A stretch of 64,000 nucleotides of DNA, from the NCBI GenBank assembly GCA_963710755.1, contig CAVQBK010000007.1:32001-96000 (forward strand), written 5' to 3'. The stretch comes from an uncultured bacterium (lineage in GTDB: Bacteria > Oederibacteriota > JAAXVQ01 > JAUVAV01). Below are positions 1 through 64,000 of the stretch, piece by piece (position 1 is the stretch's first letter; each line of letters opens with the position of its first letter). The notes beneath the pieces were generated by a model that had not been told where the DNA came from, searched no databases, and saw nothing but the letters and a program-made list of their open reading frames with translations. The position numbers and the translations under genes were made by a program.

Positions 1-911
1 TAGCGGGTGACTTTGGCCTGCAAATGCTCGAATTTGTCAAAAGGACGCTTGTCGGTGGAAATACGGCCGTAGGTCTTAAGAATATACTGTTCTTCCGGTG
101 TCGGTTCCAGTAAATAGGAGGTGGGGGTGAACTGGGTCAAGGAATGACCGGCTTTTCGTAATAAATCAGTGTGTGCGCACAGCCGGGCATAAGAGAATTT
201 TTGGAGAGATACCATACGGTAGGTCCAACCCATTCCAAAAGAGGGCATATCCACGCGGGCGGTCATCACTTGCGGAAAAACGGCAGTAATGGTTTTGTAA
301 ATGGTGGCAAAAGATTTGGGGAAAAGATTGTAATTATCGGTATGAATGGAAAGAATGCCTTTGGGTGTTAGTCGCCGCCGGCAAAGTTGATAAAATTCCT
401 TGGTGTAAAGCATTTTTGATGGGCCGTGCGGTTCAGTCAGATCCACGATCAGCACATCAAATCGCTCGTCATGTGTTTCCAGCCATTGGCGGGCATCATT
501 ATAAACGATTTCAATACGCGGATCACGGCGGACTTTTTTAATAACCGGATAATGACGGGTGCAAAAATCAACTACCCCCTGATCGATCTCGACCATAACA
601 ATGCGTTTTAATGACGAATGTTTGACAGCCTCTTCCAAAGCGAAACAATCGCCGCCGCCGATGACGCAAAGACTGGCAGGCCCGGGATGAGCCAGCAGGG
701 GCGCATCTACCAGATACTGGTGGTAGCGGTCTTCGTCTTTTTGGGATACCTGGATTTTGCCGTCAAGAAATAACATGGTTCCGAAAGTTTGGTTTTGAAA
801 GAGTTCCATTTTTTGAAAGGGGGATTTGCCCTGGTAGAGACGCTCACCCAGATATATGTGTCCGAAATCATTGTTGACCCATTCCGTCTTTTTTACAGGA
901 TCTTTGGCCAT
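1..911 (-). CDS. speE: Spermidine synthase / polyamine aminopropyltransferase (runs to the left window edge; absent from the ORF track)
   Basis: Manual translation from ATG 911: MAKDPVKK...QGKSPFQKMELF...FGTMLFLDGKIQ...DEDRYHQYLV...VIGGGDC...VEID...DLTEP. These are aminopropyltransferase motifs. AAGGAG RBS upstream. Confidence 0.9.
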   Translation of the reverse strand, partial: MAKDPVKKTEWVNNDFGHIYLGERLYQGKSPFQKMELFQNQTFGTMLFLDGKIQVSQKDEDRYHQYLVDAPLLAHPGPASLCVIGGGDCFALEEAVKHSSLKRIVMVEIDQGVVDFCTRHYPVIKKVRRDPRIEIVYNDARQWLETHDERFDVLIVDLTEPHGPSKMLYTKEFYQLCRRRLTPKGILSIHTDNYNLFPKSFATIYKTITAVFPQVMTARVDMPSFGMGWTYRMVSLQKFSYARLCAHTDLLRKAGHSLTQFTPTSYLLEPTPEEQYILKTYGRISTDKRPFDKFEHLQAKVTR

Positions 912-1176
912 GATAATCTCCTTGAAAAGAATGGCGATATTATGCCACAACCGTAAATAATCAGCTAATTTTTTCACGATCAGACTAAAAAAAAAATCTC
1001 CTTTGCGACCAATTCTGTAATAGAACTTTTAGGGGGTCATGGGGTCATAAAACCCTCGTTGTAGACTGAAAAAAGTAAGGGTAAGGGAGGATTATTTTTA
1101 CTTGTATTCAACCAGTAAGGCGGATACAATGAAACCGCTTTTGTTGGAATTAATGAAATTAGAATAGGGAGGAATT

Positions 1177-1707
1177 ATGGGGAAAAAAAGTAAGATCGTA
1201 GGGATATCGTTATTCTTGATCTCGTCCTTTCTTGTGGGCATTTCCGCCCAGGCCCGTGTTACTGAAAAAGTTGATGCCATGATTGCCGAAAATTCACCTT
1301 TAAAAGTCAATGATAATGACCTCTGGATCCAAGTGGGTGGACCGCTGGTTTTAGGTGTGCAGTATGATAAATTTGCCACTGCCAATGTAGCCCTTGGTGG
1401 CGGGATAGGCTCTTACCTTAATGGTACCTCTTTGGATTTATCCATTAAATTTTTCCTTACGCCCGGACGCTTCTCGCCTTTCATTAGCGCCGGCCCGGTA
1501 TTGTATTACTCCTCAGCCGAAAAAAATACCTTTGGTGTTTTTGGTTCAGCCGGGTTAAGTTATTATTTTGCCGACGGCCTGGGGATCTCTGCCGCTTTTT
1601 GCTATGTTAAATCCTTGACCGAAAGTCTGAAACCTTTTAGTTACTATCAAATAAGTGATGAAATCAACTGGCCATCCATCCAATTTGGTTTGCATTGGAA
1701 TTATTGA
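1177..1707 (+). CDS. Exported protein, probable small outer-membrane beta-barrel
   Basis: Signal peptide (AQA cleavage), amphipathic Gly/aromatic strands, C-terminal FGLHWNY, GGAGG RBS. Confidence 0.6.
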   Translation: MGKKSKIVGISLFLISSFLVGISAQARVTEKVDAMIAENSPLKVNDNDLWIQVGGPLVLGVQYDKFATANVALGGGIGSYLNGTSLDLSIKFFLTPGRFSPFISAGPVLYYSSAEKNTFGVFGSAGLSYYFADGLGISAAFCYVKSLTESLKPFSYYQISDEINWPSIQFGLHWNY

Positions 1708-1772
1708 ACGACCAAAACAAAAGGACCGTTGGGGCAAGTGCCCGACCATGGTCTTTAAAAATCAAGGAGGGA

Positions 1773-2375
1773 ATGATGAGAAAAATAATGCAAGTAGTCT
1801 TGTCCGCAGTAATGATTGCAGCCTTGGCAGGTTGTGCTGGAAGCGTTAAGCGTATCTCCAGCGATGAAGTGGTTGATTTGTCGGGCCGCTGGAATGATAC
1901 CGACTCCCAGCTGGTAGCCGAAGAAATGGTTAAAGACTCGCTTTCCAAACCCTGGTTATCGCGATTCATGAAAAAGGCGGGAAAAAATCCCACCGTCATT
2001 GTGGGCACCATTAAAAATAAAACCGACGAGCACATCGCAGTGGATACCTTTAAAAATGATATTGAACGGGAGCTGATTAATAGCGGCATGGTGGAATTTG
2101 TATCTTCCAAAGGGGAACGGGAGGAGTTGCGCGCCGAACGTGAAGACCAGCAACTTAATGCCTCGGAAGCCACCAAAAAAGAAATGTATGCAGAAACTGG
2201 TGCCGACTATATGCTCCAGGGTACCATCTCCAAAATCACGGACGCTGCTTATGGTAAAAAAACCTTTTACTATCAAGTTGACATGACCATGACCGATTTG
2301 AAAACCGGAAAAAAAGTCTGGATTGGCGACAAGAAAATCAAGAAGTTCATCCAACGGCCGGGCGCGCGGTTCTAA
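1773..2375 (+). CDS. lpoB: LpoB-like penicillin-binding-protein activator lipoprotein
   Basis: Lipobox LAGC, DLSGRWNDTD, IKNKTDEHI and GADYMLQG motifs. AAGGAGG RBS before ATG 1773/1776. Confidence 0.75.
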   Translation: MMRKIMQVVLSAVMIAALAGCAGSVKRISSDEVVDLSGRWNDTDSQLVAEEMVKDSLSKPWLSRFMKKAGKNPTVIVGTIKNKTDEHIAVDTFKNDIERELINSGMVEFVSSKGEREELRAEREDQQLNASEATKKEMYAETGADYMLQGTISKITDAAYGKKTFYYQVDMTMTDLKTGKKVWIGDKKIKKFIQRPGARF

Positions 2376-2378
2376 GTT

Positions 2379-3716
2379 ATGAGGCAGGCTGGGTTTTATC
2401 GCTACTATGGAGCGGCCATGGTTACAGGCGTTCTCTTGCTTGCTGGTTGTGCCGGTACACCGGTCACTATGCAAGTGGAACGCCAAACCGCTCAGGGCGA
2501 TTACCAACAAGCTTTATCTTTAGTCACGCCCAAGCAAACCGCCTATAAGGGCGCCAATATCCTTTTGTATTATTTAGACAAAGGTGCTTTGCTGCAACGA
2601 TTGGGAGAATATCCGGTTAGCAATCAAGAACTGGATGAAGCTGAACGGCTGATGGAGGAATTTTCCACCACCAGTGTTACCCAGGCGGCGGCCTCTTTCC
2701 TGGTTAACGACATGACCATGGATTACAGCGGTGAAGATTTTGAGCAGGTGATGGTGAATGCCATCAAGGCTCTTAACTATCTCTATGCCGGAGACTTTTC
2801 AGGAGCCGGGGTGGAAGCCCGTAAGGTTAATACCCGCCTGCTGGAACTGGATGACAAGTATCAGGGCAAGGCTATCTATAGTGAAGACGCCTTTGCCCGC
2901 TACTTGGCAGCATTTGTCTACGAAGCGCAAGGCGAATATAACAATGCCTATATCGACTATAAAAAAGCCTATAAGGGATTTATCCATTATAACCGCCAGT
3001 TCAATATGCCCATGCCGGAGGTGATCAAGCAAGACCTGCTCCGGCTTTCACGCTGGATGGGATTTGATGATGAATTCCGACGCTGGCGCCGGACTTTTAA
3101 GGATCAGCCTTTACCCTCCATGCGTCCTAAGAAACAAAGTGAAGTCTTGCTGGTGATTTACGATGGCTTGATCCCCAGCAAAAGAACGACTTATACCGCG
3201 GTTCCGATCAGGACGGCGGATCATGAGCCCTATGTGTTAAAGGTTGCCTTTCCGGAATTTTCCCCCCGGGAACCGGTAATTGGCCAGGTGCGGGTGGGTA
3301 CCGCCGGGGGTGAAATTTTCACCAGCCAGGTGGTGGAACCGCTGAGCATGATTGCCTACAAAAATCTGGGACAACGACTGGGGTTAATCAGTGCCAAAGC
3401 CATTGCCCGGGCTACAGCCAAGTATATTGCCGCTTATAATGTCAGAAAAGCAACGCACAGCAAAAACGCAGGGGTTAATATGCTGGTCGGCTTGGCCACC
3501 AATGTGTTTACCTATGCCACCGAGCAAGCTGACACCAGATCATGGCGGACGCTGCCCAACCGTTTTCATCTGGTACGCTGTCCGGTGGCTGCAGGCAAGC
3601 AGGAGTTGGAGATCCGGGTAGAAGGCTTGCAAGGCGAGCCGAGAGAAGGATTCCCCTTAAGTGTGGAACTTAAGGAAGGACAGAAACTGGTTGTACCCCT
3701 GTACTATCCTAATTAA
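2379..3716 (+). CDS. COG3014-type TPR-like lipoprotein
   Basis: Lipobox LAGC, YSGEDFE, ADTRSWRTLP. This family is usually found beside lpoB-like genes. Confidence 0.75.
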   Translation: MRQAGFYRYYGAAMVTGVLLLAGCAGTPVTMQVERQTAQGDYQQALSLVTPKQTAYKGANILLYYLDKGALLQRLGEYPVSNQELDEAERLMEEFSTTSVTQAAASFLVNDMTMDYSGEDFEQVMVNAIKALNYLYAGDFSGAGVEARKVNTRLLELDDKYQGKAIYSEDAFARYLAAFVYEAQGEYNNAYIDYKKAYKGFIHYNRQFNMPMPEVIKQDLLRLSRWMGFDDEFRRWRRTFKDQPLPSMRPKKQSEVLLVIYDGLIPSKRTTYTAVPIRTADHEPYVLKVAFPEFSPREPVIGQVRVGTAGGEIFTSQVVEPLSMIAYKNLGQRLGLISAKAIARATAKYIAAYNVRKATHSKNAGVNMLVGLATNVFTYATEQADTRSWRTLPNRFHLVRCPVAAGKQELEIRVEGLQGEPREGFPLSVELKEGQKLVVPLYYPN

Positions 3717-3849
3717 GCCTGACCTGTGATCAGTTATGCCTGGTAAAAGGCCCGGCAAGAGGGATGGCAAGAACTGCCTGTGGGAATGACCGTGGAAAAA
3801 GCATTCCAGGTCTGGTTCTCATTAAAATAATGAAGGAGTCCTATCATTG

Positions 3850-4722
3850 ATGTTGAACGCCATCGCTATTCCAGGCATTAAGTTAATTAAACAAGGCAAG
3901 GTAAGGGACATCTATGATTTGGGCGAGGAATTATTGTTGGTTGCTTCCGACCGTCTCTCGGCCTTTGATGTAGTGCTGCCCACTCCTATTCCCGGCAAAG
4001 GGGAAGTCTTGACCAGGCTCTCCAAATTCTGGTTTGATTCCTTTAAAAATAGCATTCCCAATCATTTGTCTTCTCACCCCCTGGACGAGGCCATTAAGGA
4101 CCGGCAGTTGCTGCAAGCGTTGGCATCCAGAACCATGCGGGTTAAGAAAGCCAAGCCCGTGATGGTGGAGGCGATCGTGCGGGGTTATATTACCGGTTCA
4201 GGATGGAAGGAGTACCAAAAAAGCGGCACAGTTTGCGGCATCTCCTTGCCCGGCGGTTTGCAGGAATCAGCTCAGCTGCCGGAGCCTATTTTTACCCCTT
4301 CCACCAAAGCTGAGGTGGGTGACCATGATGAAAATATCAGTTTCGAGGAAGCAGCTTCCATCGTGGGCCAGGAAACAGCTCAAGCTGTCAAGACTCTGAG
4401 TCTTGACATATACAGCCGGGCTGCGGCTTATGCCCGGCAACGGGGAATTATCATTGCCGATACCAAGTTTGAGTTCGGGATGATCGATGGCCGGTTGTGC
4501 CTGATTGACGAGGTCTTGACCCCTGACTCCTCCCGTTTCTGGCCCATGGACAGTTACCGGCCGGGTCAGTCCCAACCGTCCTATGACAAGCAATATGTCC
4601 GGGATTGGTTGCTTAGTTCAGGATGGGACAAAACGCCGCCAGGCCCGGTATTGCCTGACGATGTGGTAAAACGAACTTCGGAAAAATATTGGGAGGCGTA
4701 TAAACGCCTAACTGCTGCTTGA
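3850..4722 (+). CDS. purC: SAICAR synthase
   Basis: GKVRDIY, SDRLSAFD, IADTKFEFG, DEVLTPDSSRFW. Confidence 0.97.
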   Translation: MLNAIAIPGIKLIKQGKVRDIYDLGEELLLVASDRLSAFDVVLPTPIPGKGEVLTRLSKFWFDSFKNSIPNHLSSHPLDEAIKDRQLLQALASRTMRVKKAKPVMVEAIVRGYITGSGWKEYQKSGTVCGISLPGGLQESAQLPEPIFTPSTKAEVGDHDENISFEEAASIVGQETAQAVKTLSLDIYSRAAAYARQRGIIIADTKFEFGMIDGRLCLIDEVLTPDSSRFWPMDSYRPGQSQPSYDKQYVRDWLLSSGWDKTPPGPVLPDDVVKRTSEKYWEAYKRLTAA

Positions 4723-4758
4723 ATTGCAGTAATCAAATAACGTAATTAGGAGGGTGAA

Positions 4759-5517
4759 ATGACTAGAGCAAGGATAATAGGGATAATGGCAGGGCTCGTG
4801 GTGGGGTTGAGTGTACTGGCCCATGCCGGACCGCATCAATATAAATGGATACAAGATAAAACTGTTTCTTCCGATGAAGTGTTGAGGAAATCCCAGGCCC
4901 AGCGGGTGTTGCCCATTAATGAATCAGAGACACTGGAGGCGGTTAAACAGGTCATGACCGATGATTTGTTCATGGCTTTGGCTCAATACCATAAATCACG
5001 TCACCGCCAGGACGGGGAGACGACGCCGGAAACGGTTTTGCCGGAAGAGATTGTCAAGCAACATGAGGTGGAGTTGATTGATGAGGATTACCGGTTTCTT
5101 TTGGAGGTTTCTTTGAAAAAATATGGTGCCCGCACTCGGGTTATCGCCAAAGCAGTTCCTGTCTATAGGGTTCGTGATCTGGATGCGGAAGCGGCCCAGG
5201 GCGATAATAATGAAGGCACCAGTGTGGAAGTAAAGGTTAAATCAGATCAAGGTGGTGCGGTTGCCATGGGCCCCATCTTTGTGGCACCGACTTATGGTAT
5301 GCCTGGGGACTTTGGCATTTCGCCTCTGCCGGATGCTGCCGAACGAGGCGGACTGCTGGTAAGATCATTCATGTACTTTCTCGAAAAACGGGTGGCTGCA
5401 AAGGATATGAACGGTCAGGTAAACGGAAGTGATGTTCAGATGGCAGCAGAACAACAACCTAATGAGGCGCCCACCGGCGTGACGGAAGTTAACATTAAAG
5501 TAAAGTCAGGCAAGTAG
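4759..5517 (+). CDS. Exported hypothetical protein
   Basis: AGGAGG RBS, signal peptide ending AHA, 252-aa ORF with no recognised motif. Confidence 0.7.
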   Translation: MTRARIIGIMAGLVVGLSVLAHAGPHQYKWIQDKTVSSDEVLRKSQAQRVLPINESETLEAVKQVMTDDLFMALAQYHKSRHRQDGETTPETVLPEEIVKQHEVELIDEDYRFLLEVSLKKYGARTRVIAKAVPVYRVRDLDAEAAQGDNNEGTSVEVKVKSDQGGAVAMGPIFVAPTYGMPGDFGISPLPDAAERGGLLVRSFMYFLEKRVAAKDMNGQVNGSDVQMAAEQQPNEAPTGVTEVNIKVKSGK

Positions 5518-5577
5518 TCGACATTGACTTTAGTACGTGGAAAAGGTTGAAAGCGTCTATTTTTTAACCATTGTTTG

Positions 5578-5620
5578 AAAATCCCTTTGCCTGGCATGGC
5601 CTGGGCAAAGGGATTTTTTT
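5578..5620 (+). terminator. Rho-independent terminator
   Basis: Stem AAAATCCCTTTGCC / GGCAAAGGGATTTT followed by a T-run. Confidence 0.75.
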
Positions 5621-5875
5621 GCCACCATCGATTCATAGGTAAAACATCCCAATTATCCGCCATCCTCTTGTGTTTTTATCGAGTCATAACTTATTTTATT
5701 CCAGAGGTCTTGACCGACTTTTTGTCATCGGTTTTCGTAGAATGACCGGGGAGCCGCAGATTCTTTTCATAATGGAAATATTGGGCCGCTTCTCTTCCTG
5801 ACGTTGCATTACCGTATCTAGCGTTTGACGTTGATCACTTCCGGTCTGCAGCCCCTCCTTTCCTGTGGTTTACTC

Positions 5876-6118
5876 TTAAACTGAATTTTTAAAAGTTCTT
5901 CTTAAATGGACAGGTTGGCTTGACGCCGGCAGTCCTTCTTTGCTATCTGCTGTGGTATTGATGTAAAAAGGCAGTTCCAGCCCTTTTAATAATTGAATAC
6001 CACTGTTTGGGGACCACGGTATGGGATTGGAAAAGAAGCTTCCTAAACCGGGAAGCCCAAAACCAAGAAAGAAACTTATTAAAACTAATGTGGAAAGATG
6101 ACCCGTTATTTTTTCCAT
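5876..6118 (-). CDS. Small hypothetical membrane or exported protein (80 aa)
   Basis: AAGGAGG RBS 8 nt before ATG 6118; hydrophobic N-terminus (LSTLVLISFFLGFGL). Confidence 0.4.
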   Translation of the reverse strand: MEKITGHLSTLVLISFFLGFGLPGLGSFFSNPIPWSPNSGIQLLKGLELPFYINTTADSKEGLPASSQPVHLRRTFKNSV

Positions 6119-6255
6119 CGGATCTTCCTCCTTTTCGCTCATTTTCTTCCTGCGCCATGGACCCCATAGCGAGGGCATAGTTCCGCCAAGGGGCATTAAG
6201 TTTTCGTAAAAATGAGACGACACTATAGATGAAGACAAAAAAGGAGGTTCGCCTT

Positions 6256-6450
6256 ATGGATCCGAAGCCTTTTGAAAAAGAGCAGTCAGACGGTCTGGAT
6301 ATTATTCAGGAACTAACCTTGGAAAGCTTCAAAGAATATAAAGAAAATAAAAGAAATATTGAGGATTTTATCCAGTTTTTGGAGGCCTTGCACTATTGCG
6401 AGGATCCTGATGAGCTTATTGAATATGAGATGCCCTTTAGTTTGAATTAA
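6256..6450 (+). CDS. Small acidic hypothetical protein (64 aa)
   Basis: AAGGAGGT RBS before ATG 6256; ORF ends in a terminator hairpin. Confidence 0.6.
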   Translation: MDPKPFEKEQSDGLDIIQELTLESFKEYKENKRNIEDFIQFLEALHYCEDPDELIEYEMPFSLN

Positions 6451-6490
6451 CCAAGCCGGCCCATACTTGAAGACGGCTTGGTTAATTCAA
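6442..6490. terminator. Bidirectional terminator between convergent genes
   Basis: Perfect 17-bp inverted repeat TTGAATTAACCAAGCCG / CGGCTTGGTTAATTCAA. Confidence 0.7.
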
Positions 6491-6497
6491 TTAAGCC

Positions 6498-6839
6498 TTA
6501 GCCAATGGCTTTTTTACCTTTTTCCCGGGTCCGTATCCGGTAGCACTCCACCAGATCAATGACAAAAATTTTGCCATCGCCGATAGTATCAGTGCCGGCC
6601 GCATTCATAATGGTTTCCACGGTTTTTTCAAGAAATTCGTCATTGACGCCTATGTCCAGACGTACCTTTTTCAATAAATTAACACTTAGTTTAACCCCGC
6701 GATAGCTTTCTTCATAACCCATCTGTTGACCGCATCCCAAAGCATTGGTGACCGACATCTTGCCCACCCCGGCGGCAGCAAGGGCATCTTTAACTTCTGT
6801 CAGACGTTGCGGTTGAATATAAGCGATAATTAGTTTCAT
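6498..6839 (-). CDS. glnK: PII nitrogen regulatory protein
   Basis: T-loop [15 protein letters not shown]; directly downstream of amtB. Confidence 0.93.
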
Positions 6840-6851
6840 GATACCATCCTC

Positions 6852-8291
6852 CTATTCCGTGGTGAAAATTTGGAATCCGCTATAAGATTCCATGCCGTGT
6901 TCGGTGATGTCCAATCCGCGGCGTTCCTCCTCAGCGCTGACACGCAAACCAATCGTGACTTTGATAAGACCGAAGAGAACGAAGCCGGTAGCCAGACACC
7001 AGGCCAGGACCGATAGAATGCCGATCAATTGGCTGCCCAACTGTCCAGCACCTCCACCATAGAATAGTCCTGATACACCGCCGAAATCTTTGGAAGCGAA
7101 CAAGCCTACGGCCAAAGTGCCCCAAGCACCGCAAACGCCATGCACGCTGATGGCACCCACAGGATCGTCGATCCTCAGAACTTTATCGATGAATTCCACG
7201 GAGAGCACCACAATAACGCCGGCGATCAAGCCAATAATAATGGCTCCGCCTGGGGAGACATTGGCACAGCCGGCGGTTATTCCCACCAACCCTGCCAATA
7301 CCCCGTTGAAAGTCATGGAGGTGTCCGGTTTCTTATTTTTAATCCAGACCGTAACCATGGCGCCAATTGCGCCGGCGGCTGCGGCCAGATTGGTGGTCAC
7401 GGCAATCAGACCGATGTTGAGCGACGCTTGCGTAGTGCTGCCGGCATTAAAACCGAACCATCCGAACCACAGAATAAATACCCCCAAGGCTGCCAGGGGC
7501 ATATTGTGACCGAGAATGGCCTTAGATTCACCCTTGGGTCCGTACTTGCCGAGCCTGGGGCCAAGAACGATCGCCCCGGTCAAGGCTAGCCAGCCCCCCA
7601 CGGAATGGACCACCGTGGAACCGGCGAAGTCGATCATAGGGATTTTGAGGGTACTCAACCAGCCGCCACCCCAAATCCAATGGCCCACCACCGGATAAAT
7701 GAAGAGGCTGATAAATAAGCTGTAAAGCAAATAACCTACAAATTTTGTTCTCTCGGCCATGGCGCCGGAGACAATGGTGGCTGCTGTGGCGGCAAAGACT
7801 ACCTGGAACATCCAATAGGCATATTGCCACAACCCTTCACTGCCGGCTGTATTGCCTGTGCTCAGAAAAAAACCACTGGTGCCGAAAAGGCCTAGCTTAT
7901 CTGCGCCGAACATGATCCCAAACCCAATGGCCCAGAAGGCAATCGACCCAACCGCAAAATCCATGAGGTTTTTCATCATGATATTGCCCGCGTTCTTGGC
8001 CCTGGTTAGTCCGGTTTCCACCATGGCAAAACCAGGCTGCATAAACATAACCAGGACGGCGGCCACCACAATCCAAACCCAATTAGCTGAATCTTGGGCG
8101 TTTTTGGCAGCAGCGGTGTTTTCTTTGACCAGCGGCGCCAGATCGGGAGCGGGGGTGCTCGGTGCGGTGGTCATGGCCATCGCTACGTTGGGTGCGGTAT
8201 CCTGCGGGGTCTCCGCCCAGCCGGCGGTGACCATGAGGCTTAAACCCAAAGCTATTAAACTTCCCAAAATGAACTTATTGATGCCTTTCAT
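6852..8291 (-). CDS. amtB: Ammonium transporter
   Basis: DFAGSTVVH, WFGWFGFN, DDPVGAISVHG. GGAGG RBS supports a start at 8291 (MKGINK). Confidence 0.97.
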   Translation of the reverse strand: MKGINKFILGSLIALGLSLMVTAGWAETPQDTAPNVAMAMTTAPSTPAPDLAPLVKENTAAAKNAQDSANWVWIVVAAVLVMFMQPGFAMVETGLTRAKNAGNIMMKNLMDFAVGSIAFWAIGFGIMFGADKLGLFGTSGFFLSTGNTAGSEGLWQYAYWMFQVVFAATAATIVSGAMAERTKFVGYLLYSLFISLFIYPVVGHWIWGGGWLSTLKIPMIDFAGSTVVHSVGGWLALTGAIVLGPRLGKYGPKGESKAILGHNMPLAALGVFILWFGWFGFNAGSTTQASLNIGLIAVTTNLAAAAGAIGAMVTVWIKNKKPDTSMTFNGVLAGLVGITAGCANVSPGGAIIIGLIAGVIVVLSVEFIDKVLRIDDPVGAISVHGVCGAWGTLAVGLFASKDFGGVSGLFYGGGAGQLGSQLIGILSVLAWCLATGFVLFGLIKVTIGLRVSAEEERRGLDITEHGMESYSGFQIFTTE

Positions 8292-8304
8292 GATGCACCT
8301 CCTC

Positions 8305-9060
8305 CTATAAGGACAGACTGGCGCCGATGGAAAAGTAGAGATAGCCAGTCTTGTCCAGCAATGTGCTGATTTCATTATCCAGTAAATAACTGTAATGAAC
8401 AGCCGGGGTCACGCCGACGGTGCCGAAGCTGAAGGGCAGACTTAAGCCCAGGACTAAATCCACCGGGGCGGCTTTATCGAGCCCGAAATAACCGCGGTTG
8501 TAGGAAGCGCTACCATAACCGGCGGAGGCGCTAAGGTCCAGACTGTTCAGGGGGCCCGTTTTGAGTTCAAAGCTGTGACTTAGACCGAGCAGGAAATAAG
8601 AGCCCTTAATTTCATCCACATCGGAATAGACGGCCAGCGATGGGGAAGTCGGTACGTCGGCGGAAAAGGAAGCAAAAAGTTCATGGGTGGTGGCCGCCAC
8701 GCCTGGAAACATATAGGAAATGATCCCTACATCCGCCGTGATTGGGCCGAAGGATTTGCTGTAATCCAAGGTTAGGTCGATCTCAGTAAATTCGCCGCTG
8801 CGGTTGCCATAGCCGGCTTCTTCGCCGTAACCGGATAAATCCATATTGCCCCAGAAGTTAAAACCCAGGTCATAGCCGAGGGGAACGGTCAAAGACGGTT
8901 GAAACACAGCCTCCTTGTTTACTTCTAGACCGCGCCACACATAGCTGCTGACTACGGGTAAATCCAGACCAACTTCCGCTGCTATGCCGGCCGTCGGGGC
9001 CGACAGTACTGTCAGACCACAGAGCAGAATCAAAGCTGAAAATTTAAATCGGTTCTTCAT
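8305..9060 (-). CDS. TorF/Gcw_chp-like outer-membrane protein (putative porin)
   Basis: Signal peptide, SSYVWRG and EIDL motifs, beta-strand pattern. First gene of the amtB-glnK operon; AAGGAGG RBS. Confidence 0.75.
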   Translation of the reverse strand: MKNRFKFSALILLCGLTVLSAPTAGIAAEVGLDLPVVSSYVWRGLEVNKEAVFQPSLTVPLGYDLGFNFWGNMDLSGYGEEAGYGNRSGEFTEIDLTLDYSKSFGPITADVGIISYMFPGVAATTHELFASFSADVPTSPSLAVYSDVDEIKGSYFLLGLSHSFELKTGPLNSLDLSASAGYGSASYNRGYFGLDKAAPVDLVLGLSLPFSFGTVGVTPAVHYSYLLDNEISTLLDKTGYLYFSIGASLSL

Positions 9061-9112
9061 GGTAATCCTCCTTAAATAAGTGTATTGGTTGGTATTGGTT
9101 GGCAATTGAAGT

Positions 9113-9154
9113 TTAATGATCTTTACAAGCAGAGAAATGTTCATTACCCGACAT
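9113..9154 (-). other. Candidate 13-aa leader peptide MSGNEHFSACKDH
   Basis: Perfect AAGGAGGT Shine-Dalgarno 4 nt before ATG, lying between the sigma54 promoter and the porin start. Confidence 0.45.
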
Positions 9155-9204
9155 ACGCACCTCCTTCTCGCTGCTGCCTGCATCAATAGGATGGTTAGGT
9201 ATTT

Positions 9205-9221
9205 CGCATAATTTGTGCCAA
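9205..9221 (-). promoter_or_regulatory. sigma54 (-24/-12) promoter of porin-amtB-glnK
   Basis: TTGGCACAAATTATGCG on the minus strand, GG-N10-GC. Confidence 0.85.
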
Positions 9222-9305
9222 GAATTAAAACAGCGTAAGAAGACGTTTAGGCTTTAAAATAAGCCGTACGTCAAAAATGAGAAAAATGGGAGGGCTACAA
9301 TTAAA

Positions 9306-9346
9306 TACAAAAATGAAATTAAATAAAAAACAAATACAAAAAAGTA
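9306..9346. promoter_or_regulatory. Paired TAC-N6-GTA upstream activator sites
   Basis: TACAAAAATGAA (9306) and TACAAAAAAGTA (9335), 29 bp apart. Confidence 0.6.
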
Positions 9347-9419
9347 ATTAAAAAACCATTGCGAAAGTATAGCGCCATAGTGGGGATAGGTCTATGTTGG
9401 GGTTGAAACAAACGTTGGA

Positions 9420-10610
9420 TCAGTCGAAATCTACGTAGAGTTTTCTGAAATCAATGCCACCGATCGTTTGAAATTCGTTTTGGTAAGCAAAATTGATCTT
9501 GTGTTTAGCCTCGAACAAATCAGGGTTGGAACTGCCATTGCTGATGGCCAGATAGGCTTCGATATAGGCGCCCAGCAAATCAGCGGCCTTGACCAGATGA
9601 CCATCACGGGGACAGTAGCGATCGTCATTATAATTTTGGTTGATCTCATCACAGGTCAGGTCTTTGACGATTTGATTATTGAGAATATTGGCGAATTCAT
9701 ATTCCGTGAACAGCCGGAATTCATCGTGCCAGGCAAGGGGGAGCAAGCTGTACACGTCTTTGTTCATGAGTTCTATTTCATAAGCCTTTAACAAAGTGTC
9801 GAGACCCTCCACAGAACGCTTGATGGGGGAGATGATGTCGCGGGTCAATACTTCGGGTAAGTCATGGAAAAGTCCGGTAAAATAGTTGTTGACCATGCGG
9901 CAACGGCAGGCGCCGATTTCCATACTGAAAAGGTAGGAAACAATGGCCACGAACAGCATGTGTCCCATAACTGAGGTTTGGGGGATGCGGTGCAGGTTGG
10001 ACCAACGTTTTTGGAATCGCAACTGTCCACAAAGGTCAAGAAACTTTTTATAACGAAGGTTTTCCATCAAGGCTTTAATGCCGTTCAAATCGGAGTATTT
10101 TTCCTGCTTTTGTTTGAGATCTTGGAGTATATCCTCATTTTCGTAGCCATCAGGATTAAAGCGTTCAATAATGTTGAATTCGAATTTGGTGGCATAAAAG
10201 TGAGCCGCACTTAGAATCCGGCGATTGATGTTGTCTTCGGAAGCTGAAAAATAGTTGGCGAAGCGTTCCACAAAGGGTTCTCCTAAATCGCCGAGCACAG
10301 GGCTTAATTCATTGGCAACCCATTGATTTAGTTGTTGGTAGCGATGGGGATCGGTTTTGATTTTATAAATAATTGGAGGTTTTAAGTCGGTCAGTACGAT
10401 GCGCTGCAACAGTTCGAAAATGCCGCCTTCGATAATTTTGATCCAATCAAAATCAGGATGGTTTTCTTCGAATTTGCCCAGAAAATAAGCGATCACCATT
10501 TTATGGGCTTGTTTGTCCAATTCGGTGAATTCCATGGGCCTGACCTTATCATTCCAGCGTTGAATTGTAGCAGCGTTGAATAGTTTTAACAGAAAGGGCT
10601 TGCGAACCAT
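9420..10610 (-). CDS. HD-domain phosphohydrolase with tandem YfbR-like domains
   Basis: RWN...ELDKQAH in the first domain; RWS...SVMGH...FHDLPEVLTRDI...KAAD in the second. Confidence 0.8.
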   Translation of the reverse strand: MVRKPFLLKLFNAATIQRWNDKVRPMEFTELDKQAHKMVIAYFLGKFEENHPDFDWIKIIEGGIFELLQRIVLTDLKPPIIYKIKTDPHRYQQLNQWVANELSPVLGDLGEPFVERFANYFSASEDNINRRILSAAHFYATKFEFNIIERFNPDGYENEDILQDLKQKQEKYSDLNGIKALMENLRYKKFLDLCGQLRFQKRWSNLHRIPQTSVMGHMLFVAIVSYLFSMEIGACRCRMVNNYFTGLFHDLPEVLTRDIISPIKRSVEGLDTLLKAYEIELMNKDVYSLLPLAWHDEFRLFTEYEFANILNNQIVKDLTCDEINQNYNDDRYCPRDGHLVKAADLLGAYIEAYLAISNGSSNPDLFEAKHKINFAYQNEFQTIGGIDFRKLYVDFD

Positions 10611-10809
10611 GGCGGCCTCCTGGCATGAAGAGGAGTAAAGGCGTTACTCTGAATAAGAGCTAAAACCGAGCTATCAACGTCGACGAAAGCAGAACATTTA
10701 GGTAACCGTCTGGAAAGGGATCGGTCAAAAGCACTGGTCTTTTTATATGGTGTACGTTATCATAAGCTCACGTAAAGCACCAGAATAAAAACATAATTGG
10801 AGAGCACCT

Positions 10810-11418
10810 ATGGATGGACATCAGCTGGATAAGGTGGTTATCGAGACACGGTCAAATGATTATGGGATAGAGACCTTGATTTTAAACCGCTGGTCACCTC
10901 GCGCCTTTCTGGATAAAAAAGTACCCGACGAAGAATGGCGGGCCGTGCTCGATGCTGCACATTGGGCGCCTTCCAGTAACAATGAGCAACCCTGGCGGTT
11001 CCTGGTGGCCAGTCAGCCAGAGACTTTAAAGAAAGTGCAGGCTTGTCTCACCGAAAGGAATCAGCGCTGGGCCAATCGCGCTCCGATTTTGATAGTGGTC
11101 TTGTCCAAACCGGTTTACAGCCGTGACGGCTCTAAGAATCATTGGCACAGTTTTGACGCCGGAGCAGCCTGGGGCTATTTGGCCCTGGAGGCCAAACACC
11201 GGGGCATGATCGCCCATGCCATGGCCGGTTTTTCTCGGGAGAAAGTGATGGAGGCGTGCCGTGTACCCCAAGACTGGGGTCTTCATGCAGTGGTGGCGCT
11301 GGGCTACCAGGCGCCGGCTGACCACTTGCCTGAAGATTTGAAAAAACGGGAAAATCCCAGTTTACGCAAACCCTTGGAAAGCTTGTGGCGTGAGGGTGAG
11401 TTTGATTTTGACCGCTGA
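10810..11418 (+). CDS. Nitroreductase family protein
   Basis: RWSPRAF, WAPSSNNEQPWRF, FDAGAAW. Confidence 0.92.
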   Translation: MDGHQLDKVVIETRSNDYGIETLILNRWSPRAFLDKKVPDEEWRAVLDAAHWAPSSNNEQPWRFLVASQPETLKKVQACLTERNQRWANRAPILIVVLSKPVYSRDGSKNHWHSFDAGAAWGYLALEAKHRGMIAHAMAGFSREKVMEACRVPQDWGLHAVVALGYQAPADHLPEDLKKRENPSLRKPLESLWREGEFDFDR

Positions 11419-11432
11419 ATCTTAGATCGTAC

Positions 11433-11759
11433 TTATTCCTGAAGCGCTTGTTCCAAAGAGGATTGCAGTTCCTCCAAGCCCTTCATTTGATCTTTGGAAA
11501 TGTGGCCGTATATAGAGAGCAACATTAATTCCCATTTGGCTTTGGCGAGGGCATGCTGGCAAAGACTGCGGTATTGTTTCTGATCAGACGCCTGTTGACA
11601 GTGCTGCATTAACCGGTAATAACGGACCACCTGACTGATCAAATCCAGCCATTCTTCCGTATGTTCTTTCGGTAAAATACAAGCGGTCATACTGCAATTG
11701 TGCCACCATTTATCAATGATCGCCGCGGTATTCTGTGGTAATATGGCCATGCTTTGCAT
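11433..11759 (-). CDS. Hypothetical protein, weakly four-helix-bundle-like
   Basis: Helical ORF whose C-terminal WELMLLSIYGHISKDQ resembles four-helix-bundle proteins; start uncertain. Confidence 0.45.
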   Translation of the reverse strand: MQSMAILPQNTAAIIDKWWHNCSMTACILPKEHTEEWLDLISQVVRYYRLMQHCQQASDQKQYRSLCQHALAKAKWELMLLSIYGHISKDQMKGLEELQSSLEQALQE

Positions 11760-11952
11760 TCCCTTATGCCCTCCAAGCCCAATGATATTAACGACCAAAT
11801 TAAGTTTTCGGCAGGGCGCGGTGCTTTCTTAAGGAAAAATGTGAAAAAAACGGGAAAAGATGTTGATAGTTTGTTGAAAACTGTGGATAAATCAGGGTGG
11901 CCATTACCCAGCAAAAATAAATTTACTTAAAAGGCTTAAATTTAGGGATGAA

Positions 11953-12564
11953 ATGAGAATAGATCCATCGCTGCTCAATAATGACCGTGGGGAAAAAAAC
12001 ACCTCTGAACCGGAGTTGCCGCTCATCGTTCTGGCGGCCCTGGGCTTTTTGTGCGTGCTGTTTATAGCGGGTATCGGCTACTTATGGATGACCAGCCCGC
12101 TGGTCGGCATCCGCAGTATACGCCCAGCCGCTTTACCTGTGGTTCAAATAGCAGTGGTTCCATACCAAGGACCGCTGTGGGAATTGGAGAAAAAACGCGT
12201 TCAGGTGAAGGATCGGCTTCAAAACTTGGGTTTGGTTTTGGGGGAGCCCTTCACGATCTATTCCGGCAGTCCCATGCATCTGCGCCCTCTGGAAGTAAAA
12301 GCTCAAGTCGGTTACCTTTTGGCGATAGGCATTGCCGGACGTCAACCGGTTGCGGGGCTCACCATCAAAGCCATCGATCCCGGCCGACGGTTGGTCGTGA
12401 CAGTTGATGGTCATGGCGATTTTACAGGAATAAAAGCCTACAGAGCAGCGCAACGCTATTTGGCTCCCCAGGGTTTGAAACCGGGGGAAGGGGAACGGTA
12501 TGAAGTGAAGCGCATTGAACCCGATGGACGCTCCTGCGTGGAGCACTGGATACCGGTGCGCTAG
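11953..12564 (+). CDS. Membrane-anchored hypothetical protein, possible GyrI-like domain
   Basis: One N-terminal TM segment, PYQGP motif, C-terminal YE...EHWIPV. Confidence 0.55.
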   Translation: MRIDPSLLNNDRGEKNTSEPELPLIVLAALGFLCVLFIAGIGYLWMTSPLVGIRSIRPAALPVVQIAVVPYQGPLWELEKKRVQVKDRLQNLGLVLGEPFTIYSGSPMHLRPLEVKAQVGYLLAIGIAGRQPVAGLTIKAIDPGRRLVVTVDGHGDFTGIKAYRAAQRYLAPQGLKPGEGERYEVKRIEPDGRSCVEHWIPVR

Positions 12565-12602
12565 CGAAAGTGATAGGGTCTGGCCAAAATATTGGCGTTG
12601 AC

Positions 12603-12908
12603 TTAACCGGAAACCTGGTAACCCTTGGCTAATAACATGGGTCTGATTTTTTCACGGAAGTCGCCTTGGATTTCTAAATGATGATCTTTGACGGTGCCAC
12701 CAGTACCGCATTTTGATTTGATTTCCTTACCCAACTCTTTCAGGCTCTCGTCGGAGAGTGCCAATCGTTCGATCACCGTTACCATTTTCCCGCCCCGGCC
12801 TTTTTTTTCTATACGCATCAGGGCTTTGCCGCGGCCTGGTGCTTTTTTTTGCGCTTGCTGTTTGGGGTTGCTCGGATCGCTGTAGACTAAACGGTGGTTT
12901 GTGTCCAT
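12603..12908 (-). CDS. yciH: SUI1/eIF1-like translation factor YciH
   Basis: LVYS, KKGRGGKMVTVI, KCGTGGTVKD, LEIQGD. Confidence 0.92.
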   Translation of the reverse strand: MDTNHRLVYSDPSNPKQQAQKKAPGRGKALMRIEKKGRGGKMVTVIERLALSDESLKELGKEIKSKCGTGGTVKDHHLEIQGDFREKIRPMLLAKGYQVSG

Positions 12909-12936
12909 GAAGATCACCTCGTTGATAAACTATAAT

Positions 12937-12982
12937 CGTTCCCATTCATGGTCAGAGCTTGTCCCGGCCATGAATGGGAACG
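12937..12982. repeat. REP-like inverted repeat
   Basis: CGTTCCCATTCATGG ... CCATGAATGGGAACG, 15-bp perfect arms. Confidence 0.6.
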
Positions 12983-13054
12983 TATTAAAAGATCTCAAAA
13001 TATATGATCATAATCAACTATTATAAAAAAGAATCATAAACTATTAAAAAAATA

Positions 13055-13083
13055 TTGACACATTAAAAATAATAAATTATAAA
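13055..13083 (+). promoter_or_regulatory. sigma70-type promoter of the Rrf2-cysK operon
   Basis: TTGACA-N17-TATAAA in an AT-rich gap. Confidence 0.7.
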
Positions 13084-13129
13084 AATCATGATATTTGTAT
13101 AAGTATACCTCACTATAAAGGATAAAAAA

Positions 13130-13576
13130 ATGAGAATATCTACCAAAGGACGTTATGCAGTCAGAGCATTGGTTGAATTGGCTACCCAGGAAATGGACAA
13201 ACCCATTATGTTGTCCCAGATCGCCCACAACCAGGATATTCCCCAACGTTATCTGATCCAGATTTTCAGCTCTCTGCGTAAAAGCGGGCTGGTTAACAGC
13301 ATACGCGGGGCCAAGGGTGGCTTTCAGCTGGGTAAAAAAGCTTCGGACATCACCTTGGAGGACATCATTGCTTCCGCAGAAGGCCCGATTGAATTGGTGG
13401 CTTGTGTACCGGAGAAAGAGGAGGATTGTGGCCGCATTGCCGAGTGTTCCACCCGCAGTATCTGGCAACGCGTCAACAATGATGTCAAAGCCGTATTCCG
13501 AAAAATTACTTTGGATGAAATGGTCACCCTTCAGCTGGATGTCACCACATGCCGTGATAGTAATTATCAGATTTGA
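13130..13576 (+). CDS. Rrf2 family regulator (CymR/IscR-like)
   Basis: MRISTKGRYAVRAL, RGAKGGF, three clustered Cys (C-x7-C-x5-C). Confidence 0.92.
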   Translation: MRISTKGRYAVRALVELATQEMDKPIMLSQIAHNQDIPQRYLIQIFSSLRKSGLVNSIRGAKGGFQLGKKASDITLEDIIASAEGPIELVACVPEKEEDCGRIAECSTRSIWQRVNNDVKAVFRKITLDEMVTLQLDVTTCRDSNYQI

Positions 13577-13592
13577 CAAGGGGAGGTAGGCA

Positions 13593-14522
13593 ATGAGTAT
13601 CAAAAACACTATATTGGAATTGATCGGCAATACCCCTATGGTACGGCTTGGGAAGATCGCGATGGACAGCCAGGCAGAGGTGGTGGTTAAGCTTGAATCT
13701 TTTAATCCCTGTTCCAGCGTAAAGGATCGCATTACCAGTGCCATGATCGAAGCGGCAGAACGCTTGGGACAATTGAAACCTGGGGGCACAGTCATTGAGC
13801 CTACCAGTGGTAATACGGGCATTGGTTTGGCCATGGTTTGCGCGATCAAAGGGTATCGCTTAATTCTGACCATGCCCGACACCATGAGCATTGAACGCCG
13901 CCAAATTCTGAGTACTTTGGGGGCTCAGTTAATTTTAACCCCCGGGTCGGAAGGCATGAAAGGCGCTGTGAAAAAAGCGGAAGAATTACTCCGCACTCAA
14001 TCAGGTGCCATCATGCCTCAGCAATTTATTAATCCCGCCAATCCCGAAGTTCATCGCAAGACCACGGCTGAGGAAATCTGGCAGGACTGCGAAGGCAGGG
14101 TGGATGTGGTGGTGGTTGGCGTGGGCACGGGCGGCACTTTGACAGGTGTGGGGGAGGCTCTGAAAAAACGTAATCCAGCACTGACAATTGTTGCCGTGGA
14201 GCCGGCTTCTTCGTCAGTACTCTCCGGTGGGCAGCCCGGTCCGCATAAGATTCAAGGCATAGGCGCCGGGTTTGTGCCCAAAGTGTTGAACCAGGACATT
14301 ATTGATGAAATCATCAAGGTGCAAGATGAGGATGCTGGGGAAACAGCCCGGCGCCTGGCCAGAGAAGAAGGTATCTTGGGCGGCATTTCCTCGGGCGCCA
14401 ATGTCTGGGCTGCTTTGCAGGTGGCCGGACGTCCTGAAAATAAGGGCAAACGGGTGGTGACCTTTATTTGTGATACCGGCGAACGTTATTTGTCCACTTG
14501 GGCCTTCAGGCAGCCGGCCTAA
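13593..14522 (+). CDS. cysK: Cysteine synthase A
   Basis: [30 protein letters not shown]. Confidence 0.96.
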
Positions 14523-14578
14523 AGCAATTGCCTCAGAGAAGCACGGCAAGATTCAGCCAGTAAAAAGGAGAACCAATC

Positions 14579-15868
14579 ATGTCCACTTATCGCTTTGAAA
14601 CAAAAGTGTTGCATGCCGGGCAAGAACCAGATGTCCTCACCAGTTCCAGGGCAGTACCCATTTATCGTACCAGCAGTTATACGTTTCGTGATACCAAGCA
14701 CGCCTCCGACCTCTTTGCGCTTAAAGAGCTGGGCAACATTTATACGCGCCTCATGAATCCCACTCAGGATGTTCTGGAAAAACGGTTGGCCGAATTGGAA
14801 GGCGGGGCCGCAGCCCTGGCCTTGAGTTCCGGTACGGCGGCTATTTTCAATGCGGTGATTAATGTGGCTTCCGCAGGGGATGAAATCGTATCCTCCAGCT
14901 ACCTTTATGGCGGCACCTTCACCATGTTCGATTCCATTTTGCCACAGTTGGGCATTAACGTCAAAATGGTGGATCCGAAAAATCCTGATCAGTTTAAAGC
15001 CGCCATAACTGATAAAACCAAGGCGATCTTTGTGGAGACTATCGGCAATCCTACTTTGGAAGTGGTGGATTTGGAAGCGGTCTCAGCCATTGCCCGCGCG
15101 GCCCATGTGCCCTTAATAGTGGATTCTACCTTTACCACGCCCTATTTGCTGCGCCCCCTGGAACATGGCGCGGACATTGTTATCCACTCCCTGACCAAAT
15201 GGATTGGCGGACACGGCACCGGCTTGGGCGGAATAGTGGTGGACAGTGGTAAGTTTGATTGGACCGATCCCAAGTTCAAACTCTACAATGAACCCGATGG
15301 TGGTTATCATGGCTTGCGTTTTGCCACTGATTTGGGTCCGCTCTCCCCGCTGGCCTATATTTTAAGAATGCGGCTGGTCCCGTTGCGGAATCTCGGGGCC
15401 TGTATTTCGCCGGACAATGCCTGGCTCTTTATCCAAGGGTTGGAAACTCTGCCGCTGCGTATGGCCCGCCATTGTGAGAATAGTCTGGCCGTCGCCAAGC
15501 ATTTAGAAAATCATCCCGCGGTGAGTTGGGTCCGTTATCCCGGGCTGCCTGCCGATCCGACCCATGACAATGCCCGCAAATACCTCAAACAAGGTTATGG
15601 CAGTGTGGTGGTGTTTGGCATTAAAGGCGGATCCGCGGCCGGACAAAAATTTATCGAGGCCTTAAAACTCTTCTCCCATCTGGCCAATGTGGGTGATGCC
15701 AAGAGCCTGGCTATCCATCCAGCTTCCACGACCCACAGCCAATTAACGGAAGAACAGCAAAGCAGCAGTGGCATCACGCCGGATCTAATCCGACTCTCGG
15801 TGGGTATCGAACACCTTGATGATATCGTGGAAGATATTGACCAAGCTCTGAAAGTGGCTGGTGCCTAA
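14579..15868 (+). CDS. metY: O-acetylhomoserine aminocarboxypropyltransferase / sulfhydrylase
   Basis: GNIYTRLMNPT, HSLTKWIGGHG, ANVGDAKSL, IHPASTTH. Confidence 0.93.
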   Translation: MSTYRFETKVLHAGQEPDVLTSSRAVPIYRTSSYTFRDTKHASDLFALKELGNIYTRLMNPTQDVLEKRLAELEGGAAALALSSGTAAIFNAVINVASAGDEIVSSSYLYGGTFTMFDSILPQLGINVKMVDPKNPDQFKAAITDKTKAIFVETIGNPTLEVVDLEAVSAIARAAHVPLIVDSTFTTPYLLRPLEHGADIVIHSLTKWIGGHGTGLGGIVVDSGKFDWTDPKFKLYNEPDGGYHGLRFATDLGPLSPLAYILRMRLVPLRNLGACISPDNAWLFIQGLETLPLRMARHCENSLAVAKHLENHPAVSWVRYPGLPADPTHDNARKYLKQGYGSVVVFGIKGGSAAGQKFIEALKLFSHLANVGDAKSLAIHPASTTHSQLTEEQQSSSGITPDLIRLSVGIEHLDDIVEDIDQALKVAGA

Positions 15869-15935
15869 AAGCGCGTTGGGGTGAAGTTGGTACCCAAGCC
15901 CGGAAAAAGTTACTCGGAAGTTGGGAAACATTAAC

Positions 15936-16928
15936 ATGAAAGCCATTGCCTTATATTCGGGTGGATTGGACAGTACCCTGGCCATTGCTTTAATAGAACG
16001 GCTGGGGATAGAGGTGCAACCCATCATCTATACGTCACCCTTCGGAGACCGTCACGGTCCGGAAGGATGGCAAAAAAAAGCGGATCAAGTACGCCGGGAA
16101 TTCCAGAAAGAGCTGCTGATGATTCCATTTGACGAGGAACTCATCGGCTTGGTAAAGCAGCCTCATTTTGGGTGGGGTAAACATCTGAATCCCTGCATTG
16201 ATTGTCATCTGCAGATGCTCAGGAAGTCCCGGCAGGTCTTAAAGGAGCAGGGGGCGGATTTTGTGATTACCGGCGAAGTGCTGGGTCAACGGCCTATGAG
16301 TCAGAACAAAGCAGCCTTGGAATTGATCGACCGGGAATGCGGTTTGGAAGGATTACTGCTCAGACCGTTGTCCGCCAAAGTACTGTCACCCACTATTCCA
16401 GAGCAAAAAGGCTGGGTGGACCGGACCCAATTGCTGGATTTGCAAGGCCGAAGCCGCAAACCGCAGCTGGCCCTTGCCCGCGCCTGGGGTCTGCAGCATT
16501 ATGGATCCCCGGCTGGCGGATGCTTATTGACGGATGAGCATTTTTCCAAAAAAGTTAAAAACCTCATGGAAGCCGACATGCTGGAGCCGTCCAATGTTTG
16601 GTGGATTCAGCCCGGCCGTTACTTTAATTTAAACGAGCAGTGCAAGCTTATGGTTGCCCGCAATGAAGATGAATGCCGGCGACTGGAAGAATTAGTACAT
16701 CCTCAGGATATCGTACTCAAGCCTAAAAGCGTGCCTGGCCCCACCGCTGTACTGCGCGGCTCCGGGTGCAGGGCTTTTGTTCAGCAAGCAGGTGATATTG
16801 TCGGTTATTTTTCAAAAACCTCCGAAGGCTGTGATGTCTTGGTGACCTTTCCGGGAGAAGTCGAAGAGGTGACCATCATCACCCGCGCTATGGATGAAGC
16901 CCAACTGCATGCTTATATGATTGCTTAA
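15936..16928 (+). CDS. ThiI/MnmA-like PP-loop tRNA thiouridylase (DUF814-associated type)
   Basis: SGGLDS PP-loop, NPCIDC, TGEVLGQRPMSQ, PAGGCLLTD. Confidence 0.8.
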   Translation: MKAIALYSGGLDSTLAIALIERLGIEVQPIIYTSPFGDRHGPEGWQKKADQVRREFQKELLMIPFDEELIGLVKQPHFGWGKHLNPCIDCHLQMLRKSRQVLKEQGADFVITGEVLGQRPMSQNKAALELIDRECGLEGLLLRPLSAKVLSPTIPEQKGWVDRTQLLDLQGRSRKPQLALARAWGLQHYGSPAGGCLLTDEHFSKKVKNLMEADMLEPSNVWWIQPGRYFNLNEQCKLMVARNEDECRRLEELVHPQDIVLKPKSVPGPTAVLRGSGCRAFVQQAGDIVGYFSKTSEGCDVLVTFPGEVEEVTIITRAMDEAQLHAYMIA

Positions 16929-17109
16929 AAGTGATTATTTTCTGTTTTGTCCTTCTTCCATTGGCCTGTCATCCTACCAGCGTTTCTGTATATGGGTAAT
17001 GAAAATGGTGCCCTCCATCCAGTATCGTGCCTGGCAAATAAGGTGAATATCTTGGCGGTCATCACGCGGAGAGTCTAAAAGGGATCCTGAGTTTTTAATC
17101 CAAGGGCTG

Positions 17110-17142
17110 CTGGTTTCCGGCTAAAACCGAGCCGGAATAACC
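17110..17142. repeat. REP-like palindrome (TTCCGGC...GCCGGAA class)
   Basis: CTGGTTTCCGGCTAAAACCGAGCCGGAATAACC, followed by a second hairpin at 17145-17174. Confidence 0.5.
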
Positions 17143-17245
17143 AACATGGTTATTCATAGTATTAATGAGCCATGACACTTGGTGTTAACAAAATACAAAA
17201 CCGCAGTCCGGGCAGGCAACCGGTGCTGGGAGGGAGGGGTTGGCC

Positions 17246-18046
17246 ATGGCGCTTAGTGATCAACAATTGGAACGTTATGCCCGCCAGATTATCCTGAAAG
17301 GGTTTGGCATCGAAGGCCAACAACGATTGTTAGCATCCTCCGTGCTGATCATAGGTGCCGGTGGCTTGGGTTCGGCCATGGCCCAATATTTGGCAGCGGC
17401 CGGCATTGGCCGCATTGGCTTGGTGGACAAGGATGTGGTGGAATTGTCCAACCTGCAGCGCCAAATTCTTCATTACACTCCTGATGTGGGACAGCGTAAA
17501 GTTGATTCAGCTTCGAAAAAAATCAAGCAGCTCAATCCCGATGTTCATGTCGACCTTTATCCAGTTTGTGTCAGGGCGGACAACATTCTGGGGATCATCA
17601 AGCCCTATGATTTTATCCTTGATGCGGTGGATAATTTTGCCGGAAAATTTTTGATCAATGATGCTTGCGTGCTGGCGGGTAAACCCTTTTGTCATGCCGG
17701 TATTTCCGGTTGGGACGGGCAGTTATTTACCTATTTGCCCGACGGCCATAGCGCCTGCTATCGCTGTTTGTTCAAAGCGCCGCCAATACAGGATGTAGGC
17801 CCAGACTGTAAACCCAATAGTGTGCTGGGTGCAGTAGCCGGGGTGATCGGACTGCTGCAGGCCGAAGAAGCGATAAAATATTTCTTACAACAAGGAACTC
17901 TGCTGACCAACCGGCTTTTAATCCATCAAGGGCAGCAAGCCCGTTTTCGCGAAATGGCCTTCCAGCGTCAGGCTGACTGCCCGATCTGTGGTGGTCATCC
18001 CACTATTTTAGAAGTGCAGGACGAAGGACCGGTTCCAGCCGGTTAG
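17246..18046 (+). CDS. ThiF/MoeB/HesA family adenylyltransferase
   Basis: RYARQI, GAGGLG, SNLQRQ, CYRC and CPIC zinc motifs. Confidence 0.92.
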   Translation: MALSDQQLERYARQIILKGFGIEGQQRLLASSVLIIGAGGLGSAMAQYLAAAGIGRIGLVDKDVVELSNLQRQILHYTPDVGQRKVDSASKKIKQLNPDVHVDLYPVCVRADNILGIIKPYDFILDAVDNFAGKFLINDACVLAGKPFCHAGISGWDGQLFTYLPDGHSACYRCLFKAPPIQDVGPDCKPNSVLGAVAGVIGLLQAEEAIKYFLQQGTLLTNRLLIHQGQQARFREMAFQRQADCPICGGHPTILEVQDEGPVPAG

Positions 18047-18189
18047 ATTATATTATAAAAGGGACGCCTTTGCCCTGAGCCATCCTGAGTAGAGTCTGCG
18101 GCTTGACCATAGAAGACGTTTTTCTTTTTATTTTGCGTTGGACACGAACGGCTACTTAAGGATAAAATCAATTATCAACCTGGGGGAAC

Positions 18190-18711
18190 ATGATGATGCG
18201 TGAACCTTATACGCTGGACGTCAAACCCGTTGGCGAAGATAAAAAACATGCCCGCTATTTATTGTGGTCAGGGCTGACTATTCTTGCGGCGGGAATTATC
18301 ATTCTCCTCGCTCCGGAAGCCTTGAATTGGATATTGGCCGTTCTGATTGTGCTTTTTGGGTTATTGCAATTGCTGATCATCCGCTGGCAGGGACCTCTTT
18401 TTAATCAGACTACCGGCTGGCTGACTATAGGCTTCGGCCTGCTGGTGTTTTTATTTCCTCAAATGCTCAATTACCTTATCATAATTGCTTTCATAGGTTT
18501 GACTCTGCTTTTTACCTTTTTATTATTGGCCGTTAATGCGTCTTTATGGACAGGCGTGCTGCTGGTGCTGGCGCTGGTAGGTGGATTGATGATGTGGATG
18601 TTTCCTTTGTCGCTTAACATTGTTTTTGCAGTTTATTTGGTGGTGGCGGGGGTGGAGCAGCTTTTAATGAGTTGGCGCACCTATTACCGTTGGCAATGGC
18701 AGGGACGCTGA
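18190..18711 (+). CDS. Integral membrane protein (DUF308/DUF3096-like repeats)
   Basis: About six TM helices with three repeated P-x2-LN motifs. Confidence 0.6.
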   Translation: MMMREPYTLDVKPVGEDKKHARYLLWSGLTILAAGIIILLAPEALNWILAVLIVLFGLLQLLIIRWQGPLFNQTTGWLTIGFGLLVFLFPQMLNYLIIIAFIGLTLLFTFLLLAVNASLWTGVLLVLALVGGLMMWMFPLSLNIVFAVYLVVAGVEQLLMSWRTYYRWQWQGR

Positions 18712-18720
18712 GAAAGGGAG

Positions 18721-19170
18721 ATGATCCAATTGGACCAACAGGAAAAAAGGTCTTACCGGCGGCTGCCGTTGAAATTGGCAGCCTATTGCCAGGAATTGAT
18801 CAAGGGTGGTCACGGCCGGGAAAGCCGGACCTTTACCAGCGATATCAGTGCCGGCGGTGTTGGGCTGACCTTAAATAAGAAAATCAGTGCCCAGCAACTG
18901 GTGCTTTTAAAAGTAGGGTTGCCGGCCGGAAACAAGAAAGGTTATCAACTGTCGGCAGAGCCTAATCAGGAGTCGTCCAGTGCGGAAGCCACCTTCTTGT
19001 CCCGCGTGGTTTGGACTGAGATGCTCTCAGAAAACGAGTATCGCTATGGGCTGGTCTTTTTAGATATTACCCTGGACGGCCGCTATTATTTCGAAAAATT
19101 TTTACAGGATTATGAATTGGAATGGCAGTATTGTCCCTTGTGCAATGATAGCAGCCTGCCGTTGACGTAA
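18721..19170 (+). CDS. PilZ domain protein
   Basis: EKRSYRR (RxxxR), DISAGG, VVW...YGLVF. Confidence 0.85.
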   Translation: MIQLDQQEKRSYRRLPLKLAAYCQELIKGGHGRESRTFTSDISAGGVGLTLNKKISAQQLVLLKVGLPAGNKKGYQLSAEPNQESSSAEATFLSRVVWTEMLSENEYRYGLVFLDITLDGRYYFEKFLQDYELEWQYCPLCNDSSLPLT

Positions 19171-19308
19171 ACACGGCGATTTTCGGCATTTCAATTGCGC
19201 TCTTAAGCACCATCTCCGACTGGCTGGGGATGGTATTTTGTTAACCAGGTGAAGAGCCTGGGGCTCCCGGCTGGACGTGGCCCAAGTTAAGGCGAACAGG
19301 ACTATACA

Positions 19309-19337
19309 TTGAAATGCCTAAATTAATGTGCTACACT
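19309..19337 (+). promoter_or_regulatory. sigma70-type promoter of the second PilZ gene
   Basis: TTGAAA-N17-TACACT. Confidence 0.5.
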
Positions 19338-19368
19338 TAGGAAAGGTCAATAGGAGGTCAGCGGTAGC

Positions 19369-19803
19369 ATGGATACAAACAAAGATGTTGAGTATAGTGA
19401 AAAACGCAGATTTCCGAGAGAAGATTTAAAGCTGTGGGTTCATTTTAAAACGATCAGCCACGGTAAAATTTCAGCACCGCTGGAAAGTTTGAGCGCCAAC
19501 ATCGGCTCCGGCGGGGTGGGATTGATCACGGACCAGGAACTTGAAATTGGCCAGATGTTAATGCTGACCTTGTATCTGCCACCGGAAGAAAGCAGAAAAA
19601 CGGCGGAGGATACTTTGATTTTTGAAGAAAATATGTGTATTCCCATTTCTGTGTTGGCCAAAGTGGCTTGGTGTAAAAAAACAGGTGATGATGAATACCG
19701 TTTTGGTGTGCAGTTTGTGGAACTCGATGATTATAGCCGTTCCCTTTTGAAATTATATTTAAAACATTACAATTTATACTCTGAAAATTCTCCGTTGTTT
19801 TAA
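19369..19803 (+). CDS. PilZ domain protein
   Basis: EKRRFPR, NIGSGG, VAW...FGVQF. Confidence 0.85.
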   Translation: MDTNKDVEYSEKRRFPREDLKLWVHFKTISHGKISAPLESLSANIGSGGVGLITDQELEIGQMLMLTLYLPPEESRKTAEDTLIFEENMCIPISVLAKVAWCKKTGDDEYRFGVQFVELDDYSRSLLKLYLKHYNLYSENSPLF

Positions 19804-19845
19804 TCATTTCCCGGGGACTTGCCCCATGTGACGTGAAAGGATTGG

Positions 19846-19874
19846 AAAAGCATCCGTCTTCAGGGTGTTTTTTT
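19846..19874 (+). terminator. Rho-independent terminator
   Basis: AAAAGCATCC-loop-GGGTGTTTTTTT hairpin with T-run. Confidence 0.55.
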
Positions 19875-19974
19875 ATTTGGTAAAGGTTAATAGCCCGCCT
19901 CGGCGGGAACAATTCATTCCCTCCCAACCGACAACAATTCAAAGGCAATAGTAAAACCTCCTCAGGAGGATGTG

Positions 19975-20634
19975 ATGTGCGGCCGCTTCTGGTTGAAGAA
20001 AAAGGGCGTGGGTCTGGAATCCCTCTTGGGTTCCGAAACAGGTCCGCCTTTGCAGGAAAGTTTTAATATTGCACCCGGCCATTGGGCCAGTGTCATTATT
20101 GGCCTGGAACATCCGCAACTGCGCTTGTTGAAATGGGGCTTGATCCCTGCCTGGGCATCCAAACCGGATAGCGGTTACAAAATGATCAATGCCCGGGCTG
20201 AGACGATTAGCGAGAGAGTCAGCTACCGCAACCTGTTGAGCGCCCATCGTTGTCTGGTGCCATGTAATGGTTTTTATGAATGGCAGCAAAGGGGATCACA
20301 AAGGCAACCTTATAATATTCAAAGGAAGGATCGCAGGCTCTTTACGCTGGCAGGCTTGTGGACCACTTGGAAATCGCCTGCCCTGCAAGAGATCCAATCC
20401 TTTACCATCATTACTACTGCGGCCAATCAACTGCTTGAGCCTATTCACGACCGTATGCCTGTCATTATTCCCGAGTCGCGTCGTTTGAGTTGGCTACTGA
20501 GTCGGGATGTTAAAGAGATGCTGAGCTTTTTGGAATCTTACTCACAGGATGATATGGAATGTTATGCGGTCTCTCCCTACGTCAATAACCCCGACCATAA
20601 TGATGAGCAGTGCCTGGCGCCTTTGGCGGTCTGA
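19975..20634 (+). CDS. SOS response-associated peptidase (SRAP; HMCES/YedK family)
   Basis: N-terminal MCGRF (catalytic Cys2), INARAET, GFYEW, IHDRMP. Confidence 0.93.
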   Translation: MCGRFWLKKKGVGLESLLGSETGPPLQESFNIAPGHWASVIIGLEHPQLRLLKWGLIPAWASKPDSGYKMINARAETISERVSYRNLLSAHRCLVPCNGFYEWQQRGSQRQPYNIQRKDRRLFTLAGLWTTWKSPALQEIQSFTIITTAANQLLEPIHDRMPVIIPESRRLSWLLSRDVKEMLSFLESYSQDDMECYAVSPYVNNPDHNDEQCLAPLAV

Positions 20635-20767
20635 TCCGGGCAGCTTGTTATTTTGGGAGTTGGTCCGGCTAAGCATTGCGCTGTTGGGAATTTTGTTGCC
20701 AGGGGCAAAAGCTGGGATTAAACTCAAGCTAATTAGTTCCGGTTGGGGAAAGGGCAATTTTCCTATG

Positions 20768-20851
20768 CCCTTTCCTCAAATTTGGGGTGAGGGTCAAAGA
20801 CTTTATTTTTAAAGATAATCCCTCACCTCGATCCTCTCCCAAGAGGAGAGG
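20768..20851. repeat. Degenerate REP-like pair (GGGGTGAGGG ... CCCTCACC-CCTCTCCC-GGAGAGG class)
   Basis: TTGGGGTGAGGG followed by CCCTCACCTCGATCCTCTCCCAAGAGGAGAGG. Confidence 0.55.
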
Positions 20852-20995
20852 AATATTTTGTTAAGATAGAAAATACCTTTTTCTGCAACAAGAACTAATT
20901 ACTACTGTGAATGGGTGCATCACCGTGGTGGTCAATCGGCAAAAATGGTCTTTCCACAAAAATAACAAGCTGGACCCAAGAAGAGGTGAACAATC

Positions 20996-21739
20996 ATGCT
21001 GTCTTTAGGTGATCAGAAACGTTATGCCAGCCAGTTGATGCTTGATGGGATCGGGGAAGCAGGCCAAAAAAAACTATTTCATTCTTCAGTGCTGATCATT
21101 GGGGTGGGCGGTCTGGGTTCAGCCGCGGCCTTTTACCTGGCAGCAGCCGGTGTTGGCAGGATTAGTTTGCTTGATCACGATATTGTGGACTTGCCCAATC
21201 TGCAACGTCAGATTCTGCATGGACACAAGGATTTGAATCATCTGAAAGTGGTTTCGGCCCAGCGCACGCTTTTGGGGTTTAACCCTGGCTGCCGCATTGA
21301 TACCCATGCCGTGCGTCTCGATACACGCAACGTGGACCGCTATGTTCAAAATCATGACTTCATTGTCTCGGCGGTGGATAATTTTGAGACCAAATATCTG
21401 ATTAACGACAGCTGCGTGCGCCTGCAAAAACCCTTCAGCCATGGCGGTATATACGGCTTTGAAGGTCAAACGTTTACGTATGTCCCCGGTCGGGAAAATG
21501 GATGCCTGCGTTGCTTGTTGCCGGAAGCACCTGAAACCGGCAAAGCCCATACCTCCTATCCTGTTCTCGGCTCCTGCGCCGGGACCATTGGCTCAATCCA
21601 AGCTTCGGAAGCTATTAAAGTGCTGCTGAGCCTGGGTCAGACTCTTTGTAACCGCCTGCTGGTCCACGATATGAAGGCCATGACGTTTAAAGAGATGCCT
21701 TTCCAGGCAGAACCTCAGTGTCCGCTTCACCATTCTTAA
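20996..21739 (+). CDS. Second ThiF/MoeB/HesA family protein, immediately upstream of the nif activator
   Basis: RYASQL, GVGGLG, PNLQRQ, CLRC; the C-terminal CPLH lacks the fourth Cys. Confidence 0.9.
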   Translation: MLSLGDQKRYASQLMLDGIGEAGQKKLFHSSVLIIGVGGLGSAAAFYLAAAGVGRISLLDHDIVDLPNLQRQILHGHKDLNHLKVVSAQRTLLGFNPGCRIDTHAVRLDTRNVDRYVQNHDFIVSAVDNFETKYLINDSCVRLQKPFSHGGIYGFEGQTFTYVPGRENGCLRCLLPEAPETGKAHTSYPVLGSCAGTIGSIQASEAIKVLLSLGQTLCNRLLVHDMKAMTFKEMPFQAEPQCPLHHS

Positions 21740-21752
21740 CTAATCTCATTGA

Positions 21753-21794
21753 TACAAAAATGGATGTAAAAAATAATCTAAATACAATATTGTA
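21753..21794. promoter_or_regulatory. Paired TAC-N6-GTA upstream activator sites
   Basis: TACAAAAATGGA (21753) and TACAATATTGTA (21783), 30 bp apart. Confidence 0.6.
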
Positions 21795-21967
21795 ATTATA
21801 AAAACAGTAACAGCATAGGTGCCCGCCAATAATCCTTTTATACCTTCCCATTCATCACCTCGGCAAACCCTTGTGATGTATGGGAAATAATAAGATAAAA
21901 TTTCATTCGCCTCAAATACCTGCGCTTGCCGCAGGGTATTGGAGTCGACGATACCACCCCACTATCT

Positions 21968-21984
21968 TGGGCACGATTTTTGCT
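21968..21984 (+). promoter_or_regulatory. sigma54 promoter of the nifA-like activator
   Basis: TGGGCACGATTTTTGCT, GG-N10-GC. Confidence 0.8.
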
Positions 21985-22040
21985 TTGTTTATTAATGCCG
22001 AGTTTACAGCCATGCAGCAGGACAAGTTCCGCAAACAGAA

Positions 22041-23654
22041 ATGGTGGCCATGATGACAAACAGCTCCGAATTTCAACCGCATCGTTATCTGCAACTGTTA
22101 ACCAAGATTGCCTTTGCGCTTAATCAGCAGCAATCCCTGGACAAGACACTCGACAATAGTTTGTCCTTGATGGGGCATTACATGTCCCTGGAGCATTGCT
22201 CCATTACCTTGCTCAACCGCGAGAACAACCAAATCAGTATTGAAAAAGCCTATGGCTTATCGGCTCAGGAAAAAACGCGGGGCAAATACCAACTGGGCGA
22301 GGGTATCACCGGCACGGTGGTGAAGAACGGGCAGACGGTCATTGTGCCCAATATTTGGGAGGAACCTAAGTTTTTGGGCAAAACTCACGATCGCGCCAGC
22401 AAAGAGCCGGTATCCTTCATTTGCGTACCCATCATCTACCGCCATGAGGTTATTGGTACCTTAAGCGCCGAGCAGGTATTCCGGCCCAACGTTTATTTGG
22501 AAGAATATGCGGAAATTCTTACGGTTATTGCTTTTATGATATCAGAAGCCGTCAGCATTCTCAGGCTGGAGCAGGAAAAGGAGCATGAAGACAATATCAG
22601 GCTTAAAGAAGAAAACGACAAACTTAAGCAAGCGTTGCGTCTGAAAGAGTTGTCTACGGATATGGTGGGGACCTCCAGCGTCATGCAACAAATGATGACC
22701 TTGATTGGCAAGGCAGCCCAAAGCCATGTGACCGTATTCATTTTGGGAGAGAGCGGTGTGGGCAAGGAATTGGTGGCCAATGCCATCCACTACAACAGTG
22801 AACGCAAGGACAAGCCTTTCATCAAGTTTAATTGTGCCGCGTTGCCGGAAAGCGTGATCGAGAGCGAGTTGTTCGGGCATGAACGGGGAGCTTTTACAGG
22901 CGCGGTGATGTCCAGAAAAGGGCGATTTGAAATGGCTGATGGGGGCACTATTTTCATCGATGAAATCGGGGAAATCAGCCCGGTGGTGCAGACCAAATTG
23001 TTGCGGGTGATCCAGGAACGGGAAGTGGAGCGTCTGGGCAGCGCCAATCCCATCAAAATCAATGTGCGCATCATTACGGCCACCAACAAAAATCTGGAGG
23101 CCTTAATGGCGGCCGGGAAATTCCGGGAAGATCTGTTTTACCGGCTGAATGTGTTTCCAATTATGGTGCCGCCTCTGCGGGAACGTAAAACCGATATACC
23201 CCTGCTGACCGACTATTTCATCGAACGCTATGCCCGGGAAATGAATGTGGCTATCAAACGCATATCCACTCCGGCCATTGACATGCTCATGGCTTACCAC
23301 TGGCCTGGTAATGTGAGGGAGCTGCAGAATTGCATTGAACGGGCCGTACTGCTCAGCCATGACGGCGTTATCCGCGGCTATCATCTGCCGCCGACCTTGC
23401 AAAGCAGCATAGCCAGCGGTACGGTCTACCAGGGAACCCTGGAGGAAGCCGTAAGCAGTCTGGAAAAAGAAATAATCGTCGATGCCCTTAAGGAAAGCCA
23501 TGGCAACGTATCTCTAGCGTCGCAGAAGCTGGGATTGACCGAAAGGGTCATGGGCCTGCGGTTGAAAAAATACGATATTAATTATAAAGCCTTCCGCCAT
23601 GTGGGCGACAAATCCCATTTTGCCGTTAATCAAGACCCACCCGCCAGTTACTGA
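22041..23654 (+). CDS. nifA: GAF-AAA+-HTH sigma54 activator (NifA/AnfA family)
   Basis: GAF (GEGITG), GESGVGKE, ESELFGHERGAFTGA, HTH GNVSLASQKLGLTERVMGLRL. Start may be 22050/22053. Confidence 0.85.
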   Translation: MVAMMTNSSEFQPHRYLQLLTKIAFALNQQQSLDKTLDNSLSLMGHYMSLEHCSITLLNRENNQISIEKAYGLSAQEKTRGKYQLGEGITGTVVKNGQTVIVPNIWEEPKFLGKTHDRASKEPVSFICVPIIYRHEVIGTLSAEQVFRPNVYLEEYAEILTVIAFMISEAVSILRLEQEKEHEDNIRLKEENDKLKQALRLKELSTDMVGTSSVMQQMMTLIGKAAQSHVTVFILGESGVGKELVANAIHYNSERKDKPFIKFNCAALPESVIESELFGHERGAFTGAVMSRKGRFEMADGGTIFIDEIGEISPVVQTKLLRVIQEREVERLGSANPIKINVRIITATNKNLEALMAAGKFREDLFYRLNVFPIMVPPLRERKTDIPLLTDYFIERYAREMNVAIKRISTPAIDMLMAYHWPGNVRELQNCIERAVLLSHDGVIRGYHLPPTLQSSIASGTVYQGTLEEAVSSLEKEIIVDALKESHGNVSLASQKLGLTERVMGLRLKKYDINYKAFRHVGDKSHFAVNQDPPASY

Positions 23655-23696
23655 ACCAGTAAAGCCGGGAAAAATTGTCTCACTGCAATTTGCAAA

Positions 23697-23724
23697 GTAG
23701 GGGCTCGAAATTTTGAGCCCCTGC
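23697..23724. repeat. GTAG-family REP
   Basis: GTAGGGGCTCGAAATTTTGAGCCCCTGC. Confidence 0.7.
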
Positions 23725-23764
23725 ACGATATGGATTAGGCTTTCAGGTGCATGTTTTGTCTAGC

Positions 23765-23822
23765 GCAGGGGCGCGGCATCCCCCTTCGCTAAAGCTTCGG
23801 AGGACTAGTGCCGTGCCCCTAC
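23765..23822. repeat. GTAG-family REP with an inserted second hairpin
   Basis: GCAGGGGCGCGGCA ... TGCCGTGCCCCTAC arms enclosing CCTTCGCTAAAGCTTCGGAGGAC. Confidence 0.65.
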
Positions 23823-23890
23823 CTCTCTCGCCAAATCGGAAAAATTATCTGAGCCAAAAACATAGATCTTGAAGATGCAGCAGCTAATTC

Positions 23891-23932
23891 TACCAAAGGG
23901 TAACATGTTGTATAGCAATCTACGTCAAGGTC
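23891..23932. promoter_or_regulatory. Paired TAC-N6-GTA upstream activator sites
   Basis: TACCAAAGGGTA (23891) and TACGTCAAGGTC (23921), 30 bp apart. Confidence 0.6.
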
Positions 23933-24052
23933 ATTTTCCCGACCACCAATGGTCGTTCCTTTTCCTTTGAAGCCCGTCTGAAAAAACAAACTTTGGCTTT
24001 TAAATCGAACCTTTTTCGTCCTGGAAATACTGAAGGTTCAATCCCGTAAAAC

Positions 24053-24069
24053 TTGGCATACTTCCTGCT
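24053..24069 (+). promoter_or_regulatory. sigma54 promoter of the nifH operon
   Basis: TTGGCATACTTCCTGCT, GG-N10-GC. Confidence 0.85.
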
Positions 24070-24109
24070 CTATACAAGGTCAGCAATCGTAATCGGTCCG
24101 GAGAACTAA

Positions 24110-24964
<855 letters not shown>

Positions 24965-25093
24965 CTTATCCTGCGGTTTACCGCAGAATAAATAAAAGCA
25001 AAAGGAAATTAATATTAAAGCTCATTCATTCCGGGGCAGGCTCCGGGGAATTCCGGAAACGACTTACGCCGGTAAAAAAGGAGGAAAAAGGTC

Positions 25094-25441
25094 ATGTTGA
25101 TGATTCGCTCGATAGTGAGGCCGGAAAAAGTGGACGAAGTGCTGGCCGCCTTGATGGAGGCCGGATTTCCGGCGGTAACCAAATTGAATGTGGTGGGCCG
25201 GGGTAAACAGCGGGGGATCAAAATTGGCAATGTCACTTATGATGAGATTCCCAAAGAATTGTTAATTACGGTAGTGAACTCGAAGGACAAGCAATTTGTA
25301 ATCGACACCATTATGAAGGCCGCCCGTAGCAGCAGCGGTGGCTCCTTTGGCGACGGCAAAATATTCGTATCACCTGTGGAGGAAGTTTATACCATCAGCT
25401 CCGGCATCAAGGAAACAGAGGAAGTGGGGGTGGCGTCATGA
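25094..25441 (+). CDS. nifI1: PII-family nitrogenase regulator NifI1
   Basis: GRGKQRG, YDEIPK, GDGKIF; located between nifH and nifD. Confidence 0.92.
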   Translation: MLMIRSIVRPEKVDEVLAALMEAGFPAVTKLNVVGRGKQRGIKIGNVTYDEIPKELLITVVNSKDKQFVIDTIMKAARSSSGGSFGDGKIFVSPVEEVYTISSGIKETEEVGVAS

Positions 25442-25815
25442 AAGAAGTCCTGGCATTTATCCGGCCCAATAAAATCAACCCCACCAAACGGGCTCTAGCC
25501 GATGCCGGTATTTCCTCCCTTCATGCCAAGGAATGTCTGGGCCGGGGTAAAGGGTTGGTGGATTTCACCATCCTTAAAGGTGCGGAAAAAGGCTATGAAG
25601 AAGCTATTGCGCAGCTGGGGCAATCACAGCGCCTCATCCCTAAGCGCATGCTCAGCGTGGTGGTGCCCGACAAATTAACGGAAACCGTGATCAGCACGCT
25701 GATCGATATAAATCAGACCGGAAAATCAGGAGATGGCAAGATTTTTGTCCTGCCCGTATCTGAGGCCATTCGCATTCGCACCGGGGAAGACGGCGATGCG
25801 GTATTAGACGAGTAA
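25438..25815 (+). CDS. nifI2: PII-family nitrogenase regulator NifI2
   Basis: GRGKG, RLIPKR, NQTGKSGDGKIF; ATGA overlap with nifI1. Confidence 0.92.
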   Translation: MKEVLAFIRPNKINPTKRALADAGISSLHAKECLGRGKGLVDFTILKGAEKGYEEAIAQLGQSQRLIPKRMLSVVVPDKLTETVISTLIDINQTGKSGDGKIFVLPVSEAIRIRTGEDGDAVLDE

Positions 25816-25828
25816 AGGAGCAGGCATC

Positions 25829-27463
25829 ATGAATAAGCGCAGATTAATGGAACCACAAGAAGTCAAACAGGAATTGTTGAAGCGCTATCCGCCCAAAGTC
25901 GCCCGCAAGCGCGATAAACAAATTGTGGTCAACGAAAATGACGAGCAACAAAAAAGTCCTGAAATTAAGGCCAATACCCGTACTATCCCGGGAATCCTGA
26001 CCATGCGCGGGTGCGCTTATGCGGGATGCAAAGGGGTGGTGTTGGGCCCAACCCGGGATATCGTGCATATTGTGCACGGGCCCATTGGGTGCAGCTTTTA
26101 CGCCTGGCTTACCAGGCGCAATCAAACCAAGCCTAAATCAGACTCGGCAGAAAATTTTATGACCTACGCGCTGTCCACGGATATGCAGGAAGAAAATATC
26201 ATTTTCGGCGGCGAGAAAAAACTTAAAAAGGCCATCGAGGAGGCCATTGACCTCTTTCATCCCAAAGCCATCGGCATTTATGCCACTTGTCCGGTGGGCC
26301 TGATCGGTGATGATGTGCATGCCGTAGCCCGGGAGATGGAAGAAAAATATCCGACGGTTAATATTTTTGGGTTCAGCTGCGAAGGGTACAAAGGGGTCAG
26401 CCAATCCGCGGGTCATCATATTGCCAACAACAAGGTCTTTACCGATGTGGTAGGGCTCAATCACACCCGCAAAGAGGGCAAGTACGTGGTGAATCTGCTG
26501 GGAGAATACAACATCGGCGGCGATGCTTTTGAAATCGAGCGGCTGTTTGAAAAATGCGGCATCACCTTGCATGCCACCTTCAGCGGCAATTCGGAATATG
26601 ATGAATTCACCAGCGCTCATACAGCGGATCTTAATTTGGTGATGTGCCACCGCTCCATTAATTACATGGCGGAAATGATGGAAAAAAAATACGGCATCCC
26701 CTGGTTCAAAGTCAATTTTATCGGCGCCGAGGCCTCGGCCAAATCGTTGCGTAAAATCGCGGAATATTATGGGGACCAGGAATTAATCGACCGGGTGGAC
26801 ATGGTTTTAAAGGAAGAACTGCCGGCCGTGGAATCGGTGCAGCAGGAAATTAAAGCCCGCTGCCAAGGTAAGACCGCCATGCTCTTTGTGGGCGGTTCGC
26901 GCGCTCATCATTACCAGGAACTATTTCACGAAATCGGCATGAAAACCATCTCTGCAGGCTATGAGTTTGCCCACCGAGACGACTATGAAGGCCGGAAAGT
27001 TTTGCCGGAAATTAAGGTGGACGCCGATTCCCGCAATATCGAGGAACTATCGGTTGAACCTGATCCTGAACGATATCAAGCCAGACTGAGTGAGGCTAAA
27101 AGAAAAGTACTGGAGAAAAAAGGTCTGGCCTTATCTGACTACGAAGGCATGATGCCCTCCATGGACCGGCAAGCCTTGGTGATCGATGACCTCAATCATC
27201 ACGAAGCCGACACCCTGATCGAGCTGTACAAACCCGATATTTTTTGCGCCGGCATCAAGGAAAAATACGTGGTGCAAAAATACGGTCTGCCTTTGAAGCA
27301 ACTGCACAGTTATGATTACAGCGGTCCCTATGCCGGATTCAAAGGGGCAATCAATTTTTTTCATGAAATTGACCGGATGGTGAACAGCAAGGTCTGGGGC
27401 ATGATTCCTGCGCCTTGGGACAAGGAACCGGAAGTGGTCGGACGCTACGGTTGGGAAGCTTAA
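25829..27463 (+). CDS. nifD: MoFe nitrogenase alpha chain (group II, with internal insertion)
   Basis: RGCAYAGC, HGPIGC, GVSQSAGHH, CHRS (cofactor Cys), HSYDY (cofactor His), ~50-aa insert after DDYEG. Confidence 0.98.
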   Translation: MNKRRLMEPQEVKQELLKRYPPKVARKRDKQIVVNENDEQQKSPEIKANTRTIPGILTMRGCAYAGCKGVVLGPTRDIVHIVHGPIGCSFYAWLTRRNQTKPKSDSAENFMTYALSTDMQEENIIFGGEKKLKKAIEEAIDLFHPKAIGIYATCPVGLIGDDVHAVAREMEEKYPTVNIFGFSCEGYKGVSQSAGHHIANNKVFTDVVGLNHTRKEGKYVVNLLGEYNIGGDAFEIERLFEKCGITLHATFSGNSEYDEFTSAHTADLNLVMCHRSINYMAEMMEKKYGIPWFKVNFIGAEASAKSLRKIAEYYGDQELIDRVDMVLKEELPAVESVQQEIKARCQGKTAMLFVGGSRAHHYQELFHEIGMKTISAGYEFAHRDDYEGRKVLPEIKVDADSRNIEELSVEPDPERYQARLSEAKRKVLEKKGLALSDYEGMMPSMDRQALVIDDLNHHEADTLIELYKPDIFCAGIKEKYVVQKYGLPLKQLHSYDYSGPYAGFKGAINFFHEIDRMVNSKVWGMIPAPWDKEPEVVGRYGWEA

Positions 27464-27611
27464 ACTTTCTCCGGACCGGTGCATCGACTCATTGGAGAGA
27501 AATAGCGGTTATTGATCCTGTCGAAATGACCGCAAGCAGTTACCTTCGCTTGCACCTTTACGCCGACAAACTTAGCGAGCGGTGCAGGGAGGATCCTAGG
27601 AGGTTTTCATC

Positions 27612-28979
27612 ATGTTATTAAGACATACACCCGAAAAAATAAATGAACGAGAAGCACTCACCGTCAATCCCGCCAAAACCTGCCAGCCTGTTGGTGCTAT
27701 GTATGCAGCTCTCGGTATCCACAGGTGCATGCCTCACAGTCACGGTTCTCAGGGCTGCTGCGCGTACCATCGCAGCGCCCTGACCCGCCACTACAAGGAG
27801 CCGGTGATGGCGGCTACCAGCTCTTTCACGGAAGGTTCTTCCGTGTTCGGCGGGCAGGCCAATCTTCTCGAAGCTATTAATAATATCTTTGCCATCTACG
27901 GACCGGATATCATCGCCGTGCACACCACATGTTTGTCCGAGACTATCGGCGATGATGTGCCTCAGATTATTTCCAAAGCCTTGGGTGAGAAAAAAATCCC
28001 GGAAGGCAAACTGGTCATCAGCGCCAGTACCCCCAGCTATGTGGGCAGCCATGTCACTGGGTTTTCCAACATGGTTAAAAGCATGGTGGCCAATCTATCC
28101 GCAGTGAGTGACATCCGGCTCGATCAGATAAATGTCATTCCCGGATTTGTTGAGCCCTCGGATATGGCAGAACTCAAACGGCTGCTCAAGGAAATGGGTG
28201 TGGGCAACGTTCTTTTTCCAGACACCTCCAATGTGCTCAATTCTCCGCAAACAGGAAAATATGAGATGTACCCCAAAGGGGGTACCACCATTAAAGCCCT
28301 GCGCTCCACCGGTCAGAGCCGCCATACCGTGGCTCTGGGAAAATTAGCCAGCTCGGCCGCCGGCAAGCTGTTGGATACCAAATGCAAAGTGCCCTTTACC
28401 CAGCTGGATTTGCCCATCGGGCTGCGGCTAACCGATATCTTTCTTGATAAAGTACGTCAGGTTACAGGCTTGTCTATTCCTGAGTCCATCCGGCTGGAAC
28501 GGGGGCAGGTGCTGGATGTTATTACCGATATGCATCAATATTTCTACGGTAAAACTGCGGCCTTGGTTGGAGATCCTGATCACCTGGTGGCCTTGACTCA
28601 GTTTCTGAAGGATTTGGATATCAAGGTTCGTCATGTGGTGACCGGAACACCAGGCAAGAAATTTGTAACCCGGATCAAGGAGATTGCCGGTGACGAGGTT
28701 AATGCCTTCCAGGCCAAAGATATGCTCTACTTCCATCAGTTGATTAAAAACGAACCGGTGGATTTGATTTTCGGGAACACCTACTGCAAATATATCAGCC
28801 GAGACGAGGATATTCCCTTAATAAGATTCGGGTTTCCCATTTACGACCGCGTTGGCCATCAATATATGCCCCTCCTGGGTTACCGCGGCGCCATGCGGCT
28901 GTTGGAAAAAATATTAAATGCCTTGTTGGATCGGCAGGACCGGGATGCACCGGAAGAGAGCTTTGAATTGGTGATGTGA
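27612..28979 (+). CDS. nifK: MoFe nitrogenase beta chain
   Basis: NPAKTCQP, HGSQGC, TTCLSETIGDD, GFPIYDR, C-terminal FELVM. Confidence 0.98.
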   Translation: MLLRHTPEKINEREALTVNPAKTCQPVGAMYAALGIHRCMPHSHGSQGCCAYHRSALTRHYKEPVMAATSSFTEGSSVFGGQANLLEAINNIFAIYGPDIIAVHTTCLSETIGDDVPQIISKALGEKKIPEGKLVISASTPSYVGSHVTGFSNMVKSMVANLSAVSDIRLDQINVIPGFVEPSDMAELKRLLKEMGVGNVLFPDTSNVLNSPQTGKYEMYPKGGTTIKALRSTGQSRHTVALGKLASSAAGKLLDTKCKVPFTQLDLPIGLRLTDIFLDKVRQVTGLSIPESIRLERGQVLDVITDMHQYFYGKTAALVGDPDHLVALTQFLKDLDIKVRHVVTGTPGKKFVTRIKEIAGDEVNAFQAKDMLYFHQLIKNEPVDLIFGNTYCKYISRDEDIPLIRFGFPIYDRVGHQYMPLLGYRGAMRLLEKILNALLDRQDRDAPEESFELVM

Positions 28980-29002
28980 GGGAAAAGAAAAGAGGCCTGG
29001 CC

Positions 29003-30343
29003 ATGGTGGATTTACTGGATGGCAGAAAAAAACAGGTAGTCGTAAAAGGTCGGGACAGCTTCAACCTGGTCTGTGACAAGCAAAGTCTGGCCGGTTCGGT
29101 CAGCCAGCGGGCCTGTGTGTTCTGCGGCTCACGAGTGGTGCTTTATCCCATCAGTGATGCTCTGCACCTCATTCATGGGCCCGTTGGTTGCGCCGCTTAT
29201 ACTTGGGATATCCGGGGCGCTCTCTCTTCCGGTCCCCAGCTGCACCGGCTGAGTTTTTCCACCGATTTGCAGGAAACGGATGTCATCTACGGAGGGGAGA
29301 AAAAACTGGAAAGCGCTTTGAACGAACTTATCGATACGTATCATCCCAGCGCGGCCTTTGTCTATGCCACCTGCATCGTGGGCCTCATCGGCGACGATGT
29401 GGCGCGCATTTGCCGCCAGGTAAGCCGGGAAAAAAATCTGCCTGTGATCCCCGTGCATTCGGAAGGTTTTAAAGGCACCAAAAAGGACGGCTACAAGGCG
29501 GCTTGCGAAAGTTTGATGATCCTCGTGGGCACCGGCTCCACCGAAGAAATCACGCCGGTTAGCATCAATATTCTGGGCGAATTTAATCTGGCCGGGGAAT
29601 CGTGGATCATTAAGGAATATTACCGGCGTATGGGTGTGGAGGTGGTCTCCATCATGACCGGGGACAGCAGGGTGGCGGAACTCCGCAAAGCCCATGGCGC
29701 GGCTCTGAACGTGGTGCAATGCTCGGGCTCCATGACCAGCTTGGCCAAGATGATGAATGAAAAATATGGCATTCCTTTCATACGTGTCTCTTATTTCGGA
29801 TTGGAAGACACTGCCCAGGCTTTGTATGACGTGGCCGCCCATTTTGACAAATACCCATTGGTTATGGAAAAAACCAAGGTCCTGGTGGCTGCAGAGATCA
29901 ACCGCCTAATCCCGCAGCTCAAGTACTATCGCCAACAACTGCAGGGGCGCAAAGCCGCTATTTATGTGGGCGGTGCGTTTAAACTTTTTTCACTGCTCAA
30001 AGCTCTGCGGCTGCTGGGGATGCAAACTGTGGTGGCCGGGTCTCAGACCGGCAGTGCCGAGGACTATGAACGGCTTAAGGAAAGTTGCGATGAAGGCACC
30101 ATTATTGTCGATGATTCCAATCCTCTGGAATTATCCAAATTTGTAATGGAGAAAAAAGCGGATTTGTTTATCGGCGGGGTTAAGGAACGGCCCATTGCCT
30201 ACAAGCTGGGCATCGGCTTTTGCGACCATAACCATGAGCGCAAGCAAGCTTTAGCGGGATTCGAAGGCATGCTTAATTTCGCCAAAGAAGTTTACGCTTC
30301 GGTCATGAGCCCCGTATGGGACATGATCCGAAGCCGGTATTAG
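29003..30343 (+). CDS. nifE: FeMo-cofactor scaffold NifE
   Basis: SQRACVFCGSR, HGPVGC, QCSGSM, DHNHER. Start placed at ATG 29003 after AGAGG. Confidence 0.96.
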   Translation: MVDLLDGRKKQVVVKGRDSFNLVCDKQSLAGSVSQRACVFCGSRVVLYPISDALHLIHGPVGCAAYTWDIRGALSSGPQLHRLSFSTDLQETDVIYGGEKKLESALNELIDTYHPSAAFVYATCIVGLIGDDVARICRQVSREKNLPVIPVHSEGFKGTKKDGYKAACESLMILVGTGSTEEITPVSINILGEFNLAGESWIIKEYYRRMGVEVVSIMTGDSRVAELRKAHGAALNVVQCSGSMTSLAKMMNEKYGIPFIRVSYFGLEDTAQALYDVAAHFDKYPLVMEKTKVLVAAEINRLIPQLKYYRQQLQGRKAAIYVGGAFKLFSLLKALRLLGMQTVVAGSQTGSAEDYERLKESCDEGTIIVDDSNPLELSKFVMEKKADLFIGGVKERPIAYKLGIGFCDHNHERKQALAGFEGMLNFAKEVYASVMSPVWDMIRSRY

Positions 30344-30519
30344 CATCCGGCGGGCGTTTGTTCGAAAAGTAGGGAACAGGCCACTTGCCCGGCTCATGCT
30401 GGATGCCTGTACCCTGCAAAAAATGGAGTTCATCCCGTTTTTCCCGAAGGCTTGCGATTGACTTTCTTTTATTAACAAGCAGGCAGGGATCAGGGGAAAA
30501 AAATAATCCGGTGAGTGCT

Positions 30520-31887
30520 ATGGAAACGTTGGCGAAGAAAAAAGAGAATTTTACCAGCACCCGCAATGCCTGCAAGCTGTGCGCGCCCTTGGGGGCCAGC
30601 CTGGTTTTTCGGGGCCTGGAAAAATGCATTCCTCTGTTGCATGGCTCTCAAGGCTGCGCCACCTATATCCGGCGGTACATGATCAGCCATTTCAAGGAAC
30701 CCATTGATATTTCTTCTTCCAATTTTTCCGAGCAATCGGCCATTTTTGGCGGTGGCCAAAATTTAAAGCAGGCGCTTGAAAATGTGACCACCCAATACCA
30801 GCCCGATGTGATAGGCATTGCCTCCACCTGTCTGAGTGAAACCATCGGGGATGATGTGCCGGCCATTCTGAAATCTTTCATAGCCGACCATGCAGACCGG
30901 CCTCTGCCGGGGTTGGTTCAGGTGAGTACACCCAGTTACCAAGGCAGCCACCGGCAAGGGTATTATAAGGCCGTTCAAGCCGTGGTGAGGGACCTGACTG
31001 TAGCCGGCGGGCAAAAACAAAACGTGGTGAATGTGATTCCGGGCATGATGTCGCCCGAAGATCTTCGTTATTTGAAAAGCGTTTTCCAGGCCATGGAGCA
31101 AGCGCTGATCCTGCTGCCCGATTATTCGGAAACCCTCGACGGTCCCTCCTGGGATCATTACCAAGCCATTCCAGCGGGAGGCACACCCTTGGAAAAGATC
31201 AAAATCATGAGCGCCTCCAGGGCCACCGTGGAATTGGGCCTGGCTGAGTCCAAAGACAGTGCCGGTGCTTTTCTGGAAAGCGTTTTTGGCGTGCCCCATT
31301 ATCCTTTGGAGTGGCCCGTGGGGGTTAAAGCCAGCGACGTATTTTTTAAAACCCTGGAGCACCTGACCTCCAAACCAATAGCTCCATCCTTCCTGCAGGC
31401 ACGAGGGCGTTTGCTGGACAGTTATGCTGATGCTCATAAGCATACCTTCAATGTCAACACCGTGCTCTACGGGGAAGAGGATTTGGTGGTGGCCATGGCG
31501 GGGTTTGTCAGGGAGTTTGGATTAGTGCCCGTGTGCTGCGCTTCCGGGGAAGCGGGTGCTACCATGGAAGCACGGCTGCGCAAGCTTATCCCTGAGTATG
31601 ACGCCTTGGGCATTAAGACCATGGTCAACGCAGATTTTATAGAAATTGAAGAGTACAGCCGCAGCCGCCAGCCGGCCTTGATGATCGGCAATAGTAAAGG
31701 CTTCAAAACAGCCAAAGCGCTGGGGATTCCCTTGGTGCGGGTGGGATTCCCCATCCATGATCGTATCGGCGGCCAGCGGGTGCTGCATTTGGGTTATGAA
31801 GGCGCCCAACAGCTTTTCGACCGCATTGTCAACACCCTGATCGAACGAAAGCAGGAAGCTTCGGACATTGGGTATACCTATATGTAA
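30520..31887 (+). CDS. nifN: FeMo-cofactor scaffold NifN
   Basis: NACKLCAPLGA, HGSQGCATY, GFPIHDR. Start placed at ATG 30520. Confidence 0.94.
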   Translation: METLAKKKENFTSTRNACKLCAPLGASLVFRGLEKCIPLLHGSQGCATYIRRYMISHFKEPIDISSSNFSEQSAIFGGGQNLKQALENVTTQYQPDVIGIASTCLSETIGDDVPAILKSFIADHADRPLPGLVQVSTPSYQGSHRQGYYKAVQAVVRDLTVAGGQKQNVVNVIPGMMSPEDLRYLKSVFQAMEQALILLPDYSETLDGPSWDHYQAIPAGGTPLEKIKIMSASRATVELGLAESKDSAGAFLESVFGVPHYPLEWPVGVKASDVFFKTLEHLTSKPIAPSFLQARGRLLDSYADAHKHTFNVNTVLYGEEDLVVAMAGFVREFGLVPVCCASGEAGATMEARLRKLIPEYDALGIKTMVNADFIEIEEYSRSRQPALMIGNSKGFKTAKALGIPLVRVGFPIHDRIGGQRVLHLGYEGAQQLFDRIVNTLIERKQEASDIGYTYM

Positions 31888-31911
31888 GAGAATGAAAAGA
31901 GGTGACGGACG

Positions 31912-33195
31912 ATGAGCTTAGAATTGAAAAATCATCCTTGTTTTAATGAAACCGTCAGACACAGTGTGGGCCGGGTACATTTGCCGGTGGCGCCACGTTG
32001 CAATGTACAGTGCAATTTCTGCAACCGTTCTTTTGACTGTGTCAATGAAAGCCGGCCCGGTGTGACCAGCTCCCTGCTTTCTCCGGAGCAGGCGCTGGCC
32101 TATCTGGATTATATGCTGGCAAAAAAACCAAACATTACGGTTGTGGGTATCGCCGGTCCCGGTGATCCCTTTGCCAATCCGGTGGAAACATTGGAGACTT
32201 TAAAACTGGTGCGTGCCCGTTATCCTCAAATGCTGTTGTGTCTGGCCAGCAATGGCTTGAATGTGCCTGATTTTGTGGATGACTTGGCCAAACTGCAGGT
32301 GGCCCATGTAAGTCTGACGGTCAATACCCTGCGGGTGGCCACGGCTGCCAAAATCTATTCCTGGGTGCGTTTCGGCAAAAGGGTTTTCACCCAGGAAGAA
32401 GGCGCTGCCATTTTGCTTAAAAACCAGGAAGAAACCATTAAACGCCTAAAAGCGCATAATATTATTGTGAAAATCAATACGGTGGTAATTGAAGGCATTA
32501 ATGATCAGGAGGTGCCTGAAATTGCAGAACAGATGCATGCCTTGGGCGTGGACATTATGAACCCCATGCCCATGGTGGCCAATCAACTGGCAGCTTTCGG
32601 ACCAGCCCAAGTACCCTCGGCGACGACCATGCAACGTGTGCGTCAGGCCATCAGTGCTGAACTGCCGCTTATGTCGCATTGCGCCCGATGCCGTGCTGAT
32701 GCCGCCGGGCTGATCGGGGAATCCATGACCGCAGAGGAGTTGGAGACCATTAAAACCTTTTCCAAAGGGTCGTCCCTGGAAAAAAAAGGCGGGGACGCTG
32801 TCATTGGCAAGCGCCCTTATGTGGCCGTGGCCAGCAGGGAAGGTGTGCTCATCAATCAGCATTTGGGAGAGGCAGAGCAACTTTTGATTTATGAAAAAAA
32901 CGGTCAGGGCGTGCGGCTGGTTCAAACGCTCAAGACTCCGGCGTCAGGTCTGGGCGATGAGCGGTGGCAGCAATTGGGTGCTCAACTGCGGAAATGCTCC
33001 ACCTTGTTGGTAAGCGGTATCGGGCAGCGGCCCATGGCGGTATTAAAAGAAAGCGGCTTGAATGTCTTGAGGGTGGAAGGGTTGATTGAAGAGATGGTGG
33101 GTCAGCTGTTAAAAGGAAAAGATGTATCCCGACTGCAAATTCCCGCCAAGAAATGCGGCGAAGCCTGCGCGGGAACCGGTATGGGCTGTTGTTGA
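31912..33195 (+). CDS. nifB: Radical SAM NifB with C-terminal NifX-like domain
   Basis: HPC, CNVQCNFC, ESRPG, AGPGDP, CARCRADA, INQHLG. Confidence 0.97.
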   Translation: MSLELKNHPCFNETVRHSVGRVHLPVAPRCNVQCNFCNRSFDCVNESRPGVTSSLLSPEQALAYLDYMLAKKPNITVVGIAGPGDPFANPVETLETLKLVRARYPQMLLCLASNGLNVPDFVDDLAKLQVAHVSLTVNTLRVATAAKIYSWVRFGKRVFTQEEGAAILLKNQEETIKRLKAHNIIVKINTVVIEGINDQEVPEIAEQMHALGVDIMNPMPMVANQLAAFGPAQVPSATTMQRVRQAISAELPLMSHCARCRADAAGLIGESMTAEELETIKTFSKGSSLEKKGGDAVIGKRPYVAVASREGVLINQHLGEAEQLLIYEKNGQGVRLVQTLKTPASGLGDERWQQLGAQLRKCSTLLVSGIGQRPMAVLKESGLNVLRVEGLIEEMVGQLLKGKDVSRLQIPAKKCGEACAGTGMGCC

Positions 33196-33250
33196 CGGGC
33201 GGGCCAGTTCCTGCCCATAAATTGTATTAATTCCAAGAAGGAGATGCACT

Positions 33251-33559
33251 ATGGAAAAGCCGAATAAACACATTTTAGTCTGTGCCAGTTTCCGGGCCGG
33301 CGGGGAACCTCAGGGCGTATGCCATAAAAAAGGTTCGTTGCAGCTGTTGCCCTATTTGGAAGGTGAATTGTCTGACCGGGACATGGAAGGGGTTACTATT
33401 TCCATTACCGGTTGTTTGAAAGCCTGTGACCGTGGACCCATTATGGTGATTCATCCGGACAATACCTGGTATGGGAAAATTGAAAGCGAAGCGGATCTTG
33501 ATCAGATATTGGATGCTTTGGAAGCCGGGACTGTAGCGGAAGAATATGTTTTGAAATAA
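33251..33559 (+). CDS. Thioredoxin-like [2Fe-2S] ferredoxin, nif-associated
   Basis: HILVC...GVC...TGCLKACDRGP...WYG. Confidence 0.88.
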   Translation: MEKPNKHILVCASFRAGGEPQGVCHKKGSLQLLPYLEGELSDRDMEGVTISITGCLKACDRGPIMVIHPDNTWYGKIESEADLDQILDALEAGTVAEEYVLK

Positions 33560-33763
33560 CGCTGAAAACCGGAAGATACAAAAATTAGCTAGTGGCTGTG
33601 GCCGTAAAAGGAGACAATGAAAGGGATCACCATGCGGGGGCATGAAGTTGATGTGATCTGCTTTTATCTGCCTGCGCTTGCGGCCGCTTCTTTGTTTAGC
33701 AGGCATCCTTGCGCTGTGTCATCATACCCAGATTAAATGTGCTCAATATAGAGGGGAGTGGCC

Positions 33764-34216
33764 ATGAACATTGTCATTCAGCCGGCAGTCATTGAAGACC
33801 TGGAAGCCATGAGTGGGTTGTTGGATCAGCTCTTTGCGATTGAGCGCGATTTCAAACCTGATCGGGCCAAACAGAGAAAAGGTTTAGCCATGTTACTTTG
33901 CAATAAAACCAGCGTGCTTTTGGTGGCCCGTTCGGAAGGGACCGTGGTGGGCATGGCGACCATGCAAGAGTTGATTTCCACGGCTGAAGGAGGTCCGGTA
34001 GGCCTGGTGGAGGACGTGGTGGTGGACCAAGCCCGGCGCGGCCAGGGCATTGGACGCCGCTTATTACTGGCGCTGGAACAGGAAGCGCAAGTCCGGGGCT
34101 GGCTGCGGCTGCAGTTGTTGGCGGATTTGAATAATCAACCGGCTCTTGCCTTTTATCGACAACTGAACTGGCAGACTACCCAATTAATCGCTCTGCGCCA
34201 GACCAAGCTGGTTTAA
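33764..34216 (+). CDS. GNAT acetyltransferase
   Basis: VVDQARRGQGIG, N-x2-ALAFY. Confidence 0.88.
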   Translation: MNIVIQPAVIEDLEAMSGLLDQLFAIERDFKPDRAKQRKGLAMLLCNKTSVLLVARSEGTVVGMATMQELISTAEGGPVGLVEDVVVDQARRGQGIGRRLLLALEQEAQVRGWLRLQLLADLNNQPALAFYRQLNWQTTQLIALRQTKLV

Positions 34217-34353
34217 AAGTGGCCGGATGTGGTCCTGGCAGCCTCCCAGTCTCGGGAGTTATAATCTCTGCAGCCCTGGGGCTATGGAACCAAGTAGTGG
34301 CAGCACGGGTCAATTAAGTGATTTTGGATCCAGGTTAAAAGGAGGCTAATAAA

Positions 34354-35250
34354 ATGATGAATATAACTGTCACCACCCCGACCGGAAAGATAGGAAGGGT
34401 CGTTGTTAAAGGGTTGTTGAAGGAAAGCGTTCAGTTAACCTTGGTGGCCAGGTATCCGGAAAAACTCAAACAAGCAACGGAGCAAGGCGCTCGGGTGATT
34501 CAAGGCAGCAGTGATGATCCGGAGGTATTGAAACGGGCCACAAAAAACGCAGATGCTTTTTTCGTATTGACCCCGCCAGATATGGCCATGACAGACATTA
34601 GAGCACACTACCGTCGTTTTGGCGAGGCAGCAGCTCAAGCCATCACAGAGAATAACATTCCTTACGCAGTTCACCTGTCCAGTATTGGCGCGGAACTGGA
34701 GTCAGGCAATGGCCCGGTGGCCGGCTTGCATATCAATGAAGAAATCCTAAGGGCAGCCTGCCCGAATGTTGTTCAACTCCGAGCCGGTTATTTTATGGAA
34801 AACACCCTGGGTCAATTGCAGAGCATTCTTTCTTCATCCAGTTTGTACACCACGTTGCCGCAGGGCACCAAACTTTCTATGGTTGCCACTGAGGATATCG
34901 GCCAAAAAGCGGTGGAACTTTTAAAAAAAATGAATTGGAAGGGCGAAGAAATTGTGGAATTGGTCGGTCCTCACGAAATTAGCTACGAAGAGGTTGCCCG
35001 TATTTTATCCAAAGTGCTGGGCAAAGAAATAAAGCACATCACCATTTCAGAGGAACAATTTATTGAAGCCATGACCAAAATGGGTGCTTCCCGTGTAATA
35101 GCCGAAAGCTTTGCCGAAATGAGCAGGGCTCAGGCTTCACGAAAAATGACGGCTCATCATCCGGAAAAAGGCCGGATTTCTTATGAAACCTTTGCGAAGC
35201 AAGTTTTTAAACCAGCTTTTGAAGCTATGGCGCTGGCCAAAACCAGGTAA
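34354..35250 (+). CDS. NmrA-like NAD(P)H-binding protein
   Basis: TTPTGKIG, LSSIGA, LRAGYFMEN, VATEDIG. Confidence 0.88.
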   Translation: MMNITVTTPTGKIGRVVVKGLLKESVQLTLVARYPEKLKQATEQGARVIQGSSDDPEVLKRATKNADAFFVLTPPDMAMTDIRAHYRRFGEAAAQAITENNIPYAVHLSSIGAELESGNGPVAGLHINEEILRAACPNVVQLRAGYFMENTLGQLQSILSSSSLYTTLPQGTKLSMVATEDIGQKAVELLKKMNWKGEEIVELVGPHEISYEEVARILSKVLGKEIKHITISEEQFIEAMTKMGASRVIAESFAEMSRAQASRKMTAHHPEKGRISYETFAKQVFKPAFEAMALAKTR

Positions 35251-35268
35251 GACTGTCTTTAACAGACA

Positions 35269-36168
35269 TCAACCCCTGTTTTCAGGAGAATCCTGAGAAC
35301 GGGGGTTTTTTATTGCATCGAGTTCCGTCAGCAATGACATGAGGCCGCCCAGCAATAGGTGGGGGGACTGATCCAAGCCTTTGGCATGGGCACCGGTCAA
35401 AGAGACAAGGGTTTTGTTGCCACGCGGCAAGTCAACTAGCTGCCTGGCTACATCAAAGGGAATGACTTCATCTTCAGTGCTGTGTGCGATGACCACGGGA
35501 ATGGACAGGTTGCGCAAGCAGGCGGCGGTATTAAACCGTTCCGTAGTCATCCATCCGGTAGGCAGCCAGGGCACCACCCTGTGGGCGACATAGGCTACGG
35601 AGGGAAAAGCACCTTCCACGATCAGAGCAGCCGGTTGAAAAGTTAACGCCGACCAAGCAGCCAAAGCACTGCCAATGGATTGACCATAGAAGAGAATATG
35701 TTTGGGATCCAGCCTGCGTCTCTGTATCAGGAATTCCCAAACCGCCCGGCAATCCTGGCGCAGCCCCTTTTCAGTGGGCCTGCGGTGGGTGCTTTTTCCA
35801 AAACCCCGATAACTAAAGAGGACCAAATCAAAACCAGCCTCGTGCAGCACTTTTAGGCTTGGTAAAAATTTGGATAAAGTGCCTTCGTTGCCCGGAAAAA
35901 ACACCAAGGTCATGCCGCAGGCTGGTTTTTGACCGCTGGTCAAAGAACGTGGAATCAACCAGAGCTGCAGGCGTACGTGATCCGCTGTTTGAAGGAAAAG
36001 CTCTTCGTAGACCATGCCTAGGTCAGTGGGCAGGCGGCTCATCGCGCGGGAAGGAAAGAAAATAAAAAAACGGTGGAATACAAGATAACCAAGACTGATA
36101 CCCACATAGGTAGCCACCAATGCGAGTGCGACCGATAGCAGAGGATGGGAAGACAACCATGATAGCAT
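35269..36168 (-). CDS. Membrane-anchored alpha/beta hydrolase (ABHD13/17-like)
   Basis: N-terminal TM, YRGFGKS, GQSIG nucleophile elbow, HSTED, C-terminal His. AAGGAGG RBS at ATG 36168. Confidence 0.85.
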   Translation of the reverse strand: MLSWLSSHPLLSVALALVATYVGISLGYLVFHRFFIFFPSRAMSRLPTDLGMVYEELFLQTADHVRLQLWLIPRSLTSGQKPACGMTLVFFPGNEGTLSKFLPSLKVLHEAGFDLVLFSYRGFGKSTHRRPTEKGLRQDCRAVWEFLIQRRRLDPKHILFYGQSIGSALAAWSALTFQPAALIVEGAFPSVAYVAHRVVPWLPTGWMTTERFNTAACLRNLSIPVVIAHSTEDEVIPFDVARQLVDLPRGNKTLVSLTGAHAKGLDQSPHLLLGGLMSLLTELDAIKNPRSQDSPENRG

Positions 36169-36197
36169 GAGGCCTCCTTTGGGTAAGTAGCCCGGAA

Positions 36198-37577
36198 TTA
36201 TTTTAAAAGCCAGGCATAAATACTTTTTAGCCATCCGACACCGATGCGGTAGGGCGGCAACATAAGACGTCTTTTATTGTTGGACCGCTGGACCAGCACC
36301 GCCCGATAATGAGTAAAACAATCAAATCCGGCCCGGCCGTGATATTGGCCCATACCGCTTGCGCCTCGTCCACCCAATGGCAAATAAGGTGTACTGATTT
36401 GATTGATGGTGTCGTTAATGGCCGCTGTGCCCGAGGGCAGGCTTTCCAGCACGGTTCTAGACAACCGTGGATTTGCGGTGAACAGGTAAAGCGCCAGGGG
36501 TATGGGTTTCGACTTGAGGTCTGCAAGCAATTGGCCCAGGTCATGATAGGGCACGATGGGCAGGATGGGTCCGAATATCTCCTCTTTCAATAGCCGGCTA
36601 TCAGGGTGAATATTGGTCATGATCGTGGGTGCCAGGTAATTATCCAGCTCATCCCACTGTCCGCCCCACAGGATATTGCCTTCCTGCAAAAAAGCACGCA
36701 GCCGCGTCAGATGCTGCCGGTTGATGATGCGGCTGTAATCCGCACTGGCCTTGGGCTCAGGGCCGTAAAATCGGGTGATGGCTTTAATCAGCTCCTGCTC
36801 CAGAGTGTTCTGGAATTGTGCGGGTACATAAACCATGTCCGGGGCAACGCAAGTTTGACCGGCATTTAAAAACTTGCCCCATACGATGCGTAGGGCGGCA
36901 GAGGGCAAATGGGCGTCGTCCATGAGGAGGCAGGGATTTTTCCCTCCCAATTCCAGAGTTACCGGAATAAGCTGCCGGGCTGCGGCGGCCATGACCAGCC
37001 TGCCTATGTGCGTGCTGCCGGTGAAAAAAATATGATCCCAGTGCTGTTCGAGCAGGGCTTCTGCGGTTTTAGCGTCACCCAGTTGAACATGGCAAACAGT
37101 GTCGGGAAGACAGTCAGCCAGCATGGTCTTCAACCTATTACCGCTCTGTGGCGCCATTTCAGAAGGCTTGACAACAACGCTATTGCCGGCCGCCAAAGCA
37201 CTAATTAAAGGTGTGAGCGTAAGCCCCAAGGGATAATTCCAAGGGCTGATTATGAGCACCACCCCTTTGGGCTCGGGAATTACCAGGCTGTGACCGGGGA
37301 AAAGCATAGGGGGCGTGTGTTTTTTTTGCGGTCTCATCCAACGACCAAGATGGTCCAAGGCATAACTCAGCTCGCGATGCACCAACCCCAATTCCGAGGT
37401 ATAAGCTTCCACTGCATTTTTTCCCAAGTCCTGACGCAACGCCGAGAGCAGGGCCTGTTCATGGGTGAACAGGCCCTGGCGCAAGCTGAGCAGTTGCCGG
37501 CGCCGAAATCCATAGGTGCGGGTTTGGCCATTGGCCATAAAGGCTTTCTGATTTTTTACCACATCATCAATGAACAT
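36198..37577 (-). CDS. aldH: Aldehyde dehydrogenase (ALDH3 family; probable diapocarotenoid aldehyde dehydrogenase AldH/CrtNc)
   Basis: PWNYP, FTGS, LELGGK, NAGQTC, EEIFGP. The carotenoid role is inferred from neighbourhood. Confidence 0.8.
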   Translation of the reverse strand: MFIDDVVKNQKAFMANGQTRTYGFRRRQLLSLRQGLFTHEQALLSALRQDLGKNAVEAYTSELGLVHRELSYALDHLGRWMRPQKKHTPPMLFPGHSLVIPEPKGVVLIISPWNYPLGLTLTPLISALAAGNSVVVKPSEMAPQSGNRLKTMLADCLPDTVCHVQLGDAKTAEALLEQHWDHIFFTGSTHIGRLVMAAAARQLIPVTLELGGKNPCLLMDDAHLPSAALRIVWGKFLNAGQTCVAPDMVYVPAQFQNTLEQELIKAITRFYGPEPKASADYSRIINRQHLTRLRAFLQEGNILWGGQWDELDNYLAPTIMTNIHPDSRLLKEEIFGPILPIVPYHDLGQLLADLKSKPIPLALYLFTANPRLSRTVLESLPSGTAAINDTINQISTPYLPLGGRGASGMGQYHGRAGFDCFTHYRAVLVQRSNNKRRLMLPPYRIGVGWLKSIYAWLLK

Positions 37578-37586
37578 GGTTATTAT

Positions 37587-37604
37587 TTATCACATTTATG
37601 ATAA
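37587..37604. promoter_or_regulatory. Palindromic operator candidate in the divergent aldH / TPR-crtP gap
   Basis: TTATCA-N6-TGATAA perfect dyad. Confidence 0.4.
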
Positions 37605-37662
37605 TATTGCACTGGTCATTTCTGCAGCGGCACAGGCTGTGATCCGAAAGGAGCTGTCGAGC

Positions 37663-38448
37663 ATGCTGAAACCAGTCATAATATTTTTATTATTGGCGGG
37701 GTGGAGTTGGCCTGCGCGAGGGGGACCTCCATCGGAAGAAACCATTGTGAACCAAGGCATCAGGCAGTTGCAGCAGGCTATCAACCATTGGCAGGCCGAC
37801 GCCTTTGATCAGGCGGCAAAGCTGTTCAATGAAGCTGCGAGCACCTCTGATCAGGACAGCCGCGTTTATTATTGGCTGGGGGTGACCTATTATTATAAGG
37901 CGTCCTACTACCTTTACGCGCGGCCGCAAGACCGGGTTGAAGCCGAAGGCAAACAGGCTGTTAACCTGGGCATAGAAGCTTTGAAAAAAGCCGTTCACTT
38001 GGCGCCCGACGAATCAGAAACCCATGCCTTGCTGGGCGTGCTCCAGGGCATGATGATCCAAATGAATCCCTGGTCAGCCCTAAGCGCCGGTCCGCAAGTG
38101 GAACAGCACCGCAAGCAAGCCTTGCACCTTAATCCCGACAATCCCAGAGTGCATTATTTAACCGGCCTAAGTTTGTACATGACTCCTCAGCTGTTCGGCG
38201 GCAGCCGTGATCTCGCACTTCAGCATTTATTGACTGCTCAGACTTTATTCGAAAAAGAACGGACAAATTCTCCCGAACCGCTGGAACCGCGCTGGGGTTA
38301 TGATATGGACCTGGCCTTTATTGGTGAAATTTATTATAAGCAAAATCAAATTAAAGAAGCCTACCGTTATTACCAAAAAGCCTTACTGGTGAATCCTCAC
38401 AATTTAAAAGCCTTACAAGGGCTGGAGCAACTTCACTTCGAAAAATAA
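37663..38448 (+). CDS. Exported TPR protein
   Basis: AAGGAG RBS, signal peptide, TPR motifs (YWLG, ALHLNPDNPR, ALLVNP). Confidence 0.8.
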   Translation: MLKPVIIFLLLAGWSWPARGGPPSEETIVNQGIRQLQQAINHWQADAFDQAAKLFNEAASTSDQDSRVYYWLGVTYYYKASYYLYARPQDRVEAEGKQAVNLGIEALKKAVHLAPDESETHALLGVLQGMMIQMNPWSALSAGPQVEQHRKQALHLNPDNPRVHYLTGLSLYMTPQLFGGSRDLALQHLLTAQTLFEKERTNSPEPLEPRWGYDMDLAFIGEIYYKQNQIKEAYRYYQKALLVNPHNLKALQGLEQLHFEK

Positions 38449-38471
38449 TGTGGTACGAAAAGGAGACGGCC

Positions 38472-39962
38472 ATGACCAACAAGCAACGTGGGAAAGTGGT
38501 GGTGATCGGCGCCGGCCTGGGAGGACTTTCGGCCGCCATCTCGCTGGCCACCATAGGTTATGAGGTGGAGATCTTTGAAAAAAATGACAAAGTGGGCGGA
38601 AAACTCAACGTGATGAAAAAAGAAGGCTTTTCCTTTGATCTGGGTCCGTCCATTCTTACCCTGCCCCATTTTTTTCGCCGCTTGTGGGAGCGGGCCGGAA
38701 GACGCATGGAAGACGATGTACCCCTACAGCGTGTCAGCCCGCATTGGCGAAATATTTTTGAAGACGGCCGTGTGATCGACTTGTATTTCGAACCGGAAAA
38801 AATGGAAACGGAATTGCTCAAACTTGGCGATCGCCGTTTGGTCCGTCAATTCCGAGCATTTCTTGACTATGCTGGCGGGCAGTATGATTTGATTAATAGG
38901 GGATACTTTGAGCAGGGGTTGGACACCACCGCTGATTTTTCCTCTTACTACGATTTTAAATCCCTGCTGACCATGGATTATTGGCACAGTATGCACGGCA
39001 GCGTGCGCCGTTTTTTCAAAAATCCCTACCTGGTGGATATTTTTGATTATTTTATTAAATACGTCGGCTCTTCCGCTTACCGGGCGCCGGGGTTCATGAA
39101 CCTCATGCCTGTTATTCAATTTCGCTATGATCTGTGGTATGTCCAAGGCGGCATGTACAATCTGGCCCGCGGTCTGGAACGCCTGGCCCGCAGCCTGGGG
39201 GTGACTATTCACCTCAACAGTGAAGTCGTTAAAATTAACAAACAACCGGGCCGGGTGACCGGTCTGACCTTGGCCGACGGTGGGATCATAGAGGCTGGTA
39301 TTATTGTTTCCAATATGGAAGTCCTTCCAGCTTGCCGTGCCTTGCTGGATGAAGATCAGGCCTTCTTGAAAAAATTAAATAAATTTGAGCCGGCCTGTTC
39401 AGGGTTGGTGCTGCATTTGGGGACAGATAAAGTTTACCCGCAATTGGCCCATCACAATTTCATTTATTCCCGCAATCAAAGAGAGCATTTTAAAACTGTC
39501 TTCCAAAAGCATCGCATTCCCCAGGACCCTACCCTGTATGTGGTGGCCCCGTCGCGCACCGATTCCACGGTCTGTCCGCAAGGGGGTGACAACATCAAAG
39601 TACTGCCTCATATTCCTCATCTTGACCCCAATCACCCTACGACAGTCCAGGACTATCTTGAGCTGAAGGAAAGGGTATTGGATAAATTGGAGCGGATCGG
39701 CCTTAAGGATCTGAGACGTCATATCGTAGTGGAAGATATGTGGACACCCTATGATATTGAAAAAAACTACTATTCCAATCACGGCGCTATTTATGGGGTG
39801 GTTTCGGACCGCTTTAAAAACTTCGCCCTCAAAGCGCCCAAACAGAGCACGCGTTACAGCAATTTATATTTCGTGGGGGGCTCGGTCAATCCCGGCGGCG
39901 GTATGCCTATGGTTGTTTTATGCGGACAGAATGTGGCCAAGGACATCGCCGCCCATAGTTAA
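38472..39962 (+). CDS. crtP: 4,4'-diapolycopene/diaponeurosporene oxygenase (CrtP/CrtNb)
   Basis: GAGLGG, FDLGPSILT, YFIKYVGSS, GGSVNPGGGMPMV, which match CrtP-type signatures. Confidence 0.85.
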   Translation: MTNKQRGKVVVIGAGLGGLSAAISLATIGYEVEIFEKNDKVGGKLNVMKKEGFSFDLGPSILTLPHFFRRLWERAGRRMEDDVPLQRVSPHWRNIFEDGRVIDLYFEPEKMETELLKLGDRRLVRQFRAFLDYAGGQYDLINRGYFEQGLDTTADFSSYYDFKSLLTMDYWHSMHGSVRRFFKNPYLVDIFDYFIKYVGSSAYRAPGFMNLMPVIQFRYDLWYVQGGMYNLARGLERLARSLGVTIHLNSEVVKINKQPGRVTGLTLADGGIIEAGIIVSNMEVLPACRALLDEDQAFLKKLNKFEPACSGLVLHLGTDKVYPQLAHHNFIYSRNQREHFKTVFQKHRIPQDPTLYVVAPSRTDSTVCPQGGDNIKVLPHIPHLDPNHPTTVQDYLELKERVLDKLERIGLKDLRRHIVVEDMWTPYDIEKNYYSNHGAIYGVVSDRFKNFALKAPKQSTRYSNLYFVGGSVNPGGGMPMVVLCGQNVAKDIAAHS

Positions 39963-39988
39963 ACTTCCAGGAAAAAGGAGCCTGACCT

Positions 39989-40609
39989 ATGGATGGCTAT
40001 GATCTTTTGATACTGGTCGTGACCGGGACGGTGCTGGGACGCTTCTTAGTCCATATCATTGGCTTGCGGCAGCGTGGACTTAAAATCAATCATCTGGGCT
40101 ATAAGAAACAAGGCCTGCCGCGCCTGGTGGAAATCGCGATTCTACCCTTGGCGATGCTGATGCTCATTGAGGTTGTCGCGCATGCCCTGTACCCTGATGT
40201 TCGCCAGGCCGGTTTATGGCCACTCGGGTCCTGGCACCAGGCAGCGGGTGCAGTGCTGTTGGTCGCGGCCTTGATACTCTTGTGGTTGACGCTGCGCCAT
40301 TTCGGTCCCTCTTACCGACTGGGTGTAGACCATACCAACCCCGGCGCCTTGGTACGAAAGGGCGTTTTTGCCTATTCCCGGAATCCCATCTACCTCGGTT
40401 TGGACAGCTTGTTTGCAGGCTGCTTTCTGATTTACCCCAATTGGTTTTTCTTTTTCATGATGATCGGCGCCTGCTTGACCATGCATTTCATGATCTTAAG
40501 TGAAGAACGGGCCTTGAAGGTGCTTTATGGCCAGGCTTATTTGGATTACCAAAAAGCGGTTCCCCGCTATCTGGGGTTGACCCTATTAAAAAAAGGGGGC
40601 CGGCCATGA
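39989..40609 (+). CDS. ICMT/PEMT-family integral membrane methyltransferase
   Basis: Multi-TM; LVRKGVFAYSRNPIYLG, EE-x2-L-x3-YG-x2-Y-x2-Y-x3-VPRY. Confidence 0.85.
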   Translation: MDGYDLLILVVTGTVLGRFLVHIIGLRQRGLKINHLGYKKQGLPRLVEIAILPLAMLMLIEVVAHALYPDVRQAGLWPLGSWHQAAGAVLLVAALILLWLTLRHFGPSYRLGVDHTNPGALVRKGVFAYSRNPIYLGLDSLFAGCFLIYPNWFFFFMMIGACLTMHFMILSEERALKVLYGQAYLDYQKAVPRYLGLTLLKKGGRP

Positions 40610-41697
40610 GCATGCTTATCGTGGTGGGCGCGGTGCTTTGGATTTTGGGCTGGTTGGTCCTTTGGAAACTGCCCGCTTGTCCCCGTACAATCCTGTCCTC
40701 AACACCGCCGGCGTTGTCCGTGATCATTCCCGCCCGCGATGAAGAGCGCAACTTGCAGCAGTTGCTGCCGTCCCTGTTTGGCCAGGGATTCCCTGCCCTG
40801 GAGGTGGTGGTGGTTGATGACGGCTCCGTAGATCGCACGGCCGTGGTTGCTGCTGGTCTGGGGGCCAAGGTGATTATTGCCAAACCTTTACCCTCCGGTT
40901 GGACCGGAAAAGCCTGGTCTTGTCAGCAGGGAGCCGACCAGGCCAAAGGAGAGGTGCTGCTCTTCTTAGATGCTGATACGCAGGTGGAAGCAGGTGGTTT
41001 GGCCCGTATGGTGGCCGCGCTGCAGGCTCGACCGGAGTTGGTGTCGATTGCGCCCTATCAGTTGGTGCCTACCTGGACAGAACAGGGGTCGGTTTTTTTT
41101 AATTTCATGCAGCTGGCTGGGATGCAAGCCTTTACGCTCTTGGGCCATCGGCTTAAGCCGGCAGGCATGTTTGGGCCTTGTTTTTTAGCCACCAAGGAAG
41201 ATTACCAAAGGGCAGGCGGCCATAAGGCCGCTGCCGGAGAGGTTCTGGAAAATTACGCCTTGGCGCGCGCGGCCATGTCCAAGGGCGTGGCCGTACGCTT
41301 GCTGGGCGGTCAGGGGGTACTGTCGGTGCGCCTCTATGGGACGGGGATCAAAGCCCTAGTCGCCGGCTGGACCAAATCTTTTTTAAACGGGGCCAACCGG
41401 ACCCCACCGCTGATCATGGCCATGCTTTGCTTATGGATATCGGGTATGATCATTGCACTAACCAGCTTGATGGTGGCGCTGCTGACCGGTTATGGTGCCG
41501 AAAACGCACTGATCCTTTATGCGCTTTACACGGGGCAATTGCTTTGGCAATTCAAGCGTCTCGGTTCTTATCGGGCCGTCACCGCTTTGTTCTATCCGGT
41601 GCCATTGCTGTTCTTTTTGGCGCTCTTTGCCAGGGCGGCATTATTGAAAAGGATGGGCAGGGCGGCAACATGGAAAGGAAGGGAGGTTGGGCTATAG
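40606..41697 (+). CDS. crtQ: GT2 glycosyltransferase, CrtQ-like (diapocarotenoate glucosyltransferase)
   Basis: IIPARDEE, VDDGS, GWTGKAWSC, FLDAD, FGPC, C-terminal TMs and WKGR. Confidence 0.78.
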   Translation: MSMLIVVGAVLWILGWLVLWKLPACPRTILSSTPPALSVIIPARDEERNLQQLLPSLFGQGFPALEVVVVDDGSVDRTAVVAAGLGAKVIIAKPLPSGWTGKAWSCQQGADQAKGEVLLFLDADTQVEAGGLARMVAALQARPELVSIAPYQLVPTWTEQGSVFFNFMQLAGMQAFTLLGHRLKPAGMFGPCFLATKEDYQRAGGHKAAAGEVLENYALARAAMSKGVAVRLLGGQGVLSVRLYGTGIKALVAGWTKSFLNGANRTPPLIMAMLCLWISGMIIALTSLMVALLTGYGAENALILYALYTGQLLWQFKRLGSYRAVTALFYPVPLLFFLALFARAALLKRMGRAATWKGREVGL

Positions 41698-41736
41698 AGA
41701 TGATGATGAACAAAAAATAAAAAAACGGAGGGTCAC

Positions 41737-42603
41737 ATGCGCAACCTAATGATGATGATGCTGATTTTGGCGGCAGTACTGATATGGAATAATCAAGCTG
41801 TCCGAGCCTTAGAAAATGAGGCTGCAAGCAGCACGGACGCCCTGTCTTGGCCAACTTTACGGGGAACCGTGGAAACAGGCTTTCTGGCCGTGCTGGACCA
41901 TCGTATTCAATTTGGCCAGGATGGGACCTATTTTTCTTATACCCGTGACGGCGGGCAGGATGTACTTTTTCCCTTTACACGACTCAGCCTGGATCTGCGG
42001 TTAAGTCCGAGAGATACGGTAGTGTTGCTCTATCAACCGCTCGATTTAATTACCCGTACCACCTTGCGGGAATCGATCGTGGTGGATAAGACAACGTTTA
42101 CTGCAGGCACACCCATGGAATTTCGTTATAGCTTTCCTTTTTACCGCATCAGCTATTTGTATGATTTTATTGCTGAAGAAGCCGATGAGTTGGCCTTGGG
42201 GTTATCGCTGCAGATCCGCAATACCAGTATTGAATTTTTAGCGCTCAATGGTGATCGCTTGGTGCGTAAATCCAATATCGGGCCTGTGCCGGTTATAAAA
42301 GTCCGGGGCCGTCATCAGTATGCTAACGGTACCTGGGTGGCCATGGAAGCCGATGGCTTTTACGCGCCCATTAGTTACCTCAATGGCAGTGATAATGAAG
42401 TGGTGGGGGCAATTTTGGACGCCAGTGTGCGCTACGGCTGGACCTTTGGCCGGGACGCCCAAGCGTTTATTAATTTGCGCTACCTGGGCGGCGGAGCAGT
42501 GGGGACCAGCACCAACGAACCGGCACCAAGTGACGGTTATACCAAGAATTGGTTGCATTTTCTGACGCTCAGTGTAGGCTTTAATTATACCTTGCGGCCA
42601 TAA
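41737..42603 (+). CDS. Exported protein, probable outer-membrane beta-barrel
   Basis: Signal peptide, alternating beta-strand pattern, C-terminal LSVGFNYTL. Confidence 0.65.
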   Translation: MRNLMMMMLILAAVLIWNNQAVRALENEAASSTDALSWPTLRGTVETGFLAVLDHRIQFGQDGTYFSYTRDGGQDVLFPFTRLSLDLRLSPRDTVVLLYQPLDLITRTTLRESIVVDKTTFTAGTPMEFRYSFPFYRISYLYDFIAEEADELALGLSLQIRNTSIEFLALNGDRLVRKSNIGPVPVIKVRGRHQYANGTWVAMEADGFYAPISYLNGSDNEVVGAILDASVRYGWTFGRDAQAFINLRYLGGGAVGTSTNEPAPSDGYTKNWLHFLTLSVGFNYTLRP

Positions 42604-42621
42604 GCACGGTGGGGAGGGCTG

Positions 42622-44145
42622 TTACACTTTCAGGTTGTTGGTGAAAAACTGCACTTTATATTTTTTAGAGATAAGATTGGCGGTGATGCGGCCTGACTCA
42701 TAAATGGTGGGCAGGCCGCTGCCGGGATGAGTGCCGCCACCGACCAAATAACAATGGTTCAATTCCTCAAATTGGTTACGCGGTCTTAAGTAAAGCAGCT
42801 GGCTCAGTTGATGTCCCAGGTTGAACGTGGCACCTTTGTATATCCCATAAGTATCTTCCCAGTCCTGAGGCGTGATGATGATCTCCGCCTTAATATGCTG
42901 CTTAATATCCTTCATCACCGTGCGCTCCGCAATGGTGCTGAGCACCAATTCACGGTACTCTTCCTTTTCTTTGGCCCAGTCTACCGGGGCAAAGCGATTG
43001 GGAGTGGGCACCAAAATATACACGGCCGATTGACCCTTAGGGGCCAGGGTGGGATCGGTAACACTGGCATTGCGGATATAGATGCTCATGTCTTTTGACA
43101 GCACTTTGTTTTTAAAGATATCATCCACATTTTGTCGGTACTTTTTGGAAAAACTGATGGTGTGGTGGGGCAGGTCGTAAAGTTTGTCCAATCCCAGGTA
43201 AAGCATGAAAGTGGAACAGGAAAAATGCTTTTTTTCCAACTTGGGTTTGCTCCATCTCGACAGAATTCCATCGGGAACCAACGTGGTCATGGCATGAGCA
43301 AAGTCGGCGTTGATAATCACTTCATCAGCGGTAATAGTCTCGCCGTTTTCCAACACCACGCCCTTCACCTTCCTGCCTTGCAGCTGCAAGGTTTTTACCG
43401 GTGTATTCAGATGAATCTCAGCGCCCTGGCTTTGAGCCACTTTGGCCATGGCGTCTGAAATGGCACTCAAGCCGCCTTCGGTATGATAAATGCCGTAAGC
43501 ATGTTCAATTATGGACAGCATGGCAAACAATCCCGGACAATCCCAGGGCGACATGCCCAAATATTTAGCCTGGAAGGTAAAGGCAATGCGTAATTTTTCA
43601 GGCAGGAAATAATCACCGAGTACGTTGATCAAACTGCGGCCGGCCGCCAAATAGGGAATAGCTTTGAGAAGATCGCGGGAAAACATTTTGGAAATAGTTG
43701 CATAGTCTTTTTGCAGACAGGGGTAGAGTTTTTCAAAACGGATCATCTCTTTGCGGTAATAATTATGCAGCCCTTTTTCTTCGCCCGGGAAATGGCGGGC
43801 AATTTGACTGGCCATTTGTTGCTGGTCCGTGGTGGGCTCGATGGTCATATCGTCAAATTGCAGACGGTACATGGGGTCGAGCCGGGTAAACTTAAGGTAG
43901 TCTTCACTTTTGCTGCCGGCTTCGATAAACACTTCATCCAAGATCTGCCTCAGCATTAAAAAGGTGGGCCCTGTATCGAATTTGAAGCCATTCACCTCAA
44001 GGGCGGCATTACGCCCGCCAACTCGGTCTTTTTTTTCAAACACCGTGACTTTGAAACCCCGTTTGGCCAGAAGCATGGCGCTGGTCAGCCCACCGGGACC
44101 GGCGCCGATGACCACGATATGTTTGGAAGAAGAGTATCTGTTCAA
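42622..44145 (-). CDS. crtN: 4,4'-diapophytoene desaturase (CrtN, CrtI family)
   Basis: GAGPGG, FDTGPTF, FQAKYLGMSPW, GGGTHPGSGLPTIYES; TTG start. Confidence 0.82.
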   Translation of the reverse strand: MNRYSSSKHIVVIGAGPGGLTSAMLLAKRGFKVTVFEKKDRVGGRNAALEVNGFKFDTGPTFLMLRQILDEVFIEAGSKSEDYLKFTRLDPMYRLQFDDMTIEPTTDQQQMASQIARHFPGEEKGLHNYYRKEMIRFEKLYPCLQKDYATISKMFSRDLLKAIPYLAAGRSLINVLGDYFLPEKLRIAFTFQAKYLGMSPWDCPGLFAMLSIIEHAYGIYHTEGGLSAISDAMAKVAQSQGAEIHLNTPVKTLQLQGRKVKGVVLENGETITADEVIINADFAHAMTTLVPDGILSRWSKPKLEKKHFSCSTFMLYLGLDKLYDLPHHTISFSKKYRQNVDDIFKNKVLSKDMSIYIRNASVTDPTLAPKGQSAVYILVPTPNRFAPVDWAKEKEEYRELVLSTIAERTVMKDIKQHIKAEIIITPQDWEDTYGIYKGATFNLGHQLSQLLYLRPRNQFEELNHCYLVGGGTHPGSGLPTIYESGRITANLISKKYKVQFFTNNLKV

Positions 44146-44262
44146 ACTGTCACCGCCTTGGATAGAGGTGAAGCGCAGCTTGCCTTCGCTCCTTTAAAGA
44201 CGCTTTATCATAGCAAAAACGGAACAAATACCCAACCTCAAGTTGATGAAGACGCCGAAAAT

Positions 44263-45702
44263 CTAAATGCCTTTGTAAGCAGCCAAAGCTTCCTGGCGGG
44301 CTTGTTGATGATCAACCACCGGCCGGGGATAATGCTTGCCCAGCACCACCCCGGCCTGATGCAGGACGGACGCTGGAGCGCGCCAGGGATGGTGCAGCCA
44401 AGGCAGAGGCAGCCTTTCCAACTCCGGCAGCCATCGCCGGATATAGGTGCCATGGGGGTCGAATTTTTGGCTCTGGGTGGCGGGATTGAATATCCTGAAA
44501 AAGGGCGCTGCATCAGGCCCACATCCTGCCGTCCATTGCCATCCCAGGGTATTGTTGGGCAGATCAGCATCTACCAGATGCTGCCAGAACCAGCGGGCAC
44601 CGGCCTGCCAGGGTTGCATGAGATCCTTGGTTAAAAAGGAGGCTACCACCAACCGTACCCGGTTATGCATGAAGCCTGTGGCCAACAGTTCTCTCATGCC
44701 CGCATCCACCAAAGGATAGCCGGTTTGGCCCTGCTGCCAGGCCTGTAAAAAACGGTTGTTATTCTTCCATGGGAAAGCCCGGAAACGAGGATTGAGTGCT
44801 TGGTCACTGGTGTGGGGAAAAGCATGGAGCAGGTGATAGGCGAAGTCCCGCCAGTATAGCTGGCGGGAAAACGCGTTGATGCTATCGCCCACGTTGACGG
44901 AAGTCTGGGGTTTTTCTTGGTTAGCCACCTCATGCCAGAGGCTGCGCATGCTGATCTCGCCGAAATGCAAATGGGGTGACAAGCGTGAGGTGGCCAAAAT
45001 GGATGGGAAATCATGATCTTTGGCGTAAAGACACAGGCCTTGCCGGAGGAAACGGTTCAATTGCTTTCGGGCGCCGCGGCTGCCTGGCATCCAGTACGGC
45101 TGCAGACTGGGCCCCCTGGAAGGGGTCAACAGCCTAAGTTGGTCCAACTTGAGCCCCGAGGGCCAGCGCCCGGGTGCAGTCAGTATCCTTGGTTTGGGTG
45201 AGGGCTGAGGCAGAGATCCAAGGGCCAGGGCTTTGCGCCAAAAAGGGGTAAAGACTTTAAAGGGTGTGCCTTGAGCGGTGCTCAAGCTTTTCGGAGGGTG
45301 AAACAAGACATCATGAAAGCCCTGACACTGCCAGCCGGAAGCGCGCAAGCTTGTGACGAGCCGTTCATCAGCCTGTTGATCCAGCGGGTGGTAACGGTAG
45401 GTGAATAAAAGTGTTTTGCTGCCGGTGTTGGTGGATAGGGTTTTTAGAATTTTTAAAGGCTGGCCTTGAAACAGAAGCAGCCGCGAACCCATGGCTAAAA
45501 GGTCCTCAGCCAAAGCCTGCAGGCTATGGTGGAGCCACCAGCGCGAGGCCGGACCAGGTGACCAGGGATCATGACCATTGACCGTCCAAATGAAAAGCGG
45601 GATCACCGGCCGGCCCGTAGCCCGGCTGGCCAGCAAAGCCTGATGGTCGCTGACCCTCAGATCCTGGCGAAACCATAATAACGCAGGGGTCTTGTCAGCC
45701 AT
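44263..45702 (-). CDS. phrB: CPD DNA photolyase
   Basis: WFRQDLR, TSRLSPHLHFG, WRDF, TGYPLVDAGMR, MHNRVR, NNTLGWQW. Confidence 0.95.
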   Translation of the reverse strand: MADKTPALLWFRQDLRVSDHQALLASRATGRPVIPLFIWTVNGHDPWSPGPASRWWLHHSLQALAEDLLAMGSRLLLFQGQPLKILKTLSTNTGSKTLLFTYRYHPLDQQADERLVTSLRASGWQCQGFHDVLFHPPKSLSTAQGTPFKVFTPFWRKALALGSLPQPSPKPRILTAPGRWPSGLKLDQLRLLTPSRGPSLQPYWMPGSRGARKQLNRFLRQGLCLYAKDHDFPSILATSRLSPHLHFGEISMRSLWHEVANQEKPQTSVNVGDSINAFSRQLYWRDFAYHLLHAFPHTSDQALNPRFRAFPWKNNNRFLQAWQQGQTGYPLVDAGMRELLATGFMHNRVRLVVASFLTKDLMQPWQAGARWFWQHLVDADLPNNTLGWQWTAGCGPDAAPFFRIFNPATQSQKFDPHGTYIRRWLPELERLPLPWLHHPWRAPASVLHQAGVVLGKHYPRPVVDHQQARQEALAAYKGI

Positions 45703-46660
45703 GGTTACGTAACATCAATTCTTTAGGATGAGGGTTTAAATAGGACTGATCCAGTAAATAAGTAACTTCGTATTTCTGAAGATAATGTTTGAGCAATGTC
45801 AAGGGGACTACTAAGGGAATCAGCTGCTGGTGATAATCATCGATGACCGCCAATAGTGAGGCCTTGTCATCAGCAGATAACTCTTTTTTTAGATAACCCA
45901 GCATATGGGTGAGTACATTGGTGTGTTTTTTGACGGTGGCTTTTAGCTCCAAGGCTTCCATAAAGAGGCTGCTATAGGCGGTTTGGAAGGTCTGGGGCGT
46001 ATGCGTTTTAACGGACGCCACCAGGCTGCCCAATTTTTGATAATGGCTGGGACTGTGGCTCATGAGCAGAAGTTTTTGGCGGGTATGAAAGGCCACAACC
46101 ACGCCGCGGGTGAAGGGCTGGTGCCATAACTGTTGCAAACGGTGATAGGCAAAGATGCGCTCGATGAAATTTTCCCTTAAGACCGGATCATGGAGGCGGC
46201 CTTCGTCCTCCACCGGGATCAGAGGAAAGCGTTCCATGAATTGGCGGGCAAACAGACCGGGGCCTTTGGCCGCCACCTGGCCGGCGTTATTATAGATCTT
46301 GACCCGGTCCATGCCCGAACTGGGCGACTTGCTCTTGAAGATAAACCCGTCCAGGTTGACCAGACCATCTAGTCGTCGGGTGGCGTAAGCCAGCATGGCG
46401 TCAGTCCAATCGTGGCCGCTGCGAATGCCTTTCAGCCGGGAATGGTCGGCGGCGCCCACCAGACGTACCGCCTCCCTGGGGATGCCCATACCCACTTCCA
46501 CTTCCGGGCAAACGGGTACCCAGTCCACATAGGGACCCAACGTATCAGTGAGATAAGGATCCCACTTATGGCCGCCGTCATAGCGGACCTTTTCACCCAG
46601 CAGACAGGCACTGATGCCGAGCGTGATTTTTTCGGAAACAGCATCACCAAGACCGTTCAT
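45695..46660 (-). CDS. ybgA: DUF523-DUF1722 fusion (YbgA / TudS-domain desulfidase)
   Basis: GISACLLGEKVRYDG, CPEVE, KSPSSG, FH...KLLLM, HMLGY; overlaps the phrB start. Confidence 0.9.
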   Translation of the reverse strand: MNGLGDAVSEKITLGISACLLGEKVRYDGGHKWDPYLTDTLGPYVDWVPVCPEVEVGMGIPREAVRLVGAADHSRLKGIRSGHDWTDAMLAYATRRLDGLVNLDGFIFKSKSPSSGMDRVKIYNNAGQVAAKGPGLFARQFMERFPLIPVEDEGRLHDPVLRENFIERIFAYHRLQQLWHQPFTRGVVVAFHTRQKLLLMSHSPSHYQKLGSLVASVKTHTPQTFQTAYSSLFMEALELKATVKKHTNVLTHMLGYLKKELSADDKASLLAVIDDYHQQLIPLVVPLTLLKHYLQKYEVTYLLDQSYLNPHPKELMLRNHG

Positions 46661-46983
46661 GACTAATCCTCCTGGAGTCAGTCATCACGATGGCCACATT
46701 ATGAGCTAAGGCCTGGTCAAAGGCAATAGGCAGTATGCAATTGACACCCGGGAAGGGTAATGGTAATTTCAACTGAGCCGGGAAGAAGTGGACGATAAGC
46801 ATGACATGACCAAAAAAATCAAATGGGCATACCCGGGCCTTATGCCTACCCTTTGAAGGACAAGGGGTAGGCAGTTGTTGCCCGCGAGACGGCCGAGGCG
46901 GAGTAGAGGTGGAAAAAATCTTTATTGTCAAACCAGTTAATTTAAGCTAAAACCTTAAAGAAATAAAATTGAGGAGGATGATC

Positions 46984-47508
46984 ATGAGTGAAGCCTTTAT
47001 AGTCGATGCTTTGAAAACTGCTCTGGATTTCGAAGAAAAAGGCCGTAATTTTTATACCAAGACCGCGGCAACGGTGACCGATCCGCTGAGTCAAAAGTTG
47101 TTTCAGACGCTGGCCTCCGATGAAGTCAAACATGCTGAAAAAATTAATGCCATTTATCAAGCTTTGTCCAAAGATCAACCGCTGCCCGAGGGCAATCCCG
47201 TACATCAAGCCCATTTGGAAGAACATGTGAAAGCCTTTTTTGAAGACCACAAAAGCGCCTTGAGCAAAGGCGCAAGCAATCTGGAAGGCTACGAGTTTGC
47301 CATGGAAATGGAAAAAACCGGTATTGACATGTATGAGAAATTTGCCGGCCAAACAGAGCATGAAGGCGAACGGACCTTTTACCAATTCCTAATTAAAGAA
47401 GAACGGGAACATCTGGAAGCTCTGAAAAATGTTTATTTTTTCCTTACCGATTCGGGAGACTGGTTGCAGGAAGACGAAAGCAAGCACTGGAATTGGATGA
47501 ACCTTTAA
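46984..47508 (+). CDS. Rubrerythrin/ferritin-like diiron protein
   Basis: Two E...FY/MY...E-x2-H repeats (DEVKH, EEREH); GAGGAGG RBS. Confidence 0.85.
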   Translation: MSEAFIVDALKTALDFEEKGRNFYTKTAATVTDPLSQKLFQTLASDEVKHAEKINAIYQALSKDQPLPEGNPVHQAHLEEHVKAFFEDHKSALSKGASNLEGYEFAMEMEKTGIDMYEKFAGQTEHEGERTFYQFLIKEEREHLEALKNVYFFLTDSGDWLQEDESKHWNWMNL

Positions 47509-47565
47509 TTTCAATCATGATCTGCTATCAACATCGATGCTGTTTACCAAAAATCAGAGGACTGT

Positions 47566-48132
47566 ATGCCTGAACCGGGAAGACCGAAAAAACAAACCAT
47601 CTATACTGTGGGGCACGGGGAGCGTTCCTATAGTGAATTGCTCTCGCTCCTGCGCAAAGAGGGCATACAAATTTTAGCGGACATCCGGTCCGTGGTGCGG
47701 GTGAAAAATGCGACCCATTTCAGCAAGGATTACTTGGCTGACAAATTGCCCACCAGCGGCATTACTTATCACCACTTGAAGGATTTGGGCGCCCGGGGCC
47801 GCAAAAGTCTGCGCCGATCTCCCAACACCGGGCTATCCAAAGCTCAGCAAGGCTATGCGGACTATATGCTGACCGAGGAATTTGAACGTGCCCTGATGCA
47901 GCTGCTGGCCCTGTCTTCCATTGGCCTGGTGGCGATACTCAGCGCTGAAAAGGACCCCGGTTCCGGGCATCAGCGTTTTCTGTCAGACGCCTTGGCTGCC
48001 CGGGGGGTCAAGGTGATCCACCTTATTGACATGGATACCAAACTTGAACATCATCTCCCGGCCAGGATTGAAATAAAAAAAAATAAAATCATCTATCCCG
48101 CCCCAGGGGAGCAACTAAGCCTGTTCGATTAA
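47566..48132 (+). CDS. DUF488 family protein
   Basis: IYTVGH, LADIRS, LGARG, YADYM, SDAL. Confidence 0.8.
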   Translation: MPEPGRPKKQTIYTVGHGERSYSELLSLLRKEGIQILADIRSVVRVKNATHFSKDYLADKLPTSGITYHHLKDLGARGRKSLRRSPNTGLSKAQQGYADYMLTEEFERALMQLLALSSIGLVAILSAEKDPGSGHQRFLSDALAARGVKVIHLIDMDTKLEHHLPARIEIKKNKIIYPAPGEQLSLFD

Positions 48133-48208
48133 CATTGTCCTTTTTAATTTTCACTCAACTTTGCCGGTGCAAGCCGCCGGCGTCCAGTCCCAAAGGAGCG
48201 CGTTGCCG

Positions 48209-49588
48209 ATGCCCGAGGAGATGGTATTTAATATCGAGTTGCAGCTTCAGACCCTAACCGATCTGTTGGAGAAAAATGACGGCAAGGCCATTCATCGTCT
48301 CCTGGCGGCCATGGATCCTACCGATGCCGCCGGTCTGGCCGGCCTTTTAAAGGACCACGATCAGCTAAAACTATTTGAACTGCTTAAAAGTGATCAGGCT
48401 GCTGAGATTGTGGAGGTCATGCTGTCCCACGATCAAACCTCCTTGGTGGCCGGTCTGCGTCCTGAAATTGCCTCCGACATAATTGAAAAGATGGACTCCG
48501 ACGATGCGGCCGACGTGCTGGGGGATTTGCCGGCCGACAAGCGGGATGCCATTTATGCGGAGATGAAACCCGCTCATGCTGACAAGACCAGGACCCTGGT
48601 GGCTTACGCTCAGGATACGGCCGGCGGGATGATGGCCACGGAGTTTATCGCCCTTAAGGAAACGCTGACCGTGCAAAGGGCATTGCAAGTTTTACGGGCT
48701 GAATATAAACGCCTGGGCGATGAGCGGGCTACCTATGTTTATACGGTAGACCAGCAAGGCGTGCTGACCGGCGTGCTGCAATTGCGTCATCTGGTGACCC
48801 ATCCCTCCACCGAGCGAATCAATCAAATTAAGGTTCCGGAGGTTAAATTTGTAACCACCAATGTGAGTAAATACGAAGTGGCCAAACTATTCCGGCGCTA
48901 TAAATATTTGGCCCTGCCGGTCGTGGACGGCTTCATGAAATTGGTGGGGGTCATCACCGCCGATGACGTGGTGGATTTGATTACCGAATTGTCCACTGAA
49001 GAAATGCTCAAAATTCAAGGAGTAAGCACAGAGGAATCGCGTACACAACCGGTCATCAAAATGGCCAGACGCCGTGTGTCCTGGCTTTCCATTAACATTT
49101 TTCTTAATGTGCTGGCGGCGTCAGTCATTGCTTTTTATTCGGACACACTCAAGGCGGTGATTGCCTTGGCCGCTTTTCTCCCCATCATTTCTGATATGAG
49201 CGGTGTGTCGGGCATGCAGGCCGTGGCGGTTTCTATACGTGATCTGGCCCTGGATCGAACCAATCCAAAGGAGTTGTGGAAGGTACTGTGGAAGGAAAGC
49301 CGAATCGGCCTGCTCAATGGATTTATCCTGGGCATTGAGGTGGGGGTTATTGCTTATTTGTGGAAAGGCATGCCTTATCTGGGGTTGATTGTAGCGGTGA
49401 GTCTCTGGTTTAATACCATCTTGGCCGTTTGTTTGGGCAGCAGTTTACCCCTTCTTCTGAAGCGGTTTAATATGGATCCGGCCATTGCCTCCGGTCCGAT
49501 TTTAACCACGGTCACCGATTTGATGGGCTTTTTCATTGTCTTAACGACCGCCACGCACATGTTGCCTCTGTTGACCACCTCGCCTTAG
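48209..49588 (+). CDS. mgtE: Magnesium transporter MgtE
   Basis: DDAAD, TAGGMM, CBS pair, DPAIASGP...TDLMG. Confidence 0.93.
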   Translation: MPEEMVFNIELQLQTLTDLLEKNDGKAIHRLLAAMDPTDAAGLAGLLKDHDQLKLFELLKSDQAAEIVEVMLSHDQTSLVAGLRPEIASDIIEKMDSDDAADVLGDLPADKRDAIYAEMKPAHADKTRTLVAYAQDTAGGMMATEFIALKETLTVQRALQVLRAEYKRLGDERATYVYTVDQQGVLTGVLQLRHLVTHPSTERINQIKVPEVKFVTTNVSKYEVAKLFRRYKYLALPVVDGFMKLVGVITADDVVDLITELSTEEMLKIQGVSTEESRTQPVIKMARRRVSWLSINIFLNVLAASVIAFYSDTLKAVIALAAFLPIISDMSGVSGMQAVAVSIRDLALDRTNPKELWKVLWKESRIGLLNGFILGIEVGVIAYLWKGMPYLGLIVAVSLWFNTILAVCLGSSLPLLLKRFNMDPAIASGPILTTVTDLMGFFIVLTTATHMLPLLTTSP

Positions 49589-49706
49589 GATGAGGGGGTG
49601 CAATGCTTAGCTGCGGTGAAAAACCGCTAAGAACCCTCCCGTTACTGAAAGGGAGACGATTGGATTTTATTAACCGGCGTATTGGAGAACTGTTCCAGGA
49701 GCGAAT

Positions 49707-50606
49707 ATGTCCCGCGATGAACGGCAAAAAAAAATAAACACCGTTACTCTTGTCGGTTCCGGTATAAATATTGGGCTGGCCATACTCAAGGGTATTTTTG
49801 GCTTCCTGATCGGTTCCGTCGGGTTGGTGGCCGATGCTTTCCACTCCCTCAGCGACTTGGCCACAGATATTGTGGTATTGATAGGCACCAAACTTGGAGC
49901 CCGGCCGGCGGATAAAAATCATCCTTTTGGCCACGGAAAATTGGAAACGTTTAGTACCATGATCGTAGCTTTGGTGCTGATAGCCGTGGGTGTGGTCCTG
50001 GTGCTGGAAGGATACAAACGTTTAAGTATTCCCCATGAAGCCCAAAGCGGCCAATGGTTTATTTTGGCAGTTGCCGGGTTTTCGGTATTGATGAAAGAAT
50101 GGCTTTATCAGCGGACCATGACCATTTCCCGGATTACCCACAGCACGGCTCTGGTGGCCAATGCCTGGCATCACCGCAGCGATGCGCTGTCCTCAGTGGC
50201 CGTCATGCTGGGCGCGGTGGCCATGGCTCTGGGGTGGCCTTACGGAGACCAAAGTGCCGGTATCATTGTGGGACTCATGGTGAGTTATGCGGGCCTTAAA
50301 ATATTATACAATGTGGTCAATGAATTGGGGGAATCGGCGGTGGACGATAAAACCCGCCAACGTATTGAGGATATCCTGGCCGAACAAAAAGAAGTGCATT
50401 CCTACCATCGTCTGCGTACCCGCCGCAGCGGGCATGTGGTCATGATGGATATTCACATCCTGGTCGATCCCCGCCTTTCCCTGATTGAAAGCCATAATAT
50501 TTCCAAACGGCTCGAACAAGCCATGAATCAGCGCCTCGATTTTCCCGTCAATATCACGGTGCATGTGGAACCGGATATTCCTTCCGAAAAAAACAAACCT
50601 AATTAG
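49707..50606 (+). CDS. Cation diffusion facilitator (FieF-like)
   Basis: ADAFHSLSD, HPFGHGKLE, HHRSD, VHVEP. Confidence 0.92.
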   Translation: MSRDERQKKINTVTLVGSGINIGLAILKGIFGFLIGSVGLVADAFHSLSDLATDIVVLIGTKLGARPADKNHPFGHGKLETFSTMIVALVLIAVGVVLVLEGYKRLSIPHEAQSGQWFILAVAGFSVLMKEWLYQRTMTISRITHSTALVANAWHHRSDALSSVAVMLGAVAMALGWPYGDQSAGIIVGLMVSYAGLKILYNVVNELGESAVDDKTRQRIEDILAEQKEVHSYHRLRTRRSGHVVMMDIHILVDPRLSLIESHNISKRLEQAMNQRLDFPVNITVHVEPDIPSEKNKPN

Positions 50607-50669
50607 GTCTAGTTACATAAATACAGTAAAAGGGACTGTAACAATATAAGCCGCAGATGGGGTGTCGGC

Positions 50670-50771
50670 ATGCAACTATTCACATCACGGTATAAATTGT
50701 ATTTTCCATTGGAGGATGAGCTTGTTAAAGAATTAAAGCGTGAACGTTTTTTGCTGCAATCGACCTTATAA
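50670..50771 (+). pseudogene. Remnant of a YhcG/DUF1016 nuclease C-terminus
   Basis: Translates as MQLFTSRYKLYFPLEDELVKELKRERFLL, resembling the DUF1016 tail (QLFASKY.LYLP.EEEL..ELERE). The upstream coding sequence is missing. Confidence 0.5.
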
Positions 50772-50884
50772 ACCAACACCAGCTCCGGTCGACATTTCGG
50801 AGCGCCCTTCGCAGGTACCCGAAAACCAAGGCGTTGATAGTTTCATGCCTGGCAGGTCTTTTTTACTCTGGAGATTCGGTGATT

Positions 50885-51442
50885 CTATTTTTTATCCCGA
50901 CTGACATACCAGATCCGTTTTTGATTATTGCTGAAATCAGTATTAACCTTGATGTTTTTAACACCTGTCAAATCCAATAGGCCGACTAAATAAGCTGATA
51001 CCATAGGCAAGAATGACTTAGGGATATGGGGATAATCCAATAAAATAAATTCAGCAGAAAATTTATCCCGATGCTCAATGCACTGGACATGACCAACGGA
51101 ATGGATGGTGCTCCACACTTTGGCTGCCTGACTGATCACGAATTCAGGGGTGGCAAAACGCAAAATGACTTTATACACCCCATTCATTTGATCTTGTGCC
51201 ATATCATAATTATATTGCCATAGGGCCTTTTCAAGTGACAATTTTGGGTATAACAAAGGTGCAGCGGAATGCACCAGTTTGATGGCAAAGTCGATAGGGA
51301 TTTTTGAAATATGAATAACACGATTAAACCGTTTTTGTTCATCCGGCGACAATTGTTTTAAAAAGGTGGCCAAAATATCGGGTCCTTTGGCCTTTAATTG
51401 ACTGCGCAAATAAACAACACCGGTGCCTTTAACCTCACCCAT
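50885..51442 (-). CDS. DUF2378/TIGR02265-like protein (V4R/HNOB-like fold)
   Basis: N-terminal VKGT, GVYKVILRFATPEFVI...W..IHSVG; AGGAGG RBS at ATG 51442. Confidence 0.6.
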   Translation of the reverse strand: MGEVKGTGVVYLRSQLKAKGPDILATFLKQLSPDEQKRFNRVIHISKIPIDFAIKLVHSAAPLLYPKLSLEKALWQYNYDMAQDQMNGVYKVILRFATPEFVISQAAKVWSTIHSVGHVQCIEHRDKFSAEFILLDYPHIPKSFLPMVSAYLVGLLDLTGVKNIKVNTDFSNNQKRIWYVSRDKK

Positions 51443-51596
51443 GATTGGCCTCCTGACGGTCTGCTCACGGCATGGGTATAGTTTCGGATTGATTTTGATG
51501 GATTGAAGGCGGTGGCAAATGAAAAAAACGCCCATAATGCTTGCGGATGAGAGCAATCCCCGGGAGTTAACCAACGAAGGTAGGAAGCTATGATCA

Positions 51597-52661
51597 TCAA
51601 TGACGGATGGTTAGCTTCAGACCCTTTTTAACGTTCACATCAAGCTGGCCGGATTTTTCGGTGACCAAGCCTTTTAACTGAAAACGCGCCTTTACATTGA
51701 GGGTATTACCCTCCACAGTGCTACTGGTGGTGCCGGTTAATGCTAATTTGGGAAAGCCGAAACCATGATATTGAGCCTGCAGGACCAGGGCTTCCTGTTG
51801 GTCGGCGTGGGTTATCTTTATCGGTTCTTGCGCAGCCCCCAGGTCGAGGCGGACAAAAGCGATGGCGCCCGGATCGGGGATTTTTTTCTTGATCACTTTA
51901 AAGTAGGGTGTGGCCAGAAGGAAAAAAACAGTTAACAGCAACAGCGAAAGTCCCAGTATGAAAAAAGCCATCATTCGTTTAAATGGCGAGACAACAGGAC
52001 CAGGCTTGCCCGGTGAGGTGTTGGGGAGCAGGCGGTCCAGGACCAGGGCCGGCAGATAAGTTAAGCCGCCGGCCCATAGCACATCGGAAGCAAAATGGGC
52101 GCCTTGCGCCATGCGGGCGATGCCCATCAACGTGCCAAAACCAAAGCCGGTCACCAACCAGAAGGTTTTTCTTTTTTTGTCCGTTAAGGCCAGGGCCACC
52201 AGCAGGAATCCTACGGAAGCGTGACCACAGGGGAAGCTCTTTCCCCGGCCGGGCAGACCGGGCTGATAGATACGGTGAAAAGTCTGCTGACCTCCGAATT
52301 GCGTCACATCACGGGGCCGGGGCCGGCCCCAATAGCCTTTGCCCAGGACATTGATCAACAAGCCAGGACCCACCAGCAGGGTTAGAAGGATCAAGGCTGC
52401 TGCCCGGCGCCGGGGAATGAAGCGCGGCCAAATCCAGGAACCAAGGAATACCACCAGGCCGCCTATGCCCAGCAGCAAGCCGGGAAGAGTGCCGTAGTGA
52501 TACAACCAGGACCAGGGTGGCTGGTCGCCGTAGGGCCAACCGTTGTGGTAAAACCAGGACGCCATGGTGAGATCGAGGTTGGTGATCGCAAAAGGTACGG
52601 TAAACACCAGCAACAGGAGTGAAGGTAACCAAAGCGATTTTAAGATGGATTTAAGCTGCAT
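51597..52661 (-). CDS. PAP2 phosphatase (lipid A phosphatase-like) with C-terminal soluble domain
   Basis: K-x3-GRPRP, SFPCGH, RMAQGAHFASD. Confidence 0.88.
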   Translation of the reverse strand: MQLKSILKSLWLPSLLLLVFTVPFAITNLDLTMASWFYHNGWPYGDQPPWSWLYHYGTLPGLLLGIGGLVVFLGSWIWPRFIPRRRAAALILLTLLVGPGLLINVLGKGYWGRPRPRDVTQFGGQQTFHRIYQPGLPGRGKSFPCGHASVGFLLVALALTDKKRKTFWLVTGFGFGTLMGIARMAQGAHFASDVLWAGGLTYLPALVLDRLLPNTSPGKPGPVVSPFKRMMAFFILGLSLLLLTVFFLLATPYFKVIKKKIPDPGAIAFVRLDLGAAQEPIKITHADQQEALVLQAQYHGFGFPKLALTGTTSSTVEGNTLNVKARFQLKGLVTEKSGQLDVNVKKGLKLTIRH

Positions 52662-52769
52662 ATAGCCTGCCTGGGAAAGGAATTGAGCAAGATCATAATC
52701 GAGTTTGACTGTGGGATCAATTAAAAAGTCCCGGCATTAAGATCTCGGACGCAATCGGTTGCGTCCTTC

Positions 52770-54887
52770 TTAAAAATGAAACCGGCCTTTAAGAAACACC
52801 TGGTCATTATTTTTCAACAGGAAAGCGTCGGCTTCTTCCGGGGCCATGATGTAAAACCATCCCAGTTCAAAATCGAGACTGCCCGATTGGTGCCAGATAA
52901 ATTCCGGCCGCAGTACCAGGGCATTGTCTTCCAAGTTGTAGGCGGCGTTCATCTTCATGGTATAACTGTCGCGCAGAATGTCCCAGGAAATACTGCCGGC
53001 CACATCCTGCTGTGCATCTTTTGCCGCCACCAGCGGTTGGTCGTTGTCCAGAATGATAGCGTGGGAAAATAAAAGATTAATATAAAAATTTTCCCATACG
53101 TGATAATCAGCACCAACCACATACTGAACTTCGTTTTTAGACACCACCGCTAAGTCTGCCTGTTGCTGGAAATGACGGTTCTCAAAATAGGCTACTTCTG
53201 CCCTTAGCCCCACGCTACCAACTGCGGCTTCCATGTCCAGGCCGTACAATTTAAACCGATGGTAAGTGAGGTCATAGGTGAGGTCACTGCCATTGAGGGT
53301 GTCGAAAAAAGCAGGCGTCACGGTGGCGAGTAAAAGCGGTAATTGCCTGGGATCGAGCAATACCGGCAACACAGCGGCACCGTTGGGCGTGCGTGGTTGA
53401 AGCAAGGGGATTTTATCATACCCATAGTAATAACACAGGCCAACATCGAAACCGGGGAAACTTTTAGTGAGGCGCAGTCCGCTGTCACCTTTATCCCAAA
53501 AACTGCCGGCCGGTTCCTGCTGCATGAAAGACAATCTTTCTAATGGGGCACCGTGCGGTGCCAACTGTCCGATCAGATGGTCAACGGCATGATCGGTCAG
53601 GGCCCAGTCGGAATCGCGGTAAATAATGAGCGAGGGTATGAACCAGGGCGCATAAATGCCTTCCAGATTGAAAAAATCATTGAACCAGGTAACGCGCACC
53701 AGGGGAATAGGTATTTTGCGTTCCGGCCGGTCATTGAGCAGATACTCCGTCAAATCTTCGGGGTTGATGACATCGAGCGGAGATATTTCATCGGTCCGTC
53801 CCCAACGCACCGTCTGATAACCCACCCCTACCCGCAGGAAATCACCGACCAGGTTAAGGTAGCTCTCGGCCGGGCGCATATCGGAGAGCGTATACAGGCC
53901 GGGATCGTATTCCTCAATGTAGCGAAAGCGCACCCCCGCCTTGATGAAATTTTGCATGCCCCAGCCGTATTTTGCCCCCACCACCATCAGGGTGCGAATG
54001 TCGCGGGAAGACTCGAAAGCATTGTCTTTGCTGACATCACGGGCATATTTAATGGTCAGATCGGTTTTGAATTGTAAATGATCCACCAAATGATTCAGCG
54101 TCTGTGCAAATACCACCCCCGGTTTGGGGGCCACCACGATGGTGTTGTCTTCGGTGAAAACTTTGTAGGATGACGCCTGGGCCTCGCTGAAATTGACGAT
54201 AACCTTGACCTTGCTTCTGGTCCGTTGCAGCTGAACGCTGTCCAGGACATCATCCTGAATGCTGAGGTTGGGTTTGACCTGCCGTGAGAGCCTGATATTG
54301 GGAAGTTCAATCACCATGCGGTTGCGATCAGGGGCATAAAAAAGTTTGAGGTTTCGGACTGGAGCCAGGCACTGAATAGTCAGCAAAGCGGACAGGGTAT
54401 TGGTGACGGTCAAACCGGTGATTAGATTGCGCTGCACTGACGGGGTGGTGGGCTGCCAGGAAATGATCAGTCGCGAGCCCCGGGGGCGGGCTGAAAAGTG
54501 AATTGTCTGGCCGGTATGAACCGTCAAATCCAGTACGGTGGTGTTGCCGCGGGAGACAAGCGTCAGCTGTTGCAGAACCTTGTCCTTGAAGTAATGGGGC
54601 AGTGTGATTTTAGAGGAATGCCCTATTTTATCAAGGATGAGACGAAAGTGACGGCCCCCTTGCTCCTGCCGGGCATGCAACAAGTTGACAGGCCGACGGG
54701 TGTAGATTACCAGATAGTTTTGCCCGGGGGTGAACTGAATACGGCGGATGAGATTGCGTGGTTGTGCACCCGCAGCCGGAGCGGGCATTATCAGATGAAA
54801 CAGGATCGCCATCAGCAGCATTGATCCGGCCAAGCGGCTGACAAAGGTGTGCTGGTGTAAAATGACGTTGGCGGTCAGGTTGCGCAA
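52770..54887 (-). CDS. DUF1302-like outer-membrane barrel with N-terminal AMIN-like domains
   Basis: N-terminal PDRNRMVIEL...VKVIVNF pattern; barrel motifs GYQTVRWGRTD, DVINP; C-terminal Phe. Start uncertain. Confidence 0.7.
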   Translation of the reverse strand: MRNLTANVILHQHTFVSRLAGSMLLMAILFHLIMPAPAAGAQPRNLIRRIQFTPGQNYLVIYTRRPVNLLHARQEQGGRHFRLILDKIGHSSKITLPHYFKDKVLQQLTLVSRGNTTVLDLTVHTGQTIHFSARPRGSRLIISWQPTTPSVQRNLITGLTVTNTLSALLTIQCLAPVRNLKLFYAPDRNRMVIELPNIRLSRQVKPNLSIQDDVLDSVQLQRTRSKVKVIVNFSEAQASSYKVFTEDNTIVVAPKPGVVFAQTLNHLVDHLQFKTDLTIKYARDVSKDNAFESSRDIRTLMVVGAKYGWGMQNFIKAGVRFRYIEEYDPGLYTLSDMRPAESYLNLVGDFLRVGVGYQTVRWGRTDEISPLDVINPEDLTEYLLNDRPERKIPIPLVRVTWFNDFFNLEGIYAPWFIPSLIIYRDSDWALTDHAVDHLIGQLAPHGAPLERLSFMQQEPAGSFWDKGDSGLRLTKSFPGFDVGLCYYYGYDKIPLLQPRTPNGAAVLPVLLDPRQLPLLLATVTPAFFDTLNGSDLTYDLTYHRFKLYGLDMEAAVGSVGLRAEVAYFENRHFQQQADLAVVSKNEVQYVVGADYHVWENFYINLLFSHAIILDNDQPLVAAKDAQQDVAGSISWDILRDSYTMKMNAAYNLEDNALVLRPEFIWHQSGSLDFELGWFYIMAPEEADAFLLKNNDQVFLKGRFHF

Positions 54888-54899
54888 GGCCTGCTCCGC

Positions 54900-55691
54900 T
54901 TAATAGCTTTCCAGGGCGGTTTTGGTGAAATAAGCATTGGCTAGCGGCTTGTTGTAACTCACTTTGCTCAAGCTGACCACGGTTTGATGGTGCCGCTTGA
55001 GATCATGGAAGGTCATTTTCATAACGGTCCAGATGCCATTGATCTTTTCAATCCGGTTGGCTTCGAAAGTTTTAACCAGTTTGCCGTGCTTGTCATAAAA
55101 TTCGCCTTTAAGGGCCAAATAATCCAAGTCCTTGGCAAGCCAGCTTTTTCGGTAGCGGTACTGGGAATCCTGGGGTTTTTTGGGCGTGCTTTTAAGGATG
55201 TAGACCACCGGGTGGCCTTTGAAGGAGACCGTGCTGAGGAGCTCATGACGGTCGAGGTTGACCTCGCGACGTTCCATGTCTTCGTAGGTAATGTCGGAAT
55301 TGACAAATTGTCCGTCTTTTTGAGTAGTCACAATACGGCGTACCCGTTTTAAAGCCGGCAGGTATATGAATTGATCGTCCGTGCCCTCATTGTCCCAGGA
55401 TAAAAAACTGGTACCGGCAATGTCGGCCGGTGCACTGAACCGGATCAGGGTTTTGATCCGCTGGCCATAATCCTTGCTGTAGGAGGTGTAGGTTCTGGTT
55501 TTTTCTTTGCCGTGGCGGTCGACCAGCGTCATGGTGCCTTGAGCTTGAAAGGTTTTGCCGTCGTCGCGGTCGTAAGCGTGTTGAGCAATCGCCGCACCCG
55601 TAGGGGCGGCCGAACTTAAACCCGTTCCCGAACAAAGCAGGGACAGGGCCCCGGCAATAACCATCAGCTCTTGTTTTCTGAAATTCATCAT
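54900..55691 (-). CDS. LolA-like outer-membrane lipoprotein-sorting protein
   Basis: PADIAGTSFL, DDQFIYLPALKRVRRI, FVNSDITYED. Confidence 0.85.
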   Translation of the reverse strand: MMNFRKQELMVIAGALSLLCSGTGLSSAAPTGAAIAQHAYDRDDGKTFQAQGTMTLVDRHGKEKTRTYTSYSKDYGQRIKTLIRFSAPADIAGTSFLSWDNEGTDDQFIYLPALKRVRRIVTTQKDGQFVNSDITYEDMERREVNLDRHELLSTVSFKGHPVVYILKSTPKKPQDSQYRYRKSWLAKDLDYLALKGEFYDKHGKLVKTFEANRIEKINGIWTVMKMTFHDLKRHHQTVVSLSKVSYNKPLANAYFTKTALESY

Positions 55692-57985
55692 TGTCCTCCC
55701 TCGATTGCTTTGGCCTCGAGTCTGACCCCGGACCTATTGGGCAGCAGGTTTAAAACCGCGGGCATAAATAAAAGATCTCCCATCAATGCAGTGACCATGA
55801 TGAGGGAGGTTAAAATACCAAATTGCACCACCGGCATCATAGTACCCATTACCGCCACCGCAAAGCCGCAGAAGAGTACCACCGACGTGGTGACCACGGC
55901 CGGGCCTTTGACCATCATGGCCCGCTGAATGGCCTCGGTCGCGGGGATTCCGGCCTTACGTTCAGCTTGATAATGATATAACAAGTGGATGGTATCATCA
56001 ACCACTATGCCGAAGACCGTGGCCGAGATTAAAGCGGTGCCCGTGTTGAGGGGGATCTTAAGAAGGCCCATGATGCCGAAATTCAGCACCACCGGAAAGA
56101 TATTGGGGATCAAACTGATGAAGCCGAGCTTCCATGAAAGAAACACCAAAAACAACAAAATCGAGATGGATACCACAGTCAGAATCAGGGTGATGATTTG
56201 ATTGCTCACCAATTCCTTGGCGATTTGAATGACTTCCGTGCCGGCATCGGTGACATGCACTTGGAGGTCCGGTGGCGGCGGATTTTTTTTCAAATAATCT
56301 TGCATGGAGGCCACCTGCAGCCCAAGATCATGGCTGCCGTGGTAAATGGTGCGCATCAACAGGCGGGCTCGGCTGTAATCGGAGGTAATGTACTCGTCAA
56401 TATCATCGGAATCGTACAAAAGCATATATTGGGCCACCAGGGCCCGGCTTTCGGGGATGCGGTAATAGGCCGGATCTTCGCCGTGAAAAGACTGATTCAT
56501 GTCCTTAATGAAATCGGCAAAAGACAACGTCTTTTTAATGTCAGGACGGGTGCGCATATAGGCCTGGACCCGGTCGAGATAATTTAAATTGACTGGTTCT
56601 TTAAACGCATCCTCCGGACCACTCAGGTCCAGGGACAGGGTGGAGACCGGTACCAGCTGACGGTCAATGAAGTCTGTGGCCGTGCGCACATCGGTGCCGG
56701 GTTTGAACCAGTCCACCAAATTGGTATCAATTGGAATACGCGGGATCAGTGCCAACGACAGGACCATGGCCGCCAGGTGCGCCCAAAACACGGGACGGGC
56801 ATGACGTTGTAAAAAGGCACCGAGCTTGATCATCCAGGACCTGAGCCGGTGATGGAGGTCTTCGCGCGGTGGGAAGGGCCGGCGCAACACCAGACTCATC
56901 ATGGCAGGTGCAAAACTGAAGGTGATGATAAAAATGAAGGCAATGCCTACGGCGGCTACGGCCCCGAATTCCCGGATCGGCGGGATATGACTGATGGTCA
57001 GGGAGGAAAAACCGATGCCTGTGGTCAGCACCGTAAACAGGGAAGGCCGGTAAGTTTCCATGAGCGCCGCGATCATGGCCTCCCGCGGAGGTTGTGAGTG
57101 CTGGTAATGCTTGTAATGAGAAAAAATGTGGATCACGCTGGCCAGGCTGATGGCCATAATAATGGTCGGCGCCAGCCCGGTGAAATTGTTCATGGTGATA
57201 TGGGCCAGACTCATGAACCCAAAGGTGCATACCATGGCCACACCCATGTTCAGGAAGGAGAGAAAGGCAATGCGCAAATTGAGAAAAATGAGCGCTGCAA
57301 TAATGACCATGGCCACAAAGGAAACGGGGATGAAATGCTCCATATCCCGTACAATGGATTCGCCCAGACGGAGGTTGATGAAGCTCGGTCCGGCGATATA
57401 AAAGTGAACTTTGTCCTGCGTCTGATAGGGTGCCAGCAAAGCGTTAACTTTTTTAAAAAGGTCGACTCGAAAATCCTCGTTTTGTTCGTTTATCACCGGT
57501 TCCACCACGATGGCAGCTGTGCGGCCATCCTTGGAAATCAGGAGATTGCGGTACAGCGGATTGGCCAGGGCCACGGCCTTTTTTTCGGACAAGCTGTTGG
57601 GGTGGCTAGGTACTTGCTCCAGAAATTTTTTAACTTCAAAATAATCCCTGCCACCAATAATATCATCCACATTGGTCAGGCTATGCACTTGATCCACAGT
57701 ATCCCAGGAGGACAATTCGTCGGTCAACTGTTGGATCATAGTTAACCAGCGGGGCTGAAAAATGTCCTGTTCCTTGAAAACAATGACGAACATTTCTTCC
57801 ACGCCGAATACTTTTTTAAAGTGTTTATAAAAGGTGATTTCCGCGTTGTTGTCCACCGTGACAAAGTCGATGTTGTTGGCGGTTTTAAGCTGGGGCAGGG
57901 CCAGCAGAAAGGGGAAGCTCAGCAGTAGGACAGCTGCGAGGGTCAGCAGAGGATGATATACAAAAAAGGTGAAAAGCTTCTTCAT
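55688..57985 (-). CDS. MMPL/RND-superfamily exporter
   Basis: Two 1+5 TM halves, TTGIGF, PIREFG, GIVVDDTIH. Confidence 0.9.
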   Translation of the reverse strand: MKKLFTFFVYHPLLTLAAVLLLSFPFLLALPQLKTANNIDFVTVDNNAEITFYKHFKKVFGVEEMFVIVFKEQDIFQPRWLTMIQQLTDELSSWDTVDQVHSLTNVDDIIGGRDYFEVKKFLEQVPSHPNSLSEKKAVALANPLYRNLLISKDGRTAAIVVEPVINEQNEDFRVDLFKKVNALLAPYQTQDKVHFYIAGPSFINLRLGESIVRDMEHFIPVSFVAMVIIAALIFLNLRIAFLSFLNMGVAMVCTFGFMSLAHITMNNFTGLAPTIIMAISLASVIHIFSHYKHYQHSQPPREAMIAALMETYRPSLFTVLTTGIGFSSLTISHIPPIREFGAVAAVGIAFIFIITFSFAPAMMSLVLRRPFPPREDLHHRLRSWMIKLGAFLQRHARPVFWAHLAAMVLSLALIPRIPIDTNLVDWFKPGTDVRTATDFIDRQLVPVSTLSLDLSGPEDAFKEPVNLNYLDRVQAYMRTRPDIKKTLSFADFIKDMNQSFHGEDPAYYRIPESRALVAQYMLLYDSDDIDEYITSDYSRARLLMRTIYHGSHDLGLQVASMQDYLKKNPPPPDLQVHVTDAGTEVIQIAKELVSNQIITLILTVVSISILLFLVFLSWKLGFISLIPNIFPVVLNFGIMGLLKIPLNTGTALISATVFGIVVDDTIHLLYHYQAERKAGIPATEAIQRAMMVKGPAVVTTSVVLFCGFAVAVMGTMMPVVQFGILTSLIMVTALMGDLLFMPAVLNLLPNRSGVRLEAKAIEGGQ

Positions 57986-58147
57986 GGGCTAAGCGGCGCA
58001 TCCTTCACGAAATCGGTAGTGTGATTATAGCCTAATAAGTATCGGCTGAAAACGGGAAAAATTGTTTCTTTTCATTTCGGTTGATCAATCGGGCTGATCA
58101 TGAGACATTAGAAAAGTTGGCCATAAAATGTACAAGGAGGCCTTGCC

Positions 58148-58621
58148 ATGAGCGAATTAAAAGTCGGCGATAAAGCCCCGGAGTTCACGCTTAATGACCA
58201 GGACAACCAAAAGGTGCGCCTCAAGGATTTTAAAGGCAAGTTTGTGGTACTCTATTTTTATCCCAAAGATGACACCCCGGGTTGCACTCAAGAAGCCTGT
58301 GATTTTCGCGACTATACCAAAGATTTTACCCGCCTGGATGTGGTGATTTTCGGGATCTCCAAGGATCCGGAAGCCAGTCATGTTAAATTTATCGAAAAAT
58401 ACGGTCTGCCTTTCAGCCTTCTCTCCGACCATGATACCAAAGTCATGCAGCAATACGGCGTCTGGAGGGAGAAAAACATGATGGGCAAAGTGTCCATGGG
58501 CGTTGTACGCTCCACCTTTATCATCAATCCTCTGGGCCGGATCATAAAAATCTATGACAAAGTCAAAGTGGCCGGTCATGTGGCCAAGGTGTTGCAGGAA
58601 TTGAAGGAGGAACTGCGCTGA
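58148..58621 (+). CDS. bcp: Peroxiredoxin Bcp
   Basis: FYPKDDTPGCTQEAC, RSTF. Confidence 0.95.
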   Translation: MSELKVGDKAPEFTLNDQDNQKVRLKDFKGKFVVLYFYPKDDTPGCTQEACDFRDYTKDFTRLDVVIFGISKDPEASHVKFIEKYGLPFSLLSDHDTKVMQQYGVWREKNMMGKVSMGVVRSTFIINPLGRIIKIYDKVKVAGHVAKVLQELKEELR

Positions 58622-59700
58622 TGTTGCGTGAAATGATTGAAAAACTGGTCAGGCTTCAGGATCTGGGTCAGGACGATGCCCGCCGGGCCATGGAGACCAT
58701 TATGGCCGGCAAGGCAACGGACGCTCAGATTGCTGCCTTTATCACGGCCCTGCGTATGAAAGGCGAGAGCATTGATGAAATTACAGGCGCGGTCCTGGCC
58801 ATGCGTGCCGCCGCCGCGACCATCAAGGTCAAAGGTACGCTGGTGGAGATCAGCCAGGACGATGCGGTTCAGGCCATGGAAACCATTGTAGATACATGCG
58901 GCACAGGCGGAGATTGCACCAATACATTTAATATTTCTACAGCCGTGGCCCTGGTGGTGGCTGGGTGCGGCTTGACCGTGGCCAAGCACGGTAACCGTTC
59001 CGTGTCGTCCAAATCGGGCAGTGCCGATGTGTTGGAAGCCTGCGGTGTGGCCATCAATCTCTCGCCTTTGCAGGTCCAAACGTGCATTCAGGAGATCGGT
59101 CTGGGTTTTATGTTTGCCCCCACTTTTCATCCGGCCATGAAATATGCCATTGGTGTGCGCCGGGAGATCGGCATTCGCACCATCTTTAATATTCTTGGGC
59201 CGCTGTGCAATCCGGCCAATGCCAATGTCCATATTCTGGGTGTCTATGACGAAGCCTTGACCGAACCATTGGCCATGGTGTTGAGCCGCGTTGGCGTGAA
59301 ACGTGCCCTGGTGGTGCACGGAACGGGCGGACTGGATGAATTCTCTCTGTTGGGGCCCACCAAGGTGAGCCGCATTAACCCTGATGGAGACGGGGTCAGC
59401 ACCTTTTCCATCACGCCCGAGGAAGTCGGATTACAGACTTGTGAACTCAAAGCTCTGCAGGGCGGCAATGCCGCCGAGAATGCAGCCATTATCAATGCTA
59501 TTTTGGACGGCCAACCAGGAGCAAAAACCGACGCCGTGCTGCTCAATGCCGGAGCGGTACTGTGGGTGGCCGGCAGGACCAGTACTCTGGCTGAAGGCGT
59601 CAGCTATGCCCGCCAAGGATTGGGCAGCGGTCAGGCCAAGGCCAAGCTGGAACAACTGGTGGCCTTAACCAACCGCCTGGCCCACCCTGAAGAAGGGTGA
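58621..59700 (+). CDS. trpD: Anthranilate phosphoribosyltransferase
   Basis: DTCGTGGD, KHGNRSVSSKSGSAD, RTIFNILGPL, GLDE. Confidence 0.95.
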   Translation: MLREMIEKLVRLQDLGQDDARRAMETIMAGKATDAQIAAFITALRMKGESIDEITGAVLAMRAAAATIKVKGTLVEISQDDAVQAMETIVDTCGTGGDCTNTFNISTAVALVVAGCGLTVAKHGNRSVSSKSGSADVLEACGVAINLSPLQVQTCIQEIGLGFMFAPTFHPAMKYAIGVRREIGIRTIFNILGPLCNPANANVHILGVYDEALTEPLAMVLSRVGVKRALVVHGTGGLDEFSLLGPTKVSRINPDGDGVSTFSITPEEVGLQTCELKALQGGNAAENAAIINAILDGQPGAKTDAVLLNAGAVLWVAGRTSTLAEGVSYARQGLGSGQAKAKLEQLVALTNRLAHPEEG

Positions 59701-59811
59701 GCTTAAGTCTTTGACGGCCGACGTCGCCAATAAGCCTGTATTGTATTGCCGGATTTGCCTTGCCAGAAGCCGGAACCTTATCTTTTACCCCATAATGTAA
59801 GGAGACGACCA

Positions 59812-62370
59812 ATGAAATTTCTGAAGACCTACAATGTAGTTCCGACCCTTCCGGAAAAACTGAATGCACTCAAAACCTTAGCCTACAATTATTGGTGGTG
59901 CTGGAATGCCCAAGGCTTCAATATTTTCCGCCACATGGCCCCGGAGCTTTGGACCCAATGCGAACACAATCCCGCACTCTTTCTTAGCCGCATCTCGCAA
60001 GAGCGATTGGAAGAGTTGACCAGTGATGAAGGCTTTTTGTACAACCTGGAAATGGTGATCAAAGACTTGCAGACTTACTTGCAGCGTAAAAGCTGGTTTG
60101 AATCCATATGGGAAAAAGACAAACATTTCCAAGTGGCTTATTTTTCAGCGGAATTCGGTATCAGCGAAGGCCTGCCTATTTATTCCGGCGGCTTGGGGGT
60201 GCTTGCTGGTGACCACTTAAAATCGGCCAGTGATTTGGGTATTCCTCTGGTAGGCATGGGCTTGGCGTACCGGCAGGGCTATTTCCGGCAATACCTGAAT
60301 CAGGACGGGCTGCAGCAGGAACGGTATGTGGAAAATGACTTTTACAACATGCCTCTAATCCTGGTCACTGATGACAGCAACCAAGCCATCAAAGTCACCC
60401 TGCAGCTGCCGGGGCGGGAATTGACCGTGCAAATCTGGAAAGTGCTGGTGGGACGGGTGCCGTTGTATTTGCTGGATACCAATTTGCCGGAGAATACGCC
60501 CGATGACCGGGGTATCACCAGCCAGTTGTACGGCGGGGACAAGGAAATGCGTATCAAACAGGAAATGGTGTTGGGCGTCGGCGGTATCAGAGCCTTGGAA
60601 AAGTTGGGTCTGCTTCCCTGCGTCACCCACATGAACGAAGGGCACAGCGCCTTCCTGGGATTGGAACGCATACGTTATCATATGAAACAGGACCAGCTCT
60701 CCTATTCGGAAGCCAGGGAACTGGTAGCCGGCAGCACCATCTTTACCACGCATACGCCTGTGCCTGCGGGCATTGACCTGTTTGCACCGGAGATGCTCAA
60801 AGCCTATTTGTCACCACTGCAGACGGAACTGGGGATTGATGACAAAACCCTGCTCGGTCTGGGCAGAGGCAACATCGAAGATATGCACGAGCCTTTTTCC
60901 ATGGCCATTCTAGCCTTGAACCTTTCCACCAAAGCCAATGCGGTGGCCAAATTACACGGGGTGGTATCCCGGAAAATGTGGGGGCACTTGTGGCCCACTT
61001 TGCCGGAGGAAGAGATTCCCATTACCCACATCACCAATGGCGTGCATGCCAATTCCTGGATCTCTCTGGAAATGTCCGAATTGTTTCAACGCTATCTGGG
61101 ACCGCGGTGGGTGGAGGAACCGGGGGATCAGCGTATTTGGGAACGGGTGCTGGCCATTCCTTCGGCGGAATTATGGCGCACCCATGAACGCCGCCGGGAA
61201 CGGCTGGTGGGTTATGTGCGCCGCCGGCTCAAAGAGCAGTTGAAGTCACGGGGCGTGGCGGAACATGAAATGGAGATCGCCTCTCAGGTACTCGATCCGG
61301 AAGCCCTGACCATTGGCTTTGCGCGGCGTTTTGCCACCTATAAACGGGCCACGTTAATTTTCCGGGATATCGAACGCTTTATTAATCTGGTCACCAATAA
61401 AAACCGTCCCGTGCAGTTCCTCTTTGCCGGCAAAGCCCATCCTCACGATGAACCGGGTAAGCGCTTGATCCAGGAGATTGTCCACTTCGCTCGCCGGCCG
61501 GAATTAAGACGGCATGTGGTGTTTGTCGAGGATTATGATCTTAATTGTGCCCATTATCTGCTGCAGGGGGTGGACGTCTGGCTCAACAATCCGCGCCGTC
61601 CTCTGGAGGCTTCGGGTACCTCAGGTATGAAAGCCATCTTTAACGGCGGCCTTAACTGTTCGATTCTTGATGGCTGGTGGGACGAAGGCTACAACGGCGA
61701 GAACGGTTGGGCCATCGGCCGCGGCGAAGAATACGACGATTTGGAATACCAGAACAAGGTGGAAAGCGCTTCGCTCTATCAGATTCTGGAGAATGAAATC
61801 ATTCCGCTTTTTTATGACCGCGGGCCCGACAATATTCCCGAGAATTGGATTAAAAAAATAAAAAAATCCATGACCTCCCTGGGGCCGGTGTTCAATACCA
61901 ACCGTATGGTCTCGGAGTACACGGAAAATCTTTACATCGAACAGATGGAACGGCTGCACAAACTAAAAGCCGATAATTGCAGTGCTGTCAAATTCTATGC
62001 CGCCTGGAAGGATAAGGTCTATAAATCATGGGACAAAGTGGCTGTGGAAAAAGTGACGGCCGAGGATTCCAAGGAATTTGAAGTGGGCAGTACGGTCAAG
62101 GTTAATGCCACGGTGGTACTGGGTCAGCTCACACCGGAAGATGTACAGGTGGAAATTGTCTTTGGCCGGGTGGATGGTAATTATAATATGGTGAACACCG
62201 ATACAGTCACCATGCAACCCGTTGGCAAAGTCGAGGGCAAGCGTCTTAATTATGAAGGTATGATTCCCTGCGATTACAGTGGTAATTTCGGGTTAACCGT
62301 CAGGATCCTGCCCAAGAACGAGTTGCAGTCGCACCGCTTTGAAACCAGCCTGATTACATGGGGGCAGTAA
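59812..62370 (+). CDS. glgP: Alpha-glucan phosphorylase
   Basis: YSGGLG, HMNEGH, GFARRFATYKR, EASGTSGMK; start ATG 59812. Confidence 0.96.
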   Translation: MKFLKTYNVVPTLPEKLNALKTLAYNYWWCWNAQGFNIFRHMAPELWTQCEHNPALFLSRISQERLEELTSDEGFLYNLEMVIKDLQTYLQRKSWFESIWEKDKHFQVAYFSAEFGISEGLPIYSGGLGVLAGDHLKSASDLGIPLVGMGLAYRQGYFRQYLNQDGLQQERYVENDFYNMPLILVTDDSNQAIKVTLQLPGRELTVQIWKVLVGRVPLYLLDTNLPENTPDDRGITSQLYGGDKEMRIKQEMVLGVGGIRALEKLGLLPCVTHMNEGHSAFLGLERIRYHMKQDQLSYSEARELVAGSTIFTTHTPVPAGIDLFAPEMLKAYLSPLQTELGIDDKTLLGLGRGNIEDMHEPFSMAILALNLSTKANAVAKLHGVVSRKMWGHLWPTLPEEEIPITHITNGVHANSWISLEMSELFQRYLGPRWVEEPGDQRIWERVLAIPSAELWRTHERRRERLVGYVRRRLKEQLKSRGVAEHEMEIASQVLDPEALTIGFARRFATYKRATLIFRDIERFINLVTNKNRPVQFLFAGKAHPHDEPGKRLIQEIVHFARRPELRRHVVFVEDYDLNCAHYLLQGVDVWLNNPRRPLEASGTSGMKAIFNGGLNCSILDGWWDEGYNGENGWAIGRGEEYDDLEYQNKVESASLYQILENEIIPLFYDRGPDNIPENWIKKIKKSMTSLGPVFNTNRMVSEYTENLYIEQMERLHKLKADNCSAVKFYAAWKDKVYKSWDKVAVEKVTAEDSKEFEVGSTVKVNATVVLGQLTPEDVQVEIVFGRVDGNYNMVNTDTVTMQPVGKVEGKRLNYEGMIPCDYSGNFGLTVRILPKNELQSHRFETSLITWGQ

Positions 62371-62418
62371 GTCGGAGAAAGCCCTGGCTTGTGGAAACCG
62401 GGTGAACACATCTTTGGC

Positions 62419-62446
62419 GTAGGGAACGGTTGCGACCGTTCCCTAC
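62419..62446. repeat. GTAG-family REP between convergent genes
   Basis: GTAGGGAACGGT-TGCG-ACCGTTCCCTAC, a perfect palindrome. Confidence 0.75.
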
Positions 62447-62470
62447 CAGCCGGTTTATAATCCTGTCCTG

Positions 62471-63184
62471 TTATCCCAGGCGTTCAAGAAACCGCAATAG
62501 TTTTAAAAGAATCTGATTCTCGCGGTGGCTCAGAGTCCGTTTCTCAAAGAGATATTTGACCTTGCGGGTGAAGTCAGGCAACCTGGCCGGCGGTTGATAA
62601 TCACATTTTTGCAGCAATTGATCAAGCAGATCAAAGGTCACCTGTTTTTCCTGGAAAGTGGCCAGATGCGCCCATTCCGGGGAAGGAATGAGGTCGTCGC
62701 GATGCTCAGCTTGAAACCATTCATAGAGATAAAGTAATACCGCCTGTCCCAGGTTAAGACTGCCTTCTTGGGCTGTGGGAATAGTGGAGGCCGTATCACA
62801 CAGGAAAATTTCTTCATTGGTCAAACCGGCCCGTTCAGCACCAAAAACCAAGGCGCAGGGCTGTTGGGTGCCCAGGGTCACCAGTTTTTCCGCAGCCTGT
62901 TGCGGGGACAAGGGTGGAAGTTTGACCCGTCGCACGCGCCGGGAAGTGGCCACGGCAAACACGCAGTCCGCCAAGGCTTCACGCAAGGTGTTATAAACAC
63001 GCAGCTGATCCAGCACCGGCCTGCCATGGCAAGCTACCTTGGCGGCGATGGTAGGGTCATAGTCTTGGGGAGCAACCAAGCGCAGCTGAGTCAGCCCGAA
63101 ATTGGCCATGGCTCTGGCCGCAGCCCCGATGTTTTCCGCAATTTGCGGTCTAACCAAAACAACATTTAAAGATGATGATGACAT
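62471..63184 (-). CDS. trmJ: TrmJ/LasT SPOUT RNA methyltransferase
   Basis: ENIGAAARAMANFG, FGAERAGL, SLNLGQAV. Confidence 0.88.
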   Translation of the reverse strand: MSSSSLNVVLVRPQIAENIGAAARAMANFGLTQLRLVAPQDYDPTIAAKVACHGRPVLDQLRVYNTLREALADCVFAVATSRRVRRVKLPPLSPQQAAEKLVTLGTQQPCALVFGAERAGLTNEEIFLCDTASTIPTAQEGSLNLGQAVLLYLYEWFQAEHRDDLIPSPEWAHLATFQEKQVTFDLLDQLLQKCDYQPPARLPDFTRKVKYLFEKRTLSHRENQILLKLLRFLERLG

Positions 63185-63624
63185 GGGATGGTCTCGCCTG
63201 TAATTAAGTTGGTCTTATTGTACATGATGCCAAGCAGAAAGCCAAACCCGATCATGAAGTTTTTGCTGCAGCTTATACCAAGGCGCAAAATCTGGTAGGG
63301 ATTCAACACGTTAAAGCCCGGTGAAAAGGATGGAGTTATTTTCGGCTAAAGAGTACAGGTATGGTGGTGCCCTATAGAAGCAATTTCTTTCATGCCTTAA
63401 AAAGCCATAAAAATTATGGCAACTTTAGGCGCTCTTGGTTACAATAAGAATATGACCGATAGCATTCTTAAAACCCTCAGAAATGGTTTCCCGCAATGCC
63501 CGCAATCTCCCGGGCCGTTCACAACCCAACATGGTTACTATCCGGCACAACCCTTAAAAGAGCATGGTAATCGCAACCCCATTCAGTGCCGGGTGGTACA
63601 CTAGAATGCAAAGGAGGAACAACG

Positions 63625-64000
63625 ATGGAGAAGTATCAAATTGACCAGAGTTTCCGATTGGAGCCAACCTTTGGCCTGGAAGATTGGAAAGCCTTTCTCG
63701 CCTCGGTTATTGACCAGATGGCTTACGATGAAGATACATTGTTTGAGATGGTGACGGAAGACAGTCAATTAAGGCGTCGGTTAGATGAAGTGCCCTGGGG
63801 CGAATTATCCGGTTATCTGACCCCGGCGCTGTGGGATAGCTTCCATCAAATGGTGCTCAGCAATCACTGGATTAAAGGCATGAACATCAAATTCCATCTG
63901 GTTAAAAGGCCGGATCACCTTAACCTGAGCATCAAGTGCGGCTTGGATGACATGGCCCAACGGCAGATGCTGGAAGATAAAATTCAATATTTGCTGATAG
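63625..64000 (+). CDS. Hypothetical protein, truncated by the window edge (absent from the ORF track)
   Basis: AAGGAGG RBS; frame MEKYQIDQSFRLEPTF... stays open to 64000. Confidence 0.65.
   Translation, partial: MEKYQIDQSFRLEPTFGLEDWKAFLASVIDQMAYDEDTLFEMVTEDSQLRRRLDEVPWGELSGYLTPALWDSFHQMVLSNHWIKGMNIKFHLVKRPDHLNLSIKCGLDDMAQRQMLEDKIQYLLI

What the first reader, a model, noticed from the sequence alone, without database searches (positions are those of the whole stretch)
39989..40609. ICMT-family methyltransferase between crtP and crtQ: candidate carotenoic-acid carboxyl methyltransferase
Seen: ICMT/PEMT motifs and an ATGA overlap with crtQ. Established: ICMT enzymes methyl-esterify the carboxyl group of isoprenylated substrates in the membrane, and methyl-esterified glycosyl C30 apocarotenoates occur in some bacteria. 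Inference: this enzyme caps one acid end of diapolycopenedioate while CrtQ glucosylates the other. I am not aware of this role having been assigned to the family.
Basis: inference. Interest (0 to 1): 0.72.

Follow-up and report, generated by a model that had tools for sequence, protein, structure and literature searches.

The report
Membrane methyltransferase inside a carotenoid operon
A small membrane methyltransferase gene sits, translationally coupled, between the oxidase and the sugar-transferase genes of a pigment operon; it is a testable but unproven candidate for the enzyme that caps pigment acids as methyl esters.

Summary
ORF 39989..40609 (+, 206 aa) matches Pfam PEMT (E 4.6e-11) and ICMT (1.3e-5), both above cut-off. 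Its model (pLDDT 91) superposes best on archaeal Ma-ICMT (TM 0.71/0.76). It lies between a CrtP orthologue and a CrtQ-type GT2 and shares an ATGA overlap with the GT2.

The arrangement recurs in another genus (G009, 44% identity, same ATGA). It is missing, with no remnant, from a sister genome (G007) that keeps the rest of the cluster. That pattern suits an optional tailoring gene.

The protein belongs to a rare, well-supported clade. Every clade member whose context I could read is crt-linked. More distant relatives (28-46% identity) are not: 77 of 80 metagenome loci show no cluster gene.

Carboxyl methyl-esterification of the acid made by CrtP and AldH is the best reading, at about 0.45, and it is inference only. 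My literature searches found no enzyme assigned to this step.

One caveat is large. No squalene, phytoene or diapophytoene synthase gene (PF00494) exists in any of the four genomes that carry the cluster. It is also missing from 26 of the 28 genomes of the phylum that carry the CrtN-like gene. The backbone, and so the exact substrate, is unexplained.

Verdict: a new variant of a known kind, of moderate interest.

The parts
39989..40609 (+). ICMT/PEMT-superfamily integral membrane methyltransferase (the finding). It is the candidate carboxyl O-methyltransferase of the pigment pathway.
   Evidence: Pfam PEMT 4.6e-11 and ICMT 1.3e-5. AF2 model pLDDT 91.4. Best fold match 4a2n Ma-ICMT, TMq 0.71 / TMt 0.76. 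Residues R110, G112, R131, P133, E172, E173 and Y187 are invariant in 65 relatives.
38448..39962 (+). CrtP-type oxidase (CrtI family), 26 nt upstream of the methyltransferase gene.
   Evidence: TIGR02734 347.8 bits, above cut-off. It is 61-75% identical to the 120 best relatives, many named diapolycopene oxygenase by JGI.
40606..41697 (+). CrtQ-type family-2 glycosyltransferase. Its start overlaps the methyltransferase stop (ATGA).
   Evidence: Glycos_transf_2 1.1e-22. It is 40-52% identical to proteins named 4,4'-diaponeurosporenoate glycosyltransferase by JGI. The overlap is read.
37570..38448 (+). Exported TPR protein, conserved in every version of the cluster. The true start is probably near 37663, which gives a signal-peptide-like N-terminus (inference).
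   Evidence: TPR_11 1.4e-14. Orthologues in G009 and G007 are 46-47% identical.
36198..37577 (-). Aldehyde dehydrogenase, divergent from the TPR-CrtP operon. It is expected to turn the CrtP aldehyde into the acid.
   Evidence: Aldedh 1.6e-81. Orthologues in G009 and G007 are 49-50% identical and lie in the same cluster.
35269..36234 (-). Membrane-anchored alpha/beta hydrolase downstream of aldH, conserved in the cluster. Its role is unknown; an acyl transfer or esterase role is possible.
   Evidence: Abhydrolase_1 2.8e-12. Orthologues in G009 and G007 are 46-49% identical.
41737..42603 (+). Outer-membrane beta-barrel-like protein, last gene of the + strand operon. It is found only in this genus.
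   Evidence: No Pfam or NCBIfam hit. Atlas feature hits at 0.98-0.99 include an 'outer membrane protein beta-barrel' cluster. It is absent from the G009 and G007 loci.
42622..44145 (-). CrtN-type desaturase (CrtI family), convergent with the operon and co-directional with photolyase.
   Evidence: TIGR02734 483.1 bits. Orthologues in G007 and G009 are 64-67% identical inside their clusters. Orthologues occur in 28 of 99 genomes of the phylum.
44263..46660 (-). DUF1722/2-thiouracil-desulfurase-like gene (45695..46660) and DNA photolyase (44263..45702), upstream of and co-directional with crtN. This is likely a light-linked unit.
   Evidence: Pfam hits. The same neighbours stand beside the solo CrtN-like genes of other families.

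Best explanation
The gene encodes a five-helix integral membrane, SAM-dependent O-methyltransferase of the ICMT/PEMT superfamily. It has been recruited as an optional tailoring enzyme of the pigment pathway encoded around it.

Proposed mechanism. The lipid substrate enters sideways from the bilayer. The cofactor sits in the conserved C-terminal half (R131-x-P133-x-Y135 ... E172-E173). The methyl group goes to a terminal carboxylate of the polyene (apocarotenoid-type) acid that CrtP and AldH produce, giving a neutral methyl ester. The overlapping GT2 esterifies a sugar to a carboxyl, either the other end of a di-acid or a competing fraction of a mono-acid.

Shown: the fold, the family, the conserved motif, the operon position, its conservation in a second genus, and its loss in a sister genome.

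Inferred: SAM use, the acceptor atom, and the identity of the lipid.
For: Family and fold. Pfam PEMT and ICMT are above cut-off. NCBIfam hits are only to methyltransferases of this fold, isopcys_mtase and LmtA, both below cut-off. The model has pLDDT 91.4, and its best PDB match is Ma-ICMT 4a2n over 204 columns, TM 0.71/0.76.

Operon position. There is a 26-nt gap after crtP and an ATGA overlap with the GT2. In G009, at 44% identity, there is a 4-nt gap after crtP and again an ATGA overlap, within the same CrtN/hydrolase/AldH/TPR/CrtP/GT2 cluster.

Optional step. G007, of the same genus as G009 and 100% complete, keeps the cluster with only 7 nt between crtP and the GT2. It has no match to the protein anywhere.

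Rare dedicated clade. Of 1.84 billion representatives, only the query and two others reach E <= 1e-30. The window protein, G009 and P0054-P0057 form a clade with SH-aLRT 99 among 65 relatives. P0055 and P0054 come from contigs of 24271 and 3423 nt, the same lengths as the contigs of the CrtP homologues P0206 and P0208 and, for 24271, the GT2 homologue P0326. Co-location is inferred from those lengths. L075 repeats the methyltransferase-ATGA-GT2 junction.

Separate paralogue. A second, distant PEMT/ICMT gene lies elsewhere in the genome (C13), so this copy is an extra one.

Chemistry. The name-giving members of the family methylate a carboxyl next to an isoprenoid (family name; the mechanism is recalled). 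Methyl-esterified C30 carotenoic acids exist, and the enzyme is called unknown in the passages I read (PMC10448405; PMC8502411).
Against: There is no biochemical or expression evidence.

The independent instances are few. G001 is not independent, because its cassette is 97-100% identical in DNA. L075 holds only a truncated copy.

Wider relatives are not crt-linked. Of 80 metagenome loci, 77 have no hit to any cluster gene, although 36 of the 80 are shorter than 2.5 kb. None of the 145 ORFs from 20 longer loci matches a carotenoid family. Of the 10 genome loci from the collection scan, only the G001-like one is crt-linked.

The family also methylates other atoms. SrsB sits in an alkylresorcinol operon (passage in PMC6669644), and LmtA is a lipid A phosphate methyltransferase by its NCBIfam name.

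No PF00494 synthase is present in G000, G001, G007 or G009. The G000 result is confirmed by tblastn and by my own HMM with 6 of 6 positive controls. The presumed C30 substrate therefore has no known source.

Another C30 cluster, in Exiguobacterium, carries a class I SAM methyltransferase instead (PMC8851196).
Confidence: 0.45

Rival explanations
1. The enzyme serves the same pathway but uses a different acceptor. It O-methylates a hydroxyl of the sugar or of the pigment, or another nucleophile, rather than a carboxyl.
For: The operon evidence is the same as for the best explanation. Family members are annotated with other acceptors: the SrsB methyltransferase of the alkylresorcinol srs operon (passage in PMC6669644) and the LmtA lipid A phosphate methyltransferase (NCBIfam name). 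The protein misses the isoprenylcysteine equivalog cut-off by a wide margin (40.5 against 160 bits).
Against: The only polar groups that the neighbouring enzymes are expected to create are the carboxyl (CrtP and AldH) and the sugar hydroxyls. The active site of this fold lies within the membrane (Ma-ICMT match), which suits a lipid-borne carboxylate better than a sugar. That last point is inference.
Confidence: 0.18
2. The whole cluster works on a lipid other than a C30 carotenoid. Candidates are a polyene or isoprenoid acid from an unknown synthase, or a scavenged precursor. The methyltransferase caps the carboxyl of that lipid.
For: PF00494 is absent from all four cluster-bearing genomes and from 0 of 10 other genomes of the family. 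Twenty-six of the 28 genomes with a CrtN-like gene in the phylum lack it. A phytoene-desaturase-like enzyme that acts on fatty acyl chains is known, UfaD (passage in PMC7380195). The CrtN-like gene occurs alone beside photolyase in other families.
Against: CrtP and the GT2 are close orthologues (61-75% and 40-52% identity) of widespread proteins annotated for the C30 pathway. The gene set CrtN + CrtP + AldH + GT2 is the textbook C30 acid-glycoside set (introduction of PMC10448405, passage).
Confidence: 0.17
3. The gene is a passenger with a housekeeping role, such as phospholipid, thiol or protein methylation, and merely sits in the operon.
For: Most relatives at 28-46% identity lie in unrelated contexts. 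Pfam scores PEMT higher than ICMT. G007 does without the gene.
Against: Tight coupling at both junctions is kept across genera at 44% identity. All clade members with readable context are crt-linked. A separate distant paralogue exists for housekeeping roles. The gene travels within the 97-100% identical cassette shared by two species.
Confidence: 0.12
4. It is not a methyltransferase but an NAD(P)H-dependent C=C reductase of the same fold superfamily (DUF1295 / steroid-reductase type), acting on the polyene.
For: The G009 orthologue passes the DUF1295 cut-off (24.9 against 20.4 bits). Foldseek lists sterol and steroid reductases 4quv, 7bw1 and 7c83 at weak scores.
Against: PEMT and ICMT score higher in both orthologues. 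In the window protein DUF1295 is below cut-off (16.3 against 20.4 bits). The best fold match by far is Ma-ICMT (TM 0.71/0.76, against TMq/TMt of 0.45/0.25 for 4quv and 0.45/0.38 for 7c83). NCBIfam hits are only to methyltransferases.
Confidence: 0.05

Closest known systems
Ma-ICMT (PDB 4a2n) and eukaryotic ICMT/Ste14 (PDB 5v7p, 5vg9)
   Same: The overall fold is shared (TM 0.71/0.76 to 4a2n). The C-terminal cofactor region also aligns, with R-x-P-x-Y and E-E aligned to 5v7p. These are membrane-embedded enzymes that methylate a carboxyl next to an isoprenoid chain (the function is taken from the family name and from recall).
   Different: Sequence identity is only 15-23%. The isoprenylcysteine equivalog NF040696 scores 40.5 against a cut-off of 160 bits. 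The presumed substrate is a free lipid acid, not a prenylated protein. The gene sits in a pigment operon.
SrsB, the ICMT-family methyltransferase of the Streptomyces alkylresorcinol (srs) operon
   Same: It is an ICMT-family enzyme used as a tailoring methyltransferase of a membrane lipid, inside a small biosynthetic operon (passage in PMC6669644).
   Different: The pathway is a type III PKS phenolic lipid pathway, and the acceptor is different. I did not compare sequences because I held no SrsB sequence.
Staphyloxanthin-type C30 pathway (CrtM, CrtN, CrtP, AldH, CrtQ, CrtO)
   Same: CrtN-, CrtP-, AldH- and CrtQ-type genes are clustered. The pathway is as summarised in PMC10448405 (passage).
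   Different: No CrtM/HpnCD/Sqs gene is found, and no CrtO-type acyltransferase was seen. The extra genes are the ICMT-like methyltransferase, an exported TPR protein, an alpha/beta hydrolase and an outer-membrane barrel-like protein.
Carotenoid and terpenoid-acid methyltransferases of other folds: CrtF, plant norbixin carboxyl methyltransferase (SABATH), juvenile-hormone acid methyltransferase, and the class I SAM methyltransferase in the Exiguobacterium C30 cluster
   Same: They perform the same kind of reaction (methyl capping of pigment or terpenoid groups) or occupy the same kind of genomic position (PMC8851196 passage; listings; CrtF and SABATH are recalled).
   Different: All are soluble Rossmann-fold (class I) enzymes. 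The protein here is an integral membrane enzyme of an unrelated fold.

Membership tests
ICMT/PEMT superfamily (Pfam PF04140 / PF04191) | Profile match above the curated cut-off | tested here: met
   PEMT 43.5 bits (cut-off 25) and ICMT 25.9 bits (cut-off 24). The G009 orthologue scores 36.2 and 30.6 bits.
ICMT/PEMT superfamily (Pfam PF04140 / PF04191) | Multi-helix membrane fold with a C-terminal cofactor-binding half like Ma-ICMT | tested here: met
   The model has pLDDT 91.4 with helices 3-28, 43-67, 82-105, 133-148 and 152-180. The top Foldseek hit is 4a2n, TM 0.71/0.76.
ICMT/PEMT superfamily (Pfam PF04140 / PF04191) | Conserved C-terminal R-H-P-x-Y ... E-E motif (the motif definition is recalled, not taken from a call) | tested here: met
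   R131-N-P133-I-Y135 and E172-E173 are present. R131, P133, E172 and E173 are invariant in 65 relatives. Asn replaces His here, whereas His is kept in G009, P0054 and P0057.
ICMT/PEMT superfamily (Pfam PF04140 / PF04191) | SAM-dependent methyl transfer | not testable with these tools
   This needs an enzyme assay.
Protein-S-isoprenylcysteine O-methyltransferase proper (NCBIfam NF040696) | Equivalog score at or above cut-off | tested here: not met
   40.5 bits against a cut-off of 160.
LmtA lipid A phosphate methyltransferase (TIGR04571) | Score at or above cut-off | tested here: not met
   20.7 bits against a cut-off of 325.
C30 carotenoid (staphyloxanthin-type) gene cluster | CrtN- and CrtP-type CrtI-family enzymes | tested here: met
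   TIGR02734 gives 483.1 and 347.8 bits against a cut-off of 238.1. CrtP is 61-75% identical to proteins named diapolycopene oxygenase. No specific CrtN or CrtP equivalog model was hit.
C30 carotenoid (staphyloxanthin-type) gene cluster | Aldehyde dehydrogenase and CrtQ-type glycosyltransferase | tested here: met
   Aldedh 1.6e-81. The GT2 is 40-52% identical to proteins named 4,4'-diaponeurosporenoate glycosyltransferase.
C30 carotenoid (staphyloxanthin-type) gene cluster | A backbone synthase of the SQS_PSY family (CrtM, or HpnC/HpnD, or Sqs) somewhere in the genome | tested here: not met
   PF00494 has 0 matches in G000 (98% complete), G001, G007 and G009 (the last two 100% complete). Tblastn with the relatives' loci gave no synthase hit. 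My own HMM gave a best E of 0.31, with 6 of 6 controls at <= 1e-60.
C30 carotenoid (staphyloxanthin-type) gene cluster | Pigment actually produced | not testable with these tools
   The window's genome comes from an uncultured source as far as the records show, and no RNA holder was listed.

The most novel reading that the evidence does not exclude
The ICMT-like protein founds a so far undescribed class of carotenoid-tailoring enzymes: membrane-embedded carboxyl methyltransferases that make carotenoate methyl esters. In addition, the pathway it serves draws its backbone from a route that does not use any squalene/phytoene-synthase-family enzyme. That route would be shared by the 26 genomes of this phylum that have a CrtN-like gene but no synthase.
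Probability: 0.12. Interest if true: 0.8.

Novelty: new variant of a known kind. Interest (0 to 1): 0.55.

Why it matters
Methyl-esterified C30 carotenoic acids are known natural products. In the papers I could read, the methylating enzyme is either called unknown (PMC10448405) or left unassigned (PMC8502411).

A membrane-embedded ICMT-fold enzyme would be a chemically sensible solution, and no paper I found has reported it. It would add a new substrate class to the ICMT family and give pathway engineers a part for making neutral, more lipophilic carotenoid esters.

The natural presence/absence pair G009 and G007 offers a ready comparison.

Separately, a CrtN/CrtP/AldH/CrtQ cluster in genomes with no detectable backbone synthase raises an open question. 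Either an unrecognised route to the C30 skeleton exists, or these well-known enzymes take another substrate.

Tried and rejected

2. CrtP-centred survey of a sampled class, centred on G099, at E <= 1e-120: 0 of 401 genomes. This is uninformative. The threshold was too strict: Methylobacterium CrtP is only 32.5% identical to the S. aureus enzyme by PMC10448405. Only 3 candidates per genome were scored. I therefore obtained no base rate of PEMT/ICMT genes beside crtP in other lineages, and no look at the known methyl-ester producers.

3. Sequencing runs: no RNA holder was listed.

4. Synonymous against non-synonymous changes between G000 and G001: 3 against 3 codons in the methyltransferase gene, too few to use. 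My aldH coordinates in that script were out of frame, so I discard that row.

5. Fusion partners among longer relatives (P0066, P0108, P0130, P0202, P0123, P0195, P0181): cation-efflux and class I methyltransferase domains, or nothing. None is a carotenoid enzyme.

6. Promoter and terminator scan of 35000..44400: no convincing terminator between crtP, the methyltransferase gene and the GT2, but the scan is weak (17 terminator-like sites found, 12.5 expected).

7. My first HMM for the synthase search was contaminated with FAD proteins. I rebuilt it cleanly.

8. The exported TPR protein as a hidden synthase: rejected by reading its sequence. It has a signal-peptide-like N-terminus and real TPR profile hits. 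I made no model of it.

9. The isoprenylcysteine carboxyl methyltransferase mentioned in the Exiguobacterium paper: not listed among that cluster's genes.

10. No protein-binding prediction was run, because I make no binding claim.

Full report
**1. The observation**

The ORF at 39989..40609 (+) is 206 aa. It starts at an ATG preceded by a GGAG and ends in a TGA that overlaps the ATG of the next ORF, 40606..41697, as ccATGAgc. Pfam scores it as PEMT (E 4.6e-11, 43.5 bits, cut-off 25) and ICMT (E 1.3e-5, 25.9 bits, cut-off 24).

NCBIfam gives only sub-threshold matches to two methyltransferases of this fold: isoprenylcysteine O-methyltransferase (40.5 against 160 bits) and LmtA (20.7 against 325 bits). 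An AlphaFold2 model built on 65 relatives has mean pLDDT 91.4 and five long helices. Its best PDB match is the archaeal Ma-ICMT, 4a2n, with TM 0.71/0.76 over 204 columns. Eukaryotic ICMT follows, and sterol and steroid reductases of the same superfold come far behind.

R110, G112, R131, P133, E172, E173 and Y187 are invariant in the 65-sequence alignment. The R-x-P-x-Y and E-E stretches align with ICMT 5v7p.

**2. The surroundings**

- On the + strand: an exported TPR protein (37570..38448, probably starting near 37663), a CrtP-type oxidase (38448..39962), the methyltransferase, a CrtQ-type GT2 (40606..41697) and an outer-membrane barrel-like protein (41737..42603).
- Divergent on the - strand: an aldehyde dehydrogenase (36198..37577) and an alpha/beta hydrolase (35269..36234).
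- Convergent on the - strand: a CrtN-type desaturase (42622..44145), preceded by photolyase and a DUF1722 gene.

The CrtP-type protein is 61-75% identical to the 120 best of 3512 relatives at E <= 1e-50. Many of these are named diapolycopene oxygenase by JGI. The GT2 is 40-52% identical to proteins named 4,4'-diaponeurosporenoate glycosyltransferase. By gene content this is the C30 acid-glycoside pathway as summarised in PMC10448405 (passage).

**3. Is the linkage conserved?**

In 41 relatives, and then in all 99 genomes held for the phylum, strong orthologues of the methyltransferase occur only in G000, G001 (99% identity) and G009 (44%, E 1e-45). The next best hit is 1e-23.

G009 belongs to another genus of the family. 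It has CrtN, hydrolase, AldH, TPR, CrtP, the methyltransferase and the GT2 in one cluster. There is a 4-nt gap after crtP and again an ATGA overlap with the GT2.

G007 is of the same genus as G009 and is 100% complete. It has the same cluster, but only 7 nt separate crtP from the GT2, and the protein has no match anywhere in that genome. The simplest history is presence in the common ancestor and a clean loss in G007. That is the behaviour of a dispensable tailoring gene.

G001 is not independent evidence. From aldH to crtN its DNA is 97-100% identical to the window, in windows of 300 bases. Everything to the left of about 36100 is 60-82% identical. An 8-kb cassette that includes the methyltransferase gene has therefore recently been exchanged between two species, or one assembly is chimeric.

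**4. How wide is the clade?**

An exhaustive HMMER search of 1.84 billion representatives gave 6153 hits at E <= 1e-3 but only three at <= 1e-30: the query itself, P0054 and P0055. P0056 (3.9e-30, a fragment) and P0057 (1.6e-28) follow. All are singletons from short metagenome contigs.

In a quick IQ-TREE of 65 relatives, the window protein, G009 and P0054-P0057 form one clade with SH-aLRT 99. I picked the group by similarity, so the label is partly circular, and the careful tree search did not finish.

P0055 and P0054 come from contigs of 24271 and 3423 nt. Those lengths equal the contig lengths of the CrtP homologues P0206 (75%) and P0208 (72%), and 24271 also equals that of the GT2 homologue P0326 (51%). 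I infer, but could not verify, that they lie on the same contigs.

A metagenome contig, L075, has the last 88 codons of a clade member (55% identity), the ATGA overlap and the start of a GT2. An unrelated gene stands where the N-terminal half should be, so that copy is truncated or rearranged.

**5. The wider family is not crt-linked**

- Of 10 genome-collection loci, only the G001-like contig is crt-linked.
- Of the best 80 of 489 confirmed metagenome relatives (28-55% identity), 77 have no tblastn hit to any of the other 11 window proteins I queried. 36 of the 80 loci are under 2.5 kb and 29 are 5 kb or longer. Two further loci have only an alpha/beta hydrolase nearby.
- From the loci longer than about 6 kb I first picked 23. 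I dropped three near-duplicates (L064, L070, L138) and L134 to stay under the size limit, which left 19 loci. L079 (7056 nt) makes up the 20 loci scanned. Pfam annotation of 145 ORFs from these 20 loci shows heterogeneous contexts and no carotenoid enzyme.

The association is therefore a property of one small clade.

**6. Function**

What is shown: the family, the fold, the motif, operon membership and dispensability.

What is inferred: the enzyme uses SAM to methyl-esterify a carboxyl of the acid produced by CrtP and AldH, while the GT2 esterifies a sugar at the other carboxyl or on a competing pool. The inference rests on three points.
- The name-giving chemistry of the family.
- The position of the gene between the enzyme that begins carboxyl formation and the enzyme that uses a carboxyl.
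- The existence of natural methyl esters of C30 carotenoic acids whose enzyme is unknown (PMC10448405 passage) or unassigned (PMC8502411 passages).

I rate this at 0.45. The rivals are:
- another acceptor in the same pathway (0.18), supported by the SrsB passage and the LmtA name;
- the same chemistry on a non-carotenoid lipid (0.17);
- a passenger gene (0.12);
- a reductase of the same superfold (0.05), for which DUF1295 passes its cut-off only in the G009 orthologue.

**7. The main caveat, also the most surprising thing I saw**

PF00494 is the family of CrtM, CrtB, HpnC, HpnD and Sqs. It has no match in G000 (98% complete), G001, G007 or G009, nor in any of the 10 other genomes of the family. 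By contrast, 45 of the 99 genomes of the phylum have it, including 31 of 31 in family f9, and the named control genomes ring as expected.

In G000 I confirmed the absence in two ways. Tblastn with ORFs from ten relatives' hpnC/D loci hit only unrelated flank genes. A clean HMM of 14 HpnC/D sequences, run against 11152 six-frame ORFs with filters off, gave a best E of 0.31, while 6 of 6 held-out controls scored <= 1e-60. Two polyprenyl synthases are present.

CrtN-like orthologues (51-67% identity over full-length matches) occur in 28 of the 99 genomes. Crossed, only G049 and G064 of these 28 have PF00494. Outside the window's family the CrtN-like gene stands alone beside photolyase, DUF1722 or an ABC1 kinase, and in the window it follows DUF1722 and photolyase.

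Either an unrecognised synthase supplies the backbone, or the precursor is scavenged, or these enzymes take another substrate. A phytoene-desaturase-like acyl desaturase, UfaD, is a precedent for the last option (PMC7380195 passage). It does not weaken the case that the methyltransferase belongs to the pathway.

**8. Literature**

The library searches for an assigned carotenoate carboxyl methyltransferase, or for an ICMT-family gene in a carotenoid cluster, were. They returned no such assignment.

I read passages only of PMC8502411, PMC10448405, PMC9907078, PMC8851196, PMC6669644, PMC9598406 and PMC7380195. I read no supplements. Subscription journals are largely outside the library, so 'not in print' holds only for these searches.

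**9. Verdict**

The gene and its context are real. The proposed role is plausible, specific and cheaply testable, but it is unproven and so far confined to a rare lineage. I class it as a new variant of a known kind, an ICMT-fold lipid methyltransferase recruited to a pigment operon, with interest 0.55.

Noticed in passing
whole genome G000; also G001, G007, G009 and the phylum sample: No SQS_PSY-family gene (CrtM/CrtB/HpnC/HpnD/Sqs) is found in any of the four genomes that carry the CrtN/AldH/CrtP/GT2 cluster. Of the 28 genomes of the phylum with a CrtN-like orthologue, 26 also lack it. The source of the backbone is unexplained.
   Followed up: partly
window 34334..44167 against L013 (the G001-like contig): DNA identity jumps from 60-82% (left of about 36100: NmrA-like gene, alpha/beta hydrolase) to 97-100% (aldH through crtN, up to the contig end). 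An 8-kb pigment cassette, including the methyltransferase gene, has either been exchanged recently between two species or sits on a chimeric co-assembled contig.
   Followed up: partly
window 42622..46660 (- strand); L173, L176, L177, L169, L175: DUF1722, photolyase and the CrtN-like gene are co-directional in the window. In other families of the phylum the CrtN-like gene stands alone beside photolyase, DUF1722 or an ABC1 kinase, with no crtP, aldH or GT2 within 1.5 kb. This suggests a light-linked unit older than the crtP cluster.
   Followed up: partly
L075:1104..1522: This metagenome contig holds only the C-terminal 88 codons of a clade member, still ATGA-coupled to a GT2 start. An unrelated membrane zinc-ribbon ORF lies upstream. 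The copy is truncated or rearranged.
   Followed up: partly
window 41737..42603: This 288-aa protein has a signal-peptide-like start and no Pfam or NCBIfam family. It resembles outer-membrane beta-barrel clusters by language-model features. It is the last gene of the operon and is present only in this genus.
   Followed up: partly
window 37570..37577: The annotated starts of aldH (-) and the TPR gene (+) overlap by 8 nt. The TPR protein more likely starts at the Met near 37663, which gives a signal-peptide-like N-terminus and an 85-nt divergent promoter region. Likewise the hydrolase ORF probably starts downstream of its 37-nt overlap with aldH (inference).
   Followed up: no
window 22041..33195: A nitrogen-fixation cluster lies upstream: a sigma-54 activator with a GAF domain, NifH, four nitrogenase component-1-type genes (D/K/E/N-like) and a NifB-like radical SAM gene with a NifX-type domain.
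   Followed up: no
G000:C13:199505-199828: A second, distant PEMT/ICMT-family gene lies elsewhere in the genome (29% identity, E 4e-5, one TAA inside the match as reported by the tool).
   Followed up: no
L097:4498..6546 and L098: In two metagenome loci an alpha/beta hydrolase (33% identical to the cluster's hydrolase) lies directly upstream of a PEMT/ICMT gene, with no crt genes present. This may be a recurring hydrolase-methyltransferase pair.
   Followed up: no
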